Shown here: piece by piece, positions 1 to 64,000 of the stretch
How positions within the stretch are numbered: position 1 is the first letter of the stretch
Layout: each line of letters begins with the position of its first letter
Source: an uncultured Candidatus Saccharibacteria bacterium
Lineage (GTDB): Bacteria; Patescibacteriota; Saccharimonadia; Saccharimonadales; AWTP1-31
Length of the DNA: 64,000 nt
Reading direction: 5' to 3'
Assembly (NCBI GenBank): GCA_937903325.1
Contig: CALCZR010000058.1
Coordinates: 65,034 to 129,033 of the forward strand
Made by a program: the position numbers and the translations under genes
Notes under the pieces: generated by a model
What the model was told of the DNA's origin: nothing
The model's database searches: none
Seen by the model: the letters and a program-made list of their open reading frames with translations, nothing else

Positions 1-1105
<1,105 letters not shown>

Positions 1106-1531
1106 TTAAAATCTTCTTGTCGTATCATTAGCTCCGAACACTGCAGCTGGCGACGGAAAGCCAGCTCGATCCACAAATTCCTGTAACCCCATAGCATCAG
1201 CGCGATATAGGTCATCAAAAATCCCAAACCGGATGCCGTGACCCGCGGGCTGCAACCCATCCTCGCCGAACATTAATGGTGCTGTTGCCCACATAACATC
1301 ACGTGTAGGTGGATGTAAAAGTGCAGACTGAACCACGAACAACCCCGCAGACTCCGCTGCTTCTTCTATGCGGGCGTCACGCGGATTAACAGTATCTCCA
1401 AGGTCGGTAAAACTTAAAATAGATGTAATTCCTCGTTCCAACATAATTGGTCTAAAAATTTGTCCTATTCGAGTGATATCACCGTGATCAACATCATGCA
1501 ATACTACCAATGAATTTTGACTTACGCGCAT
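1106..1531 (-). CDS. hypothetical protein wedged between atpG and atpD
   Basis: 141-aa ORF. Its ATG overlaps the atpG stop (TAATG), and GGAGG lies about 10 nt upstream. Its stop is 9 nt before the atpD ATG. No family recognised with confidence. Confidence 0.5.
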   Translation of the reverse strand: MRVSQNSLVVLHDVDHGDITRIGQIFRPIMLERGITSILSFTDLGDTVNPRDARIEEAAESAGLFVVQSALLHPPTRDVMWATAPLMFGEDGLQPAGHGIRFGIFDDLYRADAMGLQEFVDRAGFPSPAAVFGANDTTRRF

Positions 1532-2397
1532 TATTTTATTGCCTCCGCTCCACCGGTTATTTCTGCTAATTCCTGAGTAATTGCCGCTTGTCGAGCCGTG
1601 TTAAAGGCCAGGGTAAGGTCATCAATAAGGTCGCTAGCGTTATCTGTTGCGTTCTTCATAGCCATCATACGCATAGACTGCTCACTAGCTGCTGATTCCA
1701 TAAATGCCTGGTTAAGCTGTGATTCGATTAAACGCTCCGTAACTTCTTCCAGTACCACCTTTGGAGATGGTTCAAAGACAGCATTCTCTAGATCTGGTTC
1801 TACCGGATCTTCTACATAAGCAGCAGGCAAGAGTCGCTCTACGGTAACTTCCTGGGCAATGCTTGATTTGTAATCAGTGTAGGTAACGTCTACAACATCT
1901 ACTTCGCCGGTTACAAACTTCTCAACAACAGTTGCTAGAATTGGACGAATGTCGTTAGCCGTTGGATGGTCGGGGAAGTCCTGGTAGGCTGCAACAACTT
2001 CTACGTGTTCGAAGCGGACGATAAAGCGTGCACCCTGCTTACCAATCACGATCGCCTGACTAGCGATGCCAGCTTCTTTGTCTTCGGTCAGTTCACGAGT
2101 CAGCTGCTTCAAGACATTACTGTTATATGCACCAGCTAAACCACGGTTACTGGTAACAATAATGTGCAGACGAGTCTTTACTGGTCGCTGCACATATAGT
2201 GGGTGCTTGCGTACGTCAGTCAGCTCACGAAGGCGGGCCAGGATCTGCCGAGCTAGGTTACGGTAATCACGGCTCTTTACAGCCAGCTCCTGCGCACGAC
2301 GCATCTTACTCGCACTCACCAGCTCCATAGCTTTGGTGATTTGCTTAGTGCTTTTAACACTAGTAATGCGTGACTTTAATTGTTGTCGACTAGCCAT
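1531..2397 (-). CDS. atpG: F1 ATP synthase subunit gamma
   Basis: Typical gamma termini: MASRQQLKSRITSVKSTKQITKAMELVSASKMRRAQ at the N-terminus and ARQAAITQELAEI at the C-terminus. I chose the ATG at 2397 rather than the upstream 2448. Confidence 0.9.
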   Translation of the reverse strand: MASRQQLKSRITSVKSTKQITKAMELVSASKMRRAQELAVKSRDYRNLARQILARLRELTDVRKHPLYVQRPVKTRLHIIVTSNRGLAGAYNSNVLKQLTRELTEDKEAGIASQAIVIGKQGARFIVRFEHVEVVAAYQDFPDHPTANDIRPILATVVEKFVTGEVDVVDVTYTDYKSSIAQEVTVERLLPAAYVEDPVEPDLENAVFEPSPKVVLEEVTERLIESQLNQAFMESAASEQSMRMMAMKNATDNASDLIDDLTLAFNTARQAAITQELAEITGGAEAIK

Positions 2398-2869
2398 GCT
2401 GACCCCCTGGGATTGGGGCTGTCGGAGCTGGTACTGGTTCTGCCGCAAAATGGAGGAGTGAAGCTACCTGGACCCCAGCTAATGCACTTCGTGCGTTTTC
2501 TGTTAGCTCACCCCCGGGATCACGCTCGGTTAACGCCATAGCTCTCGATACGTCAATGCCCAGCGCTTCAGCTATTAAAGCAACCTGCTGGGAGTCATGC
2601 TGCTCGACAAGCGCATCACGAACCTGGCGAATTCCGCCGTTAATTATCAATAGATCATCTGCATTCGGATCGCGCTCAGCGTTACCGAACAAACCCTTGC
2701 CAACCAATGGCTTGTGGCAAACATCGTCTATGGCTCCAACACTCACACCAAATCGCGCGGCTATTCTTGCCCTATCTGCGGCAACAGCCCTCTCAACGGC
2801 GCGGTGCGTAACATCCGAATGCTCGCGAGCGCGTATGAGATCTGGAGAATGACCGACCCGGCTGTTCAT
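2390..2869 (-). CDS. hypothetical protein wedged between atpA and atpG
   Basis: 159-aa ORF that starts 2 nt after the atpA stop, with AAGGA upstream. Its stop overlaps the atpG ATG by 8 nt (ATGGCTAG). It is Ala/Arg/Asp-rich. No family recognised. Confidence 0.5.
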   Translation of the reverse strand: MNSRVGHSPDLIRAREHSDVTHRAVERAVAADRARIAARFGVSVGAIDDVCHKPLVGKGLFGNAERDPNADDLLIINGGIRQVRDALVEQHDSQQVALIAEALGIDVSRAMALTERDPGGELTENARSALAGVQVASLLHFAAEPVPAPTAPIPGGQHG

Positions 2870-2871
2870 TG

Positions 2872-4401
2872 TTAGTCCTTCTGACCTTCGGCGATTGTCT
2901 TAGCAACCTTCAGGATAATCTCTTTGGTCTTGTCAGCTGGCTTGTCACCCTTGTTGAGTTCATCCATTTCTTTCTTGTACTGACTCTTTAGTTCCTGGAG
3001 CAGGCTTGCTTGTGCAGCCTTAATCTTAGCAACCGGGACATCGTCAAAGGCACCGTTAGTTGCAGCGTGGAGAGATGCAGTTTGTTCCCACACACCAAGT
3101 GGTGAGTACTGTGGCTGCTTAAGGAGTTCGGTCAAACGCTGACCACGTTCGATTTTCTGCTTGGTTTCTGCATCTAGATCCGACCCGAACTGTGCGAATG
3201 CAGCAAGCTCACGGAACTGCGCCAGGTCAAGCCGAAGACTACCAGCCACTGACTTAACAGCCTTAGTCTGTGCAGCACCACCCACACGAGAAACAGATAG
3301 ACCGACTGAAACAGCTGGTCGAATACCTTGGTTAAACAGGTTGGTTTCCATGAAGATCTGACCGTCGGTAATAGAAATCACGTTGGTTGGGATATAGGCA
3401 GAGATGTCTCCAGCCTGGGTCTCGATGATAGGTAGGGCAGTCAGGCTACCGCCACCCTTAGCGTCGCTCATTTTAGCAGCACGTTCGAGCAGACGAGAGT
3501 GCAAGTAGAAGACATCACCAGGGTAGGCTTCGCGACCCGGTGGACGTCGGAGAAGCAGTGACATTTGTCGATAGGCAACAGCGTGCTTACTAAGGTCATC
3601 GTAGGTGATCAGGGCGTGTTGACCGTTATCTCGGAAGTATTCGCCGATTGCTGCACCAGCATAGGGAGCCAGGTACTGCAGGGAAGCAGGGTCAGATGCA
3701 GATGTGGCAACCACAATAGTCTGGTCCATAACACCTTCACGTTTTAAGCGTTCAATAATACGAGCAACCTTGCTGAGCTTCTGCCCAACTGCAACGTAAA
3801 TGTTAACGATGCCAGACTTCTGCCGATACTGGTTAATCATGGTGTCGACAGCAATTGCAGTTTTACCCGTCTGACGGTCACCAATAATGAGCTCACGCTG
3901 GCCACGACCAATTGGCACCATAGCGTCAATTGCAATAAGACCAGTCATCATCGGTTCACCAACACTTTGTCGGTCAAGTACACCCGGAGCAACTTGCTCT
4001 ACAAGGCCCATTTGCGTGGACTTGATTGGACCCTTATCGTCGAGTGGACGACCAAGTGGATCAACCACACGGCCAATAAGCTCTGGACCAACCGGAATCT
4101 GTAGCACCTGACCAGATAGCTTAGCGCGCATACCAGCTTTAACATCTACGTCACCGCCCATCAGTACGGCACCGATTTCACCCTCTTGGAGGTTTAGAGC
4201 AAAAGCAGGGATGGTTACACCATCGCCCTCGATTTCGATCATTTCGTTGTAGCCGCAATTCTGGAGACCATAAATCCAAGCCACACCGTCACCGATGCGG
4301 GTAACGATACCAACGCTCTCAACTTCAGGGCTGGTCTTGAGCTCAGCAATTGCTTTCCGGATGTCGGCGCTTAAGTCCTTGATATTAATGTCTGTAGCCA
4401 T
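2872..4401 (-). CDS. atpA: F1 ATP synthase subunit alpha
   Basis: 509 aa with Walker A GDRQTGKT. Alpha-subunit signatures run through the whole ORF. Confidence 0.97.
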
Positions 4402-4415
4402 ATGTCTAATTCTCC

Positions 4416-4811
4416 TTAGGTAGTCTGACTCTTAAGTCGCTGTAATTGTCGGCGTACGGTCAAATCCAACTGGTGGTCAGCGGTAGTTAATCGCACCCCG
4501 CCAATTACATCGGGGTTAATAGTTTCTTGAATAATTACTTGCTTAGCTCCAGTTTGAGCCATAAAGATCTTCTGGATTTCTGCACTCTGCTCGTTTTGTA
4601 GGCTATACGCAGTCTCGGCTTGTACATATAGTTTGCCGTCTTGCTGTAGCAACTGCCGTTCGATGTCTCGCAAAATTGTACTCAGATCACCCATGCGACT
4701 CTCTTCAATTAAGTAGGCAGCTAGCGAACGGGTAATATCTTGCGTGCTTTTGCCGGCAGCTAGATCTTCTAGCAGAGCACGAGCGATGGTTGAGTTAGAC
4801 TCTTTAGCCAT
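4416..4811 (-). CDS. atpH: ATP synthase subunit delta (OSCP-like), short form
   Basis: Operon position between atpF and atpA. The C-terminal segment [26 protein letters not shown] is delta-like. At 131 aa it is shorter than the usual ~180 aa. Confidence 0.75.
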
Positions 4812-5353
4812 TACGCTCGTACCCTTGCTAGCGCTCGCTCAATGAGCGATGCATCTTTCTTGGCATCGACTTTCTCGTCGATAATAACTTCAGTTGCCTC
4901 AGAAACAAGTGCCAGCATCTCACCACGAAGTTCTTTTCGGGCGGTCTGCATTTCCCGCTCAATGCGAGCGTTAGCATCCTTGAGCATCTGATCAACTTTC
5001 TTAGCTGCATTTGCTTCGCCGTCCTTGATGATCTGACTCGCTTCAGCTTGGGCACCAGTTAGAATCTTATTAGCTTCCTCGCGGGCTTTATGCTGCATGC
5101 CTTTCAGCTCTTCATCAAACTTCTCCTTAGCAGATTGCATTTCAATACCGAGTGCCACACCTTTATCGATGGTCTTGCGACGCTTCTCTAGGGTGTCTAC
5201 GATACCGCGAAGAGCAAACTTTTTTAGGAGCAAGAATAGTAGCAGGAAAGTTCCGGCCTGAAGGACAATAGCCTTAGGATCAATACCAAGTACAGCAATA
5301 CCTTCCTTCTCGGCGGCTTCTGCTGCAAATAGTACTGTTACGGGATTAATCAT
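4811..5353 (-). CDS. atpF: Fo ATP synthase subunit b
   Basis: One N-terminal TM helix followed by a long charged coiled coil; operon position fits. Confidence 0.85.
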   Translation of the reverse strand: MINPVTVLFAAEAAEKEGIAVLGIDPKAIVLQAGTFLLLFLLLKKFALRGIVDTLEKRRKTIDKGVALGIEMQSAKEKFDEELKGMQHKAREEANKILTGAQAEASQIIKDGEANAAKKVDQMLKDANARIEREMQTARKELRGEMLALVSEATEVIIDEKVDAKKDASLIERALARVRA

Positions 5354-5423
5354 ATATTCTTTGTCTCTTATCTCTTACTAATAATGGGCCGGATGGTTGC
5401 CCACCCGGTCTCCACAGTTCAGC

Positions 5424-5690
5424 TTATTTTACGATGATGGCGCCTAGGAATGCTAGAAGCGCTGTAACTTCGATCATAGCTGCGATAATCACAACCTGAC
5501 CAGCGGCCTTACCTGCTTCTGGGTTACGGCCGAGAGCCTTCATATAAGCCTGGCCAACCATTCCGAGGCCTAGAGCAGCACCCAAAAAGGCGATACCGAG
5601 CATGAATGACTTAGCTGCAGTTGGATTCCAACCACCGCGTTGTGTGACTTCTGCTGCTTCTGCTGCAAATCTTGTTACTTGTGGAACCAT
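5424..5690 (-). CDS. atpE: Fo ATP synthase subunit c
   Basis: Two-helix hairpin with the GRNPE loop and the carboxylate in AAMIEVTALL. Carries an unusual ~25-aa N-terminal extension. Confidence 0.9.
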   Translation of the reverse strand: MVPQVTRFAAEAAEVTQRGGWNPTAAKSFMLGIAFLGAALGLGMVGQAYMKALGRNPEAGKAAGQVVIIAAMIEVTALLAFLGAIIVK

Positions 5691-5782
5691 ATTAGTTCTC
5701 CTTAGTTTGTTACCATAAGTGCCCTAAAATTTAGAACGGTCCCATGGGTATTAATATAAAAGTTTGGCCACTCGAAGCGGGC

Positions 5783-6634
5783 CTAGCTTACATCGCCCTC
5801 AAGCCTTCCCACAACCGGGTCGACTTCGTGAGCGGTGTGCTCGTCATCGTGGCCGTGAGCAATCGCAAGACCTAGGTATGTGGCGGCAAGCACCGTGAAT
5901 ACATAGGCCTGGATGCACGCAACCAGGATTTCGAACATCGCTATGGGCAAAATCGTAAACGACTGGAAGTCTTTGCCAATGTAGGCAAATACTGCAATCA
6001 AGATTTCACCGACTACGGTGTTCAAAAACAAACGAAGACTAAGACTAATCATACGGGTAAACTCACCGAATACTTCGAGTAATCCAATAAACGCGTTAAC
6101 CGGGTTCAGGGGCTTATCAGTAAAGTAGTGCTTAAGGTGACCGACAAAACCAGACTCACGAATAGAGAGGTATTGGACGGTAAGGATGGCAAAAACTGCC
6201 ATAGCGATGGTGCCGTTGAGATCAGCGGTAAAGGCACGAAATAGCGGGAAGGTGCCCTCGTGGGTAGTCACGTGAATCCCAGGACCAACCCACGGCATGA
6301 TACCCATAATGTTATTGAAGATAATAAACAAAAAGAACGTCCCAAAGATTGGTGCGTATTGTACTGCTTTCTTGCGTGAGCCAAGCGGCCCCTCAATAAG
6401 ACCAACCACAAATTCTACGAGAATCTCAACAATTTGTGTAAAGCCCTTAACTGCATTAAGCCGTAATTTCTTGCGAGCGGCCAGCCCAAGAGCAAGAAGT
6501 AACACGGCACAGATAGCACCGTAGATAGTGGAGTTCGTAATAGGCAAACCACCAATTTTGTAGATAGCTTCAGGCGCCAGCGCAATATGCGGGCCGTCTT
6601 CAGAAGCTACACGGGTTAGTAGGGCGCCTAACAT
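5783..6634 (-). CDS. atpB: Fo ATP synthase subunit a
   Basis: Polytopic membrane protein containing LSLRLFLN (the conserved Arg). It is the first gene of the operon. Confidence 0.9.
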   Translation of the reverse strand: MLGALLTRVASEDGPHIALAPEAIYKIGGLPITNSTIYGAICAVLLLALGLAARKKLRLNAVKGFTQIVEILVEFVVGLIEGPLGSRKKAVQYAPIFGTFFLFIIFNNIMGIMPWVGPGIHVTTHEGTFPLFRAFTADLNGTIAMAVFAILTVQYLSIRESGFVGHLKHYFTDKPLNPVNAFIGLLEVFGEFTRMISLSLRLFLNTVVGEILIAVFAYIGKDFQSFTILPIAMFEILVACIQAYVFTVLAATYLGLAIAHGHDDEHTAHEVDPVVGRLEGDVS

Positions 6635-6820
6635 ACTCCTCCGGTTGTTTTACACTCCCAGGAGTTCGTCGTCAGCCCACAATTGGCGATGGCGGCGATA
6701 GAGATACTCATCTTTCGGCAGTATATCAGGCTGACCTCATATATTCAATAAGGTATTCCATATGTTTGTCACAATTTCGGTGCTTTGCCTAGACCGGAGA
6801 CACGGGTGTATACTACAAGC

Positions 6821-7051
6821 ATGAGTATTACACTATATACCTCTCCAGCATGCGCTTACTGTCACATGGCACGTGAGTACCTAAAGAGCAAGAAACTCAA
6901 ATTCAAAGAGTACGACATCGCTGACAATCCTAAGGCCCTCGAGTGGGTACGCGACAACGTAGGACAGCTTGCTACACCAGTTCTAGATATTAATGGCACC
7001 GTGATCTTAGGCTTTGACCGACCTAAAATTGACCTCGCTTTACGTGATTAA
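6821..7051 (+). CDS. glutaredoxin-like protein (NrdH/Grx family)
   Basis: MSITLYTSPACAYCH contains a CxxC motif, followed by a thioredoxin-fold tail (TPVL..NG). The ATG at 6821 lies 6 nt after TATACT. Confidence 0.85.
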   Translation: MSITLYTSPACAYCHMAREYLKSKKLKFKEYDIADNPKALEWVRDNVGQLATPVLDINGTVILGFDRPKIDLALRD

Positions 7052-7124
7052 ACACCACATATAGGGTTTGTAGTTTACACAACGACACCATTTATGCTAT
7101 CCTCCTGACAGCGGAGGAACATCT

Positions 7125-7721
7125 ATGGCCGAACCAAGACCTTTGATTGTGGATATCGCCCCACACCTCACCGTGGTACCGACCGGTCCCGCGGAGTTAC
7201 TATTTGTTGATTTTGGTGGATACCGACCGTCTAGTCCTAACATGGCGGTCCTTGAGAATGAAATTTTTGATGCCGACAGTGCGGCCATTATGATGGCCAG
7301 TCTCGGTGCCGCTGGTCTTATCTTAAGCACAGAGACCGTACCGGGACTACGCAGAGAACTTAAGACACCCCAAGCGCGCAACGAAGCACGCAGGACGACG
7401 ATCGAAGCAGCCTTGGCACGGCAACGAGCTGCAAGTGCACTCATCAATAAAACTATCGGTGACTTTACCGAGAATTTCACAATCACCATAGATGCCGCCA
7501 CAGAGAAAGGCATGGCCCGACGGGTACTGGATCATAGCCAATACGATAGGCTATTAGCACGAACCGCCCGTGTGAGTGGCGCCACTCCAATAAAAGTAGT
7601 CACTGATCTCAAAAACGCTGCAAAACGCAAGGTTATTGCCGAAGAAGATCGACTCGAGGCAGAGAGAAGTATGCTCTTACTATACGACCGAGCTCTGCAA
7701 GACAGAGAACGGCACGCGTAG
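7125..7721 (+). CDS. hypothetical protein
   Basis: 198-aa ORF with GGAGGA 8 nt upstream of the ATG. Preferred over the antisense ORF 7097..7513. Confidence 0.5.
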   Translation: MAEPRPLIVDIAPHLTVVPTGPAELLFVDFGGYRPSSPNMAVLENEIFDADSAAIMMASLGAAGLILSTETVPGLRRELKTPQARNEARRTTIEAALARQRAASALINKTIGDFTENFTITIDAATEKGMARRVLDHSQYDRLLARTARVSGATPIKVVTDLKNAAKRKVIAEEDRLEAERSMLLLYDRALQDRERHA

Positions 7722-7735
7722 TACACTAGACGCAG

Positions 7736-8305
7736 ATGAGTTTCGAAGACTATAAGACAAAAGAAGCCGTTGTTATTGTCTACACCGGAGACAGCAAAGG
7801 TAAAACCAGTGCCAGCCTAGGTCTGTTAGTCCGTGCCCTCGGCAACCGTTGGAACGTAGCTTTTATACAGTTTATTAAGTATTGGGGAGTAGGGGAGCAC
7901 GTCTTTATTCGTGATATCCAATCTCTGTATAAAGACCAGTTGTACTTCTATAAAGGCGGCAAAGGATTTTACAAAGCTGGCGACCTCAGTCCACAGCACA
8001 TTAGCGAAGACCAGCACAAACAGGCAGCTCAAGAAACATACGACGAAGCTTACGGCAAAGCCACGAGTGGTAAGTATGACCTGGTCATTTGTGACGAGAT
8101 TAATAACGCCGCCAACGACGGACTAATCACCAAGGACCAGCTCAGGAAACTAATAGAAGACAAAGCCAAGAACACCAGTCTATGTCTAACAGGTCGAAAC
8201 TTCCCAGAAGACCTACTACCACTGGTAGATATCGCTACCAACATGACCAAGATAAAGCACCACTTTGATGAGAAGTTCCTGGCAAATCCAGGGATTGACT
8301 ATTAG
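7736..8305 (+). CDS. cobO: ATP:cob(I)alamin adenosyltransferase (CobA/CobO/BtuR type)
   Basis: P-loop-like YTGDSKGKTSASLG, plus IQFIK, ICDEIN, LTGRN and IKH motifs. Confidence 0.85.
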   Translation: MSFEDYKTKEAVVIVYTGDSKGKTSASLGLLVRALGNRWNVAFIQFIKYWGVGEHVFIRDIQSLYKDQLYFYKGGKGFYKAGDLSPQHISEDQHKQAAQETYDEAYGKATSGKYDLVICDEINNAANDGLITKDQLRKLIEDKAKNTSLCLTGRNFPEDLLPLVDIATNMTKIKHHFDEKFLANPGIDY

Positions 8306-9402
8306 ATACTACTACCACGCTTGCGATAGTATTCACTCGCAGTTGCTGGTGGTGCAGCTACCCGCCACGCAGTAACGTGGCCTTCATGCGTTTCGTATTG
8401 AAGGGGGGTTCTGTTGCCAAGAATCCACTCCAAGCGATGCAGTACAACAGGTCTGATATCTTCTACTCCGAGTAGAGTAGCGATATCTGAAGTTGTTAGG
8501 ACTTCACCTACTTCTCTGGATGCCAGAGCTGCACTAAGCTGCTCACCAAGTTCATAAATACCACCTTTTTTGTCCGAACCCGAGGCTAAGTAATCACGAC
8601 GAAAAAGATGTGGTAGCGTAGCACGCTTCTCGGGTGTGTGTAAGTAGTTCCGTAGAAGACCAAGACCAGCCTCTTGCTGTCCTGCAGGATCTTCTTGATA
8701 CGCGGTAATTAGGTCAACAACCTCTTGAAAGATCTCACGACCATCCTTAGTCATACGCCAGCTGTAAGGGACTGTGTTGCGATCACGCTTTCTCTCAAGC
8801 ATCCTTGCCTTGAGCCACACATTAAGCCGATCTGTGAGACCTCCCTTTGCCACTGGCCCCAAACGAGAATCATCTAGCATGCGTTCAATCGTTACGCTTC
8901 CTGCAAGTCCTCCCATGTAGCCTCCTAACGTCAGAAGCCTGTCCTGGGCACTAGGCTCCGCTTCCTCTGGGCCACCTTTTTGGTGCGTAGCGCCTAGTAG
9001 TCTACGCAAAGCAATATTCCGCCGAAAAGATAAGTCCAACAAGTGACCTCCCCATGAAGCTTGTCGGACGCCATCCTCAGTCAGGCTAACCGCTCGCTCT
9101 CCAAGCGATCCTGCTCCCTCGGAGTTTATTTGGTGACTTTCTTGAGGCAGACGCTCAATCATATTCCGAATGTACGCTGGGCGGAGAAATCGTGCAGCAT
9201 CAGGAATCAGCTTCCTGTACGCTTCTTGGGCTTGATCGAAAGTCAGGCCGTCAAAAGGCTCTTCCTGTGCCGCCCCAAGAACGCCCATCATAATGCTACG
9301 GCCTTCCGAATTGCCAACACCTAAGTCTTGAGATATTTGTGAACCAGTGACCTCTACAATAAAGGGGTGGTTTGCGTGCAAGTCTTTTATATCTAAAGCC
9401 AT
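8302..9402 (-). CDS. hypothetical protein
   Basis: 366-aa ORF convergent with cobO (4-nt overlap). No family recognised. Confidence 0.6.
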   Translation of the reverse strand: MALDIKDLHANHPFIVEVTGSQISQDLGVGNSEGRSIMMGVLGAAQEEPFDGLTFDQAQEAYRKLIPDAARFLRPAYIRNMIERLPQESHQINSEGAGSLGERAVSLTEDGVRQASWGGHLLDLSFRRNIALRRLLGATHQKGGPEEAEPSAQDRLLTLGGYMGGLAGSVTIERMLDDSRLGPVAKGGLTDRLNVWLKARMLERKRDRNTVPYSWRMTKDGREIFQEVVDLITAYQEDPAGQQEAGLGLLRNYLHTPEKRATLPHLFRRDYLASGSDKKGGIYELGEQLSAALASREVGEVLTTSDIATLLGVEDIRPVVLHRLEWILGNRTPLQYETHEGHVTAWRVAAPPATASEYYRKRGSSI

Positions 9403-9511
9403 AGTACGAATCTCGTTAATTCAGCCTAATACTGTATAACTTTTTAAGAATATTTGCAAGCACAGCAATCCATCGTTGTACATTTTTCCTACAAAAAGCT
9501 ACTCTAAATAC

Positions 9512-10021
9512 ATGCCCACACTCTACCTAATGCTAGGCTATCCTGGATCCGGCAAAACTACCGCCAGTAAGCTTATCCATGAACTCACTGGCGCCCAACA
9601 CATGTGGGCAGATCAAGAACGCCGTATTCGTTTTGACAAACCTACCCACAGCCACGAAGAAAATCTGAAACTCTACGATGCCCTGAACCACAAAGCCCAA
9701 GCCCTTCTGGAAGATGGGCAGAGTGTTATATATGACACCAACTTTAACTTCTTTAGAGACCGTCAGAGAATGCGAGAAATCGCCGAGCAGACCAATGCAG
9801 AAGTAGTACTTATCTGGGTGCGAACTCCAAAAGAAACCGCTAAGGAGCGCGCCACCCAGAACGCAAGCCAGCAGGGAACCCGTGTATTGGGAGATATGCC
9901 GGAAGACGCTTTTGAGCGAATTTCAGGAAACATGGAACCACCACACGAAGATGAAGATTTCGTCGAACTAGACGGCACCCAGATTGGTAAAGAATATATT
10001 GCTGAAAAACTAGGGCTGTAA
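9512..10021 (+). CDS. P-loop kinase/ATPase (AAA_33-like)
   Basis: Walker A in MLGYPGSGKTT. The ATG at 9512 lies 6 nt after TACTCT. Confidence 0.7.
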   Translation: MPTLYLMLGYPGSGKTTASKLIHELTGAQHMWADQERRIRFDKPTHSHEENLKLYDALNHKAQALLEDGQSVIYDTNFNFFRDRQRMREIAEQTNAEVVLIWVRTPKETAKERATQNASQQGTRVLGDMPEDAFERISGNMEPPHEDEDFVELDGTQIGKEYIAEKLGL

Positions 10022-10026
10022 CCATA

Positions 10027-10587
10027 GTGAGTCGTCGTAAAGCCAAGAAGACACTCATTATTGGCCTCCTGACGCTACTACTAGCATTTGCCCAGCAACA
10101 AGGCTGGCTAACACCAGCTGCCAAACAAGCCGAGAAAGCACAGCCTGGCCTGTACCGCGTCGTGACTTTCACCGACGGCGACACTATTGCCGTAGACATG
10201 AACGGGGTCACCGAAAAGGTCAGACTTATCGGTGTCGACACTCCTGAAACACATGACCCGCGCAAGGAAGTACAGTGCTACGGAGAAGCAGCCGCCCAGT
10301 TTACTAAAAACCTTATTGGCGCTAACAACGTCCGGCTAGAAGCCGATCCCACCAACACCAACCGAGACCGGTACGACCGACTACTACGATACGTATATCT
10401 GCCAGACGGTACGTTAGTGAACGCCGAGATTATTAAGCAAGGCTATGGCTTCGCCTATACCTACTTCCCATTCACTAAACTAGAGGAATTTAAAGATTAC
10501 CAAAAGCAGGCCGAGGGTGCAAAGCTCGGACTGTGGGGTAATTGCAGCATCGTAAATGAAGATAACGGGCAAGTTCACACTAACTAA
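10027..10587 (+). CDS. nuc: secreted thermonuclease (SNase family)
   Basis: N-terminal signal or TM segment, then DGDTI..VRLIGVDTPE, RYDRLLRYVY and GLWG motifs. Confidence 0.85.
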   Translation: MSRRKAKKTLIIGLLTLLLAFAQQQGWLTPAAKQAEKAQPGLYRVVTFTDGDTIAVDMNGVTEKVRLIGVDTPETHDPRKEVQCYGEAAAQFTKNLIGANNVRLEADPTNTNRDRYDRLLRYVYLPDGTLVNAEIIKQGYGFAYTYFPFTKLEEFKDYQKQAEGAKLGLWGNCSIVNEDNGQVHTN

Positions 10588-10605
10588 GTGATTACATAGT
10601 CCAGA

Positions 10606-11475
10606 CTAACTCAACCAATTCTTGTCATGGAAGACCCACTTCATGACGTAGTCTATAGGCCAAAAGACAAAACTCACCGTGAAGAATATGGGCAGTAGAA
10701 TCATGCCCGGCATGACCCACAGGAACGCCAATATCCAGAGGGGAGGGGAACGCTTCAGTGCCTTAAAGGCAGGACGATCTGCATGCTGCCGTTTTGTCTG
10801 GTAGGTTCGCTTAGTGTAGTGCAGAAGCTTAGGAAAGTAGTGGTAGGTCTGCTCGCTGGTTGTCATGAGCAGACGGTCGTCGCGACCAAGACTACCGCCA
10901 GATTCCAGGATACATAGTGTTAGGTCCTGGTCTTCGTGTACTAGTTGGTCGTCGTTAATGACGTCGTCCTTAACGTGTAACCACGCTTCGCGGCGGATAG
11001 CCAAGTTGGCACCCCACAGCATAGGCGTACGGAAGATACCGAGCATCCAGAAATAATACAAACTAACCCAAATAGTTGTTTGTGGCTTTTGCAGACGGGG
11101 CAGCAGTGCCGAATGCCCGGAACCAGCCAATCCTGCAATAGGGGAGTCTAGAAAGTTCTGCTTAGCCCGCTCTACCCAGTCCGGATCTAGAATAACGTCG
11201 GCATTAATTCTGCCTAAAATATCTGACTTGGCGGTGTTAAACCCTTTATTCCGGGCTGCTGCTTGGCCTTGTTTTTTCTCTGTTACAACTCGTACGAAAG
11301 AGTACTTCTTGGCGATCTCCGCGCTGTTATCTGTTGAATTGTTATCCACGACTATTACTTCGTCTGGTGCTTCTGTTTGGGTAGCAATAGCCTGCAGCGT
11401 CGCGTCGAGTACGTCTGCTTCGTTATAAACTGGTATAATAAGTGATAATGTTAACGCTTTCTTAGTGGGCATCAT
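10606..11475 (-). CDS. family 2 glycosyltransferase with C-terminal TM segments
   Basis: LSLIIPVYNE, VVDNNSTDNS and a DxD-like region. Confidence 0.85.
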   Translation of the reverse strand: MMPTKKALTLSLIIPVYNEADVLDATLQAIATQTEAPDEVIVVDNNSTDNSAEIAKKYSFVRVVTEKKQGQAAARNKGFNTAKSDILGRINADVILDPDWVERAKQNFLDSPIAGLAGSGHSALLPRLQKPQTTIWVSLYYFWMLGIFRTPMLWGANLAIRREAWLHVKDDVINDDQLVHEDQDLTLCILESGGSLGRDDRLLMTTSEQTYHYFPKLLHYTKRTYQTKRQHADRPAFKALKRSPPLWILAFLWVMPGMILLPIFFTVSFVFWPIDYVMKWVFHDKNWLS

Positions 11476-11489
11476 ATAAATAGTACCAA

Positions 11490-12695
11490 ATGAAACAAAA
11501 AACCAGAGTCAAACAGACCAGTACCAAGGAATTACGAGCTGAACGCAAATTGCTAAATCAGCACTACGGTGACAAAGAAGAGCGCCGCTACAAGCGCATC
11601 CTGAACCACCTACGTATTGAAAAGCCACGTTTCTGGTGGAAAGAACGCAAGATCTGGCAGAAGATCGGTATCGCAATCTCTATAGTAGTATTCCTACTAG
11701 TAGGATCAGCCTATGGTATTGCCCGGTGGTATATCGCCACCCAAGCTCACAAAGAGTTTAAGTTCGGCGCCACTTTTATTCCAAGCTATGCCCGTTACTT
11801 TGACCTTGAGCCCCAGGAAACCATGCAGGCCATGATCGACGACCTAAACCTACGCCATTTCCGGCTCGTAAGTTACTGGGATGAAATCGAGAAAACACCC
11901 GGGACATATGACTTTAGTGAACTAGATTGGCAGTTTAAGAAGGTCGAAGCTGCCGGTGGCACCGTGTCATTAGCACTCGGGCTACGCCAACCACGCTGGC
12001 CAGAGTGCCATATGCCTGAGTGGGCGACTAACCAACCCAAACAACAATGGTACGGTGAGCTCAAGACATTCATAGGCGAGGTAGTGAACCGCTACAAAGA
12101 CAGCCCGGCATTAGATACCTACCAGTTAGAAAACGAATTCTTCTTAAGTGTTTTTGGTATCTGCACCGACTTTAACAGGGATCGATTAGTAGACGAGTTT
12201 GACTACGTTAAGCAACTCGATCCGAATCATAAGATTATCGTGACCCGCAGCAACAACGCATGGGGCTGGCCGGTTAATGAACCGAAACCGGATATCTCCG
12301 GCGTTTCTATTTACAAACGAGTGTGGGATAAAACCATTACCAAGCGCTACTTTGAATACCCCTTCCCAGCCTGGTTCTATGCGTTCCTAGCGGGTGGGAC
12401 CAAACTATTCACCGGCCGCGACCTCATTGTCCATGAACTCCAAACCGAATCCTGGGGACCCGATAAGGGCATTAAAGAGATGACCATTGAAGAACAAAAC
12501 GAATCACTTAATGCCGAGCGGCTAACCGACCGTATCGCCTACGGTAAAGCTACCGGTATGCGCGAGATAGACCTGTGGGGCGTCGAGAGCTGGTACTGGC
12601 GCAAGACCAAGATGAACGACCCAAGCCTCTGGGAAGCCGGCAAAGCCGCCATCCACGACCAGCAGTGCTACCAATGCTACTTACCACGAGACTAA
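11490..12695 (+). CDS. membrane-anchored glycoside-hydrolase-like TIM-barrel protein (clan GH-A-like)
   Basis: N-terminal TM helix, then FRLVSYWDEIE..GTYDF and the YQLENEFF acid/base-like motif. Confidence 0.7.
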   Translation: MKQKTRVKQTSTKELRAERKLLNQHYGDKEERRYKRILNHLRIEKPRFWWKERKIWQKIGIAISIVVFLLVGSAYGIARWYIATQAHKEFKFGATFIPSYARYFDLEPQETMQAMIDDLNLRHFRLVSYWDEIEKTPGTYDFSELDWQFKKVEAAGGTVSLALGLRQPRWPECHMPEWATNQPKQQWYGELKTFIGEVVNRYKDSPALDTYQLENEFFLSVFGICTDFNRDRLVDEFDYVKQLDPNHKIIVTRSNNAWGWPVNEPKPDISGVSIYKRVWDKTITKRYFEYPFPAWFYAFLAGGTKLFTGRDLIVHELQTESWGPDKGIKEMTIEEQNESLNAERLTDRIAYGKATGMREIDLWGVESWYWRKTKMNDPSLWEAGKAAIHDQQCYQCYLPRD

Positions 12696-12718
12696 GACAA
12701 ACCCGGTATACTGATGCT

Positions 12719-13603
12719 ATGCAAATCGGTGCCAGTCTTTCTATTAAGCAGTGTCGCAACTTTGGCCTGGACGACCAAAAGGTGCTCAAGAGTGCCATCA
12801 CTGATCTAGGAATCAAGCACTTCCGCCTGATGAGCTACTGGGATGAGATTGAGCAGCAACAAGGAACATACGACTTTGCCTTATTGGATAAGCAAATTAA
12901 AACCGTCTCGAAGCACCAGGGTTACGTTTCGCTATGTCTCGGGGCACGCCAGCCTCGCTGGCCAGAGAGTCACTGGCCCGACTGGACTAAGAGCCTGAGT
13001 AAAGAGGAACGCAACCAAGCGCTCTATGCCTTTATCACAGCCGTGGTACAGCGCTACAAAGACAACAAGACGGTTGTAAGTTGGCAGCTTGAAAATGAAG
13101 CACTCCTCAAAAACTTTGGCGAGAACGGTGACTTTGACCGCAAGCGACTTCGTCATGAATTTAGGTTAGTAAAACACATTGACCCAACCCGACCCGTTAT
13201 TATGACAACCAGCACCAGCTGGGGAATACCCCTCGGAAGACCCACACCAGATATTGTGGGGTTCTCCTACTACCGAGTCACCTACGACAAAGGTAATTAT
13301 CGTAAGTCGATCTACCAACCGTGGATCTTCAGGCTCCGGGCCTTACTTATCCGGATTATCTGGCGACGGCCAAGCTTTATTCATGAACTCCAAGCCGAGC
13401 CGTGGGGACCACAGAACATTTGGGAGATGAGCAAGACCGAACAAGCCAAGTCCATGAGCCCCGACCTTCTGCAAGCCAACGTAGCGGCCGCGAAGAGTAC
13501 TAAGCTGCACCCCATAGACCTGTGGGGGTTAGAGTGGTGGTATTGGCTCAAGCAACAGGCAAACCCTGAAATATGGAATACCGTAAAAAAGCTTACCAAA
13601 TAA
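12719..13603 (+). CDS. glycoside-hydrolase-like TIM-barrel protein; tandem paralog without a TM anchor
   Basis: Shares FRLMSYWDEIE..GTYDF, WQLENEAL and HELQAEPWGP with the preceding gene. I chose the ATG at 12719; the track start at 12575 overlaps the upstream gene. Confidence 0.7.
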   Translation: MQIGASLSIKQCRNFGLDDQKVLKSAITDLGIKHFRLMSYWDEIEQQQGTYDFALLDKQIKTVSKHQGYVSLCLGARQPRWPESHWPDWTKSLSKEERNQALYAFITAVVQRYKDNKTVVSWQLENEALLKNFGENGDFDRKRLRHEFRLVKHIDPTRPVIMTTSTSWGIPLGRPTPDIVGFSYYRVTYDKGNYRKSIYQPWIFRLRALLIRIIWRRPSFIHELQAEPWGPQNIWEMSKTEQAKSMSPDLLQANVAAAKSTKLHPIDLWGLEWWYWLKQQANPEIWNTVKKLTK

Positions 13604-13611
13604 TATAGCAT
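13604..13611. repeat. target-site duplication TATAGCAT (left copy) of transposon 1
   Basis: An identical 8-mer abuts the right inverted repeat at 17840..17847. Confidence 0.85.
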
Positions 13612-13659
13612 GGCAATTATATACTTGACGTTACCACTTACCTCTGTTAGAATGGATAT

Positions 13660-14604
13660 ATGGAGTCATTCAATCTCATCCAGTTCTATCAGAAGTTCGG
13701 TACTGAAAAACAATGCCAGAACTTCTTGTATAAGGCTCGCTGGGTGGATGGTGTAACCTGTCCGAAGTGCGGTGAGATTAATGTTAAGACCTATAAACTA
13801 GCTAGCGGTCGTATAAAGTGTGCCAGTTGCCGTAATACTTTTACCGTTCGTACTCGCAGTGTCATTGAAGACAGCCCAGTACCACTCCAGAAGTGGTTCC
13901 TAGCAATCTACTTGTGTGGCAGCTACAAAAAAGGCATCTCCTCAATTCAGCTCAGTAAGTATATTGGCGTCACGCAGAAGACTGCTTGGTTCATGCTTCA
14001 ACGTATCCGCTACGTCTTTGAAAACGACAGCTTTGAGCTACTGAACGGTGAAGTTGAAATGGATGAGGCCTACATCGGGGGCAAAGACAGCAACAAACAC
14101 GCGCACAAGAAACTAAAGGCTGTCACTGGCAAAGGTGCACAAGGTTTTGGTAGCAAGAACAGTAAAGCTCCAGTTGTTGGCATGGTCGAACGTGGTGGCC
14201 AGTTGCACGCTATCGCTACAAAAGATACTGGCAGCAAAACACTCATGACCTTAGCCCGCATACATATAGACATTAACGCCACGATCTACACAGACGAACA
14301 TATGCCCTATCGAACACTGCCTAAGATCGGCTTTAAGCACGAAAGCGTTAATCACGGCGTTAAAGAATTTGTAAACGGCATGGCCAGTACTAACACGACC
14401 GAGTCGTTTTGGTCACATTTAAAACGAGGCATTAATGGTATTTACCACCACGTCAGCACCAAACATCTGCAACGTTATTGCGATGAATACAGCTACCGTT
14501 GGAATACCCGTGAGCTAACTGACGGTGAACGGTTTGAGGACTGGTTTAATCACCTAAACGGCAAGCGACTAACCTACAGCAGCCTCGTTGCTAAAAAGAA
14601 CTAA
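13660..14604 (+). CDS. IS1595-family (ISXO2-like) DDE transposase
   Basis: N-terminal zinc ribbon CPKCG..CASC, then GISSIQLSKYIGVTQKTAWFMLQRIR, DEAYIGG, IYTDE and NTTESFWSHLKR. The promoter has its TTGACG -35 inside the left repeat, then 17 nt, TAGAAT, 6 nt and the ATG. Confidence 0.9.
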   Translation: MESFNLIQFYQKFGTEKQCQNFLYKARWVDGVTCPKCGEINVKTYKLASGRIKCASCRNTFTVRTRSVIEDSPVPLQKWFLAIYLCGSYKKGISSIQLSKYIGVTQKTAWFMLQRIRYVFENDSFELLNGEVEMDEAYIGGKDSNKHAHKKLKAVTGKGAQGFGSKNSKAPVVGMVERGGQLHAIATKDTGSKTLMTLARIHIDINATIYTDEHMPYRTLPKIGFKHESVNHGVKEFVNGMASTNTTESFWSHLKRGINGIYHHVSTKHLQRYCDEYSYRWNTRELTDGERFEDWFNHLNGKRLTYSSLVAKKN

Positions 14605-14818
14605 ACTTACCTACTGATACCCAACGTATCTTTCTTGAAATGCCCCTACATATTCCTCCTTTCTTTTCTCCCTCTCTTTCTATATAAATATAGAAGAGAA
14701 CAGATTAATTGAGTGATGTAGGGTTATGAGTAGATGTTAGGTGTAAGTTTTGTGAGTTGTATGGTCTGTAGTGTTGAGTGTAGTTTTGGTGAATTAGTGA
14801 GTACCGGTAAGTGATGAT

Positions 14819-15655
14819 ATGGGTGAAGTTAAGTATCGAAGACCATTGAATAAACAGCAGATTAGAACTCTACATTTACTGTATTGGTACCGCTTTTGTA
14901 CGAGCAAACAACTTGCTAGATCTTTTGACAAAGCCAGTCCCAAAGCCATCCAAAACAAACTGCAGATACTGGAAGCCCAAGAACTTATTAGCAAGCGCTA
15001 CGATAAGTCCTACAAGTTAGCTGGACGATCTGCTGAATACTTCATTACCCCAAAAGGTGCTCGAGCACTGGAAAAAGCCAACCCTGATTCAACTAATGCT
15101 TGGGCAACTAAGAGCCTGTATAAGAATAAAACAGTTTCAGACGACTTTCTCAAACACTGTATCGCTGTAACTGAAACGGCTCAAAGACTCCGAGAAATAT
15201 ACGGTGACAACAAAAAACTACACATACTCCCTAAAAGTTATATGGCGCAATGCGACCATTACCCAAGCTGGACACCCGACCTACATCTTGAGATACATGG
15301 CACAGGTGAAACACCAACCAAACACTACTTTCTAGATGTATGGGATGACACCAAACCATTCTTTGTAAGTGTCAGGAAAACCAGAAACTACGCTAACTTC
15401 AAGGATAGTGGTGACTGGCAAGAAGACGAACCGTACCCAGCAATCTCAGCTATCTGTAAAGATGAACGAACCCAGAAGAAGCTAAACCGACAAATGAAAC
15501 GTATCTCCGACGAACAATGGGATGATGAGTGGGTGTTTACAACCACGACCAGGCAACAGCTCGAGCATGCAACAAGAGCAATTGAGAAGATATGGTATGT
15601 CGTCGGAATGGGTGAGCAGAGGTCGCTAATACGAGTACAAGATACCGAAGATTAG
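14819..15655 (+). CDS. replication-relaxation-family-like protein (winged-helix N-terminus)
   Basis: LNKQQIRTLHLLYWYRFCTSKQLARSF..LQILEAQELISKRY matches the replication-relaxation pattern by eye. A paralogous gene occupies the same position in transposon 2. Confidence 0.65.
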   Translation: MGEVKYRRPLNKQQIRTLHLLYWYRFCTSKQLARSFDKASPKAIQNKLQILEAQELISKRYDKSYKLAGRSAEYFITPKGARALEKANPDSTNAWATKSLYKNKTVSDDFLKHCIAVTETAQRLREIYGDNKKLHILPKSYMAQCDHYPSWTPDLHLEIHGTGETPTKHYFLDVWDDTKPFFVSVRKTRNYANFKDSGDWQEDEPYPAISAICKDERTQKKLNRQMKRISDEQWDDEWVFTTTTRQQLEHATRAIEKIWYVVGMGEQRSLIRVQDTED

Positions 15656-15760
15656 GCGATACTACTACAGTGATTTGTGTGACGTGACTAAACAGATTGA
15701 CAATAGGGGCTATGTGTTACAATAACCGTAAGCGTATAAAGTAAAACAGGAAATTTCTCC

Positions 15761-17521
15761 ATGCAAAGCATCCTTAGCTCACTCAATAACCTTACTAAAA
15801 CAAACAAACTCGTACTCGCCACCTTCGCCTTCCTGGCGGTGTTAGCGTTTGGAGGTGGAAGGGCCCATGCAGCAAGTCTTACGGTTGGCGGTGGCTGCAC
15901 GCTCCCTATTGCCATTAACTCAGTCAATGCAGGATCAGTACAAGTAGGCTGTGGTTCAAATACTTCTGGTGTCTATGGAACTAATGACACTATTACATTG
16001 CCAGCGGGGACTATTACGCTTTCTGCGGATCTTCCGCACATTGAAGACAAGGCGGTTAGTGTTATTGGAGCTGGCAAAAATACAACCACAATTGATGCTG
16101 ATGGCTACGCTGGGTTCTATATTGATGCATATCCTGGGCCGTCAGGTGTCTATAGTCACGTACTCAGAGACTTTACTATAACGGGCGCAGCTACGGCGGG
16201 TATTATCGCGCTGGACGCAGATACATTCACGCTCGAGAACATGGTGGTTACCGACTCAACAATGGGGGTATTTATCCGTGCCATTCATACGATAGTGACA
16301 AACTCCAATATCATCAATAATACTAATTCGAGTGTTAACGACAACTGGATCGAAGGTACCTTTGGGAGTTCTCTTGCCGGGCTAGGCATAGTCCCCCAGG
16401 GTGCGTCCTCAAGCGACATCCCGTCTGTAGATATTACAGGCAGCGTAATTAGTGGCAACCAGTCTGAGTCCGCAGGACTTTCAGTACATTTCTTTGCAAA
16501 TACACAGTCCGGCAATGTTGACAGTCTGAGTTTTCATATGGACAACACCACAATATCTGACAATATTGCTGAAAAGTGGGCTGGTGCTATTCTGTTCGAA
16601 GAGGGCGGAACAACATCTGTTGTTGGGGTTGACCTAACACTTGACGCTGTTACTATCTCGGGTAACTCGGTGGAGGTTCAGGATGCCGACCCGCTCGTAG
16701 ACCCCTTCCAAAGCAAACCATATGTTTCGGGATTTATCTTTAACGGTACACTTGAAGACACTCGGAACCTTACTAATGTGACATCGGCATACAATACCAT
16801 TATCAATGATATGGATAACCAATTGACCGTTGCCGGGTTCATTGGGAGCCTATCTCCTGATAGTGCAGGTTTAACTTTTACAAATGCCACTATAGTCGGT
16901 AATGAGGTTACGCAGTCACAGCTTGGAGCGTTCTTCCAGGACTTTCTAGCCAGTGGAGTTAACGCCGCCTTCTTTGTACACACAACCGATCCTAACGCTC
17001 CAGATATAAACAACGCTGCAAGCGCACAAAATAGCTTGGTGGCTGGGAATTCGCGAAACGGTGATGTAGGAAGTTGTATACAGGGCGATAAGTCGGCGCT
17101 TGGACTCTCCGGCATGATGGATCTAACACCCACCAGTCTTGGCAACAACATCACCGATGATCCGAACTGTACCGGATACACCGTAGTGTCAAATATCCTC
17201 TCGACGCTTGGTCCATTACAAGATAACGGTGGCCCGGTAGAAACTATCGCCTTGCTTGACGGCTCTCCAGCCATCTCCGCTGGTGGTGCGGTCCTCGGTG
17301 TGACTACCGATGCTCGTGGTATCGCCCGTCCTAGCAGTTGTGTATCTGTTGGTGCCTTCCAATTCGAAGGTGCTGTGTGCGGCACTTCTACAACCAACAA
17401 TGGCACGAATGCTGGTGCTCCTAACACCGGAATAGGCTCAGTTTCCAATACACTGAACGCTCTGGCCAGTCTCGTTGGGTTAGCTACCATTAGCTATACA
17501 CTTCGTAAACGTGAGGTATAG
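15761..17521 (+). CDS. secreted parallel beta-helix surface protein with C-terminal APNTG sorting signal
   Basis: Signal peptide, then a GGGCTLPIAINSVN motif (CSLREA-like). Repetitive Gly/Asn/Thr-rich beta-helix-type sequence follows. The C-terminus is APNTG, a hydrophobic stretch, then RKREV. Confidence 0.8.
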   Translation: MQSILSSLNNLTKTNKLVLATFAFLAVLAFGGGRAHAASLTVGGGCTLPIAINSVNAGSVQVGCGSNTSGVYGTNDTITLPAGTITLSADLPHIEDKAVSVIGAGKNTTTIDADGYAGFYIDAYPGPSGVYSHVLRDFTITGAATAGIIALDADTFTLENMVVTDSTMGVFIRAIHTIVTNSNIINNTNSSVNDNWIEGTFGSSLAGLGIVPQGASSSDIPSVDITGSVISGNQSESAGLSVHFFANTQSGNVDSLSFHMDNTTISDNIAEKWAGAILFEEGGTTSVVGVDLTLDAVTISGNSVEVQDADPLVDPFQSKPYVSGFIFNGTLEDTRNLTNVTSAYNTIINDMDNQLTVAGFIGSLSPDSAGLTFTNATIVGNEVTQSQLGAFFQDFLASGVNAAFFVHTTDPNAPDINNAASAQNSLVAGNSRNGDVGSCIQGDKSALGLSGMMDLTPTSLGNNITDDPNCTGYTVVSNILSTLGPLQDNGGPVETIALLDGSPAISAGGAVLGVTTDARGIARPSSCVSVGAFQFEGAVCGTSTTNNGTNAGAPNTGIGSVSNTLNALASLVGLATISYTLRKREV

Positions 17522-17530
17522 TTTGTTTCC

Positions 17531-17797
17531 TTAGCCAATCATACGATTCCTCGTAGAGTATAATTCAGGTACTATGACAGATAAGAAACCTAGCAGTGAG
17601 CAAATTAAAGCACTAGAAGCACAAATTAAGAGTGACCAAGATAGACCGGTACGTGAGAATGAACGACGTGTAAGGATTGAAGAGAGCGTTGACAGCGCTA
17701 TTGAAAAGATGGCAAAGGCTCCACCTATTACTAACAAAAACCTCGTACAGTGGACTAAGAAACAAAGAAACACAAGCCAAGACTGACACAGAACCAT
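17531..17797 (-). CDS. small hydrophobic membrane protein next to the right repeat of transposon 1
   Basis: 88-aa hydrophobic ORF. The homologous position in transposon 2 (47543..47833) holds only a minus-strand membrane ORF. The two share the motif LL[VL]IG.A....S. Confidence 0.4.
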   Translation of the reverse strand: MVLCQSWLVFLCFLVHCTRFLLVIGGAFAIFSIALSTLSSILTRRSFSRTGLSWSLLICASSALICSLLGFLSVIVPELYSTRNRMIG

Positions 17798-17839
17798 AAC
17801 AATCTCCTGTAATTTGGTAGCGTCAAGTATATAATTGCC

Positions 17840-17847
17840 TATAGCAT
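17840..17847. repeat. target-site duplication TATAGCAT (right copy) of transposon 1
   Basis: Identical to 13604..13611 and lies immediately outside the right inverted repeat. Confidence 0.85.
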
Positions 17848-17886
17848 TAGCTTTGTCTATTCACTGTTATCCGTTACAATGAAAGG

Positions 17887-18357
17887 ATGGCCAAGAAGAA
17901 GCCCAATCAACCAAAGACCATTAGTAATCGCCGAGCCCGTCACGACTATGCCCTCGACGATAGCTTGCTCGTGGGCATTGTTCTGACTGGTGCCGAGACA
18001 AAGGCCCTCCGCCATGGCCACGGACAGCTCCGGGGAGCCTACGTAACCATTAAGGATAATGAGCTGTGGCTCATTAACGCTACTATCTCAGCCATGCCCG
18101 GAATAGCCATTGAAGAGACTGCCCAAACCCGTACCCGAAAACTCCTGGCTAAACGAAAAGAAGTCGACAAACTTATTGAAGTAAAACACCAGGGCAGAAC
18201 CATTGTGCCACTTGAGATTCTTACCCAAGGTAGGTACATAAAGCTCCGTATTGCTGCCGGAAAAGGTAAGAAGCAGTACGACAAACGTCAGACCTTAAAG
18301 GCTCGCGACCAAGGCAGAGAAGCCAAAGCCGCCATTAAGCAGCGGGCGCGTTCCTAA
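17887..18357 (+). CDS. smpB: SsrA-binding protein
   Basis: NRRARHDY, GAEVKALR-like TGAETKALRHG, and a basic C-terminal tail. TACAAT lies 6 nt before the ATG. Confidence 0.95.
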   Translation: MAKKKPNQPKTISNRRARHDYALDDSLLVGIVLTGAETKALRHGHGQLRGAYVTIKDNELWLINATISAMPGIAIEETAQTRTRKLLAKRKEVDKLIEVKHQGRTIVPLEILTQGRYIKLRIAAGKGKKQYDKRQTLKARDQGREAKAAIKQRARS

Positions 18358-18869
18358 TGAGTGCTACGGGCGACGGCATTGTCGTTGACGACGATGACAA
18401 TGTTATTGCCAACAAATTCTGGCCTGAAGTTATACCAACAGACCGCGTCCGCATTTCTGCGGTATTCATTGAGAATTCAAAAGGTGAAGTCCTTATAGCC
18501 CAGCGCAGTCACCACAAACGACACCAACCAAACCTGTGGGGGCCTTCTGCCAGTGGCACCGTGGAGCCAGGTGAGTCATACGAGCAGAACGCTTACAAGG
18601 AACTTGAAGAAGAAGTAGGACTGAGCGGTATTACATTACGGGAAGTAAAGAAACTTAAATGGGACGGCAGTCCTACCGACAAGCGCTACTGTGTTTGCTA
18701 CCGAGGTGTCTGTGATTGGCCGATTAAAAAGTTTACCCTGCAGGAATCAGAAGTAGACGCCGTAGCCTGGATTAGTATCCCGGACCTACTGAAAGAACTT
18801 AAAGAACAACCGGATAAGTATTTGCCGAACACCGAAACGTGGCTAAGACACTTTGGTTTGATTAGTTGA
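18357..18869 (+). CDS. Nudix hydrolase
   Basis: Nudix box in GTVEPGESYEQNAYKELEEEVGL. The start overlaps the smpB stop (TAATG). Confidence 0.85.
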   Translation: MSATGDGIVVDDDDNVIANKFWPEVIPTDRVRISAVFIENSKGEVLIAQRSHHKRHQPNLWGPSASGTVEPGESYEQNAYKELEEEVGLSGITLREVKKLKWDGSPTDKRYCVCYRGVCDWPIKKFTLQESEVDAVAWISIPDLLKELKEQPDKYLPNTETWLRHFGLIS

Positions 18870-18916
18870 GGTGGTTAGTGACCCCTGCAGATAGATAGCA
18901 ATCCTTCATCTAAGCA

Positions 18917-18945
18917 TTGCATGAACCGCCTCTGTTAGGTATAAT
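18917..18945 (+). promoter_or_regulatory. sigma70-like promoter upstream of tRNA-Asn
   Basis: TTGCAT, a 17-nt spacer, then TATAAT. Confidence 0.5.
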
Positions 18946-19026
18946 TTGTCGGTCGCTACTTTGCGTAGCATGTACCTTTATTTTACAGGCGATGAGAACT
19001 TGAGTATTCAAGCTTCTCATTGTTAT

Positions 19027-19101
19027 TCGGGAGTAGCTCAATGGTGGAGCAAGAAGCTGTTAACTTCGAGGTTGCCGGTTCGAGTCCGGCCTCCCGAGCC
19101 A
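19027..19101 (+). tRNA. tRNA-Asn: tRNA-Asn (anticodon GTT), CCA encoded
   Basis: Cloverleaf folded by hand. Acceptor TCGGGAG/CTCCCGA; D arm GCTC-AATGGTG-GAGC; anticodon loop CTGTTAA; T arm GCCGG-TTCGAGT-CCGGC; then G and CCA. Confidence 0.9.
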
Positions 19102-19114
19102 AGTATCGAACCAA

Positions 19115-19149
19115 AATAACAGAGGTGAATAGCCTCTGTTATTTTTATT
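19115..19149 (+). terminator. rho-independent terminator after tRNA-Asn
   Basis: An 11-bp stem (AATAACAGAGG / CCTCTGTTATT) with a 7-nt loop, followed by TTTATT. Confidence 0.75.
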
Positions 19150-19186
19150 GGGTGGACACAGCGACGGATTTCGAATCGTCTGATTA

Positions 19187-19215
19187 TTGACATGGGTCAA
19201 TGGTTATGCTAATAT
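19187..19215 (+). promoter_or_regulatory. sigma70-like promoter of the ABC-F leader region
   Basis: TTGACA, a 17-nt spacer, then TAATAT. Confidence 0.55.
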
Positions 19216-19244
19216 AGTTTAAACGTAAAGGAAGAACGTATCCA

Positions 19245-19268
19245 ATGATAGATCTAATCAACAGCTAA
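19245..19268 (+). CDS. putative 7-codon leader peptide (MIDLINS)
   Basis: AAGGAAG lies 10 nt upstream of the ATG. The ORF sits between the promoter and the attenuator hairpin of the ABC-F gene. Confidence 0.45.
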   Translation: MIDLINS

Positions 19269-19327
19269 GATGTCACGCTAACAGGCGCAAACTTTGCTAT
19301 TGATTTGATTTCATTACTAAAATTCTG

Positions 19328-19375
19328 AAAACCGAGCGTGCGTGACATTTGTCTGCCTGCTCGGTTTTTCTTTTG
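19328..19375 (+). terminator. attenuator terminator upstream of the ABC-F gene
   Basis: Stem AAAACCGAGC (19328..19337) pairs with GCTCGGTTTT (19359..19368), followed by a TCTTTT run. The hairpin ends about 25 nt before the ABC-F ATG. Confidence 0.65.
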
Positions 19376-19397
19376 GAAAGAAATAGAGGATAAAGTA

Positions 19398-20858
19398 ATG
19401 GCTTTTTTACGTCATATATACAAATCATTCCCGAATAAGACTGTTCTTGAGGACGTCGACCTGGCCATTAACCGTGGCGAAGTAGTCGCTCTAATTGGTG
19501 AAAACGGAGCTGGTAAAACAACTCTGTTGGAGATTCTCAGAGGAAAGCTCAAGCCCGATGCTGGAAGCGTTCAAGTTTCTGGTGTCGTTGGGTATGTTCC
19601 ACAGGAAGCAGTACTCGGGAAAACAATTCGACAAAGTTTTTCGGCTACGACGCAGTCCTGGCAGATTAATTACGCCCTGGGGCGAACAGGCTTAGGTGAC
19701 AAAAATCTAAGCACACCGATTAGCGTGTTAAGCGGCGGCCAGAAGACTCGGCTAGCCTTCGCAGGAGTTCTGGCGCAAGATCCAGAACCGTCCCTATTAC
19801 TACTGGATGAGCCGACTAACAACCTGGATGCAAACGGCCTGGTTTGGCTGGCGGATTTTGTTCGCAGCTTCGACGGAGCTGTGTTGCTCGTTAGTCACGA
19901 CCGTGAGTTCATTAACAACACGGCAACCAAAATTGCTGAGTTACACAACGGAAAGCTGACTCAATACGGTGGAGATTACGATTTTTACCGAGAGCAGAAA
20001 GGACTTGAGGAGGCCGCAGCACGGATGCGTTACCAACAGAATATCGAAGAGCGTAGCCACCTCACTAAAGCTATTACGGCTCAAAGAGAAAACAGTAAGC
20101 ATGCTCACGAACACTTTAAGTCATCCGATAACGATAAGATGCAGAACCACTACTTTAAGAACAGGGTGACTGTTAAGTATGGCAAGCAAGCTCGTATGCT
20201 GGAAAAGCGACTCGACCAGTTAGAAGAAGTCGAACGACCGGAATTCGCCAAAGATTACCGCATTGTTTTGGGTGGTGAAGTAGATAGTGGCAAATTGGTG
20301 CTTAGCTTGAACGAAATCTGCAAAGGATTTCCAGAACCAGTGCTTGACAGTGTGGATCTAGAAATCCGCGGCGGAGAACGAGTTCATGTGCAAGGCAAAA
20401 ATGGCAGCGGTAAAACTACACTGCTTACCATTGCTGCTAGACAGTCTAACCCAGATAGCGGGGAAGTCAGTTACGGCACAAGAATCAGCGTCGGCTATTT
20501 CTCACAGAATGTAGACGGCCTAGACCATCATACAACCGGGCTAAATAACCTTGTTGCAACCGAAGCTCAGATGACCGATATCTTCCGCGAAGCTCGCAGT
20601 CTAGAGCTAACTGACACTGACCTAAAGAAACCAGTGAGTGAGTTGTCGCGTGGTCAGCAGGCCAAGCTTGGCTTTGCCAAGTTGCTGCTTGGGTCACACC
20701 ATCTGCTGATCCTGGATGAGCCAACCAATCATCTGGACATTCCAACCAGAGAGCAGATTGAATCTGCTCTACTACAGTACCGTGGCGCAGTTCTGTTTGC
20801 GTCGCACGACAAGTACTTTGCCCAGAAACTAAAACCAACCAAGGAATTACAGCTATGA
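19398..20858 (+). CDS. ABC-F family ATPase (two ABC domains, no TM; ARE-like)
   Basis: Two Walker A motifs (GENGAGKTT and GKNGSGKTT) and two signature motifs (LSGGQ and LSRGQ), joined by a charged interdomain linker. GAGGA lies 8 nt upstream of the ATG at 19398. Confidence 0.9.
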   Translation: MAFLRHIYKSFPNKTVLEDVDLAINRGEVVALIGENGAGKTTLLEILRGKLKPDAGSVQVSGVVGYVPQEAVLGKTIRQSFSATTQSWQINYALGRTGLGDKNLSTPISVLSGGQKTRLAFAGVLAQDPEPSLLLLDEPTNNLDANGLVWLADFVRSFDGAVLLVSHDREFINNTATKIAELHNGKLTQYGGDYDFYREQKGLEEAAARMRYQQNIEERSHLTKAITAQRENSKHAHEHFKSSDNDKMQNHYFKNRVTVKYGKQARMLEKRLDQLEEVERPEFAKDYRIVLGGEVDSGKLVLSLNEICKGFPEPVLDSVDLEIRGGERVHVQGKNGSGKTTLLTIAARQSNPDSGEVSYGTRISVGYFSQNVDGLDHHTTGLNNLVATEAQMTDIFREARSLELTDTDLKKPVSELSRGQQAKLGFAKLLLGSHHLLILDEPTNHLDIPTREQIESALLQYRGAVLFASHDKYFAQKLKPTKELQL

Positions 20859-22030
20859 ATTTGCTAAAACATAACATGCGGGCTTTGTTCCGCTTTAGCT
20901 TCTTGTTCAGTTTCCAGCCCTACTATGGGGTACTGATACTGTACTTCGCACATATACTCCATTCATACACGCTTGGTACTAGCGTTTGGGCATTCGTTCA
21001 GATCGCCCAAGCAGCCTTGGAGATTCCCACCGGTGTTGTGTCCGATCGCTTTGGTAGAGTTGTTAGTTTACAGATCGGGACGTTGGCCAACCTGGCTGCA
21101 TTACTAATCTACGCTCTGTCGCCAAGTTATGTGCTTCTGTTGGTGGGCGCAGCACTGCAAGGACTTAACCTTGCCTTGTTCAGCGGCAACAACGACGCCT
21201 TAATGTATGACTCAGCACGACATGCCGGAGAAAAAGAAGGATTCCATCATCATTACAGTAAGATTAATATTGCCATGGAGGTCGCCGGCGCCATCTCTGC
21301 GATTATCGGGTCGATCCTGGCTGCCATCTCCTACTCCTTAGTATTGTGGATATCGGTAGTACCACAGGTTCTTGCCATGCTGGTTGCTACTACATTGATT
21401 GAACCACCAAGAACCACAGCGTTGTCTGGCAATATTCTGAGTCACCTTGGCGATGTCTATAGGTATTACAAAAAGAACGCCCACTTGCGCATGCTAAGTG
21501 TAGCTTCAATCATGAGTGAAGGAATAGGTGGTGCTTCGTGGAATATGATGCCAGCGTATTACCAACAGTACGTTCCGTTGTCATACGTCGGAAGCCTCAG
21601 GTCGGCTAACTATATTTGGAGTACAGTTGGTTTTAGAATAAGTGGTTGGTTCATGAAGCGGTTTAAACCAGCAACCATTTTGCTCGTCAGTGAGGCGTAT
21701 TCCCGAGCGGTTTCATTTATAGCTTTGGCAGTATCTTCGGTAGCTTCACCATTCATTATGGCATTCCATGGTCTACCATACGGCCCTAGTGACACCGCTA
21801 AACAACATCTACTACATGAAGAGTTTACCGATGCACAACGGGCGACCATGGCTTCGCTGAACTCGCTAGCAAGCAGCGGAGTCTATGCAGCTTTCTTGGT
21901 GCTAACTGGCTATCTAGCCGACAAATTCAGCCCGAGAGTTTCGATATTGGTCTGCAACATCTGTTTGCTACCGGTGTTTTTCATTACTCGAGCAACCTTC
22001 AGATCAAAGTTAAATGGTAATATTAAGTGA
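20855..22030 (+). CDS. MFS transporter
   Basis: About 12 TM segments and an MFS loop motif (GVVSDRFGR). The start overlaps the ABC-F stop (ATGA). Confidence 0.85.
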   Translation: MNLLKHNMRALFRFSFLFSFQPYYGVLILYFAHILHSYTLGTSVWAFVQIAQAALEIPTGVVSDRFGRVVSLQIGTLANLAALLIYALSPSYVLLLVGAALQGLNLALFSGNNDALMYDSARHAGEKEGFHHHYSKINIAMEVAGAISAIIGSILAAISYSLVLWISVVPQVLAMLVATTLIEPPRTTALSGNILSHLGDVYRYYKKNAHLRMLSVASIMSEGIGGASWNMMPAYYQQYVPLSYVGSLRSANYIWSTVGFRISGWFMKRFKPATILLVSEAYSRAVSFIALAVSSVASPFIMAFHGLPYGPSDTAKQHLLHEEFTDAQRATMASLNSLASSGVYAAFLVLTGYLADKFSPRVSILVCNICLLPVFFITRATFRSKLNGNIK

Positions 22031-22602
22031 TGAGTAGTAAAAATAAGACATATATTGTGTTCCTGCTCGGCTATCCGGGCGTAGGTAAACGAACCGTGGG
22101 TACTGCACTTGCAAAGCTCCTTGACGGAGTATTAGTGGATAACCAGCTGATCAATGTTCCGATACTCACTCTTTTTAAGTGGGATGGGAAGTTTCAGTTG
22201 CCACCAAATGTGTTTGATTACACAGCACCAATTAGGCAGGCGGTCCTTAAAACCATTGAAGAGCTGGCGCCTGCAACAAATAGCTACATATTCACAAACG
22301 TACTTGAGGCTGAGGACGCCGACGGTTCACAAAAAGAGTATGACAAGCTGCGGGCACTCGCAAAGCACCGTGGTTCTGTGTTCCAGGCTGTGCGTATAAC
22401 CTGTGACCCAGAAGTACAGATTACTAGGATCGATACTCCGGATCGGCGCGCACGGTTAAAGGGCTCCGATCCCGAAGGCTACCGTTGGTTCACCCAGAAT
22501 GTGCCACTATGGTGGCCGCCCGAAGATGATCTACTTACAATTGACTCAACGAGTGCAACTCCTGAGGAGTCTGCCAAACTGATCTATGATCACTTGCAGT
22601 AG
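22030..22602 (+). CDS. P-loop kinase-like protein (AAA_33 / chloramphenicol-phosphotransferase-like)
   Basis: Walker A in LLGYPGVGKRT. The start overlaps the MFS stop (TGATG). Confidence 0.6.
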   Translation: MSSKNKTYIVFLLGYPGVGKRTVGTALAKLLDGVLVDNQLINVPILTLFKWDGKFQLPPNVFDYTAPIRQAVLKTIEELAPATNSYIFTNVLEAEDADGSQKEYDKLRALAKHRGSVFQAVRITCDPEVQITRIDTPDRRARLKGSDPEGYRWFTQNVPLWWPPEDDLLTIDSTSATPEESAKLIYDHLQ

Positions 22603-22696
22603 CATTATAGTTGCAAAGTATGTCCACTGGGGGCAAGTTTAGAACCAAAGTGACAGAGGTTTCCGCCTTTGCTACTTACTTTGGTATCATAACTCC

Positions 22697-23107
22697 ATGA
22701 AAGTACTATTCGTTTGCCGTGGCAATGTTGCACGGAGCCAAATGGCCGAAGCGATATATAACAAGCTTACTAATTCCCAAGACGCAAATTCCGCAGGAAC
22801 ACACGTTGAGGCGCAAGGCGAAACACTTGGGGCGCGTAAAAAGCGAGTTGGCAGATCAGATGCCGTGGATGTCATGAATGACCATGGCCTTATACCAAAC
22901 GACAAGCAGCAAACTCAACTCACCAAAGACATGCTATCCGAGTACGATCTTGTGGTAAGCATGGCCGCCAAGAGATACACACCTAAGTGGTTATCTTCGT
23001 CACCAAAGTACGTCTATTGGAAGATAACAGACCCAAAAGGACGAGGCTATGAGATTACCAATCGAACCAGGCAACAAATCGAACGGAAGATTCGAGAGAT
23101 CACCTAG
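22697..23107 (+). CDS. low-molecular-weight phosphotyrosine phosphatase / ArsC-LMWP family
   Basis: CX5R(S) P-loop in VLFVCRGNVARSQMAE. An extended -10 (TGGTATCAT) lies 6 nt before the ATG. Confidence 0.85.
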   Translation: MKVLFVCRGNVARSQMAEAIYNKLTNSQDANSAGTHVEAQGETLGARKKRVGRSDAVDVMNDHGLIPNDKQQTQLTKDMLSEYDLVVSMAAKRYTPKWLSSSPKYVYWKITDPKGRGYEITNRTRQQIERKIREIT

Positions 23108-23177
23108 TTTTCTGTCGTAGATTTAATTAATTACGTAATTCTTTGTGCTTACAAGCATTTTGGCATACCATTTATGT

Positions 23178-23351
23178 ATGGCTCGTCCAGAAAACGATCA
23201 AACTAGTAAGCGGCGCCTCGGTCTGGTCGGGGCTAAGACCTACGCGGTCAGCATCCCCATTGAAATTGTGCGTCAGCTCAAACTCAAAAAGGGAGACGCC
23301 CTGATTGTACGACGGGTCAGTAACAAAATAGTCATTGAAAAAGGGGAATAA
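23178..23351 (+). CDS. AbrB/MazE/SpoVT-type DNA-binding protein
   Basis: SpoVT-AbrB-like segment AVSIPIEIVRQLKLKKGDALIV. I chose the ATG at 23178. The ORF ends 1 nt before glmS. Confidence 0.55.
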   Translation: MARPENDQTSKRRLGLVGAKTYAVSIPIEIVRQLKLKKGDALIVRRVSNKIVIEKGE

Positions 23352-23352
23352 T

Positions 23353-25161
23353 ATGTGCGGCATCATGGGGTATATCGGCAACAAGCCAGCAAAGAACGTA
23401 ATCTTTAACGGGCTCCAACGGCTCGAATATCGTGGCTACGACTCAGCCGGTATCGCAACTATTAATAAAGATCTGCAAGTCACCAAGGCCGTAGGCGAAA
23501 CCAGCAACCTAAACCTAGATGCTATCGATGACAAAGCCCACATGGGTATTGGTCATACACGCTGGGCAACTCATGGTAAGCCCACAGAAACCAACGCACA
23601 CCCCCACACGTACGGCGCCGTCACCCTTGTACATAACGGCATCATCGAGAATTATGAAGAACTAAGAGGCGTTATAGATACCTCAAGGCTCCAAAGCCAA
23701 ACCGACAGTGAAGTTTTAGCCGCCCTTATAGACCACTACTTCACCAAGAGCAAAGATCTACTCCAAGCTACTAAGTTGGCACTTGCTGACGCTAAAGGCA
23801 CACTTGGGATAGCCGTGATATCTAAGGCTAGCCCCGAACAGATTGTAGTAGCCCGGCGGGGAAGCCCCATCGTGATTGGTGTTGGCGATAAGCAACACTA
23901 CGTAGCCAGTGACCCCTCTGCCATTATTGACCATACCGACAAAGTTATTTACCTCGAAGACGACCAGATTGCCGTCGTAAAAGCCAATTCGGTTGGACTA
24001 TATGACCTCAAGTTAAACTCACAGGATTTTGCGGTTGAGACGCTAGAGAATAAGTCCGAATCGTTAGACAAAGGACACTTTGGTAGTTTCCTGGAGAAAG
24101 AGATACACGAACAACCAACGGCACTCGAGAACGTCATGCGAGGACGCGTCAGCAGCGACGAATCCATCGTATTGGGTGGCCCAAACCTCACCCAGGAAGA
24201 TATTGCAGGCCTTAAACACATCCTCATCATTGGCTGCGGCACAGCCTACTACGCCGGCTACTACGCCAAGTACGAACTAGAGAAGATCCTTGGTATACCG
24301 GTAAGTATTGAGCATGCCAGTGAGTTTAGGTACCGTTATGGTGCTTTTGATTCTGAAGCTACGCTCGCTATCTTCATGAGCCAGTCCGGCGAAACGGCAG
24401 ATACCCTGGCATCCCTCCGCGAAGCTAAACGTCGTGGTATGAAGACTATGGGTATCATTAACACGGTCGGTTCAACCATCGCACGCGAAGTAACCCACGG
24501 CGGTATCTACCTGCATGCTGGTGTCGAGTCGTCCGTTGCCAGTACCAAGGCCTACAGCTCCATGGTAGCCGCACTCCTGATGTTCGGTGGATTCATCGCC
24601 TACAAGCAAGGGAAAGATGCCACCACTACCCGCAAGATCGCCCATGAACTCCGGGCACTGCCAAACGAAATATCTCTCGCCACCGAGCAAATGCCTACCA
24701 TAGAGAAGCTGGCCCAGAAGCTCACCAAGTACCACGACTGGTTCTTCTTGGGCAGGGAAACACTGTATCCAGTAGCCCTCGAGGGAGCTCTTAAACTAAC
24801 TGAAGTAGCCTACATACATGCTCAGGCATTCCCCAGCGGAGAAATGAAACACGGCCCCATTGCACTCATTGACGAGAAACATATGTCGGTCCTATTACTA
24901 CCAGAAGATGGGTTGCTGTACAAAAAGAGCCTATCCGCTCTAGAGGAGATCAAAGCTCGCGGCGGTAAGACCCTCACCATCTCGACTCGTCCCAAAGAGC
25001 CACTTAGCGACTTCCATCTTGAAGTAGCCCATGTTGGCGAGTATACCGACGGCCTTATCTACAATGTATGTCTCCAACTACTGACGCTTGCCATAGCTAC
25101 CAAGAAGAACCTGAATATTGACCGGCCTCGAAATCTCGCTAAGTCTGTGACCGTAGAATAA
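23353..25161 (+). CDS. glmS: glutamine--fructose-6-phosphate aminotransferase
   Basis: MCGIMGYIG N-terminal nucleophile, two SIS domains, and a KSVTVE C-terminus. Confidence 0.97.
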   Translation: MCGIMGYIGNKPAKNVIFNGLQRLEYRGYDSAGIATINKDLQVTKAVGETSNLNLDAIDDKAHMGIGHTRWATHGKPTETNAHPHTYGAVTLVHNGIIENYEELRGVIDTSRLQSQTDSEVLAALIDHYFTKSKDLLQATKLALADAKGTLGIAVISKASPEQIVVARRGSPIVIGVGDKQHYVASDPSAIIDHTDKVIYLEDDQIAVVKANSVGLYDLKLNSQDFAVETLENKSESLDKGHFGSFLEKEIHEQPTALENVMRGRVSSDESIVLGGPNLTQEDIAGLKHILIIGCGTAYYAGYYAKYELEKILGIPVSIEHASEFRYRYGAFDSEATLAIFMSQSGETADTLASLREAKRRGMKTMGIINTVGSTIAREVTHGGIYLHAGVESSVASTKAYSSMVAALLMFGGFIAYKQGKDATTTRKIAHELRALPNEISLATEQMPTIEKLAQKLTKYHDWFFLGRETLYPVALEGALKLTEVAYIHAQAFPSGEMKHGPIALIDEKHMSVLLLPEDGLLYKKSLSALEEIKARGGKTLTISTRPKEPLSDFHLEVAHVGEYTDGLIYNVCLQLLTLAIATKKNLNIDRPRNLAKSVTVE

Positions 25162-25165
25162 GGTA

Positions 25166-25492
25166 TTACTTAGACTTCGAGCGATTATTAAGCACCCACT
25201 GCACCGACTTGCTGACTTCTTTGTCGGTTCGGTGGATACAGCCTATCCAGCAACATGGCCGACGTTTTCCTTCTTTGAGTTCTTTGGTAGTTCGCTTGAT
25301 GTGGTCTTTTCTAGTCGCTGCTTGCTTAACCGTAACATTCCAACAAATCCATTCATTGCGGGCCAGGGGAGTAAGACCGTTCCACAGAACCAGAGCCTTA
25401 CCATCTGCCAGGAGTGCTTTCTTCAGATCGGCAGGCATTTCGTGTACCACGCCCCCGGCGATCTGTGTGTTACTTGTTGGTGCAAATCTCAT
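25166..25492 (-). CDS. YdeI/OmpD-associated family protein
   Basis: LTPLARNEWICWNVTVKQAATRKDHI pattern. Several overlapping ORFs on other frames were rejected. Confidence 0.65.
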   Translation of the reverse strand: MRFAPTSNTQIAGGVVHEMPADLKKALLADGKALVLWNGLTPLARNEWICWNVTVKQAATRKDHIKRTTKELKEGKRRPCCWIGCIHRTDKEVSKSVQWVLNNRSKSK

Positions 25493-25539
25493 ACTATCCA
25501 GTGTATCTCAGCTTATGTTTAGTAAGCAAGGCATCAAAT

Positions 25540-26316
25540 TCAAGCGGCGTTACGCTCCGTAACAGAAGCTACAGCAGCGCCCAGACTAGCAGCAATCGCC
25601 TCCATATATGCACCAGCGGGTTGGCCAGGTCGTGGCGGAACCGGTTCACCAAATGCAATCTCAAGTTCCTTAGGAATGTTGCTTGTTTTCTCAGTTTTCG
25701 AAACGAGCGCAATAGGCAGCGCAGTAACCTCTTCCGTAAGAGACATGACCATACCAATACCTTCGCGTAAGATTGTGCCACCCTTAGTCCCGGCAGGAAA
25801 ACTACCCAAGACACTGAGCGGTGAAGTGATGAGGCGTTCCCCAGAATGACTTACTAACGCTTCGGTGACGGCCTCCTTCTCCTCGTCGGTCGGAGACAGT
25901 CCGAACTTGGCGTAATCACCGCTACGGTTAACAGATATTCCTCCCAGTCTGGTTACGATAGGCCCAAAGACCGGATGATTCATATATGGTGATGCTGCCC
26001 AAACATTGGTATATTCGACCCGGTCAATCAGAGCTGGCGTACCGAAAACCGCTGCTGCCGCAGCTATGGGATCATGGAGTTTCTCTAGACCTCGGTGGGT
26101 AAATGTTAGGGCTAAAGGGCCAGGCGGAATACTTCCGAAATAATCTTCCGCACTCACACCACCATGGTAAGAGAAATGCGGTTTAGCCAGTCGCATAGCA
26201 CCATTACCTACAATTTTCACCAGCCATGGATGGGGGTAATTCTTAAACGCTCTTTCATAGAATGCGTCAGGATTGGCTAATGCGTGGGCGGGGTGATCAG
26301 GGTTTCGTCTACTCAT
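25540..26316 (-). CDS. putative acyltransferase (PlsC-like); weak assignment
   Basis: The only evidence is the PVFGPIVTRLGGISVNRSG segment, which resembles an acyltransferase motif III. Confidence 0.4.
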   Translation of the reverse strand: MSRRNPDHPAHALANPDAFYERAFKNYPHPWLVKIVGNGAMRLAKPHFSYHGGVSAEDYFGSIPPGPLALTFTHRGLEKLHDPIAAAAAVFGTPALIDRVEYTNVWAASPYMNHPVFGPIVTRLGGISVNRSGDYAKFGLSPTDEEKEAVTEALVSHSGERLITSPLSVLGSFPAGTKGGTILREGIGMVMSLTEEVTALPIALVSKTEKTSNIPKELEIAFGEPVPPRPGQPAGAYMEAIAASLGAAVASVTERNAA

Positions 26317-26360
26317 ATAGTCACTATAGCCTCACACAGCCCTTTTGCAAAAAGCTCCTG

Positions 26361-27020
26361 CTAATATTCAAGTAGGTCTTTTAGGGCGCTCACGTCCTTA
26401 ATGGTTATCTGCTTCTTGCGGATACTAATATGACCCCCTTTAGTAAACTCCCGAAGTGTTTTACTAATACTCTCACGACTGACGTGCAAGAAGTTGGCAA
26501 TAGTATCCTGGGTTAGTGGCACCATTATTCGTGTGCCTTCGCTCGTCTCTTCACCGTAGTAGCGAGCCATGAGCATCAGCCAGCGCACACAGCGATTGTG
26601 TATGCGATTCTCGCCAAGGTAAATAACCAGGTCAGTGGTAAATATCCTAAACAGCAATGCCATCTGCAAATACTCTTGGTTAAACTTTGGTACTTTTGCC
26701 ACTTGCTTTAGGAAGTCGTCTCGATGCACCCGCAAGATAACTGTCTTGGTAATGGTCAGGTATTTTAGATCACCGCCGGCATCGTCAAAGAAAGAACGGT
26801 TCTGGGCAAAGATTGAATTTGGCACGAAGTAGCCTAACATCCGATCAACCCCGTCAGGGAAGGCGTAGCTAGCCTCTACAATACCGTCTTCTAGAAAATA
26901 GACCCAGGGCTGGGGATCATCGGCACGCACCAGCGTCTGTCGCTTCTCATATTCAAGGCGTTGCCCATGTTTTTCAAAGTAGGCGTGCATGGTTGGAGAT
27001 TCTGGAATAAAACTCTGCAT
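26361..27020 (-). CDS. Crp/Fnr family transcriptional regulator
   Basis: A cNMP-binding-like beta-roll plus a C-terminal helix-turn-helix (TQDTIANFLHVSRESISKTLREF). Confidence 0.85.
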   Translation of the reverse strand: MQSFIPESPTMHAYFEKHGQRLEYEKRQTLVRADDPQPWVYFLEDGIVEASYAFPDGVDRMLGYFVPNSIFAQNRSFFDDAGGDLKYLTITKTVILRVHRDDFLKQVAKVPKFNQEYLQMALLFRIFTTDLVIYLGENRIHNRCVRWLMLMARYYGEETSEGTRIMVPLTQDTIANFLHVSRESISKTLREFTKGGHISIRKKQITIKDVSALKDLLEY

Positions 27021-27114
27021 ATAGACATAATAGGGAATTCTTAACTTTTTGTGAAATGGATCACGAAAAAAGATTGAAATTTGTCACGTCAATCATAGGC
27101 TATACTAGAGATAT

Positions 27115-27785
27115 ATGAGTAAACACTACGTAATCTATTCTCATGGCTTTGGGTTCGTAAAGACGGCCGAGGCTTACTCACTGATATCGCCGCGACACTA
27201 CCCAAATACGAACACATCTTCTTCGACTACAACGACTTTGACGACACCGCTAACACTCTTACAGCACGCCCTCTCGACCAACAAGCCCAGATGCTTCTTG
27301 CGCAGATTACCGCCATTACAGAGAAGAAAGAAGATGTAGTCATAGACATTGTCGCCCACTCCCAAGGCTGCGTCGTAGCCGCTCTAGCCAATCCAAAACA
27401 CATTCGCCGTGTAGTGTTCCTAGCTCCACCAGCCCAATTCCTAGGGCTGGAGAAACGTGACATTCTTGCTGGCAGAGCAGGCGCAAAGACAGCAGAAGAC
27501 GGTACGGTCTATATGCCTCGCCGTGACGGTAGCACCACTATTATCAAGGAAGATTACTGGAAAAGCCGAGAAGGCATTCGGCCCATTGAACTCTATAATG
27601 AACTCGTGAAGAATACCGAGCTCGTCATTGTCTCTGCCACTAAGGACGAGATCCTCACCAGTACCGACTTTACTGGACTAGCCGAAGGTATCCAGATAAT
27701 CCAGCTCGAAGCAGACCACGACTTCACCGGAACATATCGCCCAGCACTCCTCGATACGATCACTGGCCTACTAAATAATAAGTGA
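27115..27785 (+). pseudogene. alpha/beta hydrolase interrupted by a 1-nt frameshift
   Basis: Frame 1 reads MSKHYVIYSHGFGFVK (HG oxyanion motif). From 27162 another frame continues DGRGLLTDIAATLPKYEHIFFDYNDF...AHSQG (nucleophile elbow). The switch is at about 27160..27162. Confidence 0.7.
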
Positions 27786-27853
27786 AGATTTATACACGAC
27801 TCCAAAGCCGACTGTGAAACAATAGAGTAAACAACATAAGAGGAGTAATAACC

Positions 27854-28312
27854 ATGCAACAAATAACACCCAACCTGTGGTTCGACGGTAACGCCAAAGA
27901 AGCAGTGGACTATTACGTTTCCGTCTTCCCAAACAGTAAAGTCATCTCAACTGCTTACTACCCTAAGACCGAAGCAGAAGGCCTTGCCGACTTCCAGAAA
28001 GACCTCGCAGGACAGCCGTTGGCAATTGAGTTTGAACTAAACGGCATGCACTTTACGGCCATTAACGCAGACTCCACCTTTAAGTTCACCGAAGCAACTT
28101 CGTTTGCCGTGTATTGTAAAGACCAGGAAGAAATAGATTTCTACTGGGAGAAACTATCTAAAGTTCCTGAATCAGAACAGTGCGGCTGGTGCAAAGACCA
28201 ATATGGATTAAGTTGGCAGATTGTTCCCGAGAACATGGAAGAACTCATGAGCAGACCTGGCGCCTACGCCAAGATGATGCAGATGCACAAGCTTGAGATA
28301 GATAAGTTCTAG
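27854..28312 (+). CDS. VOC / PhnB-like (3-demethylubiquinone-9 3-methyltransferase domain) protein
   Basis: ITPNLWFDGNAKEAVDYYVSVFPNS plus a QCGWCKDQYGLSWQI tail. AGGAG Shine-Dalgarno site upstream. Confidence 0.8.
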   Translation: MQQITPNLWFDGNAKEAVDYYVSVFPNSKVISTAYYPKTEAEGLADFQKDLAGQPLAIEFELNGMHFTAINADSTFKFTEATSFAVYCKDQEEIDFYWEKLSKVPESEQCGWCKDQYGLSWQIVPENMEELMSRPGAYAKMMQMHKLEIDKF

Positions 28313-28316
28313 ATAT

Positions 28317-28520
28317 CTAGGCCGTAAAGTTCTGCAAGATATTGTAGATAAGAATAGCTGGCCACACAGCAGCCTTAAGCAACGCCGCCACAATATTCCA
28401 GAAGCCATCTACTTGGTTCACAAAGTACACTGCTGCACCAATATAGGTTAGGAATGCAACCGTACCGGACTGCTTCCTTTCCTTACCGATCTTAATAAAG
28501 TTGTTTTCGGTCTTACTCAT
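28317..28520 (-). CDS. small membrane protein
   Basis: 67 aa with two hydrophobic helices. Translationally coupled to the upstream gene. Confidence 0.5.
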   Translation of the reverse strand: MSKTENNFIKIGKERKQSGTVAFLTYIGAAVYFVNQVDGFWNIVAALLKAAVWPAILIYNILQNFTA

Positions 28521-28909
28521 TACTTGATCCTCTCTAAGACGCCCTTACGTTTTACTATATTCTTGTAGTCCCACTGAATGGCCTCAGCCTTCTTTAGCCA
28601 CCGCTGGACATCTTTACTGTTAATCTGGTCAACACTGGTATAGCGCTTCTCGGCAGCCTTAAAAGAGCCTTCCTTGGCAAGCCCTGGTTCGTCAAAGGAC
28701 TGTCCGCTCCAGAAGAGCAGGCGGGTTGAATCTTTGAGTACGTCGTAACCCACTACTGGGTTACCATCGATAAACCATACCGGAGCACCATGCCAAATCT
28801 TGTTCTCGGCGTCAGGCAGCCCTGTATATATCTCGCTGGCAAGCACTTCGCAGATGCCTTGGCGATCTGGGGCCTGGGTATCGTTATAGGTTTGTATGTC
28901 TTTGTTCAT
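28520..28909 (-). CDS. DUF1801 (YdhG-like) domain protein
   Basis: The KIWHGAPVWFIDGNPVVGY pattern. I chose the ATG at 28909. Confidence 0.65.
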   Translation of the reverse strand: MNKDIQTYNDTQAPDRQGICEVLASEIYTGLPDAENKIWHGAPVWFIDGNPVVGYDVLKDSTRLLFWSGQSFDEPGLAKEGSFKAAEKRYTSVDQINSKDVQRWLKKAEAIQWDYKNIVKRKGVLERIK

Positions 28910-28961
28910 ATAACCATAGTACACCATACGAATTCACTTACGGTTAGTGTACTCTAGATAT

Positions 28962-29234
28962 ATGGGTAAGACACAGGTAGAACAACTCAAACTGAAGCAA
29001 CTCCTTACTGAGATCCAGAGAGACATAACCATTGGGGCTCGTTACGTACATTACAAAGGCGCAGACAAAATCTATGAGGTAACCGACATTGCCTTCATGG
29101 AAGTAGATAATACCCCGTGCGTCATTTACAAGGCACTCTACGGTGAGCAGCTAACTTTTATCCGCCCCGTGTCCAGCTGGATCGAATCAGTGAAATGGCA
29201 AGGGGAAACCGTCCCACGCTTTACCAAACTCTAG
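28962..29234 (+). CDS. DUF1653-like protein
   Basis: YVHYKGADKIYEVTDIAFMEVDNTPCVIYKALYG pattern. Confidence 0.65.
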   Translation: MGKTQVEQLKLKQLLTEIQRDITIGARYVHYKGADKIYEVTDIAFMEVDNTPCVIYKALYGEQLTFIRPVSSWIESVKWQGETVPRFTKL

Positions 29235-29240
29235 TAGACT

Positions 29241-29609
29241 CTAACTTGTATACTTCTTGACCGCATCAACGATCTGGTAGGGGCTGTAGTCAGCCTTTAG
29301 GAGGTAATCCGTAGCGCCAAGCTTCTTAGAAGCTGTCACAACTTGTTCGTTATCTATATTACTAAGCACCAAGATTACCGCCTTGGGTAGCTTCAATGCC
29401 TTGTACTGCTTAAGAAAATCTATGCCGTCCTGCTCAGGCATGAGCATATCCACGAAAATAACGTCTGGTTCTTCCTTTTGAGCTATCTCTAGAGCATCCG
29501 TAACTCGATTGGCAACGAAGGCCTTGTGCCCAGCCTTTTCCAGTACCTGACTATATACTTCCGTCAGAACTTGTTCGTCGTCTATTACTAATATCTTCAT
29601 AGCACTCAT
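29241..29609 (-). CDS. single-domain response regulator (CheY-like receiver only)
   Basis: Acidic pocket in ILVIDDE, phospho-acceptor Asp in IFVDMLMP, and Lys in LLKAD. No output domain. Confidence 0.9.
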   Translation of the reverse strand: MSAMKILVIDDEQVLTEVYSQVLEKAGHKAFVANRVTDALEIAQKEEPDVIFVDMLMPEQDGIDFLKQYKALKLPKAVILVLSNIDNEQVVTASKKLGATDYLLKADYSPYQIVDAVKKYTS

Positions 29610-29612
29610 GGT

Positions 29613-30857
29613 CTAGTCGCGGTGTAGCGCCTCAATTGGATCGATCATAGTAGCTCTTCGAGCAGGGAAGAAGACGACAATAAGGCCGATAAGAGCACTG
29701 AGAGCAAGAGTTATGAGTATCAGCTCGGCCGAGAAGCTAAAGGCCGTTATATGGTCCTTAACGCCGTTATGCTGGGCGTACCTATTGAGTGCAAAGTTAC
29801 CGATAACCGACAAGGTTATAGCCCCGATAACACCGAATAATCCACCAAGGAACGATAGCAGTACCGCTTCAGTTGTAAATAGCCGACGGATGTCTTGCTT
29901 ACGAGCACCAAGCGAGATCATGAGAGCAATCTCACGAGTTCGCTCAATGAGCGAAATGGTCAGAGTGTTAAACATACCCAAGATCGCAATCACAATACCG
30001 ATACCGCCAAAGCCTACAAAGACGTATCGCAGCAGATTAAAGACCTGGTCAATCTGTTCTAGCGTGTCTTGCGGTGAGGTTGTCGTAAAGCCAAGGCTCT
30101 CAATAGCCTTGCGCACACTGTTGATCTTGTCCTTGTCATTAACCACTACTTTCAGCTGGGTGGCGTCTGCTGTTCCGACTTGTTCAAAGTTCTTAGCAGC
30201 GATAAAAGATTCAGCCCGTGACTCACTCTCGAATACCGCCCCAATAACAAAGTCTTTGGTAACAGTCTTCTTTTCACCCTTGTCATTCACCGTATCGAAC
30301 GAAAGATTAACTGACTTATCGATAGCCTTACTGTTATCACTAAAGCCCAGCACGTTAGCTAATGAATTATTAATAATAATCTTGTTGCCGGTATCGGCAT
30401 CAAAGTTATTACCAGCTGTATACTTCAGCCCGCTTAGATCTACAAAATTGGTATCAGCACCATATACTACCGTCTCGGTCTGGGAGCTCTGCTGCTTAAT
30501 CTTACCAGCGGTGTTATACGACCTACCCATCTCATCAACGCCGCCCATACCACTAATCTGGTTGTAAGCTTCGGTGTTTAGCTTGAGGATCTTAGAACGC
30601 GGGGACGTAACATCTATGGTTTGCACTGAACTAGATCCTACCACTTGCTGGCTTACGAGGTTCTGCAGTCCAAAACCAAATGAGAAGAGGAACACAATAG
30701 AACCAATACCAATAATCACAGCTAGAACGGTGAGCATAGTACGGAGCTTGTTAAAGAACAAGTTCTTGTAGGCTAGCCGCATAAGAATATGGAACTGAAT
30801 AACACCACGCTTGTCGGCGGCACGAAATTCACTACCGTTACGTACGTTATTAACCAC
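29613..30857 (-). CDS. MacB/FtsX-type ABC transporter permease with large extracytoplasmic domain
   Basis: NKLRTMLTVLAVIIGIGS in TM1, then a ~230-aa loop, then the FtsX domain (LISLGARKQDIRRLF). The GTG at 30857 has GAGGTGAT upstream; an alternative ATG lies at 30782. Confidence 0.9.
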   Translation of the reverse strand: MVNNVRNGSEFRAADKRGVIQFHILMRLAYKNLFFNKLRTMLTVLAVIIGIGSIVFLFSFGFGLQNLVSQQVVGSSSVQTIDVTSPRSKILKLNTEAYNQISGMGGVDEMGRSYNTAGKIKQQSSQTETVVYGADTNFVDLSGLKYTAGNNFDADTGNKIIINNSLANVLGFSDNSKAIDKSVNLSFDTVNDKGEKKTVTKDFVIGAVFESESRAESFIAAKNFEQVGTADATQLKVVVNDKDKINSVRKAIESLGFTTTSPQDTLEQIDQVFNLLRYVFVGFGGIGIVIAILGMFNTLTISLIERTREIALMISLGARKQDIRRLFTTEAVLLSFLGGLFGVIGAITLSVIGNFALNRYAQHNGVKDHITAFSFSAELILITLALSALIGLIVVFFPARRATMIDPIEALHRD

Positions 30858-31635
30858 CGATCACCTCTTTTGCTGACTTACTTAGCTTCATCATACTAGC
30901 AACTTTGTTAAACTGCTGGTTAATGTCCGCACGGTAACCACCTTGATCCTCGGTCACGACACCGTCACTAATATACAAACGGTGGTCACTAAGCGGCAGA
31001 TAGTCGCTGTTGTGAGTAACCAGAATAATAGTGGACTGGTGTTCGCTCTTGTAGCTGGTAATAAGCCGCATAATCATATCACCATTCTTGCTATCGAGGT
31101 TTCCGCTTGGCTCGTCAGCTACGAGTAGCAGGGGAACAGAGACCGTGGCACGGGCCATGGAAATACGTTGTTGCTGACCAACAGACAAGACCTGGGGACT
31201 GTAGTTAGCATACTTATCGAGCTCAACACGCTTTAGACTGTCTCGAGCCTCCCTAAAGGCAGCATCCCGATCATGTCCGGACAAGTACAATGGAAGAGCA
31301 ATGTTCTCGAGTACGTTAAGACTGGATACCCAGTTATTGGTCTGGTAGACAGTGCCGAAGTTTCGAGCGCGGAACTTGGCCCGATCGTTCTGGTTAAGCT
31401 TGTATAGGTCTTCGCCGTCCACAATAATCTGCCCAGAACTCGGCGCCAACAGTCCGAGAATCATATTCAGAATCGTCGTCTTACCACTACCGGATGGACC
31501 ATAGATGATCGTGAAGGTATTACGCTCAATCGTAAAGCTCACATCCTTCAGAACTGAAACGGTTCCTTCTTGGGTGGTGTACTGTTTGTTGACATTGACC
31601 AACGAAACAAGAGTATTACTAGCGGGTTTACTCAT
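30850..31635 (-). CDS. ABC transporter ATP-binding protein (MacB/LolD-like)
   Basis: Walker A GPSGSGKTT, Q-loop, signature LSVGQQQR and Walker B LLVADEP. Confidence 0.95.
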   Translation of the reverse strand: MSKPASNTLVSLVNVNKQYTTQEGTVSVLKDVSFTIERNTFTIIYGPSGSGKTTILNMILGLLAPSSGQIIVDGEDLYKLNQNDRAKFRARNFGTVYQTNNWVSSLNVLENIALPLYLSGHDRDAAFREARDSLKRVELDKYANYSPQVLSVGQQQRISMARATVSVPLLLVADEPSGNLDSKNGDMIMRLITSYKSEHQSTIILVTHNSDYLPLSDHRLYISDGVVTEDQGGYRADINQQFNKVASMMKLSKSAKEVIGG

Positions 31636-31676
31636 AGATTAGTACCAGTATATCTGTTAAACGTAAGCATTACCAA

Positions 31677-34600
31677 TTAATTTCGCCTTCCAAATATCGA
31701 CTCAAGGGCATTGAAGATGATAGTAAAGACATTTTCAGAGGCGCGGCCCACTACTACCGTCTGATTATCTGAATGTGAAATATTACGCGCTTTATCTGCC
31801 GAGAAGACTTGCAAGTGGTAGATACTCGAAACCTGTACGTCAGACAACACTACGACATGGTCAGTCGTCAGGTTATTGTCTTCGCCAGTACGATTCGTGA
31901 GTGCACCCGTTTGGCCAATACCGTAGCCTACCTGGCTAGTAGATAGCTCATCCGTCTTCCAGGAAACCACTACTTGACCTCGAGCCTCTGAGCCAGTTCC
32001 ACGAACAGACGATTCTATAACTACCTCAGATATCTTTGGTGGGCGAGTATCCAGGGCCGTCTTAAAGGTCCGTACTTCGGAGCTCGCACTAATACCTTCG
32101 GCATTCACCGATATAGCCTGTAAGGCGTAGTCAGTGTCATCGACAAGGCCAGTAAGGACAATGCTGTGCTGCGTGACAAGTGCGGAATCAACAGCGTCCT
32201 TAGGTGGTGTGCTCTGTGGTCCGTAACTTACCCGCGAAGTAGCCGGTACGTTGGTATCCCAGGTAATCTGCTGAGTAGAACTTGGAGCGTCTGCGACGGG
32301 CTGGAATCGCAAGTTTGTAATCTTTGGTCGTGCCTTGGTGGTAAAGGTTTGTACATCCTTGATATACAAGTTGCCGTCAGCGTCCACTAGATCAATCCGG
32401 AAATAGAACTTCGTATCGTCAGATAAACCGTCAAGGTTAACTGAGTACGTAGAAGTTGTAGCTGCCGTATCAATAGTCTTAACAGCACCGAAGGACTCAC
32501 TGGCACCGTAACTCAGTCGAGCCTGACTAGCCCCCGTAACTGAGAAGGAAATAGTTGCACCGGAAACACTAACACCTGTTATCGCCACTTCACCAACATT
32601 CGGAGCGGGAAGCGTCGTAAAGCTCTTCTCCGGGCTGGTGCCCGTATTACCATCACTGTCCGTCCACTTGGTTACATAGTAGTAGGTCGTAGAAGGCTGC
32701 AGGTTAGTCAGATCTACCTGGTGGTCAGGTTGTTGGGCAGAATTACCGATCTCTTGCTGGGCGTATTGCCCCGGCGCTGTGCCAATAGCGACCTTACTGT
32801 CGCTGTCTCTATCTGTTGTCCAGGTGATGGTAGCCTTCTTGGGGCCAATATTCGTTGCCTTTGGTTGGCCAGAAACTGTTAAGTTAGCAGGACTAGTGAA
32901 GCGACCGGTTGGCTTCTTGGTTGCCACGTTGCTCGGAACACCACAGTTATTAGCGTTGTCACAAGCTCGGACGTAGTAATAGTAGGTAATTTGGGACAGG
33001 CCAGCATCGATAAAGCTCAGGTTAGAAGGTGAGGTAGTACCCACCTGCGTGAAGCTAACATTGTCGGTGGAACGATAAATCTTGTACGAGGCTATGCCAC
33101 TCCCTGGCTGCGACGGCGCTACCCAAGAGCTTGCCAATTTCCAACTGGAGGTTGCTCGTGTAGAGACATCTGCTAGATCCATGTCGGTAGGAGCACCAGG
33201 AGCCGTCGTACTGGCAGAGAAGGTGACGGTAGCAACATTGGCCGCACTAAAGTTACCCGGCTGGTCCTTGGCAACTATCCGCATCGTGTTTACACCTTGC
33301 TCAGTAGCGTACGGTCCGGCCGCTAGCTGAGTTACGCCAGCACCCGTCCAGTGACAATTACTCTGGTCATCTTCAATGGGCTCATTCACTGTCCAACAAT
33401 AGTTTATATCTGGGGTCGACCCAGAGAAACTAGAGGGAGCATCCCACGTAAACGAGAAATTATTACTAGTACTGCTAGATGGGGTAACCTGTAGGTTCTG
33501 TGGTGCAGAAGGAGCCTGCACAGAAATGACCACGTAAGGGGCTGATGAAGCCATTCCTTCGACATTACCGGCATTATCTACTACGGCCATAAGCACCCCG
33601 TTAACTCCAGAACCGCCTGTAGTGCCGTCATCGAGTCGAGCAGCGTCGGCTGCCACAGTGGTAAAGCCTTGAGCACTCATAGGCAATACATCACTAGTAT
33701 CCCGTAAATCCCCCGACGTATGGTTTGCACCGTACCAGTTCATATCGTCTTCGTCACATCCTGCAAAGTTTTCGTCTACCTTTGCAACACAGTACTTAGC
33801 ACCAGCGATACCTGAGTGTTCATCAACAGCTTCAAGTAGTCCCGGCACAATGGTCCATGCAGTGGTGAATATCTTGCTGTTCTGGACCGTACCCGGCGTG
33901 TTATAGAAAACCATGCCGTCCGGTTCTTCATCATCAAACCTAAAACTGGTAGTAATCAGCGGATCACTCTGCGCGTTGCCAGCGTTGTCTACTGCAGCGA
34001 TTCTAACGTAGTAGCGCTCACCAGACGTCATGTTGCCCGGCGCCGCCTGAGCAAGATCTAGATACGTGTTACGCGTACTAAAACCACAATCCCCTACGAT
34101 ATAATTATTAAGCGCGTCTGAACCCAATACACCCTGTTCACCTAGACTACCCGGGTCTTCCTGTGTACCTACATACACACAGTAGCCAGCGATACCTGAA
34201 TCAGCATCAGTTGCGGCCGTCCAACTTACATAGGGCTTGAGTCGGACCCAACCATCTGGTGCTACAACCGGACCAGAGCTAGATTTTTTAATAGTCAGAC
34301 CACTTGGTACGCCTGGGGCATTCGTGTCATTAGAGTACTCGATACTAACGGAGTTAACACTAATGTCAGGCGTAGCCTCGTCGGACAGAATAATCTGGTA
34401 CTGCACATACCGCTCATTCAATGCTACACATGCAGTAGCCGTGATAGCATCGCCACTAGCAAGTAGTGGGCAGTCATTAAAGTCCTTAGCACCAGCCATA
34501 GAGTCGCTTGCTGAAGTACGTACCCGTATACCCGATATTCCTGTCCCACTTGTATTGTAGATGACATTACCGAAGTAGGGGTGTTCGTCAAAGTCAACGA

Positions 34601-36257
34601 TCGCAGAGGTGAGTCGGCCAACACCACCACCGTTAAATTCGGTCAATCCCAATGAGGACACGATCACTCTATGGGTATAAGAATAGGCTATGATCGACCT
34701 AAGTTTCGATTGTCTACCACCACCACTGAAACTAATACTTTGATTCACCGAGTAACCAAAAGAACGACTGAGACCCGGTATTGTCTGGTATGTTAAGCCG
34801 CCATTACTGCTATATGTCAGGTCTGCGCCATATCCCGATTGACTACCGTAACGGACCATACGGAATCGGTACCATGTATCAAGTTGAAAATGTGTCGCTC
34901 GGAGCTGATCCCAGTTGTAGCTCGTTCCTTGGGGACCGCTTATGTGGAAATAATTCCCATCATCACAGCCGATGTCCACTCCAAATATAAGCTTGTACCC
35001 AGCATAGTTACTAGAATTACAGTCGCCAGGTGCTACCTGAAGGTCGAATTCTACGACTGCATCTTTTGAGTCATCCAAGCCATTCATGGCATTGAAACTC
35101 GCACCGTCATACAATGTTGCAGTATCCCCGGTAATACTAAACCTGGCAGGGTCGTCCCACTGGTACCACTGCCAAGGACTTGGCAGACCCGTACCGAGAT
35201 TAGCATCGTTATAGTACGTACCCAGCAACCCTTGAACCGTGTTACTAGTATCGGGGTCTACGGCCGTTAGTACACTAGAGGGCACCGTCTCAATCGAGAT
35301 AGCGTTACTTGACCAACGTAACTGTGCATACCCAGGACCAGACTGCTGCTGATACTCTATACGTATATCATGCTCTCCTGCCGTAAGAGAGATGATCTGA
35401 GCGGTCGAGGTAGGACCGCCCCAGCTTCCAAACAGCGGGTTGCCGTCCACGAACATTCGGTTCCCATCGTCACTCGATATGTAAAACGTATAATTATCGT
35501 CAGCCGGGATAGTAATCTTACCCGTCCAACGCACACTCCAGTTATCGGCGCCAACTCCAGTAATTGGTGACGTACCGTTCAAGGCAAAATCAATGTTTGC
35601 GTCAATCCTTGTTGCTGCCGGGGTACCCGCACTTGCAAAATTATCCTGGAAGAGCAGGCTGCTTTTGGCTGACCCCGTGCTAGCAGCCCCATTGCCAAAA
35701 TACACATACATATTGTTGGCTCCACTGTAAATATTAGTAGGGCTAACAACATACTCTGCAGAGACCCCGTCGGTCTTAGCGTTTAGATAGAAACCGACAT
35801 CGTATGCACCGTCCTGACTTACAAACCGAATGTCGTCAAAGTCATTCTGCATAGCCGCATCGTATGGAATTGTTATACGGAACGCTGTCGAGGCAAGGAA
35901 ACCATTGTCCAAATTAGTTGCGGTAAACAATTTACGACGAGTCCAACTGCTATTACACTTAGCCGTATTACACCAGTCAGCATTAACCTGATTACCAATC
36001 GCAAGTGTCGCTCCAGCATCCATATTAGTGGCTTCGCTATACTGAGAACTTGGATCAGTTCCAACGCCGCCCGACCAGTCATTCTGTGTATAGGTACTTA
36101 ACGCACTTACCGTTGCCTTATCGATAAGGGGGAAGGCGATCGTTGCGAGCAACACGACGGCCAGACCACCTGCCACAACTCGCTTACTTCGCTCGACCGC
36201 TCGAACTCTTCGTCCAGCCTGCAAGAATTTCTGACCAATAGTACGTACTAATTTCAT
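31677..36257 (-). CDS. giant membrane-anchored surface protein (1526 aa): DUF2341-like, PA14, LamG-like and multiple FN3 domains
   Basis: N-terminal TM helix and a QNDWSGGVG motif. DFDDIRF...YVYFGN is DUF2341-like. NWSVRWTGKI..YTFYISSDDGNRMFVDG..IRIEYQQ is PA14. FN3 repeats include YKIYRSTDN and ITWTTDRDSDSKV. Confidence 0.9.
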   Translation of the reverse strand: MKLVRTIGQKFLQAGRRVRAVERSKRVVAGGLAVVLLATIAFPLIDKATVSALSTYTQNDWSGGVGTDPSSQYSEATNMDAGATLAIGNQVNADWCNTAKCNSSWTRRKLFTATNLDNGFLASTAFRITIPYDAAMQNDFDDIRFVSQDGAYDVGFYLNAKTDGVSAEYVVSPTNIYSGANNMYVYFGNGAASTGSAKSSLLFQDNFASAGTPAATRIDANIDFALNGTSPITGVGADNWSVRWTGKITIPADDNYTFYISSDDGNRMFVDGNPLFGSWGGPTSTAQIISLTAGEHDIRIEYQQQSGPGYAQLRWSSNAISIETVPSSVLTAVDPDTSNTVQGLLGTYYNDANLGTGLPSPWQWYQWDDPARFSITGDTATLYDGASFNAMNGLDDSKDAVVEFDLQVAPGDCNSSNYAGYKLIFGVDIGCDDGNYFHISGPQGTSYNWDQLRATHFQLDTWYRFRMVRYGSQSGYGADLTYSSNGGLTYQTIPGLSRSFGYSVNQSISFSGGGRQSKLRSIIAYSYTHRVIVSSLGLTEFNGGGVGRLTSAIVDFDEHPYFGNVIYNTSGTGISGIRVRTSASDSMAGAKDFNDCPLLASGDAITATACVALNERYVQYQIILSDEATPDISVNSVSIEYSNDTNAPGVPSGLTIKKSSSGPVVAPDGWVRLKPYVSWTAATDADSGIAGYCVYVGTQEDPGSLGEQGVLGSDALNNYIVGDCGFSTRNTYLDLAQAAPGNMTSGERYYVRIAAVDNAGNAQSDPLITTSFRFDDEEPDGMVFYNTPGTVQNSKIFTTAWTIVPGLLEAVDEHSGIAGAKYCVAKVDENFAGCDEDDMNWYGANHTSGDLRDTSDVLPMSAQGFTTVAADAARLDDGTTGGSGVNGVLMAVVDNAGNVEGMASSAPYVVISVQAPSAPQNLQVTPSSSTSNNFSFTWDAPSSFSGSTPDINYCWTVNEPIEDDQSNCHWTGAGVTQLAAGPYATEQGVNTMRIVAKDQPGNFSAANVATVTFSASTTAPGAPTDMDLADVSTRATSSWKLASSWVAPSQPGSGIASYKIYRSTDNVSFTQVGTTSPSNLSFIDAGLSQITYYYYVRACDNANNCGVPSNVATKKPTGRFTSPANLTVSGQPKATNIGPKKATITWTTDRDSDSKVAIGTAPGQYAQQEIGNSAQQPDHQVDLTNLQPSTTYYYVTKWTDSDGNTGTSPEKSFTTLPAPNVGEVAITGVSVSGATISFSVTGASQARLSYGASESFGAVKTIDTAATTSTYSVNLDGLSDDTKFYFRIDLVDADGNLYIKDVQTFTTKARPKITNLRFQPVADAPSSTQQITWDTNVPATSRVSYGPQSTPPKDAVDSALVTQHSIVLTGLVDDTDYALQAISVNAEGISASSEVRTFKTALDTRPPKISEVVIESSVRGTGSEARGQVVVSWKTDELSTSQVGYGIGQTGALTNRTGEDNNLTTDHVVVLSDVQVSSIYHLQVFSADKARNISHSDNQTVVVGRASENVFTIIFNALESIFGRRN
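32590..33205. repeat. high-identity segment shared with the upstream paralog (partner 37165..37790)
   Basis: About 620 bp that align with only scattered mismatches by eye. The encoded FN3 region is nearly identical (ADMDLADVS.RATSSWKLASSW...ITWTTDRDSDSKVAIGTAPGQYAQQEIGNS). Confidence 0.8.
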
Positions 36258-39200
36258 TCCTTGACTCCAAATATTTTCTGCAGGGCGTTATATATAATAC
36301 TGAATACATTGTCTGAACCGCGTCCGATAATCACAGTCTGCGGATCAGAGACCCTGGCGTTAACCGCTTTATCTCGGCTGACGGGCTGCACGCGGTAAAT
36401 ACTCGAAGTAGGAATATCTGACACGATAACGGTGTGCTCAGTGGTTAATCGAGCGTCTTCCCCAGTTTTGTTGTTAAGCGATCCTTCCTGCCCCTGGGCG
36501 TAGTTGACCTGACTCGTAGAAGGTTCATCTGTCTTCCATGAGACCACTATCTGTCCTCGGGCCTGTAAACCACTACCACGAATAGTTGATTCTATCTGCA
36601 CGTCACTAATCTTTGGAGGGCGAGTATCAAGTGCAGTATGAAAATTCTGTACGTCTGAAGCAGCCCCGTTACCAAGTGCATCTGTACCGGCAGCTACCAG
36701 GGTATAGTCCTTGTCATCCTGGAGGTTCTCCATGGTAATAACGTGTTCTGTCGTCTGCTTGGCATCTAGCTGTTCTGTCTGCTTGGCACCCTTGACGCCG
36801 AAAGTGATACGAGAATCTGTTGCTACGTTGGTTGTCCAGCTAACCTGTAAGGTACTCTTTGGTGCGTCAGTAACAGGCTGGAAACGAATATTAGTAATGG
36901 CCGGTCGGGGTGGAGTAGTGAAGCTATACACATTGCTGTCGTATTGCTGTCCGTCGATGTCAAACATAAGGAGACGGTAGTTGTACTTAGTGCCGTCTTT
37001 TAAGTCCGGCAAACGTACAGTGTACTGAGAAGAGCGGGTTGCGGTATTAACCGTTAGTGAGCGGTCATAGTTGTCGTTGGCTCCGTAGAGGACCACTACT
37101 TTAGTGGCATTAGCTGCTGTAAAGGTTAGGTCTCCGTAGGTATTAGTTAGACCAGAAACGCTAACTTCGCCAACACTTGGCGCAGCCAAGGTTGTGAAGC
37201 TCTTCTCGCTACTTACACCAGTGTTGCCATCCGTATCAGTCCATTTAGCAACATAGTAATATGTTGTACCTGGTTGTAGGTTGGTCAGGTCTACTTGGTG
37301 GTCAGGTTGTTGGGTGGAATTACCGATCTCTTGCTGGGCGTATTGTCCGGGCGCTGTACCAATAGCGACCTTGCTGTCGCTATCTCGGTCGGTTGTCCAG
37401 GTAATAGTAGCCTTCTTTGGACCAATATTAGTGGCTTTTGGCTGACCAGAGACCGTTAGATTAGCGGGGCTTGTAAACCGTCCTGTCGGTTTCTTGCTGG
37501 CAGTATTGCTTGGGATACCGCAGTTATTAGCGTTATCGCAAGCCCGGACGTAGTAGTAATACGTAACCTGGGAAAGGCCAGCATCGATAAAGCTCAAGTT
37601 AGAAGGTGAAGTAGTACCTATTTGCGAGAAGTTAACATTATCTGTAGAACGGTAAATCTTGTACGAAGCTACACCGCTGCCGGGTTGCGTTGGGGCAGAC
37701 CAGGAACTAGCCAATTTCCAACTGGAGGTTGCCCGACTGGAAACATCTGCCAGGTCCATATCGGCAGGGGCACCAGGAGCGGAAGTATTAGCAGTGAAGG
37801 TTACACTGGCCGCATTATTAGACGAAAAGTTTCCTGTCTGGTCTTTAGCCATGACGTAGAGAGTGTTTGTTCCTTGTTGCGTAGCATACGCACCAGCCGC
37901 CAGTTGCGTAATACCCGCACCAGTCCAGTGGCAGTTTGATCCGTTGGCCGCAATAGGAGTGTTGATACTGTAGCAGTAGTCCATCTGATTAAGCGGACCT
38001 GTGAACGTTTCAGGCGGAGACCAAGAAAAACTAAAGTTGTTCTGTGCACTGCTAATCGGCGATGCCTGGAGATTTCGCGGTACAGAAGGCGGATTTTGGG
38101 TAATAAATATGTACCCAGCTGAGCCGTCACCCGCTCGTGCATTACCAACATTATCGATAGCAGCAACATAGATAATATTAAAGCCAATACCGTTACCGAA
38201 GGCTCCGCCGTCGCTACCGTCATCCAGTTCACCTGCAGCTTCAGGACCAACGTCTATTCGACTAGCGGAGAAGGGTATAGTGTTTGTAGAGACGTTGGCA
38301 TAGCCCTTGGTTTTGTCCGCACCAAACCAGTTTGGAGCACTCGGATCACAGTAATCATCCGGATCAATACCGCCTTCACCGGTATACTTAGCGATACAAT
38401 ATTTGAGACCTGCTACGCCTGAGGCACTATCATAGAGCGAGCCCAGAGGCGGTCCTATCCAAGAAACGGTGAAATTCTTACTACCAAGAGTACCTGATGG
38501 GAATGAGAATATGGTACGAACTTCTGGGTGCTGAGTGTCAGCTTTTAACGTTAGTGTACTCGAGGCTCCGATATTGCCAAGGTTATCTACCGGAGCTACT
38601 ACGAAGTAGTACGTATCACCATTATTAAGACTAAAATTATTAAACTCCTGTTTGTCTAGAGAGGTACCCGCCCTGGCGTACGCACATGAGGTTTGTATAG
38701 GGCTAGTGGTGCTATTCGAAAGCATTCCGCCCGTTTGAGTCAACGACGGTGACGAGTCTTGCCCAAGATACAAACAGTACCCAGCCAAGCCGGAGCCACC
38801 ATTTTCATCCGTTGAAGCATCCCAGCTGAAGTAAGGCCTGTCCTGGACCCAACCACCGTCTGCTACTGTGAAGCCATTTACGCTGGTCTTCATAGTTAAG
38901 CCGGTAATACTGCTTGGCGCAGTCACATCGGAGTCATACTGCAAGGTAATACTCGTAAACTCGGCGTCCCGAGCATTATTTGTTGTTAGCATAATCTGGT
39001 ACTGCATGTATGCTTTGCCTGTAGTTACACAACTTGAATTCTGAATGTCCTGCTCGTCATACAAGGTATTACAGGTGGCAAAGTCAGCGGCGTCACTCAT
39101 ATCAGATTGATTCGCTGTACGTATCTTAACGCCAGCCTGGCCGTCGCTATAGCCTAAGAAGATCTTCCCAAAATGTGCTCCGCTAGGGAGGGGGATCGCC

Positions 39201-40465
39201 GCTGAATTGAGTGTTCCTGCATACCCGTTGTACTCTTCGGTAACGCCAGCCTGAGCAGTTACCCCCAATGCCGAGTGATATGCGACTACATTGCGAATTA
39301 GCTTCTCCGCATTAGCACCACTCATATTAAAATATATGTAATCGGTATCACCATACTGCATCGGCAGATCAAGGCCAGTAATCTTTGTGTAGGTCTGGCC
39401 ACCGTCGGTACTAAAATAGTGGGTGTTGTAGTGGTAAGAGGGCCATTGGCCATTCGTACGCTCAACAACACTCCTCACAATCTTAAATCGATACCAGGTA
39501 TTGTAGTTAAAATCGAGCGCACTGGCCATTGCACTGTTAGCATAATCAAACTGGACACCCATGCTACTAGATACCCCAGTATTTCTATTACAACGGTGGT
39601 CGGCATAGCTATTAAACTGTATCCTTCCGTTCATACCGAACCCATCCGTATTAAAGTCTGAGGCGCCCCGACAGTCATATTGACTGCCATCAATCTGCAC
39701 ATCGAATTCAAGTACAGACTCCTGTCCAGTAGTATATTGTCCGGTTGTAGGCAGATTATCATATGCGTGGAGCCGGACAGTATCACCAGATAGTGTCGCA
39801 TTAGTACCGCCCCACTGTGGACCTAGTACTCCGTCACTAAAGTTGTCCTGCAGGTCTACGATTGATTTCGTAGACAACGAGCTTGCACCGGTATTACCGA
39901 AGTACATAGCAATGCGTGAAAGACCATATGGAATATCTGCAACCTTGACGTACACAACCGCCGAAACACCGTCCGTCTTGCTTTGTACCCAATATGGTAC
40001 ATCTTGGTCGCCCGTTTCGTTGGTAAAACGTAGGTCATCAAAGTCAGCCTGCATGGCAGCATCGTACGATACATTAATCTTTACCGTTTCGTTGGTATAG
40101 GAAGGTACTCCATTACTAAGAGTATTGAATTGAATCATCTTTCGATATGTCCAGCTACTACTACATTCGCTTGTTGCACACCACGCTACTCCAGCCGTAT
40201 TACCAACGGTCAAAGTGCTACCATCAGTAATATTATCTGCCGATGCATACTGATTTATCGGGTTGGCCCCAACTCCACCGGACCAATCGTTCTGGACAAA
40301 ATCCACGTAGGCGTCAGCTCGGCTATAGTAGAGAACAGGGGCAACAATCGTAGCAATAAGCAGCAGAGCGAGCGCACCGGCAGCCATCCGGCTCTTTGGC
40401 CGCTTCAGAGCATTCCGAAGCTTATTCCAATTACCGTTTAACCGTTGTGCCATCTTCAGCTTCAT
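36254..40465 (-). CDS. giant membrane-anchored surface protein (1403 aa): DUF2341-like, LamG-like and multiple FN3 domains
   Basis: Paralog of 31677..36257 with the same N-terminal TM helix, QNDWSGGVG and DFDDLRF..MYFGN. It lacks the PA14 segment. ATGA overlaps at both gene junctions. Confidence 0.9.
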   Translation of the reverse strand: MKLKMAQRLNGNWNKLRNALKRPKSRMAAGALALLLIATIVAPVLYYSRADAYVDFVQNDWSGGVGANPINQYASADNITDGSTLTVGNTAGVAWCATSECSSSWTYRKMIQFNTLSNGVPSYTNETVKINVSYDAAMQADFDDLRFTNETGDQDVPYWVQSKTDGVSAVVYVKVADIPYGLSRIAMYFGNTGASSLSTKSIVDLQDNFSDGVLGPQWGGTNATLSGDTVRLHAYDNLPTTGQYTTGQESVLEFDVQIDGSQYDCRGASDFNTDGFGMNGRIQFNSYADHRCNRNTGVSSSMGVQFDYANSAMASALDFNYNTWYRFKIVRSVVERTNGQWPSYHYNTHYFSTDGGQTYTKITGLDLPMQYGDTDYIYFNMSGANAEKLIRNVVAYHSALGVTAQAGVTEEYNGYAGTLNSAAIPLPSGAHFGKIFLGYSDGQAGVKIRTANQSDMSDAADFATCNTLYDEQDIQNSSCVTTGKAYMQYQIMLTTNNARDAEFTSITLQYDSDVTAPSSITGLTMKTSVNGFTVADGGWVQDRPYFSWDASTDENGGSGLAGYCLYLGQDSSPSLTQTGGMLSNSTTSPIQTSCAYARAGTSLDKQEFNNFSLNNGDTYYFVVAPVDNLGNIGASSTLTLKADTQHPEVRTIFSFPSGTLGSKNFTVSWIGPPLGSLYDSASGVAGLKYCIAKYTGEGGIDPDDYCDPSAPNWFGADKTKGYANVSTNTIPFSASRIDVGPEAAGELDDGSDGGAFGNGIGFNIIYVAAIDNVGNARAGDGSAGYIFITQNPPSVPRNLQASPISSAQNNFSFSWSPPETFTGPLNQMDYCYSINTPIAANGSNCHWTGAGITQLAAGAYATQQGTNTLYVMAKDQTGNFSSNNAASVTFTANTSAPGAPADMDLADVSSRATSSWKLASSWSAPTQPGSGVASYKIYRSTDNVNFSQIGTTSPSNLSFIDAGLSQVTYYYYVRACDNANNCGIPSNTASKKPTGRFTSPANLTVSGQPKATNIGPKKATITWTTDRDSDSKVAIGTAPGQYAQQEIGNSTQQPDHQVDLTNLQPGTTYYYVAKWTDTDGNTGVSSEKSFTTLAAPSVGEVSVSGLTNTYGDLTFTAANATKVVVLYGANDNYDRSLTVNTATRSSQYTVRLPDLKDGTKYNYRLLMFDIDGQQYDSNVYSFTTPPRPAITNIRFQPVTDAPKSTLQVSWTTNVATDSRITFGVKGAKQTEQLDAKQTTEHVITMENLQDDKDYTLVAAGTDALGNGAASDVQNFHTALDTRPPKISDVQIESTIRGSGLQARGQIVVSWKTDEPSTSQVNYAQGQEGSLNNKTGEDARLTTEHTVIVSDIPTSSIYRVQPVSRDKAVNARVSDPQTVIIGRGSDNVFSIIYNALQKIFGVKE
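37165..37790. repeat. high-identity segment shared with the downstream paralog (partner 32590..33205)
   Basis: See the partner entry at 32590..33205. Confidence 0.8.
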
Positions 40466-41133
40466 AGGGTATATGCCTTCACAATTCCCGCCGTAGGTCG
40501 GACGCTTAGTAGATTAGTCCCCAGGGCTTTACTGGACATCAGGAAGGCAGTGAAATACTGCGTTATTTCGCCGCGCCTATCTGCTGGCAATGCAGAGACG
40601 TTAGTTGTAGTAGAGGCAAGTTGGGCCGCTTTCTTGTTTGAGTAATACTCTATGCGCAGCGACGATGGCTTAGGAATACTCGTCTGCGTCTCATACTCAA
40701 CATCTTTGCCTTCTGCTTCCTTATTGCCAATCGCATAGCTATCCTTGTAGTGCTCGAGTAGGGCATCGTTTAGCTTTGTAATTTTAGCTGAATCAGTATC
40801 TGAGGCATAGACCGTTACCGTAAGTGTATTAGCTGTTCTTCGCTGGCCCACGAGCTCGTATCCAGAAGTGCCGACTGGGGCAGGAATAGGGTTCTCCAAT
40901 TTCTGAGCAGGCAATGTCTGTACCTTTGCTGCTGGTTTGCTAGTTTTCTTTGCTTCCTTCTTACCACCTGGCCATACCAGCAATCCAACCCCAGCAACCA
41001 CCAGCACAACTAATGCTGCGTATATGGGGTAAATTCTACGTTTACGAAGAAGCTTAATATGTACTGCCTTATGCCAATAATGGCGATATCCAGTGGCGAG
41101 TAGCAGTACCACAACAATGCCTAATACAATCAA
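40462..41133 (-). CDS. membrane-anchored hypothetical protein; first gene of the giant-protein operon
   Basis: 223 aa with two N-terminal hydrophobic segments. TTG start at 41133. Its stop overlaps the next gene's ATG (ATGA). Confidence 0.55.
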   Translation of the reverse strand: MIVLGIVVVLLLATGYRHYWHKAVHIKLLRKRRIYPIYAALVVLVVAGVGLLVWPGGKKEAKKTSKPAAKVQTLPAQKLENPIPAPVGTSGYELVGQRRTANTLTVTVYASDTDSAKITKLNDALLEHYKDSYAIGNKEAEGKDVEYETQTSIPKPSSLRIEYYSNKKAAQLASTTTNVSALPADRRGEITQYFTAFLMSSKALGTNLLSVRPTAGIVKAYTL

Positions 41134-41136
41134 TAG

Positions 41137-41144
41137 AATTCTAT
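41137..41144. repeat. target-site duplication AATTCTAT (left copy) of transposon 2
   Basis: An identical 8-mer abuts the right inverted repeat at 47859..47866. Confidence 0.8.
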
Positions 41145-41192
41145 CGCGACTATATACTTGACAAACCTAGCAGATAAAACTACACTGTAGAT

Positions 41193-42068
41193 ATGAGCTT
41201 GCTAGACTTCCAGAACCAATTCAAGACTGAAGAAGCCTGTCACACATTCCTTGAGGAACAACGCTGGAAGAATGGCCGTTTTTGCCCTCATTGTGGCACG
41301 TATGAGACGTATAAGTTTAAAGACGGCAAACTATTCAAGTGTCAGGACTGTAAAAAACAGTTCACTGTTAAGGTTGGTACCATATTTAGCGATAGTCACG
41401 TCCCGCTGACTAAATGGTTCTACGCGATTTATCTTAATACCTCCCTCAAAAAGGGCATTTCCTCAATCCAACTAAGCAAGTATCTCGGTATTACTCAAAA
41501 ATCAGCCTGGTTTATGCTCCAGCGCATTCGTTACGGTGTTGAAGCTGCTGGGCGCAGCGACCTACTAAATAACATTGTTGAAGTGGATGAAACCTATGTT
41601 GGTGGTAAACAAACGGGTGCACGTCGTGGCCCCGCCGATAAGGCTGTGGTCTTCGGTGCAGTTGAGCGTGGCGGTAAAGCCATGATTAAACATGTACCAA
41701 GTTCAGGCGTGCGTGTACTCATACCTGAGATTCATAAGAACATTAGTCCTGAAGCTACTATATATTCTGATCAATACGGGTCATACAAAAGCCTAAAGCG
41801 TCGTGGCTATACACATACTACCGTTAACCACTCAAAGCTGGAGTTTGCTCGCGGGCTAGTTCACACAAACACAATTGAAGGAGCTTGGGCACACTTCAAG
41901 TTAGGCATCGCAGCCATTTACCTAGGCGTTAGCGTTAAGCATTTACAGCTTTACTGTAGTGAGTTTGAATACCGCTATAACACCAAAGAGATGACTGACT
42001 ACGAACGATTCACGAGTTGGTTTGGTAACTGCCGAGGCCGTGTTACCTACAAAAAACTAATAGCTTAA
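41193..42068 (+). CDS. IS1595-family (ISXO2-like) DDE transposase
   Basis: Zinc ribbon CPHCG..CQDC, then GISSIQLSKYLGITQKSAWFMLQRIR, DETYVGG, IYSDQ and NTIEGAWAHFK. About half the residues match the transposon 1 transposase by eye. Promoter layout: TTGACA, 17 nt, TACACT, 6 nt, ATG. Confidence 0.9.
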   Translation: MSLLDFQNQFKTEEACHTFLEEQRWKNGRFCPHCGTYETYKFKDGKLFKCQDCKKQFTVKVGTIFSDSHVPLTKWFYAIYLNTSLKKGISSIQLSKYLGITQKSAWFMLQRIRYGVEAAGRSDLLNNIVEVDETYVGGKQTGARRGPADKAVVFGAVERGGKAMIKHVPSSGVRVLIPEIHKNISPEATIYSDQYGSYKSLKRRGYTHTTVNHSKLEFARGLVHTNTIEGAWAHFKLGIAAIYLGVSVKHLQLYCSEFEYRYNTKEMTDYERFTSWFGNCRGRVTYKKLIA

Positions 42069-42206
42069 TCCTCCAAAACTGCCATTTTTATTGCTATTGT
42101 TCTTTGCCCCCATGGGCGAGGGCAAGAATGCGCTTGTGTCAAACTGTTAATTTCAGAATATATTGGTACCTACCTTTAAATAATACGGGTAGGAGGGTTT
42201 GGCAAA

Positions 42207-43070
42207 ATGAAACTAACGCAAATTCCAAAAATAACCTATAAACAAAGAACAATACTAGATCTCATATATACCCATAGATTCCTTACTAGAATACAAATAC
42301 AGACATTCCTAAAACATAAAGATAAAAAGACTATTAACCTGTGGCTTAAAGATCTTAGAGACAAAGAATATATAAATTGGATCTACAATAAAGATCACTT
42401 TGCTGAGAAAACTAAACCAGCTATCTACTACTTAGGCATTAATGGTATACGGCATATGCAGAATATGGATTTCCATCCAGACAAAGAAATTCATAAACGC
42501 TACCGGGAACACGAACGCAGCCAGGGCTTTATTGATCGTAGCCTTCTGCTGGCAGAAGTCTGCTTAGAGCTTGATGACGAACGAAACGGCAGCTACTACA
42601 TGACAACACGGTACTACTACGAGACTGAGGCCGATTACCGTAGTGAGATGCGTTACCATTTCTTGAGCGACAACGAGCTAATCCACCCCGATATATGTAT
42701 TGCTCAGTCAGAGGGTGATACAGATGACAGCATTGGCGATCCCGACACCACCGTAGCAAGCTACTTACTGGAGATCTTTGATGCTACATTGCCGAGGTAC
42801 CGTTTACGCAACAAACTGAAGAAGTACGTACAATATCTAGAGGAAGAATTAGACGAATGGGATGAACAGACGGGCAAAGATCCAAGACCGACTATATTAC
42901 TGGTCTGTGCTAGCCTCACAGACCTCATCTACGCTAAACGTAGAACCAGAGGGCTGTTGGCAGAAATCTGGGAGTATGATGACGAAGAAAGACCGCAAGT
43001 GCGGTTTACGACTGTAGGGAATCTCAAAGACAATGGCGTACTTTCCGAGGAGAGTTGGGAGACGGCGTGA
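42207..43070 (+). CDS. replication-relaxation-family-like protein
   Basis: ITYKQRTILDLIYTHRFLTRIQIQTFL..WLKDLRDKEYI (winged-helix pattern). AGGAGG Shine-Dalgarno site upstream. Same position as 14819..15655 in transposon 1. Confidence 0.7.
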   Translation: MKLTQIPKITYKQRTILDLIYTHRFLTRIQIQTFLKHKDKKTINLWLKDLRDKEYINWIYNKDHFAEKTKPAIYYLGINGIRHMQNMDFHPDKEIHKRYREHERSQGFIDRSLLLAEVCLELDDERNGSYYMTTRYYYETEADYRSEMRYHFLSDNELIHPDICIAQSEGDTDDSIGDPDTTVASYLLEIFDATLPRYRLRNKLKKYVQYLEEELDEWDEQTGKDPRPTILLVCASLTDLIYAKRRTRGLLAEIWEYDDEERPQVRFTTVGNLKDNGVLSEESWETA

Positions 43071-43114
43071 GTAGCGTGCTCAACTCTTATTACTCCATAT
43101 GCCCCAAGTTGGTA

Positions 43115-44446
43115 CTAGAACCTTTTGATACTCCCGTGGTTATTTCTTCTCAGTACAGTAATACTCAGACGATATCGTAGTAAGGGTAAGGTGACTATTT
43201 TGATGTGGTGGCCAAAGGTATAAGGAATAGTCGAGTCTTCCTCAGTAAGTGGTTTCTTATGACGTCGGTAGTCTATATAGATATATACCGTTAAAGCCAC
43301 TAACAAGCCAATGAAGAGTAGACTTGGAAGAAGAACGCCGCCAGTAACTGCTAATGTTGGCTGTTTTGTATCGGGGCTGGTAGGACCCGTTCCTGGGTTT
43401 GGTGTTGGCGTCGGGCTGGGTTCTGGCTCTGGTTCGGGATCTGGGATGAGGCGAGATACACCAATCTTATTCACGCCTGGAGCGGATTCTACAAACCAAA
43501 TACTGCCGTCGGTGCCTGCGGCAATACTATTGGGATATGATGCTGGCGTTGGAATATCATACTCAGTGACCGTACCAGAGGTAGTGATCATAGCTACCTT
43601 GTTATTAAATAGTTCGGTTACCCAAAGATTGCCGTCTGAACCTACCGTAATGTTTCTGTAATAACCAAATGTTTCACCCGTCAATCCTGGGACTGCAGTG
43701 AAGTTTCCATCAACGGTAATCTTTCCAACTTGATAGATGCCTGTACCTGCTACACTGACCCATAGATTACCATCTGGGCCTTGGGTAATGCCAGATGGAT
43801 ACCCGCTTCCACTCGGCAGGCTGTACAGTGTGACGTTTCCATCAACGGTGATCTTTCCAACTTCCTGCGTTCCAAATTTGGTAAACCACAGATTTCCATC
43901 CGGACCGGTTGTTATGGTACCTAGATCAAACGTACCGGTATTAGCAACGGGATACTCGGTAACCACTCCGGCAGTAGTCATTTTACTTATCTTCCCTTCC
44001 TCTGACTGGGTAAACCACAGATTTCCATCCGGACCGGTTGTTATGCTATTTAAGTATGCATTAAGGTTGCCGACGGGATATTCAGTAACAACTCCTGAAG
44101 TAGTGATCTTACCTATTTTATCTATATTCCTTTCTACAAACCACAAATTACTATCCGGGCCAACGGTTATCTCGTTTAACCCGGAACTTGGGGTTGTGAC
44201 TGGATACTTCGTTATGCTTCCGCTAGGCGTAATCACCCCGATCTCGTTAGAACCTACATCGGTAAACCACATATTATTATCGGGGCCACGAACAATTGAC
44301 CCAAGGCCTACGTTGTCGCCACTGACAGGATATTCTTGAATTTCACGTCCTGCGGCGTAGACGGCAGGGAGCAACAATGATGCTGAAAGAATCATGCAAA
44401 ACGCCAGAAGCGATAAGCTGACAATCCGATGTTTCATTGTAATCAT
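43115..44446 (-). CDS. secreted seven-repeat beta-propeller protein (Vgb/streptogramin-lyase-like repeats) with LAVTG-type anchor
   Basis: Signal peptide, then seven G[PST]D[GSN][NS][LMI]W[FV] repeats and a Pro-rich linker (PEPEPEPSPTPTP). The end is LAVTG, a TM helix and RRHKK. I chose the ATG at 44446; the track's TTG is at 44482. Confidence 0.8.
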   Translation of the reverse strand: MITMKHRIVSLSLLAFCMILSASLLLPAVYAAGREIQEYPVSGDNVGLGSIVRGPDNNMWFTDVGSNEIGVITPSGSITKYPVTTPSSGLNEITVGPDSNLWFVERNIDKIGKITTSGVVTEYPVGNLNAYLNSITTGPDGNLWFTQSEEGKISKMTTAGVVTEYPVANTGTFDLGTITTGPDGNLWFTKFGTQEVGKITVDGNVTLYSLPSGSGYPSGITQGPDGNLWVSVAGTGIYQVGKITVDGNFTAVPGLTGETFGYYRNITVGSDGNLWVTELFNNKVAMITTSGTVTEYDIPTPASYPNSIAAGTDGSIWFVESAPGVNKIGVSRLIPDPEPEPEPSPTPTPNPGTGPTSPDTKQPTLAVTGGVLLPSLLFIGLLVALTVYIYIDYRRHKKPLTEEDSTIPYTFGHHIKIVTLPLLRYRLSITVLRRNNHGSIKRF

Positions 44447-44566
44447 ATCCCTTATGGTATTTGATGGGTAGAGACTCGTCAATGAAGTAGCATACTAGAG
44501 CATCAGACTTGATGCAACATACAAATATGCTTATACTTAATGCTAAAGATGTGAGGTGAAATAAAT

Positions 44567-47365
44567 ATGCATAAAATAAAACGTAGTTTTACAACCGGCA
44601 GTCTCGTAGCACTTCTATTGATTACTGGGGTACTCTTTGGTTTTCAGAGCTGGCAACCCGTCCAAGCTGCTGCCATTATCGAAGTTAACTCTACTGCCGA
44701 TACAATGACAGCCAGCGACGGCGAATGCACGCTTCGAGAAGCGATCATAAACGCGAATAATGATAGCGACGGCACAGGCGGTGACTGTACCGCCGGTTCT
44801 GGCGCAGACACTATCAACTTCAATCTCTCTGGCACCGCAGACTTCACCAATGCCTCCCAAGATGGCTACACGATTTCACCAGCTTCTCCACTGCCGGCAA
44901 TCACTGAACAAGTTACCATTGATGGTTTTTCACAGGCGGATTCAGCACCGAACTCAACAGCCAGCCCGCAACCTTTTGATGCAGTCCTGCTTATAGAGAT
45001 TGATGGCTCTAACACCACCATTAACACTGGCTCCTGTCTCAAGGTTGAAAATGCAGACGGCACCATTATCAAAGGTCTGACTATCAACAACTGCGCCAAC
45101 CATGGTATCGAAGTGGAAAATTCCAACAACGTAACCATTCAAGGTAATTACATTGGCACAAATCCTCAAGGAACTTCTGGAGAAGGCGCAGGACGAAACT
45201 ATAGCAGTGGCCCCATCGCCAATGGCATCCTAGCAGTTGCATCTAACCACCTGAAAATTGGTGGTACTGCTGCAGCCGAGCGCAATATTATCGCCGCTAG
45301 CCAAACCAACGATGTGTGGTGGCACAACGAAGCTGATGACGCTAATCCTTCAAGTGATAATGTTCTCCAGGGTAATTATATTGGCCTAGCAGCAAATGGC
45401 ACCACACCGCTGCCAGCTGGCTATGTATCAGGTGTCGGCAATGCGGTACTAATTGGTAACTCGCAAAATGACCTTATAGGTGGAACAACTTCTGGTGCAC
45501 GTAATGTCATAGCCAGTTCCGCTGAATACGGCGTTGGCACCAGAGATGCCGTAACGGGACTCGTTATCCAGAGTAATTATATTGGCACCGATTATACCGG
45601 ATCGGCAGCCGTAACACATACGTATGGCACCGGTCATCCATATGCAGGCATTCACATCGGAGTGGTTAGTAATGCGGGCTTTACGAACCCGCCACACAAC
45701 ATTGATATTGGAGGTACGACTGCAAGTGCTCGCAATATTATCTCTGGCAATACGCGAACCGGTGGCTTTACGCCAGGAGTATTGATGAATGATGATGCAT
45801 ATGACGTGCGGGTTCGCGGTAATTATATTGGCACCGATGCGGCTGGTACCGCTGCCGTACCTAATCAAATTGGCGTTAGTTTCGACACCTTCAATGGGCA
45901 TCCAACCTACGATAACATTATTGGTGGCACGGTCGCAGGTGCCGGCAACGTTATCTCGGGAAACATCTATAACGGTGTCGTGTTTAGTGGTGAGGATACC
46001 TACGACAATCTCTTGCAGGGAAACCGGATAGGAACTGCGGAAGATGGGACGAGTGATCTAGGTAATGACGAGGAGGGCGTGCGCGTTCAAAACGCTGCAG
46101 CGCACAATATCATTGGCGGCACCGCTTCTGGAGCCGGGAATATCATTGCCTTCAATGGTAGTAACGGGGTTAACGTGGTTGACGATGGTTCTTCGGCTTC
46201 AATTATTTCTAACTCTTTGTTCTCTAATACTGGACTGGGTATCAAGCTCGGTTTTGGTACGGGCGTTACGGCGAATGATTCGGGTGACGTTGACAGTGGA
46301 CCAAATAATTTACTTAACTACCCGGACCCAATTCTTTATTGGTCATATGGGGGAGATACCTACATCTCTTATGACCTTGATGTACCGGCCGGTAACTACA
46401 GAGTAGAGTTTTATAGCAATCCATCTGCTGATAGCAGTGGCCATGGCGAGGGGAAAACCTTGATTGGTAGCCAAAATATTACAAGTGGGGGCCTGGGCGC
46501 ACAAGGCTACATAACCAATTTCGTTGCGACCGGTCTCACCAACATAGTTGCCACTGTTACGCAAGTAACGACTGGGTTTAGTGGGTTTGGCTCAACCAGC
46601 GAATTTAGCACTGTTGCCCAAGCGGCTCCACCAGTGAATGATATTGCACTCAGTAAAACCTTAACGAATCCAGAAGACGTTAGTCCTGGTGCGGAACTAC
46701 ACTATGCGATAGAAGTGGCGAATACCGCAGAATCAACCAACGCAATCGATCTATCACAAAGTAATAACAGCGCCCCTGGCGTCAACTCCTTGTTCATCGA
46801 CTTATTACCACCGCAACTTACTTTTATCAGCGTAACAACGCCTGACATTAGTTGCATCACCCTACCAGCCACCGCCTTTGGCCCTAACAGTATGAGTAGT
46901 GGTGACCATGCCTCGTATAACCTGATACTCTGCGGATTCACCGGTGCTTCACCCACCATGCTAAACCCTAACGAGAGTATCACTATTGACCTCGTGGCGA
47001 CCGTTAACCCAGGCGTAGATACAGCCTTCACCAACTACGTCGTTGGGGGTATCGTTAGTAGCGATCCAGATCTAGCAGGCATTGGCGGGGTTTTTGGCAG
47101 TGGGACAGATATTATCGATGGGCTGACGGCAACACCGTATAACAACTTTGCTTCAGCTGCCTACATGCCCACACCTCCTGAAGAACCCGGAAACAATTCC
47201 GGCGGTGGCAACAACAACGGGCAGTCTAATGCCGGAACATCGTCGCCTCTTGGTACCACTGGCCAAGCAACATTAGTTGTCCTGCCACTCGTTCTCCTTT
47301 GGTCGTCACTTGCAATGCTTCGACATATCAAACGAAGAACCGCTTCCTACCGGCACCGTTTGTAA
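44567..47365 (+). CDS. large secreted parallel beta-helix protein (CSLREA-type N-terminus) with C-terminal sorting signal
   Basis: Signal peptide and a GECTLREAIINANND motif. Many N.I(G/S)GT..G.GN.I(S/A) beta-helix turns follow. The C-terminus is LGTTG, a hydrophobic helix, then RHIKRR. Confidence 0.85.
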   Translation: MHKIKRSFTTGSLVALLLITGVLFGFQSWQPVQAAAIIEVNSTADTMTASDGECTLREAIINANNDSDGTGGDCTAGSGADTINFNLSGTADFTNASQDGYTISPASPLPAITEQVTIDGFSQADSAPNSTASPQPFDAVLLIEIDGSNTTINTGSCLKVENADGTIIKGLTINNCANHGIEVENSNNVTIQGNYIGTNPQGTSGEGAGRNYSSGPIANGILAVASNHLKIGGTAAAERNIIAASQTNDVWWHNEADDANPSSDNVLQGNYIGLAANGTTPLPAGYVSGVGNAVLIGNSQNDLIGGTTSGARNVIASSAEYGVGTRDAVTGLVIQSNYIGTDYTGSAAVTHTYGTGHPYAGIHIGVVSNAGFTNPPHNIDIGGTTASARNIISGNTRTGGFTPGVLMNDDAYDVRVRGNYIGTDAAGTAAVPNQIGVSFDTFNGHPTYDNIIGGTVAGAGNVISGNIYNGVVFSGEDTYDNLLQGNRIGTAEDGTSDLGNDEEGVRVQNAAAHNIIGGTASGAGNIIAFNGSNGVNVVDDGSSASIISNSLFSNTGLGIKLGFGTGVTANDSGDVDSGPNNLLNYPDPILYWSYGGDTYISYDLDVPAGNYRVEFYSNPSADSSGHGEGKTLIGSQNITSGGLGAQGYITNFVATGLTNIVATVTQVTTGFSGFGSTSEFSTVAQAAPPVNDIALSKTLTNPEDVSPGAELHYAIEVANTAESTNAIDLSQSNNSAPGVNSLFIDLLPPQLTFISVTTPDISCITLPATAFGPNSMSSGDHASYNLILCGFTGASPTMLNPNESITIDLVATVNPGVDTAFTNYVVGGIVSSDPDLAGIGGVFGSGTDIIDGLTATPYNNFASAAYMPTPPEEPGNNSGGGNNNGQSNAGTSSPLGTTGQATLVVLPLVLLWSSLAMLRHIKRRTASYRHRL

Positions 47366-47542
47366 CTGCCTACAGAGTGCGCTCCTGAATACAGAAACGT
47401 TCGCTGACATAATCAATGTACTGCACTGTGATAGTCTACTATGCGAATACACTGGCAATGACGGTTTTCCGACATAGTTTTGGGCACATGTACTGATTGC
47501 GTTGCCGTTAAGCACAATGACTTGTTGCACAGTAAGTTTGAT

Positions 47543-47833
47543 TCACAAGTTGACAATGACCGCAAAATAAAAAACAAGCAATGCACCCACCTTCAGTAAA
47601 AATTTAGCAGCATACTTTTTGTTTGCAAATCGAATTATATTGAAATCTAAGTGATAAACTGTACATATGACAGACCAGCATAAGCTTAAGCCAATAACAA
47701 TTGCAAAATTTACGAAGGTTGTTGAGATACTGGCCAGTACAGCCCCTATTAGCAATAAGGAGATCCTCAAAAGATCTAAGAAGAGTAAGAAGAAATAGAT
47801 TATTCCAGACACAAGAAGGTGATCACTATTCAT
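47543..47833 (-). CDS. small hydrophobic membrane protein next to the right repeat of transposon 2
   Basis: 96 aa with 3 hydrophobic helices. The ATG is 2 nt from the right inverted repeat. Its counterpart lies at 17531..17797. Confidence 0.5.
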   Translation of the reverse strand: MNSDHLLVSGIIYFFLLFLDLLRISLLLIGAVLASISTTFVNFAIVIGLSLCWSVICTVYHLDFNIIRFANKKYAAKFLLKVGALLVFYFAVIVNL

Positions 47834-47858
47834 TGGGTGTGTAAACTATATAGGTGCG

Positions 47859-47866
47859 AATTCTAT
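47859..47866. repeat. target-site duplication AATTCTAT (right copy) of transposon 2
   Basis: Identical to 41137..41144. Confidence 0.8.
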
Positions 47867-48056
47867 TCATTACTTCTGTTTTTATGCGAATCTGTGACTA
47901 ACCACAGATTAATCCCCTCAAGGTACGTTTAATCATAATTAGTATACGTCACTACTACCGTAAGCACAATGCTTTTTGATCTGTTTTCTGAACTTACTTG
48001 CAGCTGCTAAAAGTATCCATTAATTGCAGTTTCGTCTATAATATTAGGTAACTACT

Positions 48057-48674
48057 ATGCGTCACTATTCCTACGATAAACAAACCAAATCAAACAAACG
48101 ACTACGCAGTCGCAATACTCTCGTATTGGGCATCCTTTTAGGATTCGTTATAGGAGTTATTTCATATAACCGGCTATTCACCCATAAAACAGATCTACAC
48201 GCTCAAGAAACAGCATCCCAGAGCCGTTCAGCCGGCAGCCAGAGCCAATCTGCCACTTGGCAGCCAACCATTACCGAACAGGGACTGCTGGATGGAACGA
48301 ATGCTGTCCGCATTACTGCCGGGCTGCCAGCACTTACCCTCAACAAACAGCTGACTGCGTCAGCTACGGCCAAATGCAAGGACATGACGCTCAAGGATTA
48401 TTGGGCCCACAACGATCCGCAGGGTAGAGAACCGTGGCATTTTATTGATGAGTCAGGCTACATCAAGCAGGCTGCTGGCGAAAACTTAGCCTATGGCTTT
48501 AGTGACAACAAAGGTGTTATCGACGGTTGGATGAACAGCCCCGCGCACAAAGCCAATCTGCTTGACACTCGTTACCAAGATATTGGTTTTGGAATCTGTC
48601 GCAGTGAAAACTTTGTGAAGTCCGGCAAACAAACCATCGTAGTCCAGCACTTCGGACAGCCTTTACCGCAGTAG
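48057..48674 (+). CDS. membrane-anchored CAP/SCP (YkwD-like) domain protein
   Basis: N-terminal TM helix, then NAVRITAGLPAL, YWAHNDPQG, GENLAYG and WMNSPAHKANLL motifs. Confidence 0.85.
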   Translation: MRHYSYDKQTKSNKRLRSRNTLVLGILLGFVIGVISYNRLFTHKTDLHAQETASQSRSAGSQSQSATWQPTITEQGLLDGTNAVRITAGLPALTLNKQLTASATAKCKDMTLKDYWAHNDPQGREPWHFIDESGYIKQAAGENLAYGFSDNKGVIDGWMNSPAHKANLLDTRYQDIGFGICRSENFVKSGKQTIVVQHFGQPLPQ

Positions 48675-48723
48675 AGCTGGTGCACCTAGAAACAATCTGG
48701 TCACGTTTGCTATAGTTTAGAGC

Positions 48724-49623
48724 ATGAACATTATCGACCGCTCTATTAAAAATCTCGACGTCTTCCAACAAAAACATCCGGTTATCGGCTTTCCGTACGC
48801 CGTCATAAAGAAAGTCGGTGAAGACGACGCCGGGTACCAAGCAGCACTCATAACCTACTATGGATTCCTCTCACTATTTCCGCTTCTTCTGGTAGCCACT
48901 TCGCTCGTGGGCATCCTTTCGCTTGGCAATGCAAGCGTAGAAGCCAAGGTCATGCACAGTGTCGGCACCTACTTCCCAGTGGTCGGTGACCAGCTGTCAC
49001 GCAATATCCAGGCTTCCAGTAAGTCAGGTCTGGCCCTGGTGGTTGGTCTCGTATTAGCATTCTACGGTGCACGGGGTGGGGCAGATGCCTTCCGTAATGC
49101 CTTGAATCACCTATGGCACGTACCCAAGAAACGACGTACTGACTTTCCTAAATCACTTATTAAAAGCCTGGGCATGACCCTATTCGGTGGACTCGGCCTC
49201 ATGATCGCTGCCGTACTGTCTGCTTCTGCTTCCGGGCTTGGCAGGTCAGTGGTCTTCAAGATTCTGTCGACAATCGTTAGTTTCGTAATCCTGGTACCGA
49301 CCTTTTACTTTTTGTACTGGATTAGCTTACCTCGTAACTATGTTCCTAAGGTTCATCTTATCCGGGGAGCGGTAGCGTCGGGTATTGGTATTGTTATTAC
49401 CCAGGCTCTGGGGAGTTATCTGGTTACTAGTCAGCTTAAAACACTTAGTCCACTGTATGGCACCTTTGCCATCGTCCTGGGGTTACTATTCTGGATATAC
49501 TTGCAGTCACTTATTGTGATGTATGCCGTAGCCTTTAGTATTGTCGTAAAACAGAATGCCTGGCCGCGTAGTTTATCTGGCAAAGTCCTCACAGCCGCCG
49601 ATCGATCTGCTACACTAGAGTAA
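48724..49623 (+). CDS. YihY/BrkB family membrane protein
   Basis: AALITYYGFLSLFPLLLV plus 6 TM segments. Confidence 0.85.
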   Translation: MNIIDRSIKNLDVFQQKHPVIGFPYAVIKKVGEDDAGYQAALITYYGFLSLFPLLLVATSLVGILSLGNASVEAKVMHSVGTYFPVVGDQLSRNIQASSKSGLALVVGLVLAFYGARGGADAFRNALNHLWHVPKKRRTDFPKSLIKSLGMTLFGGLGLMIAAVLSASASGLGRSVVFKILSTIVSFVILVPTFYFLYWISLPRNYVPKVHLIRGAVASGIGIVITQALGSYLVTSQLKTLSPLYGTFAIVLGLLFWIYLQSLIVMYAVAFSIVVKQNAWPRSLSGKVLTAADRSATLE

Positions 49624-50628
49624 ATGATTGCTCAACTCGCTTCAGCGACGGCTGAAAACGTCCACCATTATCATGTGCCCTGGTTTATGTATCTCCTTAT
49701 TGGTATAGCCTTGCTCGGTTATACGGCTATTGAGATCCACCATACCAAGAAAGATCACGAAATCAAGTTTAGTGAAGCAGTTCGCTGGTCAATCTTCTAT
49801 ATCTCTATCGCCTTGGCCTTCGCTATCCCGGTCTTCTTCTTTATCGGTCATCAGGCTGCTGGTGAGTACCTTGCTGCCTGGGCCATTGAAAAAGCTCTCA
49901 GTCTCGACAACCTATTTGTGATGGGACTTATCTTTACTAGCTTCAACGTCAGCAAGAAGCTAGAACGCCGTATGCTCAACTACGGTATTGCCGGTGCTAT
50001 TATCTTCCGACTTATCTTTATTCTGGCCGGGCTTGAACTCCTCAAACGCTTTGAGTGGGTCAGCATTATCTTCGGTGTCATTCTTATGCGTGCTGCCTGG
50101 AAGGCCTTCCAAGAGGCCAGGGGAGGAGACGACATAGAGGAAGAAGTCGAGATTACCGACAAGCGACTCTGGAAAGTCATGACCAAGGTTCTACCAATCC
50201 ACCACGAATTCGTTGGGCACAAACTGACCACCAAGGTTAACGGCAAACGCATGTTAACCCTCATGGCCGCCGTGATTATCCTGATCGAGCTCACCGATAT
50301 CATCTTTGCCGTGGACAGCGTGCCGGCCGTACTGGCCGTCAGCCCTGACCGCTTTGTGGCCTATTCCAGTAACGTCTTTGCCTTGCTCGGACTCCGAGCA
50401 CTCTTCTTTGTCTACCAGTCAGTAGCAGACAAGTTCTGGGCTCTGTCATGGGCACTCTCTGGCATCTTAGCTTGGATTAGCTTCAAGATGATCGCCGCTC
50501 CACTGGGCTTGCATGTTCCGGTCGCTATAAGCCTAGCAGTACTAGCAGTCTTCTTGTTTGGCAGTATCTTTGTGTCACTCAAATGGCCCAAGAAACTCAA
50601 GAGCCAGCCGATTCATATCGACGAGTAG
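49624..50628 (+). CDS. TerC family integral membrane protein
   Basis: EKALSLDNLFVMGLIF and DIIFAVDSVPAVLAVS motifs. Confidence 0.9.
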   Translation: MIAQLASATAENVHHYHVPWFMYLLIGIALLGYTAIEIHHTKKDHEIKFSEAVRWSIFYISIALAFAIPVFFFIGHQAAGEYLAAWAIEKALSLDNLFVMGLIFTSFNVSKKLERRMLNYGIAGAIIFRLIFILAGLELLKRFEWVSIIFGVILMRAAWKAFQEARGGDDIEEEVEITDKRLWKVMTKVLPIHHEFVGHKLTTKVNGKRMLTLMAAVIILIELTDIIFAVDSVPAVLAVSPDRFVAYSSNVFALLGLRALFFVYQSVADKFWALSWALSGILAWISFKMIAAPLGLHVPVAISLAVLAVFLFGSIFVSLKWPKKLKSQPIHIDE

Positions 50629-50649
50629 CAAACCGCATCCGAGCCTAAA

Positions 50650-51279
50650 CTACTGAACAATTGCTACGAGTTGTCTAACGACAGGTTCGAAGCTACTAGA
50701 CGGTGGACATTGGTTATACCTGACAACTGTCAGCCCTTGTTCTGTGCTATCCACGTCAAAGCCAAAGCCAACTTCATCACCCCCCAAATCTCCCAGTGCG
50801 CTGTAGACCAAGTCGAATCCTTCATTTCCGGATAAGTCAGGATGATGAGCACTTAGTTTAAATTCCATTGCATGCCTATCTGCAGTGCCTTCAGCCGCAT
50901 ACCCTGCGTCTGAGAGCAGCGTTACAGCTGAACCCATTCGTAGTAGGTACTCTTTGTGCCAAATGCTTTCTTGTCGGTCGGTATTACCTGGTATTCCATA
51001 CCACTCATTCTCTGCGCTAGCCACAGCATCAGATTCTGCGTAACTCAGTAGAAAGGTCGCGAAATCGTATAGGTCATCTGGATGTGCCTCAAACCACGTG
51101 TCGACTGCATCGGCGACCTCGAGGAGCATTACTCCTGCAGATATTGCATCATCATTGCCATTCTTTTCGCGTACAGCAGCTATTTCTCGATACATAGTAG
51201 TATCATGTGACATGCTTCGAGCAAGCCATCCACCTTCAGGGGGATATTCACCATTAAAGTGCCAGTTTCTATTTGCCAT
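50650..51279 (-). CDS. hypothetical acidic protein
   Basis: 209-aa ORF, strongly acidic. No family recognised. Confidence 0.55.
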   Translation of the reverse strand: MANRNWHFNGEYPPEGGWLARSMSHDTTMYREIAAVREKNGNDDAISAGVMLLEVADAVDTWFEAHPDDLYDFATFLLSYAESDAVASAENEWYGIPGNTDRQESIWHKEYLLRMGSAVTLLSDAGYAAEGTADRHAMEFKLSAHHPDLSGNEGFDLVYSALGDLGGDEVGFGFDVDSTEQGLTVVRYNQCPPSSSFEPVVRQLVAIVQ

Positions 51280-51374
51280 AAAGTAAGTCTATATCTGCAA
51301 GTACAATTTGCAAGCATAAGCAAATGATGGAGTCCCCATGAGCGAAGGAGCAACCGTGCCCACAGCGGACTAGT

Positions 51375-51653
51375 CTACTTTTTGACGATCTGATACTCAG
51401 ACTGGATGTACAGCAGATCCCTAATAACGCGTTGCAACTCTACGGTGGCGACGTCGTTTTCTTGGACCTCAGCACAGATACTGTCTAGCTCGATAGCTAG
51501 CGCCTTGAAATAATCCCCAGAGTTAATGAGTGACTGCAAGTACAGAGCCTGCAAATGTCGTTTGTTCTCAGCCATGTCCATGACTAGACTATTGCTATCC
51601 ATAGTGCCGAATAGGCTGTGCAGGGGGCTTAGTTGGTAGGTTAGTGTATACAT
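51375..51653 (-). CDS. hypothetical protein
   Basis: 92-aa ORF lying 9 nt downstream of radC. Confidence 0.45.
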   Translation of the reverse strand: MYTLTYQLSPLHSLFGTMDSNSLVMDMAENKRHLQALYLQSLINSGDYFKALAIELDSICAEVQENDVATVELQRVIRDLLYIQSEYQIVKK

Positions 51654-51662
51654 CGTTGCTCC

Positions 51663-52415
51663 TTATGCGTAATCATTATCTGGCAAGATACTCAGGTATT
51701 CATCTTCGGCAATCACCAGGTGATCCAGCACGTCTATGCCTAAGAGTTTACCGGCAGTTATAAGTCGTTCGGTCACCTCGTGGTCAGCCAGGGTTGGCGC
51801 CAGACTACCAGAAGGATGGTTATGGGCGATCAGAACGGCTACGGCACCGTGCTCAATGGCTGGCTGAAAGACTTCCCGCGGATGCACAATATTAGCCGTC
51901 AAGCTACCAACTGAAATAACCTCTTCGTGGATAACTTGGTAGCGGCTGTTCAAGTACAGGCCGCGAAGTTGCTCTTTCTTCATGGTGCCCATGTCACGCA
52001 GGTAATCAAACGCTTGGTTGGCAGTACTAATAAATACTGAGCGACCAGCTCGCTTCTGGTAGAAACGGCGACCGAGCTCGAGGCTGGCGACAATCTGACA
52101 GGCCTTAGGCAAGGGAATAGCTAGCGAATCCGCCAGTCGTTGTGCATTACGCTCATTCACAATAGCTGCTTCACCGTATTCTTTGAGGATACGGTGGGCC
52201 ATCTGCATGACTTCCTCTTTCTTAGTACCAACGCCCATGAGAATAGCAACCAGTTCAGCTACCGAAAGGGACTGAGGGCCTTGTGCCAACATCTTCTCTC
52301 TAGGCTTCTCTTCGAGCGGCAGATCTCGAACTCGAATGACATACTGCGTATCACCTTCGCCCATTACTTGGTCGTTATCACGTAACTGGTAGCGCTGAAG
52401 CACGGCTGTAGACAT
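51663..52415 (-). CDS. radC: RadC-like JAB domain protein
   Basis: An HhH-like N-terminus and a JAMM motif (HNHPSG..PT.AD). Confidence 0.9.
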   Translation of the reverse strand: MSTAVLQRYQLRDNDQVMGEGDTQYVIRVRDLPLEEKPREKMLAQGPQSLSVAELVAILMGVGTKKEEVMQMAHRILKEYGEAAIVNERNAQRLADSLAIPLPKACQIVASLELGRRFYQKRAGRSVFISTANQAFDYLRDMGTMKKEQLRGLYLNSRYQVIHEEVISVGSLTANIVHPREVFQPAIEHGAVAVLIAHNHPSGSLAPTLADHEVTERLITAGKLLGIDVLDHLVIAEDEYLSILPDNDYA

Positions 52416-52483
52416 AGAACCCCCTTATGTACAGGTATGATCGCACAAGGCTTCCGGTGTGTAAATCGTGTGATCAGAAGGAT

Positions 52484-53017
52484 TTAAGATTTGAGTGCAT
52501 CTTCTAACTGGCGACGCTGTTCTTTGATCGTCTCAAGTCGTTTGGCGTAGTCAGCAAGGTACTCTTTCTGTTCCTTGGTTTTACCAGCCTTTGCTGGAAC
52601 GACCTTAGTGAAATACTCACCAACAATATTTTGGTAGTCGTCCAGTAGGGTATCGTAGCGTTTGTCGAGATCACGCGTCTGCTGGTACTTACCGCTGACT
52701 ACCGGCCCAAGCATGACAGCTTTTATATGTAGTTCTTTTTCTTGGTAGTTAGCCAGCAGGGTCTTCATGTCAGCGAAGGTTTCAGACTCAGATTGTTTCT
52801 GCTTCTCAATAGCGTCCGTACTAGCCCGCAGCGACCCAAGCTCGCTCTTAAGCGTCACGCGGTACTTGCTGGCTGTGTCGTTAGCGATAACGAAGACGCT
52901 GCCAAGAATACCAATAATAATGGCTAAGGAAAGCAGGACAAAGGCTAAAGGGATCTTTCTTTTTGTTGGTGCTGATATTTCTTGCGTAGCTTCTGTAACT
53001 TCCATAGCGACCTCCAA
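52484..53017 (-). CDS. membrane-anchored coiled-coil hypothetical protein
   Basis: One TM helix (LAFVLLSLAIIIGILGSVFVI) followed by a charged helical region. Confidence 0.55.
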   Translation of the reverse strand: MEVAMEVTEATQEISAPTKRKIPLAFVLLSLAIIIGILGSVFVIANDTASKYRVTLKSELGSLRASTDAIEKQKQSESETFADMKTLLANYQEKELHIKAVMLGPVVSGKYQQTRDLDKRYDTLLDDYQNIVGEYFTKVVPAKAGKTKEQKEYLADYAKRLETIKEQRRQLEDALKS

Positions 53018-53454
53018 TTCAGTGGCTTTAGTCTAGCACAATGCCCAATATATTGCCCGGGTCCGTATCTGTTAAGTCCTCATTATGGTCCGCCCAACAG
53101 AAGTCCAGTAGTTGTAAAAAACAAACTTGTGCAATGCTAACCGTAAGCGCATACTTGCTTCTAGCAATATGGGTGCTGGTTCAAGGTCTCTTTGAGGCCC
53201 TCAACCTTCCTACTCATAGGCTTACAATCTCCACCTGCGGGTGGTTAGTCAACTCGGGGACCACACTCACTAGCTATGATCTTTTCTTAGCCAAGCGTCA
53301 CTGGAAACCTTCAAGATTTGCTCCTGGGCATACGTAGTTCGCATCGGACGGTTGCAGTTCTACGGCACAGAAAGCTCCAATCTTTTATCCGTCCTGTCAA
53401 AGGGTTAACCCTCCGACAATCTCTTACAAATTTATAAAATCTGGAGCACAAATC

Positions 53455-53748
53455 ATGTCGATTACTCATTATCAGGAAACCGAAAACCAACAATTCGTAA
53501 ACAAAGAAGTCACCGTTAACTCACTCTCTTTCCGCGGCCGCGGCAAGCTCCGCAGCTTCCCAAAGCAAATTACTATCGATGCCGAGGAAGTAACCTTTGT
53601 CGAAACCGGTATGCGCTACTTACTCCAAAAAGGACAGAGCATTGTGCAGCTATTCGACATGACTGACGGCAACAAGAACTACCGCCTACAGTTCGACAAC
53701 CAGAGCTTCACCTGGACCTTGCTGAACGTGTCTAACGTACCTCGTTAA
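53455..53748 (+). CDS. hypothetical protein
   Basis: 97-aa ORF with GGAG 9 nt upstream and a terminator directly downstream. Confidence 0.55.
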   Translation: MSITHYQETENQQFVNKEVTVNSLSFRGRGKLRSFPKQITIDAEEVTFVETGMRYLLQKGQSIVQLFDMTDGNKNYRLQFDNQSFTWTLLNVSNVPR

Positions 53749-53771
53749 GACTTACTAATACGACAGCATAG

Positions 53772-53799
53772 AACACCCCACAAGGGGTGTTTTTTCTTT
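53772..53799 (+). terminator. rho-independent terminator
   Basis: Stem AACACCCC / GGGGTGTT around an ACAA loop, followed by TTTTTCTTT. Confidence 0.7.
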
Positions 53800-53817
53800 C
53801 CACCTGCATTAGCGACA

Positions 53818-54858
53818 CTAAGCATTAACTGGTATTGCAACCGTAAAGGTCGCACCCTTGGCCTTAGCACTCTGCACGGATATGGAGCCACCATGACGCG
53901 TAACTATATCTTTAGCCAAGGCCAACCCTAACCCATGGCCACTCGACTTAAGAATTGTTGCTTGGGCACCTCGATAGAAACGTTCGAAGATCTTTTCCTG
54001 CTCAACTAGCGAGATACCGGGCCCTTTATCACTTACCGTCAGTAGTAAGTGATCGGTTACTCTCTTCAGCCCAACAGAAATGTCCGGTTTGGCACCACCA
54101 TATGTCACGGCGTTATCTACTAAGATGCCGAGTACTTGGGTATACAAGACAGGGTCAACATTTGCTGTCAGCTTATCTTCCACCGAAACGGCAATATCCT
54201 GTCCATGCCGTTTGGAGAGCTTGATTGTCTCATCTAGAACAAGCCTACTGACAGTAACTTTCTTGAGCTTAAGTGGAGCTTCTGCACGGGTCAGGCCGAG
54301 TAGCTGGTCACTTAACTGTCGGAGTCGTTCTACTTCCTCTAGGTTGCTCTTAAGGGCTTCTTTGGCTTCACCACTAGAAAGTTTTTTGTTACGCAGTGCA
54401 ACTTCAATTTCGGTCTGCATTACAGCCAGCGGAGTACGGAGTTCGTGACTGGCGTTGGCGGTGAACTTGGCCTGGGCTTCGTGAGCATCTTCTATGGGTT
54501 GCAGGGTATGACGGGCGAACCAGTAGCCGGCAAAGCCACCGATTAAGGTAATGGTGCTATCTATAATGACGAAGCTGATGAAAAGCTCGCGGCGATCTTC
54601 AGCCAGTTGTTTCTCACGCTGCTGCTCGATCTGTGGAATGAACTGACCCGACTGGAACGGATCGGGTAGGCGACGCACGATATCTGTTTGCAGTTCTGCA
54701 CCACGGCGCAGCCGTGCAGAAGCAACATTGTAGAGGGGGATGCTAAAGACAAAGCAGACAAGAACCAGGACAGCAACGTACCACGCAGTAAGCTTTACAA
54801 CCGCTGATTTAAACACGACTGGTCCTGAGACGGTAGCCAAAACCGCGGATCGTTTCAA
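53818..54858 (-). CDS. sensor histidine kinase
   Basis: Two TM segments, a HisKA H-box (ASHELRTPL) and HATPase N/G boxes (DNAVTYG, GHGLGLA). The track's TTG start overlaps the regulator gene by 50 nt; a GTG at 54816 is a plausible real start. Confidence 0.9.
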   Translation of the reverse strand: MKRSAVLATVSGPVVFKSAVVKLTAWYVAVLVLVCFVFSIPLYNVASARLRRGAELQTDIVRRLPDPFQSGQFIPQIEQQREKQLAEDRRELFISFVIIDSTITLIGGFAGYWFARHTLQPIEDAHEAQAKFTANASHELRTPLAVMQTEIEVALRNKKLSSGEAKEALKSNLEEVERLRQLSDQLLGLTRAEAPLKLKKVTVSRLVLDETIKLSKRHGQDIAVSVEDKLTANVDPVLYTQVLGILVDNAVTYGGAKPDISVGLKRVTDHLLLTVSDKGPGISLVEQEKIFERFYRGAQATILKSSGHGLGLALAKDIVTRHGGSISVQSAKAKGATFTVAIPVNA

Positions 54859-55489
54859 TCAATGAATCGCTTGAGGTTCCATCGATCTTCTTACGCAGAC
54901 TCCGGATAAACACCTCAACAGTATTCGGCAATACGTCTGAATCAAAATCCCAAACGTGTTCCAATATTTGGTCCTTACTAGATATCTGGTCAGTATGGTG
55001 GGCAAGGTACTCGAGTAGGGCATACTCTTTCTTGCTGAGCTTCACTGGCTTACCAGCCACCTGGACCTGTTTCAGTACCGTGTCGATACGTAAGCTACCG
55101 TGAGCGATAACTGGACCAACTGTTTGGCTAGGGCGGCGCTGCAGTGCCCGTAGGCGAGCCAGCAGTTCACTGTACTCAAAGGGCTTTACCAGGTAATCAT
55201 CGGCTCCGGCATCTAGACCCGTCACACGGTCAGTGGTTTCACCCCGGGCGGTCAGCATAAGGGTAGGGGTAGTATTTCCTTGCTTACGAAGCTCGCGGCA
55301 GATATCTAGCCCGTCTTTGTTATCTGGTAGCATACGGTCCAGGACAATGACGTCGTAGTTCTCAGTTTCAGCATAGGCCAAACCTTCGTCAGCAGTCTCC
55401 AGGTGATCTACGGCGTAGCCATCTTGTTCGAGTCCTGCCTTAATGGCGCGGCCTAGTTTCGTTTCGTCTTCTACAAGTAGTATTTTCAC
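54809..55489 (-). CDS. OmpR-family response regulator
   Basis: Receiver domain (ILLVEDE, VIVLDRMLP) plus a winged-helix output domain (IETIRGFGYRL). Confidence 0.95.
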   Translation of the reverse strand: MKILLVEDETKLGRAIKAGLEQDGYAVDHLETADEGLAYAETENYDVIVLDRMLPDNKDGLDICRELRKQGNTTPTLMLTARGETTDRVTGLDAGADDYLVKPFEYSELLARLRALQRRPSQTVGPVIAHGSLRIDTVLKQVQVAGKPVKLSKKEYALLEYLAHHTDQISSKDQILEHVWDFDSDVLPNTVEVFIRSLRKKIDGTSSDSLIETIRGFGYRLRTSRV

Positions 55490-55570
55490 TCTTGTATTGT
55501 ACTGCTTGTTGGCTGAAAAATTCCTGAGCTCAATAACGCTTCACCCGCAGAAGCAAGCAGAGCCTCAAAC

Positions 55571-55598
55571 GTGTGGTTCGAGTCCCTGCTGGCCCTCC
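55571..55598 (+). other. tRNA 3'-end-like fragment (T arm, acceptor strand, CCA) with no matching 5' half
   Basis: Reads TGTGG-TTCGAGT-CCCTG-CTGGCCC-T-CCA. I could not fold the upstream 50 nt into the acceptor, D or anticodon arms. Confidence 0.35.
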
Positions 55599-55640
55599 AA
55601 TCCCGGTTATGTTTAAACTCCTCAAGCGAGGAGTTTTTCT
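55589..55640 (+). repeat. cassette-boundary element copy A (core and right arm only)
   Basis: TGGCCCTCCAATCCCGGTTATGTTTAAACTCCTC-AAGC-GAGGAGTTTTTCTT. The left arm is absent. Confidence 0.8.
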
Positions 55641-55679
55641 TATGCTTGCACTTCTAAGATTTAATGACACAATAGCCAT

Positions 55680-56120
55680 ATGGCAAATCCAAGTATTGCA
55701 ATGATTGGTAGCTTCCACAGAGCACTTGAAACTATGCAAACAGCAATTGATACGTTCAATAAACATGCTATCCAGGTAGTTAACCCTCTTAGTACCGTGC
55801 CATTTGAACCGAGTGATGAGTTTGTGCGCTTTGAAACTGATGAACCTGGATTGTCGGATGCCGAAATTCAGGTCCAGGCACTTCAAAGGATCCTAGGTGC
55901 TTCGGCAGTTTACGTCGTATGTCCAGAAGGCTATGTTGGCAAGACTACCTCTTATGAATGGGGTTTTATTGAAGAACGCCAAAGCCCTGCATACTTTAGT
56001 GAAGAGCCAGAAGTTTGGTTTATGAAACGACATGCCCAGGACCGTATTGTAACCCCGCAAGAACTTGCAGTAATGGTCTGCGATGGATCAATATCACCTA
56101 TCCACAAGTTTGAAGGCTAG
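55680..56120 (+). CDS. cassette 1: hypothetical protein, possibly nucleoside 2-deoxyribosyltransferase-like
   Basis: 146 aa. IAMIGSF...VVNP...VGKTTSYEWGF gives a weak by-eye resemblance. TTG start at 55680; an ATG at 55701 is the alternative. Confidence 0.5.
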   Translation: MANPSIAMIGSFHRALETMQTAIDTFNKHAIQVVNPLSTVPFEPSDEFVRFETDEPGLSDAEIQVQALQRILGASAVYVVCPEGYVGKTTSYEWGFIEERQSPAYFSEEPEVWFMKRHAQDRIVTPQELAVMVCDGSISPIHKFEG

Positions 56121-56190
56121 TTGCGATTAGCTCCACAATGGCCCTCCAATCCCGGTTATGTTTAAACTCCTCGTCTTGAGGAGTTTTTGT
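56118..56190 (+). repeat. cassette-boundary element copy B (full)
   Basis: TAGTTGCGAT-TAGCTC-CACAATGGCC-CTCCAATCCCGGTTATGTTTAAACTCCTC-GTCT-TGAGGAGTTTTTG. It includes the stop codon of cassette 1. Confidence 0.85.
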
Positions 56191-56206
56191 TTGGTATACT
56201 GCCTTT

Positions 56207-56554
56207 ATGAATCAGGCAGGCGTACCCTTATATCAATACATTTTTAATCTACTCGATTTTGGCGATGAGTTGCTAAAGCAACTGGCCGAGGCTGATGAAT
56301 ATAACCGTAATAACTACATACTAATCTTAATATACATTGAAGATATATTGGATAAAGGTGGCCGCGCGATAGTGTCTAAGAGTGCGCGAGAGCATCTGGG
56401 TACTTATGAAGAAGGTGAAAAGATGATGATAGAAGCAACAAAAAGATTGGATTTGCTACGGGGCGAACTAAAAAGATTAGTTGCTAGTTATGATCTCGAT
56501 GAGACCATTAAGTTTAGGAGTGCTGCCATCTTCCAGACTTGGCAAAGGCGCTAG
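56207..56554 (+). CDS. cassette 2: hypothetical helical protein
   Basis: 115 aa. An extended -10 (TGGTATACT) lies 6 nt before the ATG, and there is no Shine-Dalgarno site. Confidence 0.55.
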   Translation: MNQAGVPLYQYIFNLLDFGDELLKQLAEADEYNRNNYILILIYIEDILDKGGRAIVSKSAREHLGTYEEGEKMMIEATKRLDLLRGELKRLVASYDLDETIKFRSAAIFQTWQRR

Positions 56555-56582
56555 TAGCTAGCTGTAGCTAACGTTGATAATG

Positions 56583-56657
56583 TAGTTCCAATAGAGTCTA
56601 CGATGGCCCTCCAATCCAGTTATGTTTAAAGTCCTCAGAAACGGGGAGTTTTTCTTA
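56583..56657 (+). repeat. cassette-boundary element copy C (full)
   Basis: TAGTTCCAAT-AGAGTC-TACGATGGCC-CTCCAATCCAGTTATGTTTAAAGTCCTC-AGAAAC-GGGGAGTTTTTCTTATGCTTGCA. Confidence 0.85.
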
Positions 56658-56694
56658 TGCTTGCATTGTGACAGGGGTATTGTATATTCATTGG

Positions 56695-57657
56695 ATGGCC
56701 TCAGTAGAAGCTCCTGTACGGATTGCCACCCAAGGTAATCAATATTCATATCATGCCCATGCTGCACGGATGGCTGTTGGTGCAGCTATCGAGGCAGTCG
56801 ATTTTAGCAAGTTCGATGACGTAGTAGCGGCAAGTCGACGAAAAGATCCCGGACTTGGCGTAATAGCGATTAACACTGCCGCCGGGGCGGTAGAGGCTTC
56901 TGCGAAGGCTATGTTTGGCAAGCGAACTTCAGCTTTACCTTGGATTGTAGCAAGGGAAGATGTACCAATCCAGCTTGCACTTATTAGTTCACATGAACAA
57001 ACAATAGCAGAGCTACAACGCGGCGGTGTCAGGTGTGTCGCACAGGCAGCAGCTGCAAGGCAAAGTTACGACCTGCTTAAAGAGCAGTTTCCGCGTATGC
57101 GTATCCGAGATAATGGTCCCGAGTCCACTCGTTGCATTCGTACTGTCGTTGAGCGTGGCGATCGTAACTTTCTTACCATTGGCCCTGCTCATGCAGCCGA
57201 GCCAATGGGTGGCTTTATCGTCGAAGGACAAGAACGGGTTAGCCCGGAGGGTAATGTGACAAGTTTTTACGTGCTCCAGAGGGATCCAAGGGAACAAATA
57301 CTACCGGCTGATGCAGATAAATCAGAGAACCTAACCGTACTTGCCATAGCATACCCCGAGGGAGAAGGTGAACTGGCTAAGTGTTTAGAAGTTGCCGAGA
57401 CCATAGGACTTGAAGCAGTGCGATACATGCCCTATAACCCTAGAGATTCAACGAGGCATAATCCTAATCTCAAGCGTGATGGGGGGATTCTGGAGGTGCG
57501 TGGAGGTTATTTTGACGAACATATTACCGAGTTTTGTGCGCAAGTTAACCAGCTTCAGGCGATTGACGGCGCGGATGGTCCTTTCAACGGCAAGCGCCTT
57601 GGGCAATATCAATGGTATCCTGGTGATGTTATTGACCTTCAAGCCCTTGCGACATAA
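56695..57657 (+). CDS. cassette 3: divergent prephenate-dehydratase-like protein (PDT plus ACT-like)
   Basis: VRIATQGNQYSYHAHAA...GVIAINTAAGAVEAS...NVTSFYVL...LAIAYPEGEGELAKCLEV resembles PheA by eye. The ATG at 56695 lies 6 nt after TATATT. Confidence 0.5.
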   Translation: MASVEAPVRIATQGNQYSYHAHAARMAVGAAIEAVDFSKFDDVVAASRRKDPGLGVIAINTAAGAVEASAKAMFGKRTSALPWIVAREDVPIQLALISSHEQTIAELQRGGVRCVAQAAAARQSYDLLKEQFPRMRIRDNGPESTRCIRTVVERGDRNFLTIGPAHAAEPMGGFIVEGQERVSPEGNVTSFYVLQRDPREQILPADADKSENLTVLAIAYPEGEGELAKCLEVAETIGLEAVRYMPYNPRDSTRHNPNLKRDGGILEVRGGYFDEHITEFCAQVNQLQAIDGADGPFNGKRLGQYQWYPGDVIDLQALAT

Positions 57658-57661
57658 AAAT

Positions 57662-57730
57662 TAGTTGCAATAAATTCCACGATGGCCTCCAATCCCAGTT
57701 ATATTCAAAAGCTTCTTCGGAAGTCTTTTC
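57662..57730 (+). repeat. cassette-boundary element copy D (full, diverged hairpin)
   Basis: TAGTTGCAAT-AAATTC-CACGATGGCC-TCCAATCCCAGTTATATTCAAAAGCTTC-TTCG-GAAGTCTTTTC. Confidence 0.8.
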
Positions 57731-57748
57731 ATTAGCTATACTTAGTGC

Positions 57749-58573
57749 ATGTCAGATCGTAATCCAAGAATATTCATTTTGTCTGGATATCGCATGACTT
57801 CTCAAATAGTTTGCGAAGCTGTAACTACTGCGCTACCAGCAGATATCGGGTTATACAGAATTCCGTATTCGCAGTGGTTTAGCTGGGTAGCATATAGGAT
57901 TAAGCGTTTTGGTGCGATGACAATGATCGGGCATATCGGACTGTCACTATACCTAAGTTTTCGGACAGTGCTACTTCGCTTTAATAGACACGCTTGGAGT
58001 AAAACAAGTCATTACACACTTCCTGACCGAGCTGTGAGTCTGAAATCCGAACGAGCACTCCTGGACAAGTTTAAGAGTGCAGATGCTGTGCTGCTGATGG
58101 AACCGTTCCGCTTACCGAGATCAGCCTACTCTAATAAATCGACAACATACTTAGAAGTTGTTTGGGGCGGAACGCCAGACTATATGGGGGATAGCGCTGG
58201 CTGGTGGCAGAAAGTAAATGAGGATGGAACGAGTACGAGCGTGAGTATAATTCAAAGGGCTGGTGAAGCGTCGGATCTAACGTTACTGGCAGCTTGGGAG
58301 GTCCCGCTTGAGCCCAACTATACCATTGGTAGGGTACGTCTTGAACAGGCAAAGGTGCTCATGAAGCAGCTTCCAATATTCCTAAAACAATATACGGTGA
58401 ATAAACCAATGCAGAACAAGTCGGTAGTAAGACGACAAAGTGGTTATAGTTACGTCTCGCCTACACTGGGAGAATACCTTAGATACAATCGGGCAAAAGT
58501 TGTGCCAGAGTCAGTGATTAATCGACGCAGAAGTCGTGTTGACTATAAAGTGAGGGTACATGAAGTTAAATAG
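57749..58573 (+). CDS. cassette 4, gene a: hypothetical protein
   Basis: 274 aa. TATACT lies 6 nt before the ATG. There is a faint formyltransferase-like pattern (RIFILSG..TPDYMG), which I do not trust. Confidence 0.55.
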   Translation: MSDRNPRIFILSGYRMTSQIVCEAVTTALPADIGLYRIPYSQWFSWVAYRIKRFGAMTMIGHIGLSLYLSFRTVLLRFNRHAWSKTSHYTLPDRAVSLKSERALLDKFKSADAVLLMEPFRLPRSAYSNKSTTYLEVVWGGTPDYMGDSAGWWQKVNEDGTSTSVSIIQRAGEASDLTLLAAWEVPLEPNYTIGRVRLEQAKVLMKQLPIFLKQYTVNKPMQNKSVVRRQSGYSYVSPTLGEYLRYNRAKVVPESVINRRRSRVDYKVRVHEVK

Positions 58574-59213
58574 CCGCTATCAGGTTGCACTATTCGCTGT
58601 TGCTGTGTTTATAGTTTTATTTTTGCACGATAGTAATCTCTATCCTCAGTTATCAAATGCACATCGCTTTGTTTTAAGCTCGCTACGGTTCACTCTACTG
58701 GCTGGCCCAGTATTGCTTTCCGTTATGCTTAAGCACACAAAACTGTCTAGCGTTAGAGCTGTCATTTCGGTCGCATTAGCATTGTTCATCCCATATACGT
58801 TGTACAGTGTTACTGAAATCAGGCATATCACAGAGTTGTGTCCCGTACACTCTGTAACATACTTTACCGATAGCTGCAGTCTTTCCAGTTGGAAACTCTT
58901 GCCGCCAATCGTCTATGCCATGATTGGCATAGCAGTATATGGTGTGTGTTTACAACAGCTGAATGTTCGGAGAATGAGGTGGTGGCTGGGGCTGTTTGTA
59001 CTGTATATCGCTCTTGCTTCACAGTTTGCACTACAAAGCAGATTGAACATTTGGAATATTGCCACCCAGCCGGCTGATGTACTAAATGAGCTAATCAAGG
59101 CTGCTACAGCGAAAGAGTTTTGGCTGAACAGCGGGGCTTACTTTCTATTCTTTATGGCTATAACGGCTGTAATTACTCATTCAGTTAATAACATGGCCTT
59201 TAAACAGAAGTGA
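58560..59213 (+). CDS. cassette 4, gene b: polytopic membrane protein
   Basis: 217 aa with about 6 TM helices. Overlaps the upstream gene by 14 nt. Confidence 0.55.
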   Translation: MKLNSRYQVALFAVAVFIVLFLHDSNLYPQLSNAHRFVLSSLRFTLLAGPVLLSVMLKHTKLSSVRAVISVALALFIPYTLYSVTEIRHITELCPVHSVTYFTDSCSLSSWKLLPPIVYAMIGIAVYGVCLQQLNVRRMRWWLGLFVLYIALASQFALQSRLNIWNIATQPADVLNELIKAATAKEFWLNSGAYFLFFMAITAVITHSVNNMAFKQK

Positions 59214-59219
59214 AGAGTT

Positions 59220-59252
59220 TAGTTGCGATAACATCTACGATGGCCGCTCCAA
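59220..59252 (+). repeat. cassette-boundary element copy E (left arm and core only)
   Basis: TAGTTGCGAT-AACATC-TACGATGGCC-GCTCCAA, after which the sequence diverges (AACTAAC...). No right arm or hairpin. Confidence 0.8.
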
Positions 59253-59258
59253 AACTAA

Positions 59259-60185
59259 CTAAAACCACTTGTTCCGCTTGAAGAAGGCAGCAGCAAATCC
59301 AATAAAGCCACCGGTTATGCTAAGGATAATCCAAAAGGCATTAGGGTTGTGTGCTGCTGGCAGGGCAATATTCATGCTATAGATACCGGTAATCAGGGTA
59401 AAGATACCCATAAGTATCGTGATGCTGGTCATGAGCTTGAAGACCTTGTTTAGGCTATTGGCCATAATAGTCGCGTAGGCTTCACGAATGTTACGCAGCG
59501 TAGTCAAACGTGACTGCGCAAGCAGCGTTAGCTCCTGATTCCCCAACGAGAGGTCTTCGATTAGATCTTTGTCTTCTTCATAGAGACGCATAAAGCGTCC
59601 GTTGAGCAATGAATTAAGCACCGCTGCCATTGGCTCAAGTACAAGTAAGAAATCGTTAAGATCTTCTTCGATGTCGATAAAACCAATGAAGTCCCTGTTG
59701 GTGATCTGGTCTTTATCCAGGTGAGACCGCGTTTGCAGAATTCGGCGGCTTGCCGTGTTGATACGCCGCTTGTAGCCTCCGTTAATTGCCTGCAGGATCT
59801 CGAGGATCAGCTGAGCACGCTTGCTGGTAATAATACCGAACGGGCCCTTGGTGATTTGCTCCAGGTGTGTAAAGGTTTGTTCACAGATCGTGATAGTAAC
59901 ACCTTTGGTATAGACAATAAGTAGTGGGGCAGTGGTTATCTTTTCGGCTTCAGGCAGGCAGAAACGGGTAAATATATATACTTGTTCACCATCCCGTTCG
60001 ATACGGGGCGACTCGTTAGGGTCAATGCCGTCCTTAAGCAGGTCGAGGTCTAGCTTGTGTTCAACACTGAGGGCGGTAAGGTCGTCTTCTGTCGGAGACT
60101 CTAAGTGAATCCAAGCACCATCTGTTACTTGGGTAAGCTCTGCCAGCTCCGGGGACTTTGTCGAGCTATGGAATATTCTTGTCAT
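59259..60185 (-). CDS. corA: CorA-family divalent cation transporter (YSMN variant of the GMN motif)
   Basis: Two C-terminal TM helices around GIYSMNI, with a cytoplasmic CorA-like N-terminal domain. Confidence 0.8.
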   Translation of the reverse strand: MTRIFHSSTKSPELAELTQVTDGAWIHLESPTEDDLTALSVEHKLDLDLLKDGIDPNESPRIERDGEQVYIFTRFCLPEAEKITTAPLLIVYTKGVTITICEQTFTHLEQITKGPFGIITSKRAQLILEILQAINGGYKRRINTASRRILQTRSHLDKDQITNRDFIGFIDIEEDLNDFLLVLEPMAAVLNSLLNGRFMRLYEEDKDLIEDLSLGNQELTLLAQSRLTTLRNIREAYATIMANSLNKVFKLMTSITILMGIFTLITGIYSMNIALPAAHNPNAFWIILSITGGFIGFAAAFFKRNKWF

Positions 60186-60315
60186 GAAACGTCTTTCTAT
60201 TTTTGAACTTCTTAGATCCTAGTATAGATCACCTGTATCACAGCAGGCAACCTGAAACAGATATGACACGGGTCGCTGCTTTATACTTGAGGCCCTTTAC
60301 TCTATACTTCCGGCT

Positions 60316-60939
60316 ATGGGGCAACCTATTAAAACCGACTTAAACATTCCATTTAGCCAAGAGGTTTCTGAGTGGCTTGCCGGCAAACAGACCAAAACTC
60401 TGGGCACCATGATCGATATGTTCGAACAGAAGAGTTTTGCCATTGTCTTTCTCTTAATGCTGAGTGTGCCGGCACTACCCGTCACTACCGGTGGCATAAC
60501 CCACATCTTACTACTCCCCGTTTCCTTTATCGCGGCCGCGCAGATGTTGGTTGGTCGCCGTTCACTCTGGATGCCACAACGCTTTCGGAAGATCTCACTG
60601 GAAGGTCGGATCCTCAAACGAGCCCTGCCATTCATGGTCAGGCGCATCAAGTGGTTTGAGAAGTATTCCCGGCCTCGGCTCAGCGGACTGCTCGAGAATA
60701 ACATCATCCGCTCAATCTTGGGGTTCATAGTGCTACTCTGTACGGCCGGAGCATTCTTCGCCGTACCGTTCTCTGGTCTCGACACTCTCCCAGCGCTTGG
60801 GGGTGTGATCATAGCATTAGCCATTATCTTAGAAGACTTTGCGCTCAGTATCTTAGGTATTGTAGTGGGCATGGTCGGTATCGGCCTAATCATCGGCTCA
60901 GGTGCCGCTATTACCTCACTCTTGCAACACGCGTTCTAG
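60316..60939 (+). CDS. ExoD-family membrane protein
   Basis: EQKSFAIVFLLMLSVPALPVTTGGITH and RRSLWMP motifs. The antisense ORF 60297..60893 was rejected. Confidence 0.75.
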   Translation: MGQPIKTDLNIPFSQEVSEWLAGKQTKTLGTMIDMFEQKSFAIVFLLMLSVPALPVTTGGITHILLLPVSFIAAAQMLVGRRSLWMPQRFRKISLEGRILKRALPFMVRRIKWFEKYSRPRLSGLLENNIIRSILGFIVLLCTAGAFFAVPFSGLDTLPALGGVIIALAIILEDFALSILGIVVGMVGIGLIIGSGAAITSLLQHAF

Positions 60940-60956
60940 TAGCGCTGCCAGATGTA

Positions 60957-61451
60957 TTAACTTTTCTTTGCGTATCGGTAGACATGCCAGCTACCGCTGC
61001 TTGTATGTGCAGTCTTTTTGCTCACAATAGGAAAGATGTAGCTCACCAGCAGCGCAGAGGGCTTTAGTTCTGTAGCTGCCTTGCGATCTAGCTTTGGCAT
61101 TGTGCGAGGTACCAGAAAGGCCATGACAACATCTGCTTTACTCAGATCTGCTTTCCAGAGATCCCCCAGCATTACAGTCGTGTTCGGTTGTCCTAAGCAA
61201 CGGAGCCAGGCAACGACCCACAGAAAGGGATTTAGTTCGTACCCAATAGCCTGAGCACCTCGAGCTGCAGCTGCTTTGACCAGGCGACCGTCACCACAAC
61301 CAAGTTCATAGAAGACATCGCCTTTCTTGAGTTTGACATCGTCCAGGAGTTTCTCGATGTCAAAGGAACGAGCAGGCACCCAGGGAGCACCTGAGATACT
61401 AGTGACCATAAAGATAAGGGCGACAAGTAGAAATATACCAAGAAAGACCAT
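60957..61451 (-). CDS. class I SAM-dependent methyltransferase with N-terminal TM helix
   Basis: Motif I in VFYELGCGDGRL. Confidence 0.8.
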   Translation of the reverse strand: MVFLGIFLLVALIFMVTSISGAPWVPARSFDIEKLLDDVKLKKGDVFYELGCGDGRLVKAAAARGAQAIGYELNPFLWVVAWLRCLGQPNTTVMLGDLWKADLSKADVVMAFLVPRTMPKLDRKAATELKPSALLVSYIFPIVSKKTAHTSSGSWHVYRYAKKS

Positions 61452-61513
61452 TCAGCCTATTATACCGGAACGGGGGTATCAGCCCCTCGCAATGTTGTAT
61501 ACTGCTAGTAGTT

Positions 61514-62809
61514 ATGAATCTAAACAAAAAGTTATCTCTGTCAGACCTCCCAAACATTAGCCTCAACGTTAACCCAGTGACCTTAGCAGATATTCTGTTC
61601 CAAAAGGACAAACGCATCCGCGTATTCCTTGAACTCGAGCCTGACAAGCGCATCGATATGCTGCGCTCAGTCACTAAGGCTGTACGAAAAGACCTACTCC
61701 GCAAGTTACCAGAAGAAGAGCTAGTAAAACTGCTCCAGACGCTATCGCCAACTGAGGCGACAGATCTGTTGCAACTACTTAGCAAAGCCAAACGAGAACG
61801 CGTACTGAGTGGAGTAAGCCAAGAGCTCAAAGACTCACTGTCTACGCTACTGGCCTTTGACCCGGAAACGGCAGCGGGGCTCATGAACCTGGATTACATA
61901 CAGGTGGAGGCAAGTGAGAATATTGAGGCGGCAGCTAAGAAGTTCATGCGCCACGAACAGCAAACCGGACGACCACCGGTCATTATCATAATGGACCAAG
62001 GCAAAGCTATTGGTACACTACCAGGTCACCGATTGGGCCTCGCTGCCAAGAGTGAACTTATTGGTAAGTACAGTAAGAAGCTACTAACCGTAACGTATGC
62101 TGCGCGGCACCGAGATGTGGTAGCTCTATTTCAGGCCAACCCGCATAACAAGATTGCCGTACTAAACGACAGTAACGAAGTAGTTGGCATTATCTACTCC
62201 GACGACATGCTCAAGATCCTGCAAGACGACCAAGCATCTTCACTGTATAACTTTGCTGGTATCGTCCAGTCAGAAAGCGTTACTGACTCTGCCAAAGCTA
62301 AAGTAAAGAACCGCTACCGCTGGCTGATTATTAACTTAGCTACCGCATTCCTGGCATCCTTTACCGTTGGTCGGTTTGAACCGGTACTCAGTAAGTACGT
62401 GCTACTTGCTGTCTACATGCCAATCGTGGCTGGCATGGGTGGTAACGCTGCCACCCAAACCCTTGCAGTACAGGTGCGAGGTATTGCCTTGAAGCAGATC
62501 GAACTCAAGACTGCCTGGAAGACCCTGCGCAATGAACTGGGGGCAGGCCTCATGAACGGCCTTATTAACGGCGTGCTCGTGGCAGCTGTAGTAATGGTCC
62601 TGAATCGAGATGCCAAGATCGCCATTATTCTAGCCATGGCCATGATCATTAACCTCCTGGTAGCAGGCTTTTTTGGAACACTCGTACCACTCATCATGCA
62701 GAAGCTTGGTAAAGACCCCGCAACCTCTGCGACCATCTTTATTACAACTGCAACTGACATCTTAGGCTTTATGGCCTTCTTGGGACTGGCTACGATAATC
62801 CTGAAGTAG
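61514..62809 (+). CDS. mgtE: magnesium transporter MgtE
   Basis: MgtE N-domain, a CBS pair, and a TM domain containing PIVAGMGGNAATQ and TATDILGF. Confidence 0.95.
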   Translation: MNLNKKLSLSDLPNISLNVNPVTLADILFQKDKRIRVFLELEPDKRIDMLRSVTKAVRKDLLRKLPEEELVKLLQTLSPTEATDLLQLLSKAKRERVLSGVSQELKDSLSTLLAFDPETAAGLMNLDYIQVEASENIEAAAKKFMRHEQQTGRPPVIIIMDQGKAIGTLPGHRLGLAAKSELIGKYSKKLLTVTYAARHRDVVALFQANPHNKIAVLNDSNEVVGIIYSDDMLKILQDDQASSLYNFAGIVQSESVTDSAKAKVKNRYRWLIINLATAFLASFTVGRFEPVLSKYVLLAVYMPIVAGMGGNAATQTLAVQVRGIALKQIELKTAWKTLRNELGAGLMNGLINGVLVAAVVMVLNRDAKIAIILAMAMIINLLVAGFFGTLVPLIMQKLGKDPATSATIFITTATDILGFMAFLGLATIILK

Positions 62810-62833
62810 GCAAGTAGAGTACACTGTAGCTAC

Positions 62834-63337
62834 ATGGAAGATTCCAACAAACTAATCCAGGAGCGTATTCAGCGAGCTAAAGAGCTCCTCAAAGTTCGGC
62901 ATGCCAGCATGGCAACCGTTAACGAAGATGGATCACCACACAATAGTCCATATCGTTTTATGTATAGCCCAGATCTTACAAAGCTATATTGGGGCTCCCA
63001 CCCAGGCTCTCTCCACTCACAGAACATCCTCCGAACTGGACAATTGTTTGTAGCCGTTTACGATGCGTATGAGCGAGGTGGGCTATACATCAAAGCTAGC
63101 AATGGACACATCGCCGACGGAGGCGAACTAACCGAAGCCTTAGCGGTACATAACAAACTCCGAACTGAGAACAACGAGACGCCCATTGAGCGTAGTTACT
63201 ACGAAGGCGATGGCCCTCAACGAATGTGGGTAGCCGACATTACAGAGCTGTCTATTAACTACTCCGAGAAGAATGAACAAGGTTTGTTAGTCCAGGATCT
63301 ACGTCGTGAAATTACGGCAAACGATCTGCTGACCTAG
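62834..63337 (+). CDS. pyridoxamine 5'-phosphate oxidase-family (general-stress-26-like) protein
   Basis: ASMATVNEDGSPHNSPYRF pattern. Confidence 0.7.
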   Translation: MEDSNKLIQERIQRAKELLKVRHASMATVNEDGSPHNSPYRFMYSPDLTKLYWGSHPGSLHSQNILRTGQLFVAVYDAYERGGLYIKASNGHIADGGELTEALAVHNKLRTENNETPIERSYYEGDGPQRMWVADITELSINYSEKNEQGLLVQDLRREITANDLLT

Positions 63338-63354
63338 CAAAGTACTAGTTTGTT

Positions 63355-64000
63355 TTAAAATCCACCAGTTCGTAGAGCCTCAATAGGATCTTTTCGGGCT
63401 GCCTTGATAGCTGGGATAGTACCAAACACAATACCAACCGCAATGGACACACCGGCTGCAATAACGACCACTTGCCAGGTAATAAACGGATGGAAGTTGG
63501 TGGTAATACGCAGCATATAGTTCACAAAGAACGATACTACGACTCCTACAATACCGCCGGCAAGACTGAGGACAATGGCTTCTGCCATAAACTGGTTACG
63601 GATCTGCCTGTTAGTCGCGCCTACAGCCTTACGAATACCAATCTCATGGGTACGTTCGCTGATCGACACCAGCATAATGTTCATGATGCCAATTCCGCCA
63701 ACCAGTAGGGAAATGGCAGCAATACTAGCTACAAAGCCAGTAAGCAGTGTCAGCATGTCATTGGTTACCATGACGTTCTCGTCCTGACGCAGGATGGTAA
63801 TGTCGTGCTGGCCGCCATGTGCCTTAGCAAGATTAGCGGTCAAGTCGTTCATGACCTTAGGAGTTTGGTCGAGGTTATCTGGTCGAATAAGAATCTGGAC
63901 AAGCTGCGTGGAGCCTTTTGCCACTTCGTTCAGCATAGTACGCGGGACAAAAACTGCTTTGTTAAGATCAATGCCTTGGCCAATAGTAGTGCTACCAAAC
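63355..64000 (-). CDS. MacB/FtsX-type ABC permease; 5' part lies beyond the window
   Basis: FtsX C-terminal domain (ISERTHEIGIRKAVGATNRQIRNQF and PAIKAARKDPIEALR). The reading frame stays open to the window edge. Confidence 0.85.
   Translation of the reverse strand, partial: FGSTTIGQGIDLNKAVFVPRTMLNEVAKGSTQLVQILIRPDNLDQTPKVMNDLTANLAKAHGGQHDITILRQDENVMVTNDMLTLLTGFVASIAAISLLVGGIGIMNIMLVSISERTHEIGIRKAVGATNRQIRNQFMAEAIVLSLAGGIVGVVVSFFVNYMLRITTNFHPFITWQVVVIAAGVSIAVGIVFGTIPAIKAARKDPIEALRTGGF

Follow-up and report, generated by a model that had tools for sequence, protein, structure and literature searches.

The 64,000-nt stretch of DNA analyzed here (the window) comes from an uncultured Candidatus Saccharibacteria (TM7) bacterium of the AWTP1-31 lineage (assembly GCA_937903325.1, contig CALCZR010000058.1, positions 65,034-129,033 of the forward strand), and all coordinates below are positions within this window. 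It contains two giant genes, designated A and B, which are tandem minus-strand open reading frames (ORFs) that share a 4-nt ATGA overlap. Based on the ORF list, Pfam annotation, and comparison of the two genes, the features of the locus are as follows:

29613..30857, minus strand: MacB/FtsX-type permease (Pfam MacB_PCD and FtsX), downstream of the ATPase gene, in conserved synteny
30850..31635, minus strand: ABC transporter ATPase (Pfam ABC_tran, E = 6e-30), directly downstream of gene A
31677..36257, minus strand: gene A (ORF list and Pfam), 1526 aa; N-terminal membrane anchor, DUF2341-like region, PA14 domain at aa 203-326, FN3-type repeats, and conserved C-terminal region
31922..32081, minus strand: second, weak patch of A/B similarity in gene A (aa ~1393-1445), matching 36499..36658 in gene B at 73.8% DNA identity over 160 nt
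32610..33203, minus strand: tract copy in gene A, aa 1019-1216; two complete FN3 domains, delimited as the best-scoring segment of amino-acid identity
36254..40465, minus strand: gene B (ORF list), 1403 aa, upstream of A; by Pfam, DUF2341 at aa 141-212 and FN3-type repeats, without PA14
37187..37780, minus strand: tract copy in gene B, aa 896-1093; 91% protein and 79.3% DNA identity to the copy in A
40462..41133, minus strand: small ORF of 223 aa with a hydrophobic N-terminus and a 4-nt overlap with the start of B

The small ORF has no Pfam match. An ORF of ~200-290 aa occupies the corresponding upstream position in many related loci, and the ORF in the window probably opens the operon. At the other end, the position of the ATPase gene is kept in L002-L014, L039, L042, and L043. 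The operon order is small membrane protein, giant B, giant A, ABC ATPase, and MacB-type permease, and A and B are probably old paralogs within a surface-protein operon. Scans for promoters and terminators of this operon returned counts no better than chance. A protein identical to the product of gene A (P0001) was found in public assemblies, and comparisons among orthologs indicate that gene A is under purifying selection.

An earlier sequence-only reading of this DNA had drawn attention to a near-identical tract, located at 32590-33205 and 37165-37790, inside otherwise diverged paralogs. The boundaries measured here are essentially the same, and the encoded FN3 pair is almost residue-identical as described (180/198 residues). 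However, the accompanying description of the DNA as near-identical with scattered substitutions does not hold. Between the two copies, 123 of the 594 bases differ (96 at third, 18 at first, and nine at second codon positions), and the longest exact word common to A and B is 29 nt. Consistent with these values, the blastn alignment between A and B spans 776 nt, with an identity of 76.3% and E = 3e-164, and the repeat finder reported a single direct repeat (32587-32886 vs 37164-37463) with 79% identity and a spacing of 4577 nt. The near-identity of the two tract copies is thus one of protein and not of DNA.

The proposed contrast with the surrounding regions, which were said to be far more diverged and to differ in domain content, was confirmed: PA14 is present in A only, and identity is uneven along the two genes. 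The amino-acid identity profile reaches 84-98% over A aa 1013-1212 and stays at 20-55% almost everywhere else; the flanks are 40-42% identical and the C-terminal region 63%. When the A/B profile is set against those of four other tandem pairs, an excess of identity is found at aa 1021-1200 only, with both edges sharp. At the second weak patch the excess is just +0.11 to +0.16, and this patch may represent ordinary family conservation. No third copy of the tract was found within the 64-kb window. The GC and GC3 contents of the tract are unremarkable, and thus the composition does not point to a foreign origin.

Sequence matches and structure modeling both identify the tract as a tandem FN3 domain pair, predicted to form two seven-stranded beta-sandwiches. 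Pfam matches within the tract are fn3 (PF00041) and Pur_ac_phosph_N (PF16656), and a sequence search of the PDB matched an FN3 domain of DCC (2ed9). The AlphaFold2 model has a pLDDT of 91.9 and contains two beta-sandwich domains. A Foldseek search with this model gave 492 matches at E <= 0.001, and the top matches listed are tandem FN3 proteins, namely, the FN3 pairs of integrin beta4, titin, DCC, and neogenin. However, the tract has only 14-20% sequence identity to any solved structure, so function cannot be transferred from these proteins. Also, unlike other FN3 modules, the tract family has a specific conserved loop (ACDNANNCG).

Silent sites were evaluated by the Nei-Gojobori method (pS and pN), distances are p-distances with Kimura correction, and trees are neighbor-joining. 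In the tract, pS between A and B is 0.69 (dS ~1.9) and pN is 0.057, giving a dN/dS of ~0.03 with synonymous sites almost saturated. The flanks have pS values of 0.78-0.80, such that all values are near saturation. The fraction of shared residues encoded by the same codon is 49% in the tract vs 42% in the flanks, a difference that is non-significant by a rough estimate, and fourfold sites match at 42% vs 30%, again near saturation. The silent-site contrast within this gene pair is therefore weak, which counts against a conversion. At identical residues of the tract, 85 of 175 codons are identical, compared with 62.7 expected from codon usage, a residual silent signal in favor of one; over the same columns, old pairs have same-codon fractions of ~0.32-0.45. 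A GENECONV-style permutation for clustering of silent matches within the tract gave p = 0.018 for the best segment, a marginal cluster around GQYAQQEIGNS.QQPDH; the longest run had p = 0.10. Tract orthologs from other lineages that are 92% identical (L007-L008 and L001up-L002up) have pS values of 0.67-0.68 and same-codon fractions of 0.50-0.51, which match the silent values of A and B (0.69 and 0.49). Ortholog comparisons give a dN/dS of ~0.02-0.05 in the tract. Strong purifying selection acts on the tract, and in both proteins the FN3 pair appears to be under tighter constraint than any other module, since silent sites are nearly saturated while the protein is nearly constant.

The tract and its flanks differ in depth. 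The grouping of A with B reaches 100% bootstrap when trees are built from the tract, but 13-33% for the regions mid2, C1, C2, and mid2+C1, where the trees lack resolution rather than positively conflict, and where this grouping is unsupported but not formally rejected. Among amino-acid quartet sites (A, B, L002up, and L002dn), the tract counts are 16/3/3, and those of mid2+C1+C2 are 16/18/16, a star. The ratio of the A-B distance to the distance between the window lineage and L002 is 1.03 (CI 0.93-1.14) for the flanks but 0.21 (CI 0.12-0.30) for the tract. In line with this, the flanks of A and B resemble each other no more (40-42%) than they resemble those of L001/L002/L004 (43-47%). Orthology of the A and B flanks with the L002 up and dn genes is weakly supported, with B grouping with dn at 51-64% bootstrap. 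These comparisons of sequence indicate clearly that the tract copies have a younger common ancestor than the flanks. Such a pattern is predicted by an exchange between paralogs, i.e., gene conversion, and we consider it probable that an old conversion between A and B covered exactly one FN3 pair and was followed by very strong purifying selection.

Among the alternatives, the one that survives best is a duplication of the whole gene at the date given by the tract, after which all parts except the FN3 pair diverged fast under relaxed or diversifying selection and no conversion took place. Several observations are compatible with this scenario. At a dS of ~2, the flank dN of 0.47-0.66 needs a dN/dS of just ~0.25-0.35. 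In some orthologs mid2 is indeed faster than the tract (86 vs 97% identity for the B genes of the window and of the related haplotype S2, W_B-S2_B; 68 vs 92% for L007-L008). Tandem pairs of distant genomes also tend to group by genome over their full length (L039 vs L042, 17/2/1 in mid2), and the flank trees leave room for an A+B grouping. However, after such a duplication the flanks should have a long branch common to both genes, and there the quartet sites instead form a star with low bootstrap values. The next region, C1, is also difficult to reconcile with it: identities of C1 and tract in ortholog pairs are 95/97, 96/97, 95/92, and 86/92%, meaning that the two evolve at about equal rates, yet C1 is 40% identical between A and B, compared with 86-95% in L007-L008 and L001up-L002up. 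Furthermore, this scenario needs flank terminal branches of A and B that are several-fold longer, and by eye these branches exceed those of the L002 genes by only a little. We therefore regard it as unlikely.

A second alternative holds that A and B are old paralogs throughout and that the FN3 pair was simply too constrained to diverge. Synonymous divergence in orthologs had been put forward in the sequence-only reading as the sign of such constraint, and synonymous sites have in fact diverged to near saturation beneath a protein that is 91% identical. The S2 and S3 orthologs are equally constrained (pS up to 0.57 with pN 0.02, the values of W_B vs S2_B), and no other part of the family is as well conserved as the tract in any of the tandem pairs examined. 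Nevertheless, selection alone fails to account for the data, as the tract is not frozen. In other Saccharibacteria it is 46-68% identical to A or B, with a maximum of 68%, and other tandem pairs have 56-68% identity in the tract and 43-57% in the flanks, compared with 91 and 40-42% for the pair in the window. A slowdown in this lineage is not observed, given that the tract distances of A and B to the outgroups are no smaller than those of L001 and L002. In addition, 14 tract residues common to A and B occur in no other lineage and 16 more are rare elsewhere, i.e., 30 of 194, which would demand massive convergence; outside the tract, derived or rare residues common to both amount to 11/184 in C1 and 17/344 in mid2. 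Constraint as the sole cause is thus very improbable.

The sequence-only reading had further pointed to concerted evolution and called the tract a likely hotspot for deletion or fusion of the two genes and for assembly collapse, a view that would require recent or continuing homogenization with active conversion. The tandem, direct arrangement of the genes with repeats 4577 nt apart would suit such a process, as would the marginal cluster of silent matches. So would the tandem pair of L010, an independent case with 97% tract identity and a lower pS of 0.44, in which pS along the gene steps from 0.34 to saturation with local values of 0.24-0.6; this pair also speaks for conversion between tandem paralogs as such. 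However, the 21% DNA divergence and the short longest exact run speak against current activity, as do comparisons among the window haplotype (W) and two relatives, S2 and S3, which both retain distinct A-type and B-type tracts. The DNA quartet of W_A, S2_A, W_B, and S2_B has 63 tract sites that group orthologs, seven that group genes of the same genome, and four that are crossed, and the corresponding counts for two further haplotype quartets are 57:9:5 and 50:6:8. The tract tree separates an A-type clade (94% support) from a B-type clade (99%). W and S3 have the same gene B sequence (100% DNA identity), yet their A tracts differ by 11.6% while retaining A-type residues. The order B then A was found in all independent short-read assemblies, which derive from ~8 different samples and different assemblers. 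No fused, deleted, or chimeric alleles occur in these recovered assemblies, although rare variants could escape short-read data, and the compared haplotypes and assemblies give no sign of continuing homogenization or collapse. An active hotspot is accordingly about as improbable as constraint alone, or slightly more so. The part of the conversion proposal that stands is that the tract has a history different from and younger than that of the flanks; the suggestion of a recent or continuing process is contradicted by the silent-site divergence and the haplotype patterns. Finally, an assembly or binning artifact, which was considered since repeats in metagenome-assembled genomes can be chimeric and for which we found no supporting evidence, can be dismissed almost entirely, because copies that differ at 21% of bases are not one sequence placed twice and separate samples, processed with different assemblers, independently gave the same two-gene structure.

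Under the conversion that we favor, ~0.55-0.6 kb encoding the FN3 pair would have been copied from one paralog into the other after the split from the nearest sampled relatives, L001 and L002. On the haplotype site patterns (63:7:4), the putative event is clearly old and predates the divergence of W, S2, and S3. Homologous recombination between the two genes, which are direct repeats, is the likely route, and it would have resulted in a non-reciprocal gene conversion. Afterwards, silent sites would have become nearly saturated while the protein was held almost constant. The event may have been limited to the FN3 pair because this best-conserved stretch favors pairing and its homogenization is harmless. 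No sampled genome has a tract identity between 68 and 90%, and consequently the event is not bracketed. A scan of JGI metagenomes found no close relatives (best match 55%), and a search of a 5.8-billion-protein collection with the whole protein B left the range from 46 to 90% identity empty of relatives; the corresponding search with the whole protein A was dominated by unrelated PA14 proteins. For the donor and direction of the conversion, the tract, which is 64-66% identical to both the L001 and L002 copies, carries no signal.

The tufA/tufB pair is the classic case of concerted evolution. Long-lasting or recurrent concerted evolution of prokaryotic paralogs has been surveyed more broadly (PMC6053082). 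As in those cases, paralogs within a genome are closer to each other here than to orthologs of other species, and separate lineages (that of the window and L010) show the pattern. However, the surveyed cases usually involve whole core-pathway genes whose DNA stays near-identical, whereas in A and B only ~13% of a giant surface-protein gene is involved, apparently through a single event, and its DNA identity is now 79%.

A parallel in surface genes is found in the outer-membrane adhesin paralogs of Helicobacter pylori. In the passage of PMC3960876 that cites Pride and Blaser (2002), H. pylori paralogs are described as having 5' and middle portions that are similar between strains and a 3' segment that is similar within a strain. 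The babA/babB, homA/homB, and sabA/sabB genes resemble A and B in this patchwork, with one segment homogenized by intragenomic RecA-type recombination and the rest diverging. Nonetheless, the homogenized segment in H. pylori groups by strain, while the A/B tract groups by ortholog. In the adhesin genes, conversion is ongoing, having been observed in vitro and in vivo, and there are chimeric alleles; in A and B the silent sites are near-saturated and chimeras were not seen. The location also differs, being the 3' end of genes at separate loci in H. pylori and an internal FN3 pair of adjacent genes here.

Large DUF2341/FN3 proteins of Patescibacteria have been proposed to function in adhesion or host interaction (PMC11809585). 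A and B belong to the same phylum-level group and share with those proteins a very large size, the combination of DUF2341 and FN3, and a presumed cell-surface location. They differ in that the reported proteins exceed 4000 aa, come from another lineage, and have no reported paralog conversion, and in that A and B are linked to a MacB-type ABC transporter. Our literature search found nothing specific on FN3 surface proteins of Saccharibacteria.

The mechanism proposed here is ordinary, textbook bacterial gene evolution and leaves current understanding unchanged. For sequence scans, the locus is a caution that a repeat near-identical at the protein level can mask 21% DNA divergence, and conversion was told apart from constraint by calibration against orthologs, not by a dot-plot. 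For the Saccharibacteria, the analysis locates what appears to be the most constrained module of these giant, uncharacterized surface proteins, a target of ~200 residues for work on binding partners and structure. Both proteins may use the FN3 pair for one task, e.g., as a common stalk or for docking. A more specific version of this idea, which we offer as speculation with rather low odds, is that the pair is a shared docking module that engages the periplasmic domain of the MacB-type permease or the small upstream membrane protein. In such a scheme, Saccharibacteria with two giant genes in tandem would repeatedly re-synchronize the module by conversion (in the window lineage and, independently, in L010), while the host-facing N-terminal parts diversify via allelic recombination and domain shuffling. 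If the docking reading is true, the tract would mark how these epibionts build their surface apparatus.

Tandem genes A and B in the window encode giant surface proteins of the DUF2341/FN3 family, and matches in a genome collection agree with placement in Candidatus Saccharibacteria. Their operon setting, in gene order, is as follows:

40462..41133: 223-aa protein, hydrophobic at its N-terminus; 4-nt overlap with B
36254..40465, minus strand: gene B, an ORF of 1403 aa
31677..36257, minus strand: gene A, an ORF of 1526 aa, adjoining B with a 4-nt overlap
30850..31635: ABC ATPase, after A
29613..30857: MacB_PCD/FtsX permease, after the ATPase
29241..29609: response regulator, after the permease and last in order

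The start/stop codon overlaps at 40462-40465 and 36254-36257 suggest possible translational coupling. An ATPase and permease following the giant gene(s) were found again in homologous loci L002-L014, L039, L042, and L043, and giant-gene number varies by genome (one in some, two in tandem in others). Across these loci and the window (29241..41133), the Saccharibacteria-wide order is a small ORF of ~200-290 aa, one or two giant DUF2341/FN3 proteins, the ABC ATPase, and the MacB/FtsX permease; the response regulator behind the permease was seen in the window and L043. An adhesion role has been proposed for large DUF2341/FN3 proteins of Patescibacteria (PMC11809585). A and B share 48% identity across most of their length (blastp), and their domain content differs as the sequence-only reading had claimed, PA14 being found in A but not in B (Pfam).

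In a codon-aware alignment, amino acid identity is 84-98% over A aa 1013-1212 and 20-55% nearly everywhere else. The best-scoring segment, hereafter the tract, joins A aa 1019-1216 (32610..33203) to B aa 896-1093 (37187..37780). These coordinates and the near-identity of the proteins agree with the sequence-only reading; its "scattered substitutions" do not describe the DNA, in which 471/594 bases match (79.3%) and 96 of the 123 differences fall at third codon positions, with a longest exact run of 29 nt. With blastn, 776 nt of the two genes aligned at 76.3% identity (E = 3e-164), and the only direct repeat returned by a repeat finder pairs 32587-32886 with 37164-37463 (79% identity, 4577 nt spacing). 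By the Nei-Gojobori method, pS is 0.69 (dS about 1.9) and pN 0.057 in the tract vs 0.78-0.80 and 0.41 in the flanks. Identical residues use the same codon at 85/175 positions in the tract and 198/473 outside, with ~36% expected from codon usage. A second DNA patch lies in the C-terminal region (31922..32081 vs 36499..36658; 160 nt, 73.8%); it probably reflects ordinary family conservation, because its amino acid identity exceeds that of other tandem pairs by just 0.11-0.16.

Comparison with relatives indicates that the tract is a real, old gene-conversion patch over one FN3 pair, under very strong purifying selection. An old exchange between A and B would have been followed by selection upholding the pair.

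Amino acid identity (%) between tandem giant genes, in the tract and flank regions mid2, C1, and C2
Window A/B: mid2 41, tract 91, C1 40, C2 63
L002: mid2 46, tract 63, C1 51, C2 52
L004: mid2 43, tract 56, C1 52, C2 61
L039: mid2 48, tract 68, C1 57, C2 63
L042: mid2 52, tract 68, C1 53, C2 63

After subtraction of family-typical conservation, all of the A/B excess (+0.19 to +0.51) lies in A aa 1021-1200, sharply bounded at either end; the apparent 5'-side gradient in identity is ordinary family conservation. Orthologue pairs with tracts 92% identical (L007-L008 and L001up-L002up, "up" and "dn" denoting the two giant genes of a locus) have pS of 0.67-0.68 and same-codon fractions of 0.50-0.51, like A-B, but their C1 flanks are 86-95% identical vs 40% in A-B. 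By this calibration, A and B look like sister-species orthologues in the tract and ancient paralogues in the flanks. Neighbour-joining trees join A with B at 100% bootstrap in the tract, and those of mid2, C1, C2, and mid2+C1 give this pairing 13-33%. With L002up and L002dn completing the quartet, informative amino acid sites favour A+B by 16/3/3 in the tract and form a star pattern (16/18/16) in the flanks. The A-B distance, divided by that between the window lineage and L002, comes to 0.21 for the tract (bootstrap CI 0.12-0.30) and 1.03 for the flanks (CI 0.93-1.14).

The main rival, a young whole-gene duplication followed by fast flank divergence, is unlikely. It needs a flank dN/dS of only about 0.3, and trees of the flanks give no formal rejection. 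It predicts a long A+B branch in the flanks, absent from the quartet counts and bootstraps, and requires C1 to evolve several-fold faster than the tract, at odds with the similar rates in orthologue pairs. Pure constraint on the tract is very improbable: synonymous sites have diverged, the pattern that the sequence-only reading had tied to selection without conversion, but constraint alone still fails, because the tract does vary within the family, with 46-68% identity to A and B in other Saccharibacteria. Residues common to A and B number 30/194 in the tract (14 in no other lineage, 16 rare elsewhere), and shared unique or rare residues number 11/184 in C1 and 17/344 in mid2; A and B are no closer to outgroups than L001/L002 are. 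The likeness reflects shared history, not slowdown. Continuing concerted evolution or a hotspot, proposed from the sequence as a site of deletion, fusion, or assembly collapse, has still less to recommend it: no fused or collapsed A/B version occurs in any recovered contig, and at 79% identity with exact matches of ≤29 nt, RecA-type recombination and k-mer collapse are both expected to be inefficient. An assembly artefact is extremely improbable, as 21% of bases are different between the copies and B then A recurs in all independent assemblies from about eight samples.

The mechanism read from the sequence, gene conversion, is thus partly right, the tract having a history different from its flanks; the hotspot, the near-identity of the DNA, and the recency are wrong, a recent conversion being excluded by the divergence of synonymous sites. 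We compared the window haplotype (W) with two close relatives from public assemblies, S2 (L037; about 82-89% DNA identity) and S3 (L038/L050/L052). In the tract, 63 DNA sites join orthologues (A-A, B-B), seven join genes of the same genome, and four cross. Bootstrap is 94% for the A-type clade and 99% for the B-type; the exchange is therefore older than these haplotypes. The W and S2 copies of B differ there by pS 0.57 and pN 0.02, and the tract protein has stayed nearly constant since the exchange (dN/dS about 0.03). If dN is taken as an approximate clock, A and B separated in the tract several times earlier than W and S2 did, at about one-fifth the depth of the split from L001/L002. Silent-match clustering in the tract is marginal (best segment, p = 0.018; longest run, p = 0.10) and leaves room for a smaller second exchange, which is not established.

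Gene A also differs among haplotypes. The DNA of S3 matches the window at 100% over B in its full 4212 nt (L050, L052) and over ~1200 nt at the start of A (31677..36257; L038/L050/L052). The match then falls abruptly to 72-89%, with 99-100% blocks interspersed; pS is 0.58 for aa 401-760 and 0.62 for aa 1401-1526. These patterns indicate recent allelic recombination within A. The window and S2 are also mosaic (A 70-100%, B 67-96%). Just upstream of the operon, a 6.7-kb segment (41145..47857) contains:

41193..42068: IS1595-family transposase
42207..43070: Replic_Relax protein
43115..44482, minus strand: Vgb-lyase-like beta-propeller
44567..47365: 932-aa ORF without a Pfam match

The segment is missing from S2, L050, and L052, and at least its operon-proximal end is present in L049/L051/L053, whose gene B is DNA- or protein-identical to that of the window. 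It resembles a mobile-element insertion that is recent and polymorphic.

Pfam matches in the tract are fn3 and Pur_ac_phosph_N, and a PDB sequence search gave a weak match to a DCC FN3 domain. The AlphaFold2 model of A aa 1010-1226 (pLDDT 91.9) contains two beta-sandwiches (roughly aa 1024-1114 and 1133-1214), and its best Foldseek matches are tandem FN3 pairs; therefore, the tract spans two whole FN3-type domains. The first contains a two-cysteine loop, ACDNANNCG (A aa ~1097-1105), almost invariant among aligned Saccharibacteria homologues, which could be a disulfide or metal-/ligand-binding loop.

The tandem pair of L010 (6848..16014) is a second, independent case in another Saccharibacteria genome. 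Its amino acid identity and pS are 97% and 0.44 in the tract, 98% and 0.34 in the C-terminal region (C2), 80% and 0.58 in C1, and 71% and 0.70 in mid2, with mid1 saturated at 20-35% identity. Silent divergence that rises in steps points to several conversion events or else to a partial duplication of young age, and the C-terminal FN3 part may thus be homogenised recurrently in this giant-protein family. A distant homologue, P0003 (an 899-aa fragment from a Logan contig), has PA14 as in A (40-49% identity) and is nearer B (0.41-0.60) than A (0.21-0.45) downstream of it, which suggests that domains may be shuffled among family members. The PA14 match was absent from the other Saccharibacteria giant genes compared.

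In a survey of prokaryotes, paralogues were found nearer each other than orthologues, at times recurrently (PMC6053082). The closest analogue is found in the bab and hom adhesin genes of H. pylori, whose concerted evolution is segmental, with similarity within a strain for one segment and between strains for the others (PMC3960876). A and B share this patchwork logic, but the defining within-strain grouping, near-identical DNA, and chimeric alleles were looked for in A/B and none was found. The A/B tract adds one more example to a known type of event, and its main value is that it marks the most constrained module in an uncharacterised Saccharibacteria surface-protein operon.

Follow-up and report, generated by a model that had tools for sequence, protein, structure and literature searches.

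Organization of the locus

The 64-kb stretch of DNA analyzed here (hereafter, the window) contains four short gene cassettes, all on the plus strand. To their left, outside the element, lie histidine kinase and response regulator genes identified with Pfam (53818–55489, minus strand). The array opens with an attL-like, 28-nt fragment of the 3′ end of a tRNA-Lys (55572–55599, plus strand), recognized by profile and tRNA alignment, which consists of the T-loop, the 3′ strand of the T-stem, the 3′ strand of the acceptor stem, a discriminator T, and CCA, without the tRNA body. Its terminal part is the first copy (A) of a repeated core, TGGCCCTCCA (55590–55599).

Cassette 1 (55600–56148) comprises the trailer ATCCCGGTTATGTTTAAA, a terminator hairpin (55615–55636), a promoter with a –10-like CACAAT (55668–55673), a 146-aa ORF (55680–56120), a left arm (56118–56138) whose TAG is the stop codon of that ORF, and core B (56139–56148). 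The same order recurs in cassette 2 (56149–56613), with its trailer, terminator (56164–56186), extended –10 promoter TGGTATACT (TATACT, 56195–56200), 115-aa ORF (56207–56554), left arm (56583–56603), and core C (56604–56613), and in cassette 3 (56614–57691), where a trailer and terminator (56632–56647) precede a promoter (–35-like TTGCAT; –10 TATATT, 56683–56688), a prephenate dehydratase-like ORF (56695–57657), a left arm (57662–57682), and core D (57683–57691), which reads TGGCCTCCA and is short by one C. Cassette 4 (57692–59251) holds two genes: its trailer, hairpin (57707–57729), and promoter (–10 TATACT, 57737–57742) are followed by a 274-aa ORF (57749–58573), an ORF for a 217-aa membrane protein (58560–59213), a left arm (59220–59240), and core E (59241–59251; TGGCCGCTCCA, one G extra), the attR-like end. 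The 3′ end of a convergent corA gene (CorA, PF01544; 59259–60185, minus strand) abuts this last core.

The cassette 3 protein matches PF00800 in Pfam (E = 2e-14), in agreement with the label it received in an earlier interpretation made from the letters of the window (hereafter, the sequence-only reading); its gene most likely starts at the ATG at 56695, giving 320 aa, and not at the GTG at 56668. The pairing of the 274-aa and 217-aa proteins also holds, the latter belonging to DUF1361 and the two ORFs overlapping. Neither the 146-aa nor the 115-aa protein of cassettes 1 and 2 matched a Pfam family, and the suggestion that the former is nucleoside-deoxyribosyltransferase-like is unsupported.

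The core, searched as TGGCC(0-3)TCCAA, has five matches in the window (starting at 55590, 56139, 56604, 57683, and 59241), all on the plus strand and all within 3.7 kb of array, with no further copy; 0.53 are expected by chance, and five were reached in none of 100 shuffles. The left arm, TAGTTGCGAT-N4-TCYACRATGGCC, occurs at 56118, 56583, 57662, and 59220 (0.00 expected in the window) and the right arm, TCCCGGTTATGTTTAAA, at 55601, 56150, 56614, and 57693 (0.13 expected), and a repeat search of the window returned identical repeat families. A terminator scan found a hairpin and T-run after copies A, B, and C; folding supplied the hairpin of copy D, whose sequence differs and whose pairing is kept. 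The layout described in the sequence-only reading, with five same-strand cores, two arms, and hairpins, is thereby confirmed, as are the half-sites at the ends, copy A lacking a left arm and copy E a right arm. A dispersed repeat or generic terminator, the outcome that would have spoken against that reading, is not what we find, since every copy sits in the array.

The repeat core is the end of tRNA-Lys

Copy A had been described as a core and right arm only, which stands; its left flank is not anonymous and derives from the tRNA-Lys T-loop, acceptor strand, and CCA. In three related loci (L019, L024, and L026), the intact tRNA-Lys(CTT) genes called by ARAGORN end in a sequence matching the segment at 55572–55599, which is also the sole match in the window to an nhmmer profile of the tRNA end and of T3, an RNA described below (E = 4e-4). 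ARAGORN and Rfam call no intact tRNA or tmRNA at 55490–55600. The core of the repeat consists of the last 9–10 nt of the tRNA-Lys gene, (T)GGCCCTCCA, which include acceptor strand, discriminator, and CCA, and intact tRNA-Lys(CTT or TTT) genes ending in TGGCCCTCCA head the arrays in ~50 loci. The locus has the direct repeats of a tRNA end that accompany insertion into the 3′ end of a tRNA gene. Elsewhere, across the related loci, the core is near-invariant as TGGCCCTCCA, from which window cores D (TGGCC-TCCA) and E deviate. In one related locus (L012), an intact tRNA-Lys with its array is immediately preceded by homologues of the histidine kinase and response regulator genes (36% and 50% identity); this flank marks a conserved neighborhood of the array.

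Architecture and cargo in related contigs

The comparison set comprises ~125 related contigs, and the named genome bins among them are all Saccharibacteria. In these contigs, arrays of 1–10 short cassettes lie just downstream of tRNA-Lys(CTT/TTT), the core copies forming contiguous arrays beside that gene, and the recurrence of one array type starting from tRNA-Lys in dozens of contigs upholds the serial-integration architecture proposed for the window. The median cassette length is 670 bp (n = 225), 79% of coding bases lie on the tRNA strand, and cassettes read 5′ to 3′ as trailer, usually an extended –10 box, one to three genes, a left arm of 21–26 nt, and GGCCCTCCA. The left arm (consensus A-N4-TAGTTGCRATAGC-N-TCYACGRT) ends in the core and is conserved over 212 distinct junctions, a conservation inflated because the loci were collected with the left-arm pattern, although it extends to an A at –26, a position left free in the search pattern. 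Most ORF stop codons lie 11–50 nt ahead of the core.

Each unit had been credited with its own leaderless-type promoter and its own terminator, and both attributions extend to the family. Of 101 cassettes, 63 have a –10-like hexamer ending 6–7 nt ahead of the ATG, a spacing that implies leaderless mRNA, and 6 have a Shine-Dalgarno-like motif. Hairpins follow window copies A–D, and the trailer contains a terminator hairpin in at least 40% of related junctions. The trailer's terminator serves whatever lies upstream, and its T-run precedes the extended –10 box.

The cargo forms a varied pool of accessory genes: clustering of 352 cassette ORFs gave 249 clusters, and 148 representatives contain 108 Pfam families, among them GNAT, NUDIX, toxin-antitoxin pairs, and small enzymes. 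Heliorhodopsin is among the proteins carried.

Cassette exchange at the core

Alignments between contigs (blastn) place the loss of homology at the core. Among ~170 internal right-hand homology ends, 79 fall at the core end, +0 or +1. Where the same left cassette is followed by different right cassettes (31 pairs of non-tRNA junctions), the sequences first diverge at +1, +2, or +3 after the core in 28; where the same right cassette follows different left ones (15 pairs), they first diverge at –1 to –3 in 12. One epimerase cassette has at least six different right neighbors, 6 of the 16 cassette families occurring in at least two loci have more than one left neighbor, and in three pairs of loci (L056/L070, L082/L138, and L142/L150) the same cassette stands behind the tRNA in one contig and behind another cassette in the second. 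One and the same cassette can stand right behind the tRNA or far inside an array. Two window cassettes likewise recur elsewhere in other company. A homologue of the prephenate dehydratase-like protein (P0002, 67%) in GCA_040384045.1 (L163) is encoded in a cassette that has different neighbors and is delimited by two left arms, one joined to a degenerate core and the other to GGCCCTCCA, and its promoter region is homologous to that of window cassette 3; a homologue of the 146-aa protein (P0008, 56%) occupies a cassette with left arm and GGCCCTCCA beside a different neighbor in L172.

The comparison shows cassettes swapped exactly at the tRNA-Lys-derived repeat among related contigs. These breakpoints and changing neighbors support the attL, internal, and attR pattern that the sequence-only reading ascribed to serial site-specific integration with a factor acting in trans. 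Its proposal to compare strains met with a divided result: exchange at the core is seen among related contigs and not among near-identical strain contigs of the window's population, which all carry the same array and show no cassette-level polymorphism. Neither a circular cassette nor an empty-site junction was seen.

Could the modules be immobile and the repeat act at the RNA level, as a common 3′ UTR that imitates the tRNA-Lys 3′ end and trailer, has a role in processing or termination, and spread by duplication? The transcripts of every gene would end in left arm, a CCA terminus like that of a tRNA, trailer, and terminator, and the last two are of the type found after the tRNA gene too. The units of homology, however, begin and end at cores and not at promoters and terminators, and the trailer travels with the downstream gene; moreover, the left arm has no consistent fold, and no other 3′ UTR of the window contains the motif. 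We find this explanation extremely improbable.

Unlikely, though still credible, is that no dedicated recombinase is involved, and that the arrays are ordinary hot spots at whose junctions DNA taken up by natural transformation undergoes homologous or homology-facilitated illegitimate recombination. Saccharibacteria are naturally competent (PMC10187176), so that some module exchange could be transformation with recombination at conserved junctions. Left arm, core, and trailer together give 30–70 nt of similarity, near-identical trailers often occur within one array in a manner resembling gene conversion (window copies A and B; L026), and in none of the loci does a recombinase gene accompany the array. 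Yet the switch points are confined on both sides to the 9–10-nt core, far below the usual RecA-dependent length, and transformation explains neither the common left arm and tRNA end on every cassette nor the start of all arrays at tRNA-Lys.

Recombinases and integrating elements

In line with the sequence-only reading, the window has no tyrosine-recombinase motif and no tblastn match to a recombinase. No tyrosine or serine recombinase was found by motif search and by tblastn with hand-entered query sequences in the 64-kb window or the ~125 related loci, and ~650 kb of related loci contained no recombinase of any recognizable family; because no recognizable one lies in either, the enzyme is purely inferred. 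No IntI-type gene adjoins the array in the window or the ~125 loci, where the flanking genes are housekeeping genes such as folD and mur genes; the core flanks have no obvious dyad symmetry of the tyrosine-recombinase type, and the units of the arrays lack the integrase that each tRNA-targeting island encodes for itself.

The tycheposons of Prochlorococcus and other tandem tRNA islands share with these arrays integration at a tRNA 3′ end, partial-tRNA direct repeats between units, the displacement of older units away from the tRNA by new ones, and a hypervariable island in a streamlined genome (10.1101/2020.12.28.424599). They differ in being several kb long, with their own tyrosine recombinase and att identity of ~40 nt, whereas the units here have the 670-bp median, no integrase, 9–10 nt of tRNA identity, and an extra, non-tRNA left arm. 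Serial tRNA integration leaving partial-tRNA repeats is well documented (10.1101/2020.12.28.424599), and the arrays might be eroded remains of integrase-carrying islands or prophages of this kind, with the integrases and most cargo deleted and partial-tRNA scars left behind. The same site also hosts a 7.7-kb element carrying FtsK/SpoIIIE-like genes (L097) and another that contains Replic_Relax, a sortase, and IS1595 (L106), and copy A and the T3 units retain 22–28 nt of tRNA identity, like classical att sites. Against such an origin, which we hold to be very unlikely, stand 225 units of tight, regular design (terminator, promoter, gene, left arm), the movement of intact cassettes as modules, the mere 9–10 nt that the common cassette type shares with the tRNA, a conserved left arm that is not tRNA-derived (7 of 24 T-arm positions match, by eye), and the failure to find an integrase pseudogene in the window or related loci.

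Comparison with integrons and other modules

Integrons carry short, mostly one-gene, co-oriented cassettes with the recombination site at the cassette 3′ end and crossover in a short invariant core; their cargo is hypervariable, mostly lacks functional annotation, and is rich in acetyltransferases, NUDIX, and toxin-antitoxin genes, and stop codons often lie in or near the site. The tRNA-Lys arrays, with short co-oriented cassettes and crossover at a conserved core, have in common with sedentary chromosomal integrons and integrase-less attC clusters (CALINs) the array form, the 3′-end site, the core crossover, the cargo type, and the placement of stop codons. Unlike in integrons, the primary site is the end of a tRNA gene, not attI, and no IntI-type integrase lies beside the array or in the sampled flanks. 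Instead of an imperfect palindrome of the attC type, the cassettes have a 30-nt site made up of left arm plus core: left arm and GGCCCTCCA form no consistent hairpin of the R''-L''...L'-R' kind in folds, and the sole junction hairpin is the terminator, across the crossover from that site. Integron cassettes depend on Pc, whereas the cassettes here bring their own promoter and terminator, with a –10 box of their own in 63 of 101 and often a terminator ahead of it.

Integrase-less cis-mobilizable elements (CIMEs) and Xer-dependent modules (pdif modules, IMEX) are small site-bounded gene modules that are moved by a recombinase in trans and accumulate in tandem; CIMEs are leftovers of ICEs, and pdif modules have 28-bp XerC/XerD sites in alternating orientation on plasmids. 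The likeness lies in the small, tandem, site-bounded modules and in the recombinase that we infer to act in trans, but the sites here, unlike those of pdif modules, are direct repeats of a tRNA end. Compared by eye with dif, the left arm (AGTTGCGATAA) and trailer (TTATGTTTAAA) weakly resemble dif half-sites; these half-motifs are 26 nt apart, against 6 nt in dif, which does not make a 28-bp Xer site, and the right-hand, trailer motif is present in 102 of 306 junctions.

A proposed tRNA-Lys-anchored cassette platform

Taking this evidence together, we propose that the locus is probably a chromosomal array of four mobile micro-cassettes belonging to an integron-like, tRNA-Lys-anchored platform that is widespread in the sampled Saccharibacteria-type contigs and served by an unlinked recombinase. 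Each cassette is an independent expression unit, composed of a terminator-supplying trailer, a leaderless promoter, one to three genes, left arm, and core. A recombinase encoded elsewhere in the genome would recognize left arm plus core as an attC-like site, and the tRNA end or the core of another cassette as an attI-like site. Strand exchange would take place within the 9–10-bp core, by which circular cassettes could be inserted, excised, and reshuffled. The window array itself appears to be a fixed or decaying copy, because no more than a 28-nt tRNA-Lys fragment is left at its head, mutations have altered two of its five cores, and it shows no strain-level cassette variation. We found no published description of such a platform in the literature.

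The arrays also contain the T3 RNA, a structured RNA of ~150 nt whose 3′ end is the tRNA-Lys end and whose 5′ end is complementary to that end, features that recall the bridge RNAs of IS110. It is quite unlikely, in our estimate, that Saccharibacteria possess a phylum-wide gene-capture system of a new type, in which self-expressed micro-cassettes would dock at the end of a tRNA gene and an enzyme other than a classical integrase would recombine them, perhaps guided by T3.

The genomes of Saccharibacteria and other CPR bacteria are tiny and highly syntenic and contain few recognizable mobile elements, and for these reasons their acquisition of accessory genes is a standing question. A dedicated tRNA-Lys cassette platform, if true, would be a major route of gene flux, and the integron principle would have been invented a second time, independently, with another docking site and self-contained expression from a terminator and leaderless promoter. 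Saccharibacteria are hard to manipulate, and the 30-nt left arm and core with their compact promoter could serve in their engineering as a landing pad of natural origin and as an expression cassette; for discovery work, the missing recombinase offers a clearly defined target.

The core repeat and its cassettes

The core TGGCC(0-3)TCCAA matches five times in the 64-kb window, always on the + strand and between 55590 and 59252, against 0.53 matches expected by chance, and none of 100 shuffles reached five. A left arm, TAGTTGCGAT-N4-TCYACRATGGCC (0.00 expected), lies upstream of copies B to E (56139, 56604, 57683 and 59241), and a right arm, TCCCGGTTATGTTTAAA, lies downstream of copies A (55590) to D. 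Copies A, B and C are followed by a terminator-like hairpin and T-run in a terminator scan, as is D when folded. Pattern counts, shuffles, terminator scan and fold bear out the five-copy repeat with arms and hairpins described earlier from sequence alone. The copies bound four units, which encode a 146-aa ORF, a 115-aa ORF, a prephenate-dehydratase (PDT)-like ORF (PF00800), and a 274-aa ORF overlapping a 217-aa DUF1361 membrane protein. A histidine kinase and a response regulator flank the array on the left, and a convergent corA gene on the right.

The trailers, that is, the sequences after each core, are far more similar inside one array than across arrays, as seen in the window (55600-55650 compared with 56149-56200 and 56614-56665) and in the array of a related contig, L026. 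Over 50 nt, window trailers A and B have ~90% identity, and GAGTTTTTCTTATGCTTGCA is common to A and C. Because trailers are alike within an array and less so between arrays, they suggest concerted evolution or gene conversion inside the array.

The core is the 3′ end of tRNA-Lys

A search with the core and right arm, using one genome per species, returned 37 loci, ~12 of which are Saccharibacteria bins; the remaining matches lie inside unrelated genes and lack arms. ARAGORN places a tRNA-Lys gene (CTT; TTT in L016) beside almost all Saccharibacteria matches, and three of the loci (L019, L024 and L026) have an intact tRNA-Lys(CTT) that ends in ...GGTTCGAGTCCC..C-TGGCCC-T-CCA. Since intact tRNA-Lys genes end in the core in related loci, the core is the acceptor 3′ strand, discriminator and CCA of tRNA-Lys. 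The right arm plus hairpin reported by the sequence-only reading is present, but it is a trailer and terminator of the kind found behind tRNA-Lys. The same core ends both tRNA-Lys isoacceptors, and an array can therefore be headed by either. Complete additional tRNA-Lys genes also occur inside arrays in L071 (for example at 1924-2000 and 2383-2459), L116, L120 and L137, the last with three copies, among them a TTT and a CTT gene.

Window positions 55572-55599 correspond to tRNA-Lys from the T-loop to the CCA, and neither ARAGORN nor Rfam found tRNA-like sequence upstream of this fragment in the window. A tmRNA or unusual tRNA at copy A was rejected because the upstream room is just 100 nt; ARAGORN and Rfam were negative for it, at gathering and E-value thresholds alike. 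In the related locus L012, homologous kinase and regulator genes directly precede an intact tRNA-Lys that has an array, and for this reason the window locus is the same chromosomal site, having lost the body of its tRNA. The left arm was also considered as a decayed T-arm or D-arm of a tRNA; judged by eye, the resemblance is at chance level.

Architecture of the array family

A metagenome search with the left arm and core yielded 112 further loci. Pooled genome and metagenome matches comprise 361 core junctions, with 56 at a tRNA-Lys end, ~280 behind a left arm and ~25 behind a longer structured unit that we call T3. Arrays contain up to ten cores, and the 225 complete units have a median length of 670 bp, with 79% of coding bases on the tRNA strand. 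Across 212 distinct junctions the left-arm consensus is A-N4-tAGTTGCrATAgc-N-TCtACgrT, then invariant GGCCCTCCA, a conservation partly forced by the search pattern, except for the A at -26 and for copies unmatched by the pattern. This A, 5 nt upstream of the TAGTTGC motif and outside the search pattern, is kept in 193 of the 212 junctions, and the left arm therefore reaches at least to -26. Most ORFs stop 11-50 nt upstream of the core, and in 22 of 182 cases the stop codon is the left arm's own TAG. Sequence downstream of the core is far more variable than the left arm: of 306 junctions, 102 have a YTATRNT motif at +6/+7 and at least 130 a hairpin with a T-run. Two other readings, of the array as an eroded island and of the repeat as a 3′-UTR, agree poorly with the boundaries and with the regularity of the design.

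Of 101 cassettes, 63 have a -10-like hexamer that ends 6-7 nt upstream of the ATG (consensus TTTTTTTTG-N-TATAAT-N6-ATG), and only six have a Shine-Dalgarno-like motif. The hexamers read from the sequence of window cassettes 1-4 are CACAAT, TATACT, TATATT and TATACT, each ending 6 nt before the ATG; a generic sigma-70 promoter scan flagged none of these four sites. The family-wide spacing and the window's own -10 boxes support the earlier proposal that each unit carries a leaderless promoter and its own terminator.

Cassettes are exchanged at the core

In an all-vs-all blastn of the loci (≥85% identity, ≥150 nt), internal right ends of homology cluster at core end +0/+1 (79 of ~170) and left ends at core start -1/0. 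Where non-tRNA junctions share the upstream cassette and differ in the downstream one, the first mismatch falls at +1, +2 or +3 after the core in 28 of 31 pairs; where the downstream cassette alone is in common, it falls at -1 to -3 in 12 of 15. These positions at the core edges indicate that each trailer moves together with the gene that follows it, and each left arm with the gene that precedes it. Cassette exchange is confined to (T)GGCCCTCCA, 9-10 bp. A 2.5-kb epimerase/TMEM175 cassette directly follows the tRNA in one contig (L070), occupies the fifth position in another (L110), and has at least six different right neighbours. Several cassettes lie directly behind the tRNA in one contig and behind another cassette in a second, and six of the 16 nucleotide-level cassette families present in at least two loci have more than one left neighbour.

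The best rival explanation is that cassettes are exchanged by natural transformation followed by recombination at conserved junctions. Natural competence of Saccharibacteria is documented (PMC10187176; PMC10633639), which favours this rival, but a dedicated enzyme fits better both with the crossover window of 9-10 bp and with the recurrence throughout of the same left arm and tRNA end on unrelated genes. We therefore favour site-specific recombination. A trans-acting recombinase would insert and excise cassettes as circles, using the tRNA end or cores already present, and the left arm plus core would be its cassette-side site. No circular cassette contigs were found, terminal direct repeats being absent from every contig checked.

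At the window locus itself, the gain, loss or reordering of cassettes between strains that the sequence-only reading proposed to look for was not seen: strain contigs of the window's population show no cassette-level polymorphism, and their sole variant is not at a core. This variant, in the strain-level contig ERZ650304 NODE_797 (L049), is a clean deletion of window positions 58197-58586, by which the 274-aa gene loses its 3′ part and the 217-aa gene its start. Because its head is a mere tRNA fragment, cores D and E are mutated, and strain contigs are identical except for this 390-bp internal deletion, the window's array looks inactive or fixed.

Cassette cargo

The cargo is diverse. The 352 cassette ORFs form 249 clusters, 202 of them singletons, and 148 representatives include 108 Pfam families. 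Among these are GNAT acetyltransferases, NUDIX hydrolases, nucleotide kinases, nucleotidyltransferases, HAD and HIT enzymes, sugar and amino-acid enzymes, heliorhodopsin, and ParE/YoeB/PIN toxins with Phd/RHH antitoxins. One cassette representative encodes the heliorhodopsin (PF18761, E=1e-95), and several toxin-antitoxin pairs are complete (Phd/YefM with YoeB or ParE; PIN with an RHH antitoxin).

The window's five cassette proteins have no homologues among the 125 loci, and relatives came only from a large protein database. The PDT-like protein has a 67% homologue in GCA_040384045.1 (L163), bounded by a left arm with a degenerate core (TTGCTCCTCCA) and by a left-arm variant with GGCCCTCCA; its promoter region is homologous to the window's (ATGCTTGCATT...TATTGTATATTCA), and its neighbours differ from those in the window, being a 169-aa protein and a SET-domain protein. 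The 146-aa protein has a 56% homologue in L172, followed by TAGTTGCGATAGTGTCCCCGCT-GGCCCTCCA and then a DUF1801 cassette. Both window cassettes tested therefore recur as cassettes beside other neighbours. Homologues of the PDT-like protein at 47-53% identity are ordinary chromosomal genes without cores, and a 52% homologue of the 146-aa protein (L171) lies outside any cassette.

The L163 array (4992-9470) has no tRNA-Lys within 17 kb, and its cores are partly degenerate, with a left arm lacking a core at the distal end. Judged by these features, it resembles the window's array in its decayed state.

Larger elements and the T3 unit

Larger inserts also occupy the site. L097 (oriented 98-7841) has a 7.7-kb insert between the tRNA and a left arm plus core; it carries two FtsK/SpoIIIE-like genes, and an orphan protein of 562 aa adjoins the left arm and core. 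In L106 (oriented 853-7472) the insert is 6.6 kb long and encodes Replic_Relax, a sortase and an IS1595 transposase. Orphan proteins of 562, 501 and 346 aa from the larger elements have no match in Pfam, PHROGs or NCBIfam, and phmmer found no PDB match for the two largest. A recombinase could hide among these three.

T3 is a unit of ~150-190 nt that occurs in L016, L025, L027, L035, L038, L058, L067 (three times), L117, L120, L139 and L149, among others; it lies directly after the tRNA in at least 10 loci and at internal array positions in others. Two units stand in tandem in L038 (2446-2821), and in L067 the unit alternates with gene cassettes. It begins immediately after a terminator and contains no ORF. 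At its 3′ end, 22-28 nt are identical to the tRNA-Lys end of the same host; the 5′ end of T3 is complementary to this tRNA-Lys-like end. When 13 copies are aligned, 36 consensus pairs emerge, 20 of which have compensatory changes. T3 also has the conserved single-stranded motifs GGGTGAGAA, GCAAGG and AACTTGTT; no Rfam family matches. The window holds only the last 28 nt of T3 (55572-55599). T3 could be RNA cargo or part of the recombination machinery.

Searches for a recombinase

No recombinase linked to the arrays was detected. Neither regular expressions for tyrosine-recombinase catalytic motifs nor tblastn with XerD, gamma-delta resolvase and lambda Int gave a match in the window or in ~650 kb of loci; by both methods the initial observation that the window lacks a recombinase holds, and none was seen near other copies in the ~650 kb of related loci. 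Large cassette ORFs encode transporters, enzymes, an RNase II-like protein and similar products, with no recombinase found among them in Pfam, PHROGs or NCBIfam, and the genes beside arrays are housekeeping genes (folD, a Mur ligase, murI, murB, dnaJ and rimK).

No phage, plasmid or viral contig in the collections searched carries the site, and blastn against phage and plasmid collections gave no match. Candidate attP patterns were rejected: the right-arm pattern had a single chance match, in a giant-virus bin, the left-arm pattern had none in IMG/VR, and the tRNA-end pattern had five high-GC chance matches, without tRNA or integrase. A dif-like reading of the arms was also rejected, the half-motifs being wrongly spaced and the right one missing in two thirds of junctions.

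Comparison with known systems

The adjacent IntI, attC fold and Pc-dependent expression that define integrons are all missing from the tRNA-Lys arrays. Placement on a tRNA gene is shared with tandem tRNA-targeting islands such as tycheposons; unlike those islands, the cassettes have no integrase in their units and a tRNA identity of just 9-10 nt. The arrays also differ from Xer/pdif modules. The full-text literature searched contains no published description of this system; journals beyond it may hold one. If the enzyme or the T3 RNA proved unconventional, the system could be categorically new, though the likelihood is low. By analogy with the known systems, the tRNA-Lys cassette arrays of these Saccharibacteria are a functionally integron-like platform seated on a tRNA gene.

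Follow-up and report, generated by a model that had tools for sequence, protein, structure and literature searches.

Several described systems come close to the cassette arrays considered here. Among integrons, integrase-less clusters of attC sites (CALINs) and chromosomal arrays are known. In Prochlorococcus, tycheposons reportedly comprise both tRNA-targeting elements and cargo-only satellites that form tandem stacks in genomic islands. In Streptococcus agalactiae, integrase-less CIMEs have accreted at the 3' end of tRNA-Lys(CTT), and both IMEX and the pdif modules of Acinetobacter plasmids depend on short recombination sites and on a recombinase that is encoded elsewhere. In the dif site, which is 28 bp long and has inner dyad symmetry, a centre of 6 bp separates the XerC arm from the XerD arm, each of 11 bp. 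To our knowledge, few mobile elements have been recognised in Saccharibacteria, which are ultra-small, host-dependent bacteria with reduced genomes.

The stretch of DNA analysed (referred to as the window; 64,000 nucleotides from an uncultured Candidatus Saccharibacteria bacterium) contains, between the genes for an OmpR-family response regulator and a CorA magnesium transporter, an array of co-oriented cassettes headed by a short copy of a tRNA 3' end. This fragment is likely to be the chromosome-type left arm and core of a site-specific recombination site that heads the array. Similar arrays, normally headed by an intact tRNA-Lys gene, are present in related loci. No published description of them was found in full-text literature searches, whose incomplete coverage makes this weak evidence of novelty, and the proposed cassette platform of Saccharibacteria is apparently undescribed.

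In their organisation these arrays resemble integrons, since co-oriented and mostly single-gene (single-ORF) cassettes of a few hundred bp to about 1.5 kb, each with a conserved site at its end, follow a distinct head site, and cassette content differs between strains and close relatives. Unlike in integrons, where an attI site lies beside intI, the array begins at the 3' end of tRNA-Lys or at a copy of that end 25 nt long; no integrase gene was found beside the array heads in 96 loci, where the neighbours are folD, murI, murD, response regulator genes, and the like. As in tycheposons, cargo modules are stacked beside a tRNA gene, with partial tRNA repeats between them and no integrase of their own. 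The modules are nevertheless much smaller than those of tycheposons, typically comprising one gene, their host is a CPR bacterium, and only about 11 nt of the repeat are common to the tRNA, while a conserved 20-nt arm belongs to the repeat alone; tycheposon-type recombinase and replication families were not found among 285 ORF representatives, and neither a tyrosine recombinase nor a replication module was seen in or beside the arrays. The CIMEs of S. agalactiae use the 3' end of the same isoacceptor as their attachment site and are likewise tandem, integrase-less, and att-bounded. They are, however, kilobase-scale ICE remnants mobilised in cis by the integrase of a neighbouring ICE, whereas here as many as ten cores may be packed into 8 kb, no ICE is involved, and the conserved site is a distinct one. 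IMEX and pdif modules are also small and bounded by short sites, but the sites described here are direct and do not alternate as in pdif modules. The arrays work like an integron or a tycheposon stack but fail both definitions, having neither an adjacent integrase nor attC architecture.

A tRNA-Lys(CUU) 3' end without a tRNA body

A sequence-only reading of the window had recognised the end of a tRNA in the 28-mer TGTGG-TTCGAGT-CCCTG-CTGGCCC-T-CCA. The 28-mer was read correctly but placed one base off, at 55571-55598; it lies on the + strand at 55572-55599, with ...CAAACG to its left and ATCCCGG... to its right. The first three bases are not tRNA-derived, and identity to tRNA-Lys begins at 55575, leaving the last 25 nt, GGTTCGAGTCCCTGCTGGCCCTCCA, as the tRNA-derived part (Table 1). 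These comprise the last two T-stem bases, the T-loop, the 3' T-stem strand, the acceptor strand CTGGCCC, the discriminator T, and CCA. The acceptor strand, discriminator U, and encoded CCA were therefore parsed correctly, but the T-stem does not pair properly (T.G, G.T, TxC, G-C, G-C). Core copy A (55590-55600, TGGCCCTCCAA) takes up the last 10 nt of the fragment, and the earlier proposal that the shared core TGGCC.TCCA is an acceptor/CCA end is borne out by its match to the 3' end of a real tRNA-Lys.

The related loci used for comparison were obtained from a metagenome scan with the core and right arm as query, which returned nine loci, and from a second scan, in which the left arm and core were the query and each species was represented by one genome, which returned 87 stretches where, by our own estimate, about 0.4 would be expected by chance. 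Nearly all of the 87 come from Saccharibacteria, Saccharimonadales, or Patescibacteria assemblies, and the two scans together provide 96 loci (L numbers denote loci throughout). The cassette-site pattern had no match among viral contigs, and a phage origin was rejected on this basis.

The 25 nt in the window are a genuine orphan copy of the 3' end of tRNA-Lys(CUU), without a tRNA body, and correspond to about positions 52-76 of the Saccharibacteria gene. The parent, tRNA-Lys(CTT), is found as an intact gene heading homologous arrays in L006 and L009, where the first repeat copy is the 3' end of the gene (GGGCCAGTAGCTCAG...GAGGGTTCGAATCCCTCCTGGCCCTCCA), and in 35 further cases. All 37 genes end in the core TGGCCCTCCA, and cassettes follow directly downstream. 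Against their 3' ends the 25-mer of the window has no mismatch in one case (L022), one in 16, two in 11, three in seven, and five in two, compared with eight mismatches to the window's own tRNA-Asn. In the related loci as a whole, ARAGORN called 38 tRNA-Lys genes with a ctt anticodon and five with ttt. Outside the window's own strain, the core occurs at about 40 intact tRNA-Lys ends, with about 200 cassette-type arms, and, as in the window, with a tRNA fragment alone (...CAAGTCCCNCC/TGGCCCTCCA) in about 20 cases. An attachment site derived from a tRNA 3' end, as had been suggested, is what is found here: a sequence identical to a real tRNA-Lys end that forms one arm of a cassette array.

A fortuitous resemblance, brought about by the ubiquitous T-loop motif GGTTCGAGTCC, deserves practically no credence. 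The motif does occur twice exactly in the window, including in the tRNA-Asn gene, and a third time with one mismatch inside the regulator gene (55425-55435). The similarity is nevertheless not limited to it: the fragment is identical to a real tRNA-Lys over 25 of 25 positions, of which the 14 nt beyond the motif (CTGCTGGCCCTCCA) are part, the tRNA-Lys genes of relatives share this 3' end, and the fragment holds the place that an intact tRNA-Lys occupies in 37 homologous arrays. The chance explanation is already refuted by these findings.

The earlier failure to find a tRNA body upstream was confirmed, as the 70 nt before the fragment contain no trace of the tRNA-Lys body and score below shuffles in semi-global alignment with its 5' 52 nt. 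A full-length decayed pseudogene was rejected because the upstream 70-mer, aligned to tRNA-Lys bodies, scored below both shuffles and random genomic 70-mers. Apparent GAGCTCA and AAGCAG matches upstream were discounted as chance, and a supposedly D-arm-like GAGCTCAAT proved coincidental, since it spans ~55528/55529, where homology to the corA-regulator spacer of relatives ends. ARAGORN found no tRNA at 55480-55610, its only tRNA in the window being the tRNA-Asn at 19027-19101, and Rfam gave no tRNA or tmRNA match at the fragment at gathering score and none at E<=10 over 55300-59500. No tmRNA, standard or permuted, was recognised either: ARAGORN in tmRNA mode returned nothing in the window or in any locus examined, and CCA is followed directly by a terminator. 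A tRNA or tmRNA gene at the fragment was rejected, since neither ARAGORN nor Rfam recognised a cloverleaf or a tmRNA.

Table 1. Features of the cassette array and its chromosomal flanks in the window.
Feature	Position	Strand	Remarks
OmpR-family response regulator, left chromosomal flank	54809..55489	-	Pfam Response_reg and Trans_reg_C
Regulator-upstream spacer (...GGCTGAAAAATTCCTGAG)	55490..55528	.	Homologous to empty corA-regulator spacer of relatives (compared: L104, L105, L111-L113, L115, and L114)
Putative outer left junction CTCAA/TAACGCTT, degenerate core and cassette-type right arm	55529..55541	+	
Spacer between putative outer junction and tRNA fragment	55542..55574	+	Diverged homologue in L114
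tRNA-Lys(CUU) 3' fragment	55575..55599	+	25/25 against L022 tRNA-Lys(CTT), 24/25 against 16 others
Copy A right arm ATCCCGGTTATGTTTAAA	55600..55641	+	Terminator-like hairpin 55615-55636, T-run
Cassette 1 ORF, 146 aa	55680..56120	+	No Pfam family
Site B: cassette-type left arm TAGTTGCGATTAGCTCCACAA and core TGGCCCTCCAA	56118..56149	+	Terminator-like hairpin 56164-56186
Cassette 2 ORF, 115 aa	56207..56554	+	No Pfam family
Site C: left arm TAGTTCCAATAGAGTCTACGA and core TGGCCCTCCAA	56583..56614	+	Terminator-like hairpin 56632-56647
Cassette 3 ORF, 329 aa	56668..57657	+	Prephenate dehydratase domain
Site D: left arm TAGTTGCAATAAATTCCACGA and core minus one C (TGGCCTCCAA)	57662..57692	+	A different hairpin follows (GCTTCTTCGGAAGTC)
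Cassette 4, two overlapping ORFs	57749..59213	+	274 aa (57749-58573); 217 aa, DUF1361 (58560-59213)
Site E, array right end: left arm TAGTTGCGATAACATCTACGA and core with extra G (TGGCCGCTCCAA)	59220..59252	+	Followed by AACTAA, then corA stop
CorA magnesium transporter, right chromosomal flank	59259..60185	-	44-62 nt from regulator in six relatives' loci

The array contains five repeat copies (A-E, at 55590, 56139, 56604, 57683, and 59241) with the common core TGGCC(C)TCCAA. Copies B-E also have a common left arm, TAGTTGCGATAnnnTCYACGA. Copy A resembles B-D on its right side only, in ATCCCGGTTATGTTTAAA, the terminator-like hairpin, and the T-run, and its core and right arm are identical to those of copy B over 34 nt (55590-55623). 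Copy A therefore joins a tRNA-type left arm to a cassette-type right arm, copies B-D have cassette-type arms on both sides, and copy E joins a cassette-type left arm to a chromosomal right flank, in which the stop codon of corA is reached. Such an order of arms, attL / attP-like / attR (BOP' / POP' / POB'), is the pattern of site-specific insertion of several units at one site. Of the features by which an att site is recognised, the locus has tRNA 3' identity, direct core repeats with hybrid end arms, and an unoccupied site in relatives; an integrase was found neither in the element nor beside the site. The single 1-nt indel in each of cores D and E counts against the favoured explanation.

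Circular or excised forms of cassettes were not seen. In L005, a contig of another sample, cassette 1 is missing and the sequence is otherwise exactly that of the window, with the join inside the 34-nt repeat. It was not accepted as proof of excision and is a hint only, since an exact repeat of 34 nt exceeds k=31 and may have offered the assembler a path.

The corA-regulator spacer in relatives

The response regulator served as the anchor for orthologous loci, in which its homologues are 57-96% identical. The distance from the corA stop to the regulator start is 44-62 nt in six of them, with a spacer of 44-52 nt in L104 and L105 (regulator 83-85% identical), 51 nt in L111-L113 (73%), and 61 nt in L115 (69%). 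A gene encoding a HATPase_c protein of about 440 aa lies between corA and the regulator in L102/103 and L106-L110 (76-84%). In L117/118 (64%) a HATPase_c gene lies between exoD and the regulator, with no corA called, and L119 (61%) has a different context, with a 167-aa gene upstream and no corA within 6 kb. Beside the regulator of eleven relatives (61-85% identical), neither a tRNA-Lys gene nor a core with at most one mismatch was found. Homology between the window and the empty spacers extends from the regulator start to ...GGCTGAAAAATTCCTGAG (~55528) and then stops; therefore, about 3.7 kb (~55529-59255), the tRNA fragment included, is extra in the window's lineage. Because the unoccupied site has no tRNA, the corA-regulator spacer is a secondary, non-tRNA site. 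The empty sites of the relatives contain nothing core-like that could have been the target before insertion, which counts against the favoured explanation.

The fragment had been regarded as the left boundary of the array, but it is probably not outermost, as homology with the empty sites breaks about 45 nt farther left, at ~55529, where the window reads CCTGAG/CTCAA/TAACGCTT. Within this putative outer junction, CAATAACGCTT (55531-55541) is identical in 11 of 11 positions to the core/right-arm junctions of L009, L089, and L096, and AATAACGCTT has a single occurrence in the window; L114 has not kept CAATAACGCTT. The spacer that separates the putative junction from the fragment has no significant similarity to the tRNA-Lys body, to mini-cassettes, or to any locus. 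The right junction of the array reads GATGGCCG/CTCCAA/AACTAA/CTA, and the sequences of the two junctions suggest exchange within CTCCAA at a pseudo-site. Both outer junctions show a 1-nt indel.

A host tRNA gene that decayed in place, as the sequence-only reading had envisaged, finds no counterpart at this locus: an intact tRNA is missing from all eleven relatives, as is the core, and no tRNA body can be traced upstream. On this reading, the corA-regulator locus once contained a full tRNA-Lys(CUU) and its array, and a deletion took the 5' 51 nt of the gene. The scenario is kept alive by the distant L026 alone, where some 850 nt separate a kinase-regulator pair (regulator 50%, kinase 36% identical) from an intact tRNA-Lys(CTT) with its array, on the same side of the regulator and with a 167-aa gene in between, and where the regulator-upstream sequence shares the motifs GTATTGTAC and GGCTGAAAAA with the window. 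It is nevertheless quite improbable, as it needs several independent, complete, and scarless losses as against one gain in the lineage of the window and L114, leaves no residual similarity to a tRNA body upstream of 55575, and does not account for fragment-headed arrays in unrelated contexts, such as that of L011, which begins 31 nt after the gene for PBP1. A single gain is favoured because it requires fewer events.

A near relative, L114 (regulator 96% identical in protein and about 85% in DNA), has a tRNA-type arm and core at the same position, ...GGTTCGGATCCCGGG/TGGCCCTCCAT, the head in full reading ...CAAACATGTGGTTCGGATCCCGGG/TGGCCCTCCAT/TCCCGATTCAGTTTAAACTCCTC.... What follows is different: a 56-aa cassette, one cassette-type site (AAGTTGCGATAAGCTCCACGA/TGGCCCTCCAA), three unrelated small genes, and corA. 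The T-loop and T-stem bases of the L114 fragment have drifted and the core has been kept, which argues for a DNA site and not for an RNA fold. Similar heads recur elsewhere, as about 18 tRNA-type arms without a tRNA were found in 12 further loci. In L008, L011, and L014 they head arrays, one of which is common to L008 and L014, and no tRNA-Lys is present upstream within the available sequence. In L029, L071, and L080 they close mini-cassettes inside arrays headed by tRNA-Lys, and such mini-cassettes, of 150-290 nt, recur within arrays. Portable tRNA ends could have come from duplicated or displaced genes of the kind seen in L023, with two complete tRNA-Lys copies 459 nt apart, and in L015, with a tRNA-Lys(TTT) inside the array.

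Another reading has the fragment act as RNA, in the form of a transcribed tRNA-like 3' module for recognition by RNase P, RNase Z, a reverse transcriptase, or the CCA-adding enzyme. In its favour, the fragment has retained T-loop, acceptor strand, discriminator, and CCA, the mini-cassettes that end in similar fragments look structured, and the 5' GGGCTAG of an L080 mini-cassette could pair with CTGGCCC. An RNA role is nonetheless very improbable, as the window offers the fragment neither a 5' acceptor strand nor a paired T-stem, 55500-55645 folds no better than shuffled sequence does (z = -1.7), no Rfam family is found at the fragment or in the mini-cassettes, and in L114 the core was spared by the drift of T-loop and T-stem bases. 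Nor is the sequence upstream of the fragment significantly similar to mini-cassettes; it was rejected as a homologue of them because local alignments gave z < 1.8 and a shared 9-mer, CGCAGAAGC, was not significant. Conserved RNA structure in the mini-cassettes was rejected as well, RNAalifold on eight sequences yielding six weak pairs. A tRNA mimic carried by the element had been offered as an alternative to decay, and of the two options it comes closer to the evidence, given that the fragment heads an array with different cassettes in a relative with a 96% identical regulator.

Cassettes and their sites across Saccharibacteria

In the related loci, the co-oriented cassettes are separated by a conserved site of about 31 nt, AGTTGCGATAGCGTCTACGA/TGGCCCTCCAA. 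The consensus of 206 distinct cassette-type sites is A-N4-AGTTGCgATAGC-T--ACrr/TGGCCCTCCAA, with conservation of the left arm reaching 1.5-1.8 bits at GTTG, ATA, and AC. Unlike attC, this consensus shows by eye no R''/L''-L'/R' inverted repeats and no GTTRRRY box; a search by eye of both strands for the attC architecture (RYYYAAC...GTTRRRY) yielded a partial GYTTAAAC only, with no GTTRRRY partner or complementary pair, and attC was rejected as a model for the site. A compact form of the site pattern is GTTGYRATA-N4-6-ACNRTGGCCCTCCAA.

The distance from core to core has a median of 741 bp (152-4673, n=184), and 199 of the ORFs inside arrays run in the direction of the tRNA as against 67 in the opposite one. 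Genes on the 5' side of the tRNA are housekeeping genes (folD, murI, murD, and that of a small response regulator). The cargo includes the families APH, MFS, EamA, HAD, NUDIX, GNAT, methyltransferases, and RibD_C, as well as a PIN-like and an antitoxin-like protein (judged from the sequences of cluster representatives), and it is rich in small proteins of no assigned family. A pair homologous to the two ORFs of cassette 4 (60-64% identical) is located downstream of the tRNA-Lys array of L080.

Duplication, and sharing between genomes, concerns the whole segment from core to core. Identical cassettes occupy two positions with different neighbours in L021 and in L071, and one cassette of L080 recurs at 98.7% identity beside a different neighbour. 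Between loci, L078 and L089 have a full-length cassette in common (88% identity), and another, 79% identical, has different neighbours in L039 and L040.

Proposed recombination at the cassette sites

In the explanation considered likely here, the primary site in the lineage would be the 3' end of an intact tRNA-Lys gene, and single-gene cassettes, each ending in the site of about 31 nt, would enter and leave the array through recombination inside the shared core. The crossover would probably lie in or near CTCCAA, and it is there that we infer the exact point of strand exchange. The tRNA-type arm would serve as an attB/attI-like half-site and the cassette-type arm as an attP/attC-like half-site, acted upon by a recombinase that is presumably encoded elsewhere in the genome. 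The array of the window would occupy a secondary, non-tRNA place, the spacer between corA and the response regulator gene, to which the tRNA-end fragment would have come with the inserted DNA. There it may have been kept as a portable attachment half-site, a landing pad behind which cassettes turned over, and its 25 nt would presumably approximate a functional minimal half-site. More broadly, and with less assurance, the arrays may well represent an integron-like gene-capture platform of Saccharibacteria (CPR) in which the tRNA-Lys end takes the role of attI and the 31-nt site that of attC, the recombinase is encoded elsewhere, and some 20-25 nt of the tRNA end can seed and sustain a new array away from a tRNA gene.

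The main mechanistic rival dispenses with a dedicated recombinase. In this reading the repeats are patches of homology, and cassettes are shuffled by RecA after natural transformation. Saccharibacteria are reported to be naturally competent, copies A and B in the window are identical over 34 nt, and in none of the 96 arrays was a linked recombinase gene found. Pfam found no integrase or resolvase in 20 ORFs of the window, which cover all ORFs of 250-460 aa upstream of the array; none was found among the large ORFs of L007, L010, and L011, or among the families matched by at least two of the 285 representative ORFs from the 96 loci, and a regular expression for box II of tyrosine recombinases had no match. 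RecA-mediated shuffling is still unlikely. Conservation of the left arm and core extends over class-level diversity, which homology alone does not require; the chromosome-type and cassette-type left arms share only the core of about 11 nt, too short for efficient homologous exchange; and the array was installed at a spacer without visible homology.

If the site-specific platform anchored at tRNA-Lys is real, it would explain where part of the strain-level gene variation of Saccharibacteria resides and how it turns over. Among its cargo are APH-type kinases, acetyltransferases, NUDIX and HAD enzymes, probable toxin-antitoxin genes, and many proteins of no known family. The orphan fragment marks how little of the tRNA stays when no tRNA function is left, which points to the smallest half-site that can serve as target; it also shows the target to be movable to new loci. 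Should the recombinase be found, a site-specific integration tool for organisms that are hard to engineer could be made of the 25-nt target and the 31-nt cassette site.

The right side of the 206 sites is looser than the left, often reading N5-7 TTATG(C/T)TTAAA or AGCATAAGCAYTATGAAAGAC, followed by a hairpin and T-run. The TTATG(T/C)TTAAA of many right arms resembles the XerD arm of Escherichia coli dif, TTATGTTAAAT, and a Xer-type enzyme is conceivable for that reason, although the left half does not fit. Unlike in dif, the sequence in the place of a XerC arm (TGGCCCTCCAA) is not XerC-like, TTATG follows at a variable spacing of 5-7 nt, and many sites are without the motif. No terminus-like switch in GC skew was found at the array of the window, and a reading of the sites as Xer/dif fits with respect to the XerD-like half only. 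In a further difference from integrons, cassettes appear to bear their own terminator, often with a TGnTATAcT-like -10 box.

tRNA-Lys genes and the left arms of the cores

The tRNA-type arm, which is the tRNA-Lys 3' end found to the left of the shared core, belongs in some related loci to a complete tRNA gene. One of these loci (L023) carries a tRNA-Lys(CTT) gene in two identical copies separated by 459 nt, and the duplicated stretch extends about 10 nt into the sequence preceding the tRNA. In a second locus (L015) a tRNA-Lys(TTT) that likewise has this 3' core lies within an array, 1.5 kb past a cassette-type site. Given these two arrangements, both tRNA-Lys(CTT) and tRNA-Lys(TTT) can head or join arrays.

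The conserved alternative to this arm, the cassette-type left arm, shows conservation with a 3-nt period in the consensus of 206 sites (exemplified by window positions 56118-56149), in which the weak positions, -14, -8, -5, and -2, fall on every third base. At position -14, G, A, and T occur 103, 66, and 33 times, respectively, and C only four times; read on the minus strand, the G, A, and T variants give ATC, ATT, and ATA. The left arm looks like a coding footprint with the minus-strand frame W-R-A-I-V-D-A-I-A-T, yet no present-day ORF runs across the cassette-type sites.

Possible cassette loss and non-coding mini-cassettes

A contig from another sample (L005; Logan SRR6231180) corresponds to window positions 54729-55638 joined to 56139-56383 and is identical to the window except for the exact absence of cassette 1, the unit encoding a 146-aa ORF. 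The join is located within a 34-nt repeat common to core copies A and B, and the contig represents either a natural variant that has lost the cassette or an assembly path through this repeat.

Several other arrays contain mini-cassettes, non-coding units of 150-290 nt that are each flanked by two cores. Each opens with a long hairpin (CCAAATAAAATG...TTTATTTGG), of which the core's CCAAAT forms part. Next comes a structured GC-rich stretch, in which GGACTTGAAC and GCCAGnnGGC are among the motifs, and the 3' terminus is the tRNA-type arm. The mini-cassette of L080 resembles a tRNA-Lys derivative whose T-loop contains an insertion and whose 5' GGGCTAG could pair with CTGGCCC. An Rfam search of the mini-cassettes returned zero matches; they could constitute a new small RNA or be decayed cassettes that formerly carried a tRNA.

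Positions of features in the window and in related loci
Feature	Locus	Position
Mini-cassette	L080	573-751; 1074-1252
Mini-cassette, three copies	L071 (oriented)	3206-3421; 5952-6159; 7018-7225
Mini-cassette	L013	1652-1846
Mini-cassettes, further loci	L020, L021, L029, L038	
Two tRNA-Lys(CTT) genes	L023 (oriented)	3840-4385
Region with tRNA-Lys(TTT) in array	L015 (oriented)	195-1716
HATPase_c gene	L102, L103, L106-L110	between corA and regulator
HATPase_c gene	L117, L118	between exoD and regulator
IS1595-family transposase then Replic_Relax protein, two copies	window	13660-15655; 41193-43070
Cyclic-di-GMP-II riboswitch match	L080	4604-4689
Large Vgb_lyase-family beta-propeller protein	window	43115-44482
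Large Vgb_lyase-family beta-propeller protein, adjoining array	L010	9123-10532

Surroundings of the arrays

In several relatives, the spacer at the start of the response regulator gene holds a HATPase_c gene of approximately 435-452 aa, which in some of these loci is broken into ORFs of 360 and 90 aa. None of the HATPase_c-bearing spacers contains core sequences, and insertion seems to have recurred at the intergenic spot beside the regulator start.

The riboswitch match in L080, which at 53.3 bits is just below the gathering score of 53.5 (E = 3.7e-9), is flanked by a partial homologue of the 115-aa ORF of window cassette 2 and by homologues of cassette 4; the array of the window itself gave no match to this riboswitch.

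Two array-bearing contigs, one of them 562 kb in length, have titles naming Proteobacteria, namely Nevskiaceae (L039, DATLCF010000001.1) and Polynucleobacter (L038). Both carry a tRNA-Lys of the Saccharibacteria type, and their titles probably stem from misbinning or mislabelling, not from transfer.

The IS1595-family transposases of both window gene pairs contain DDE_Tnp_IS1595 with a zinc ribbon, and a putative Replic_Relax-like protein, its family judged from sequence, occurs near arrays in three loci (e.g., L025).
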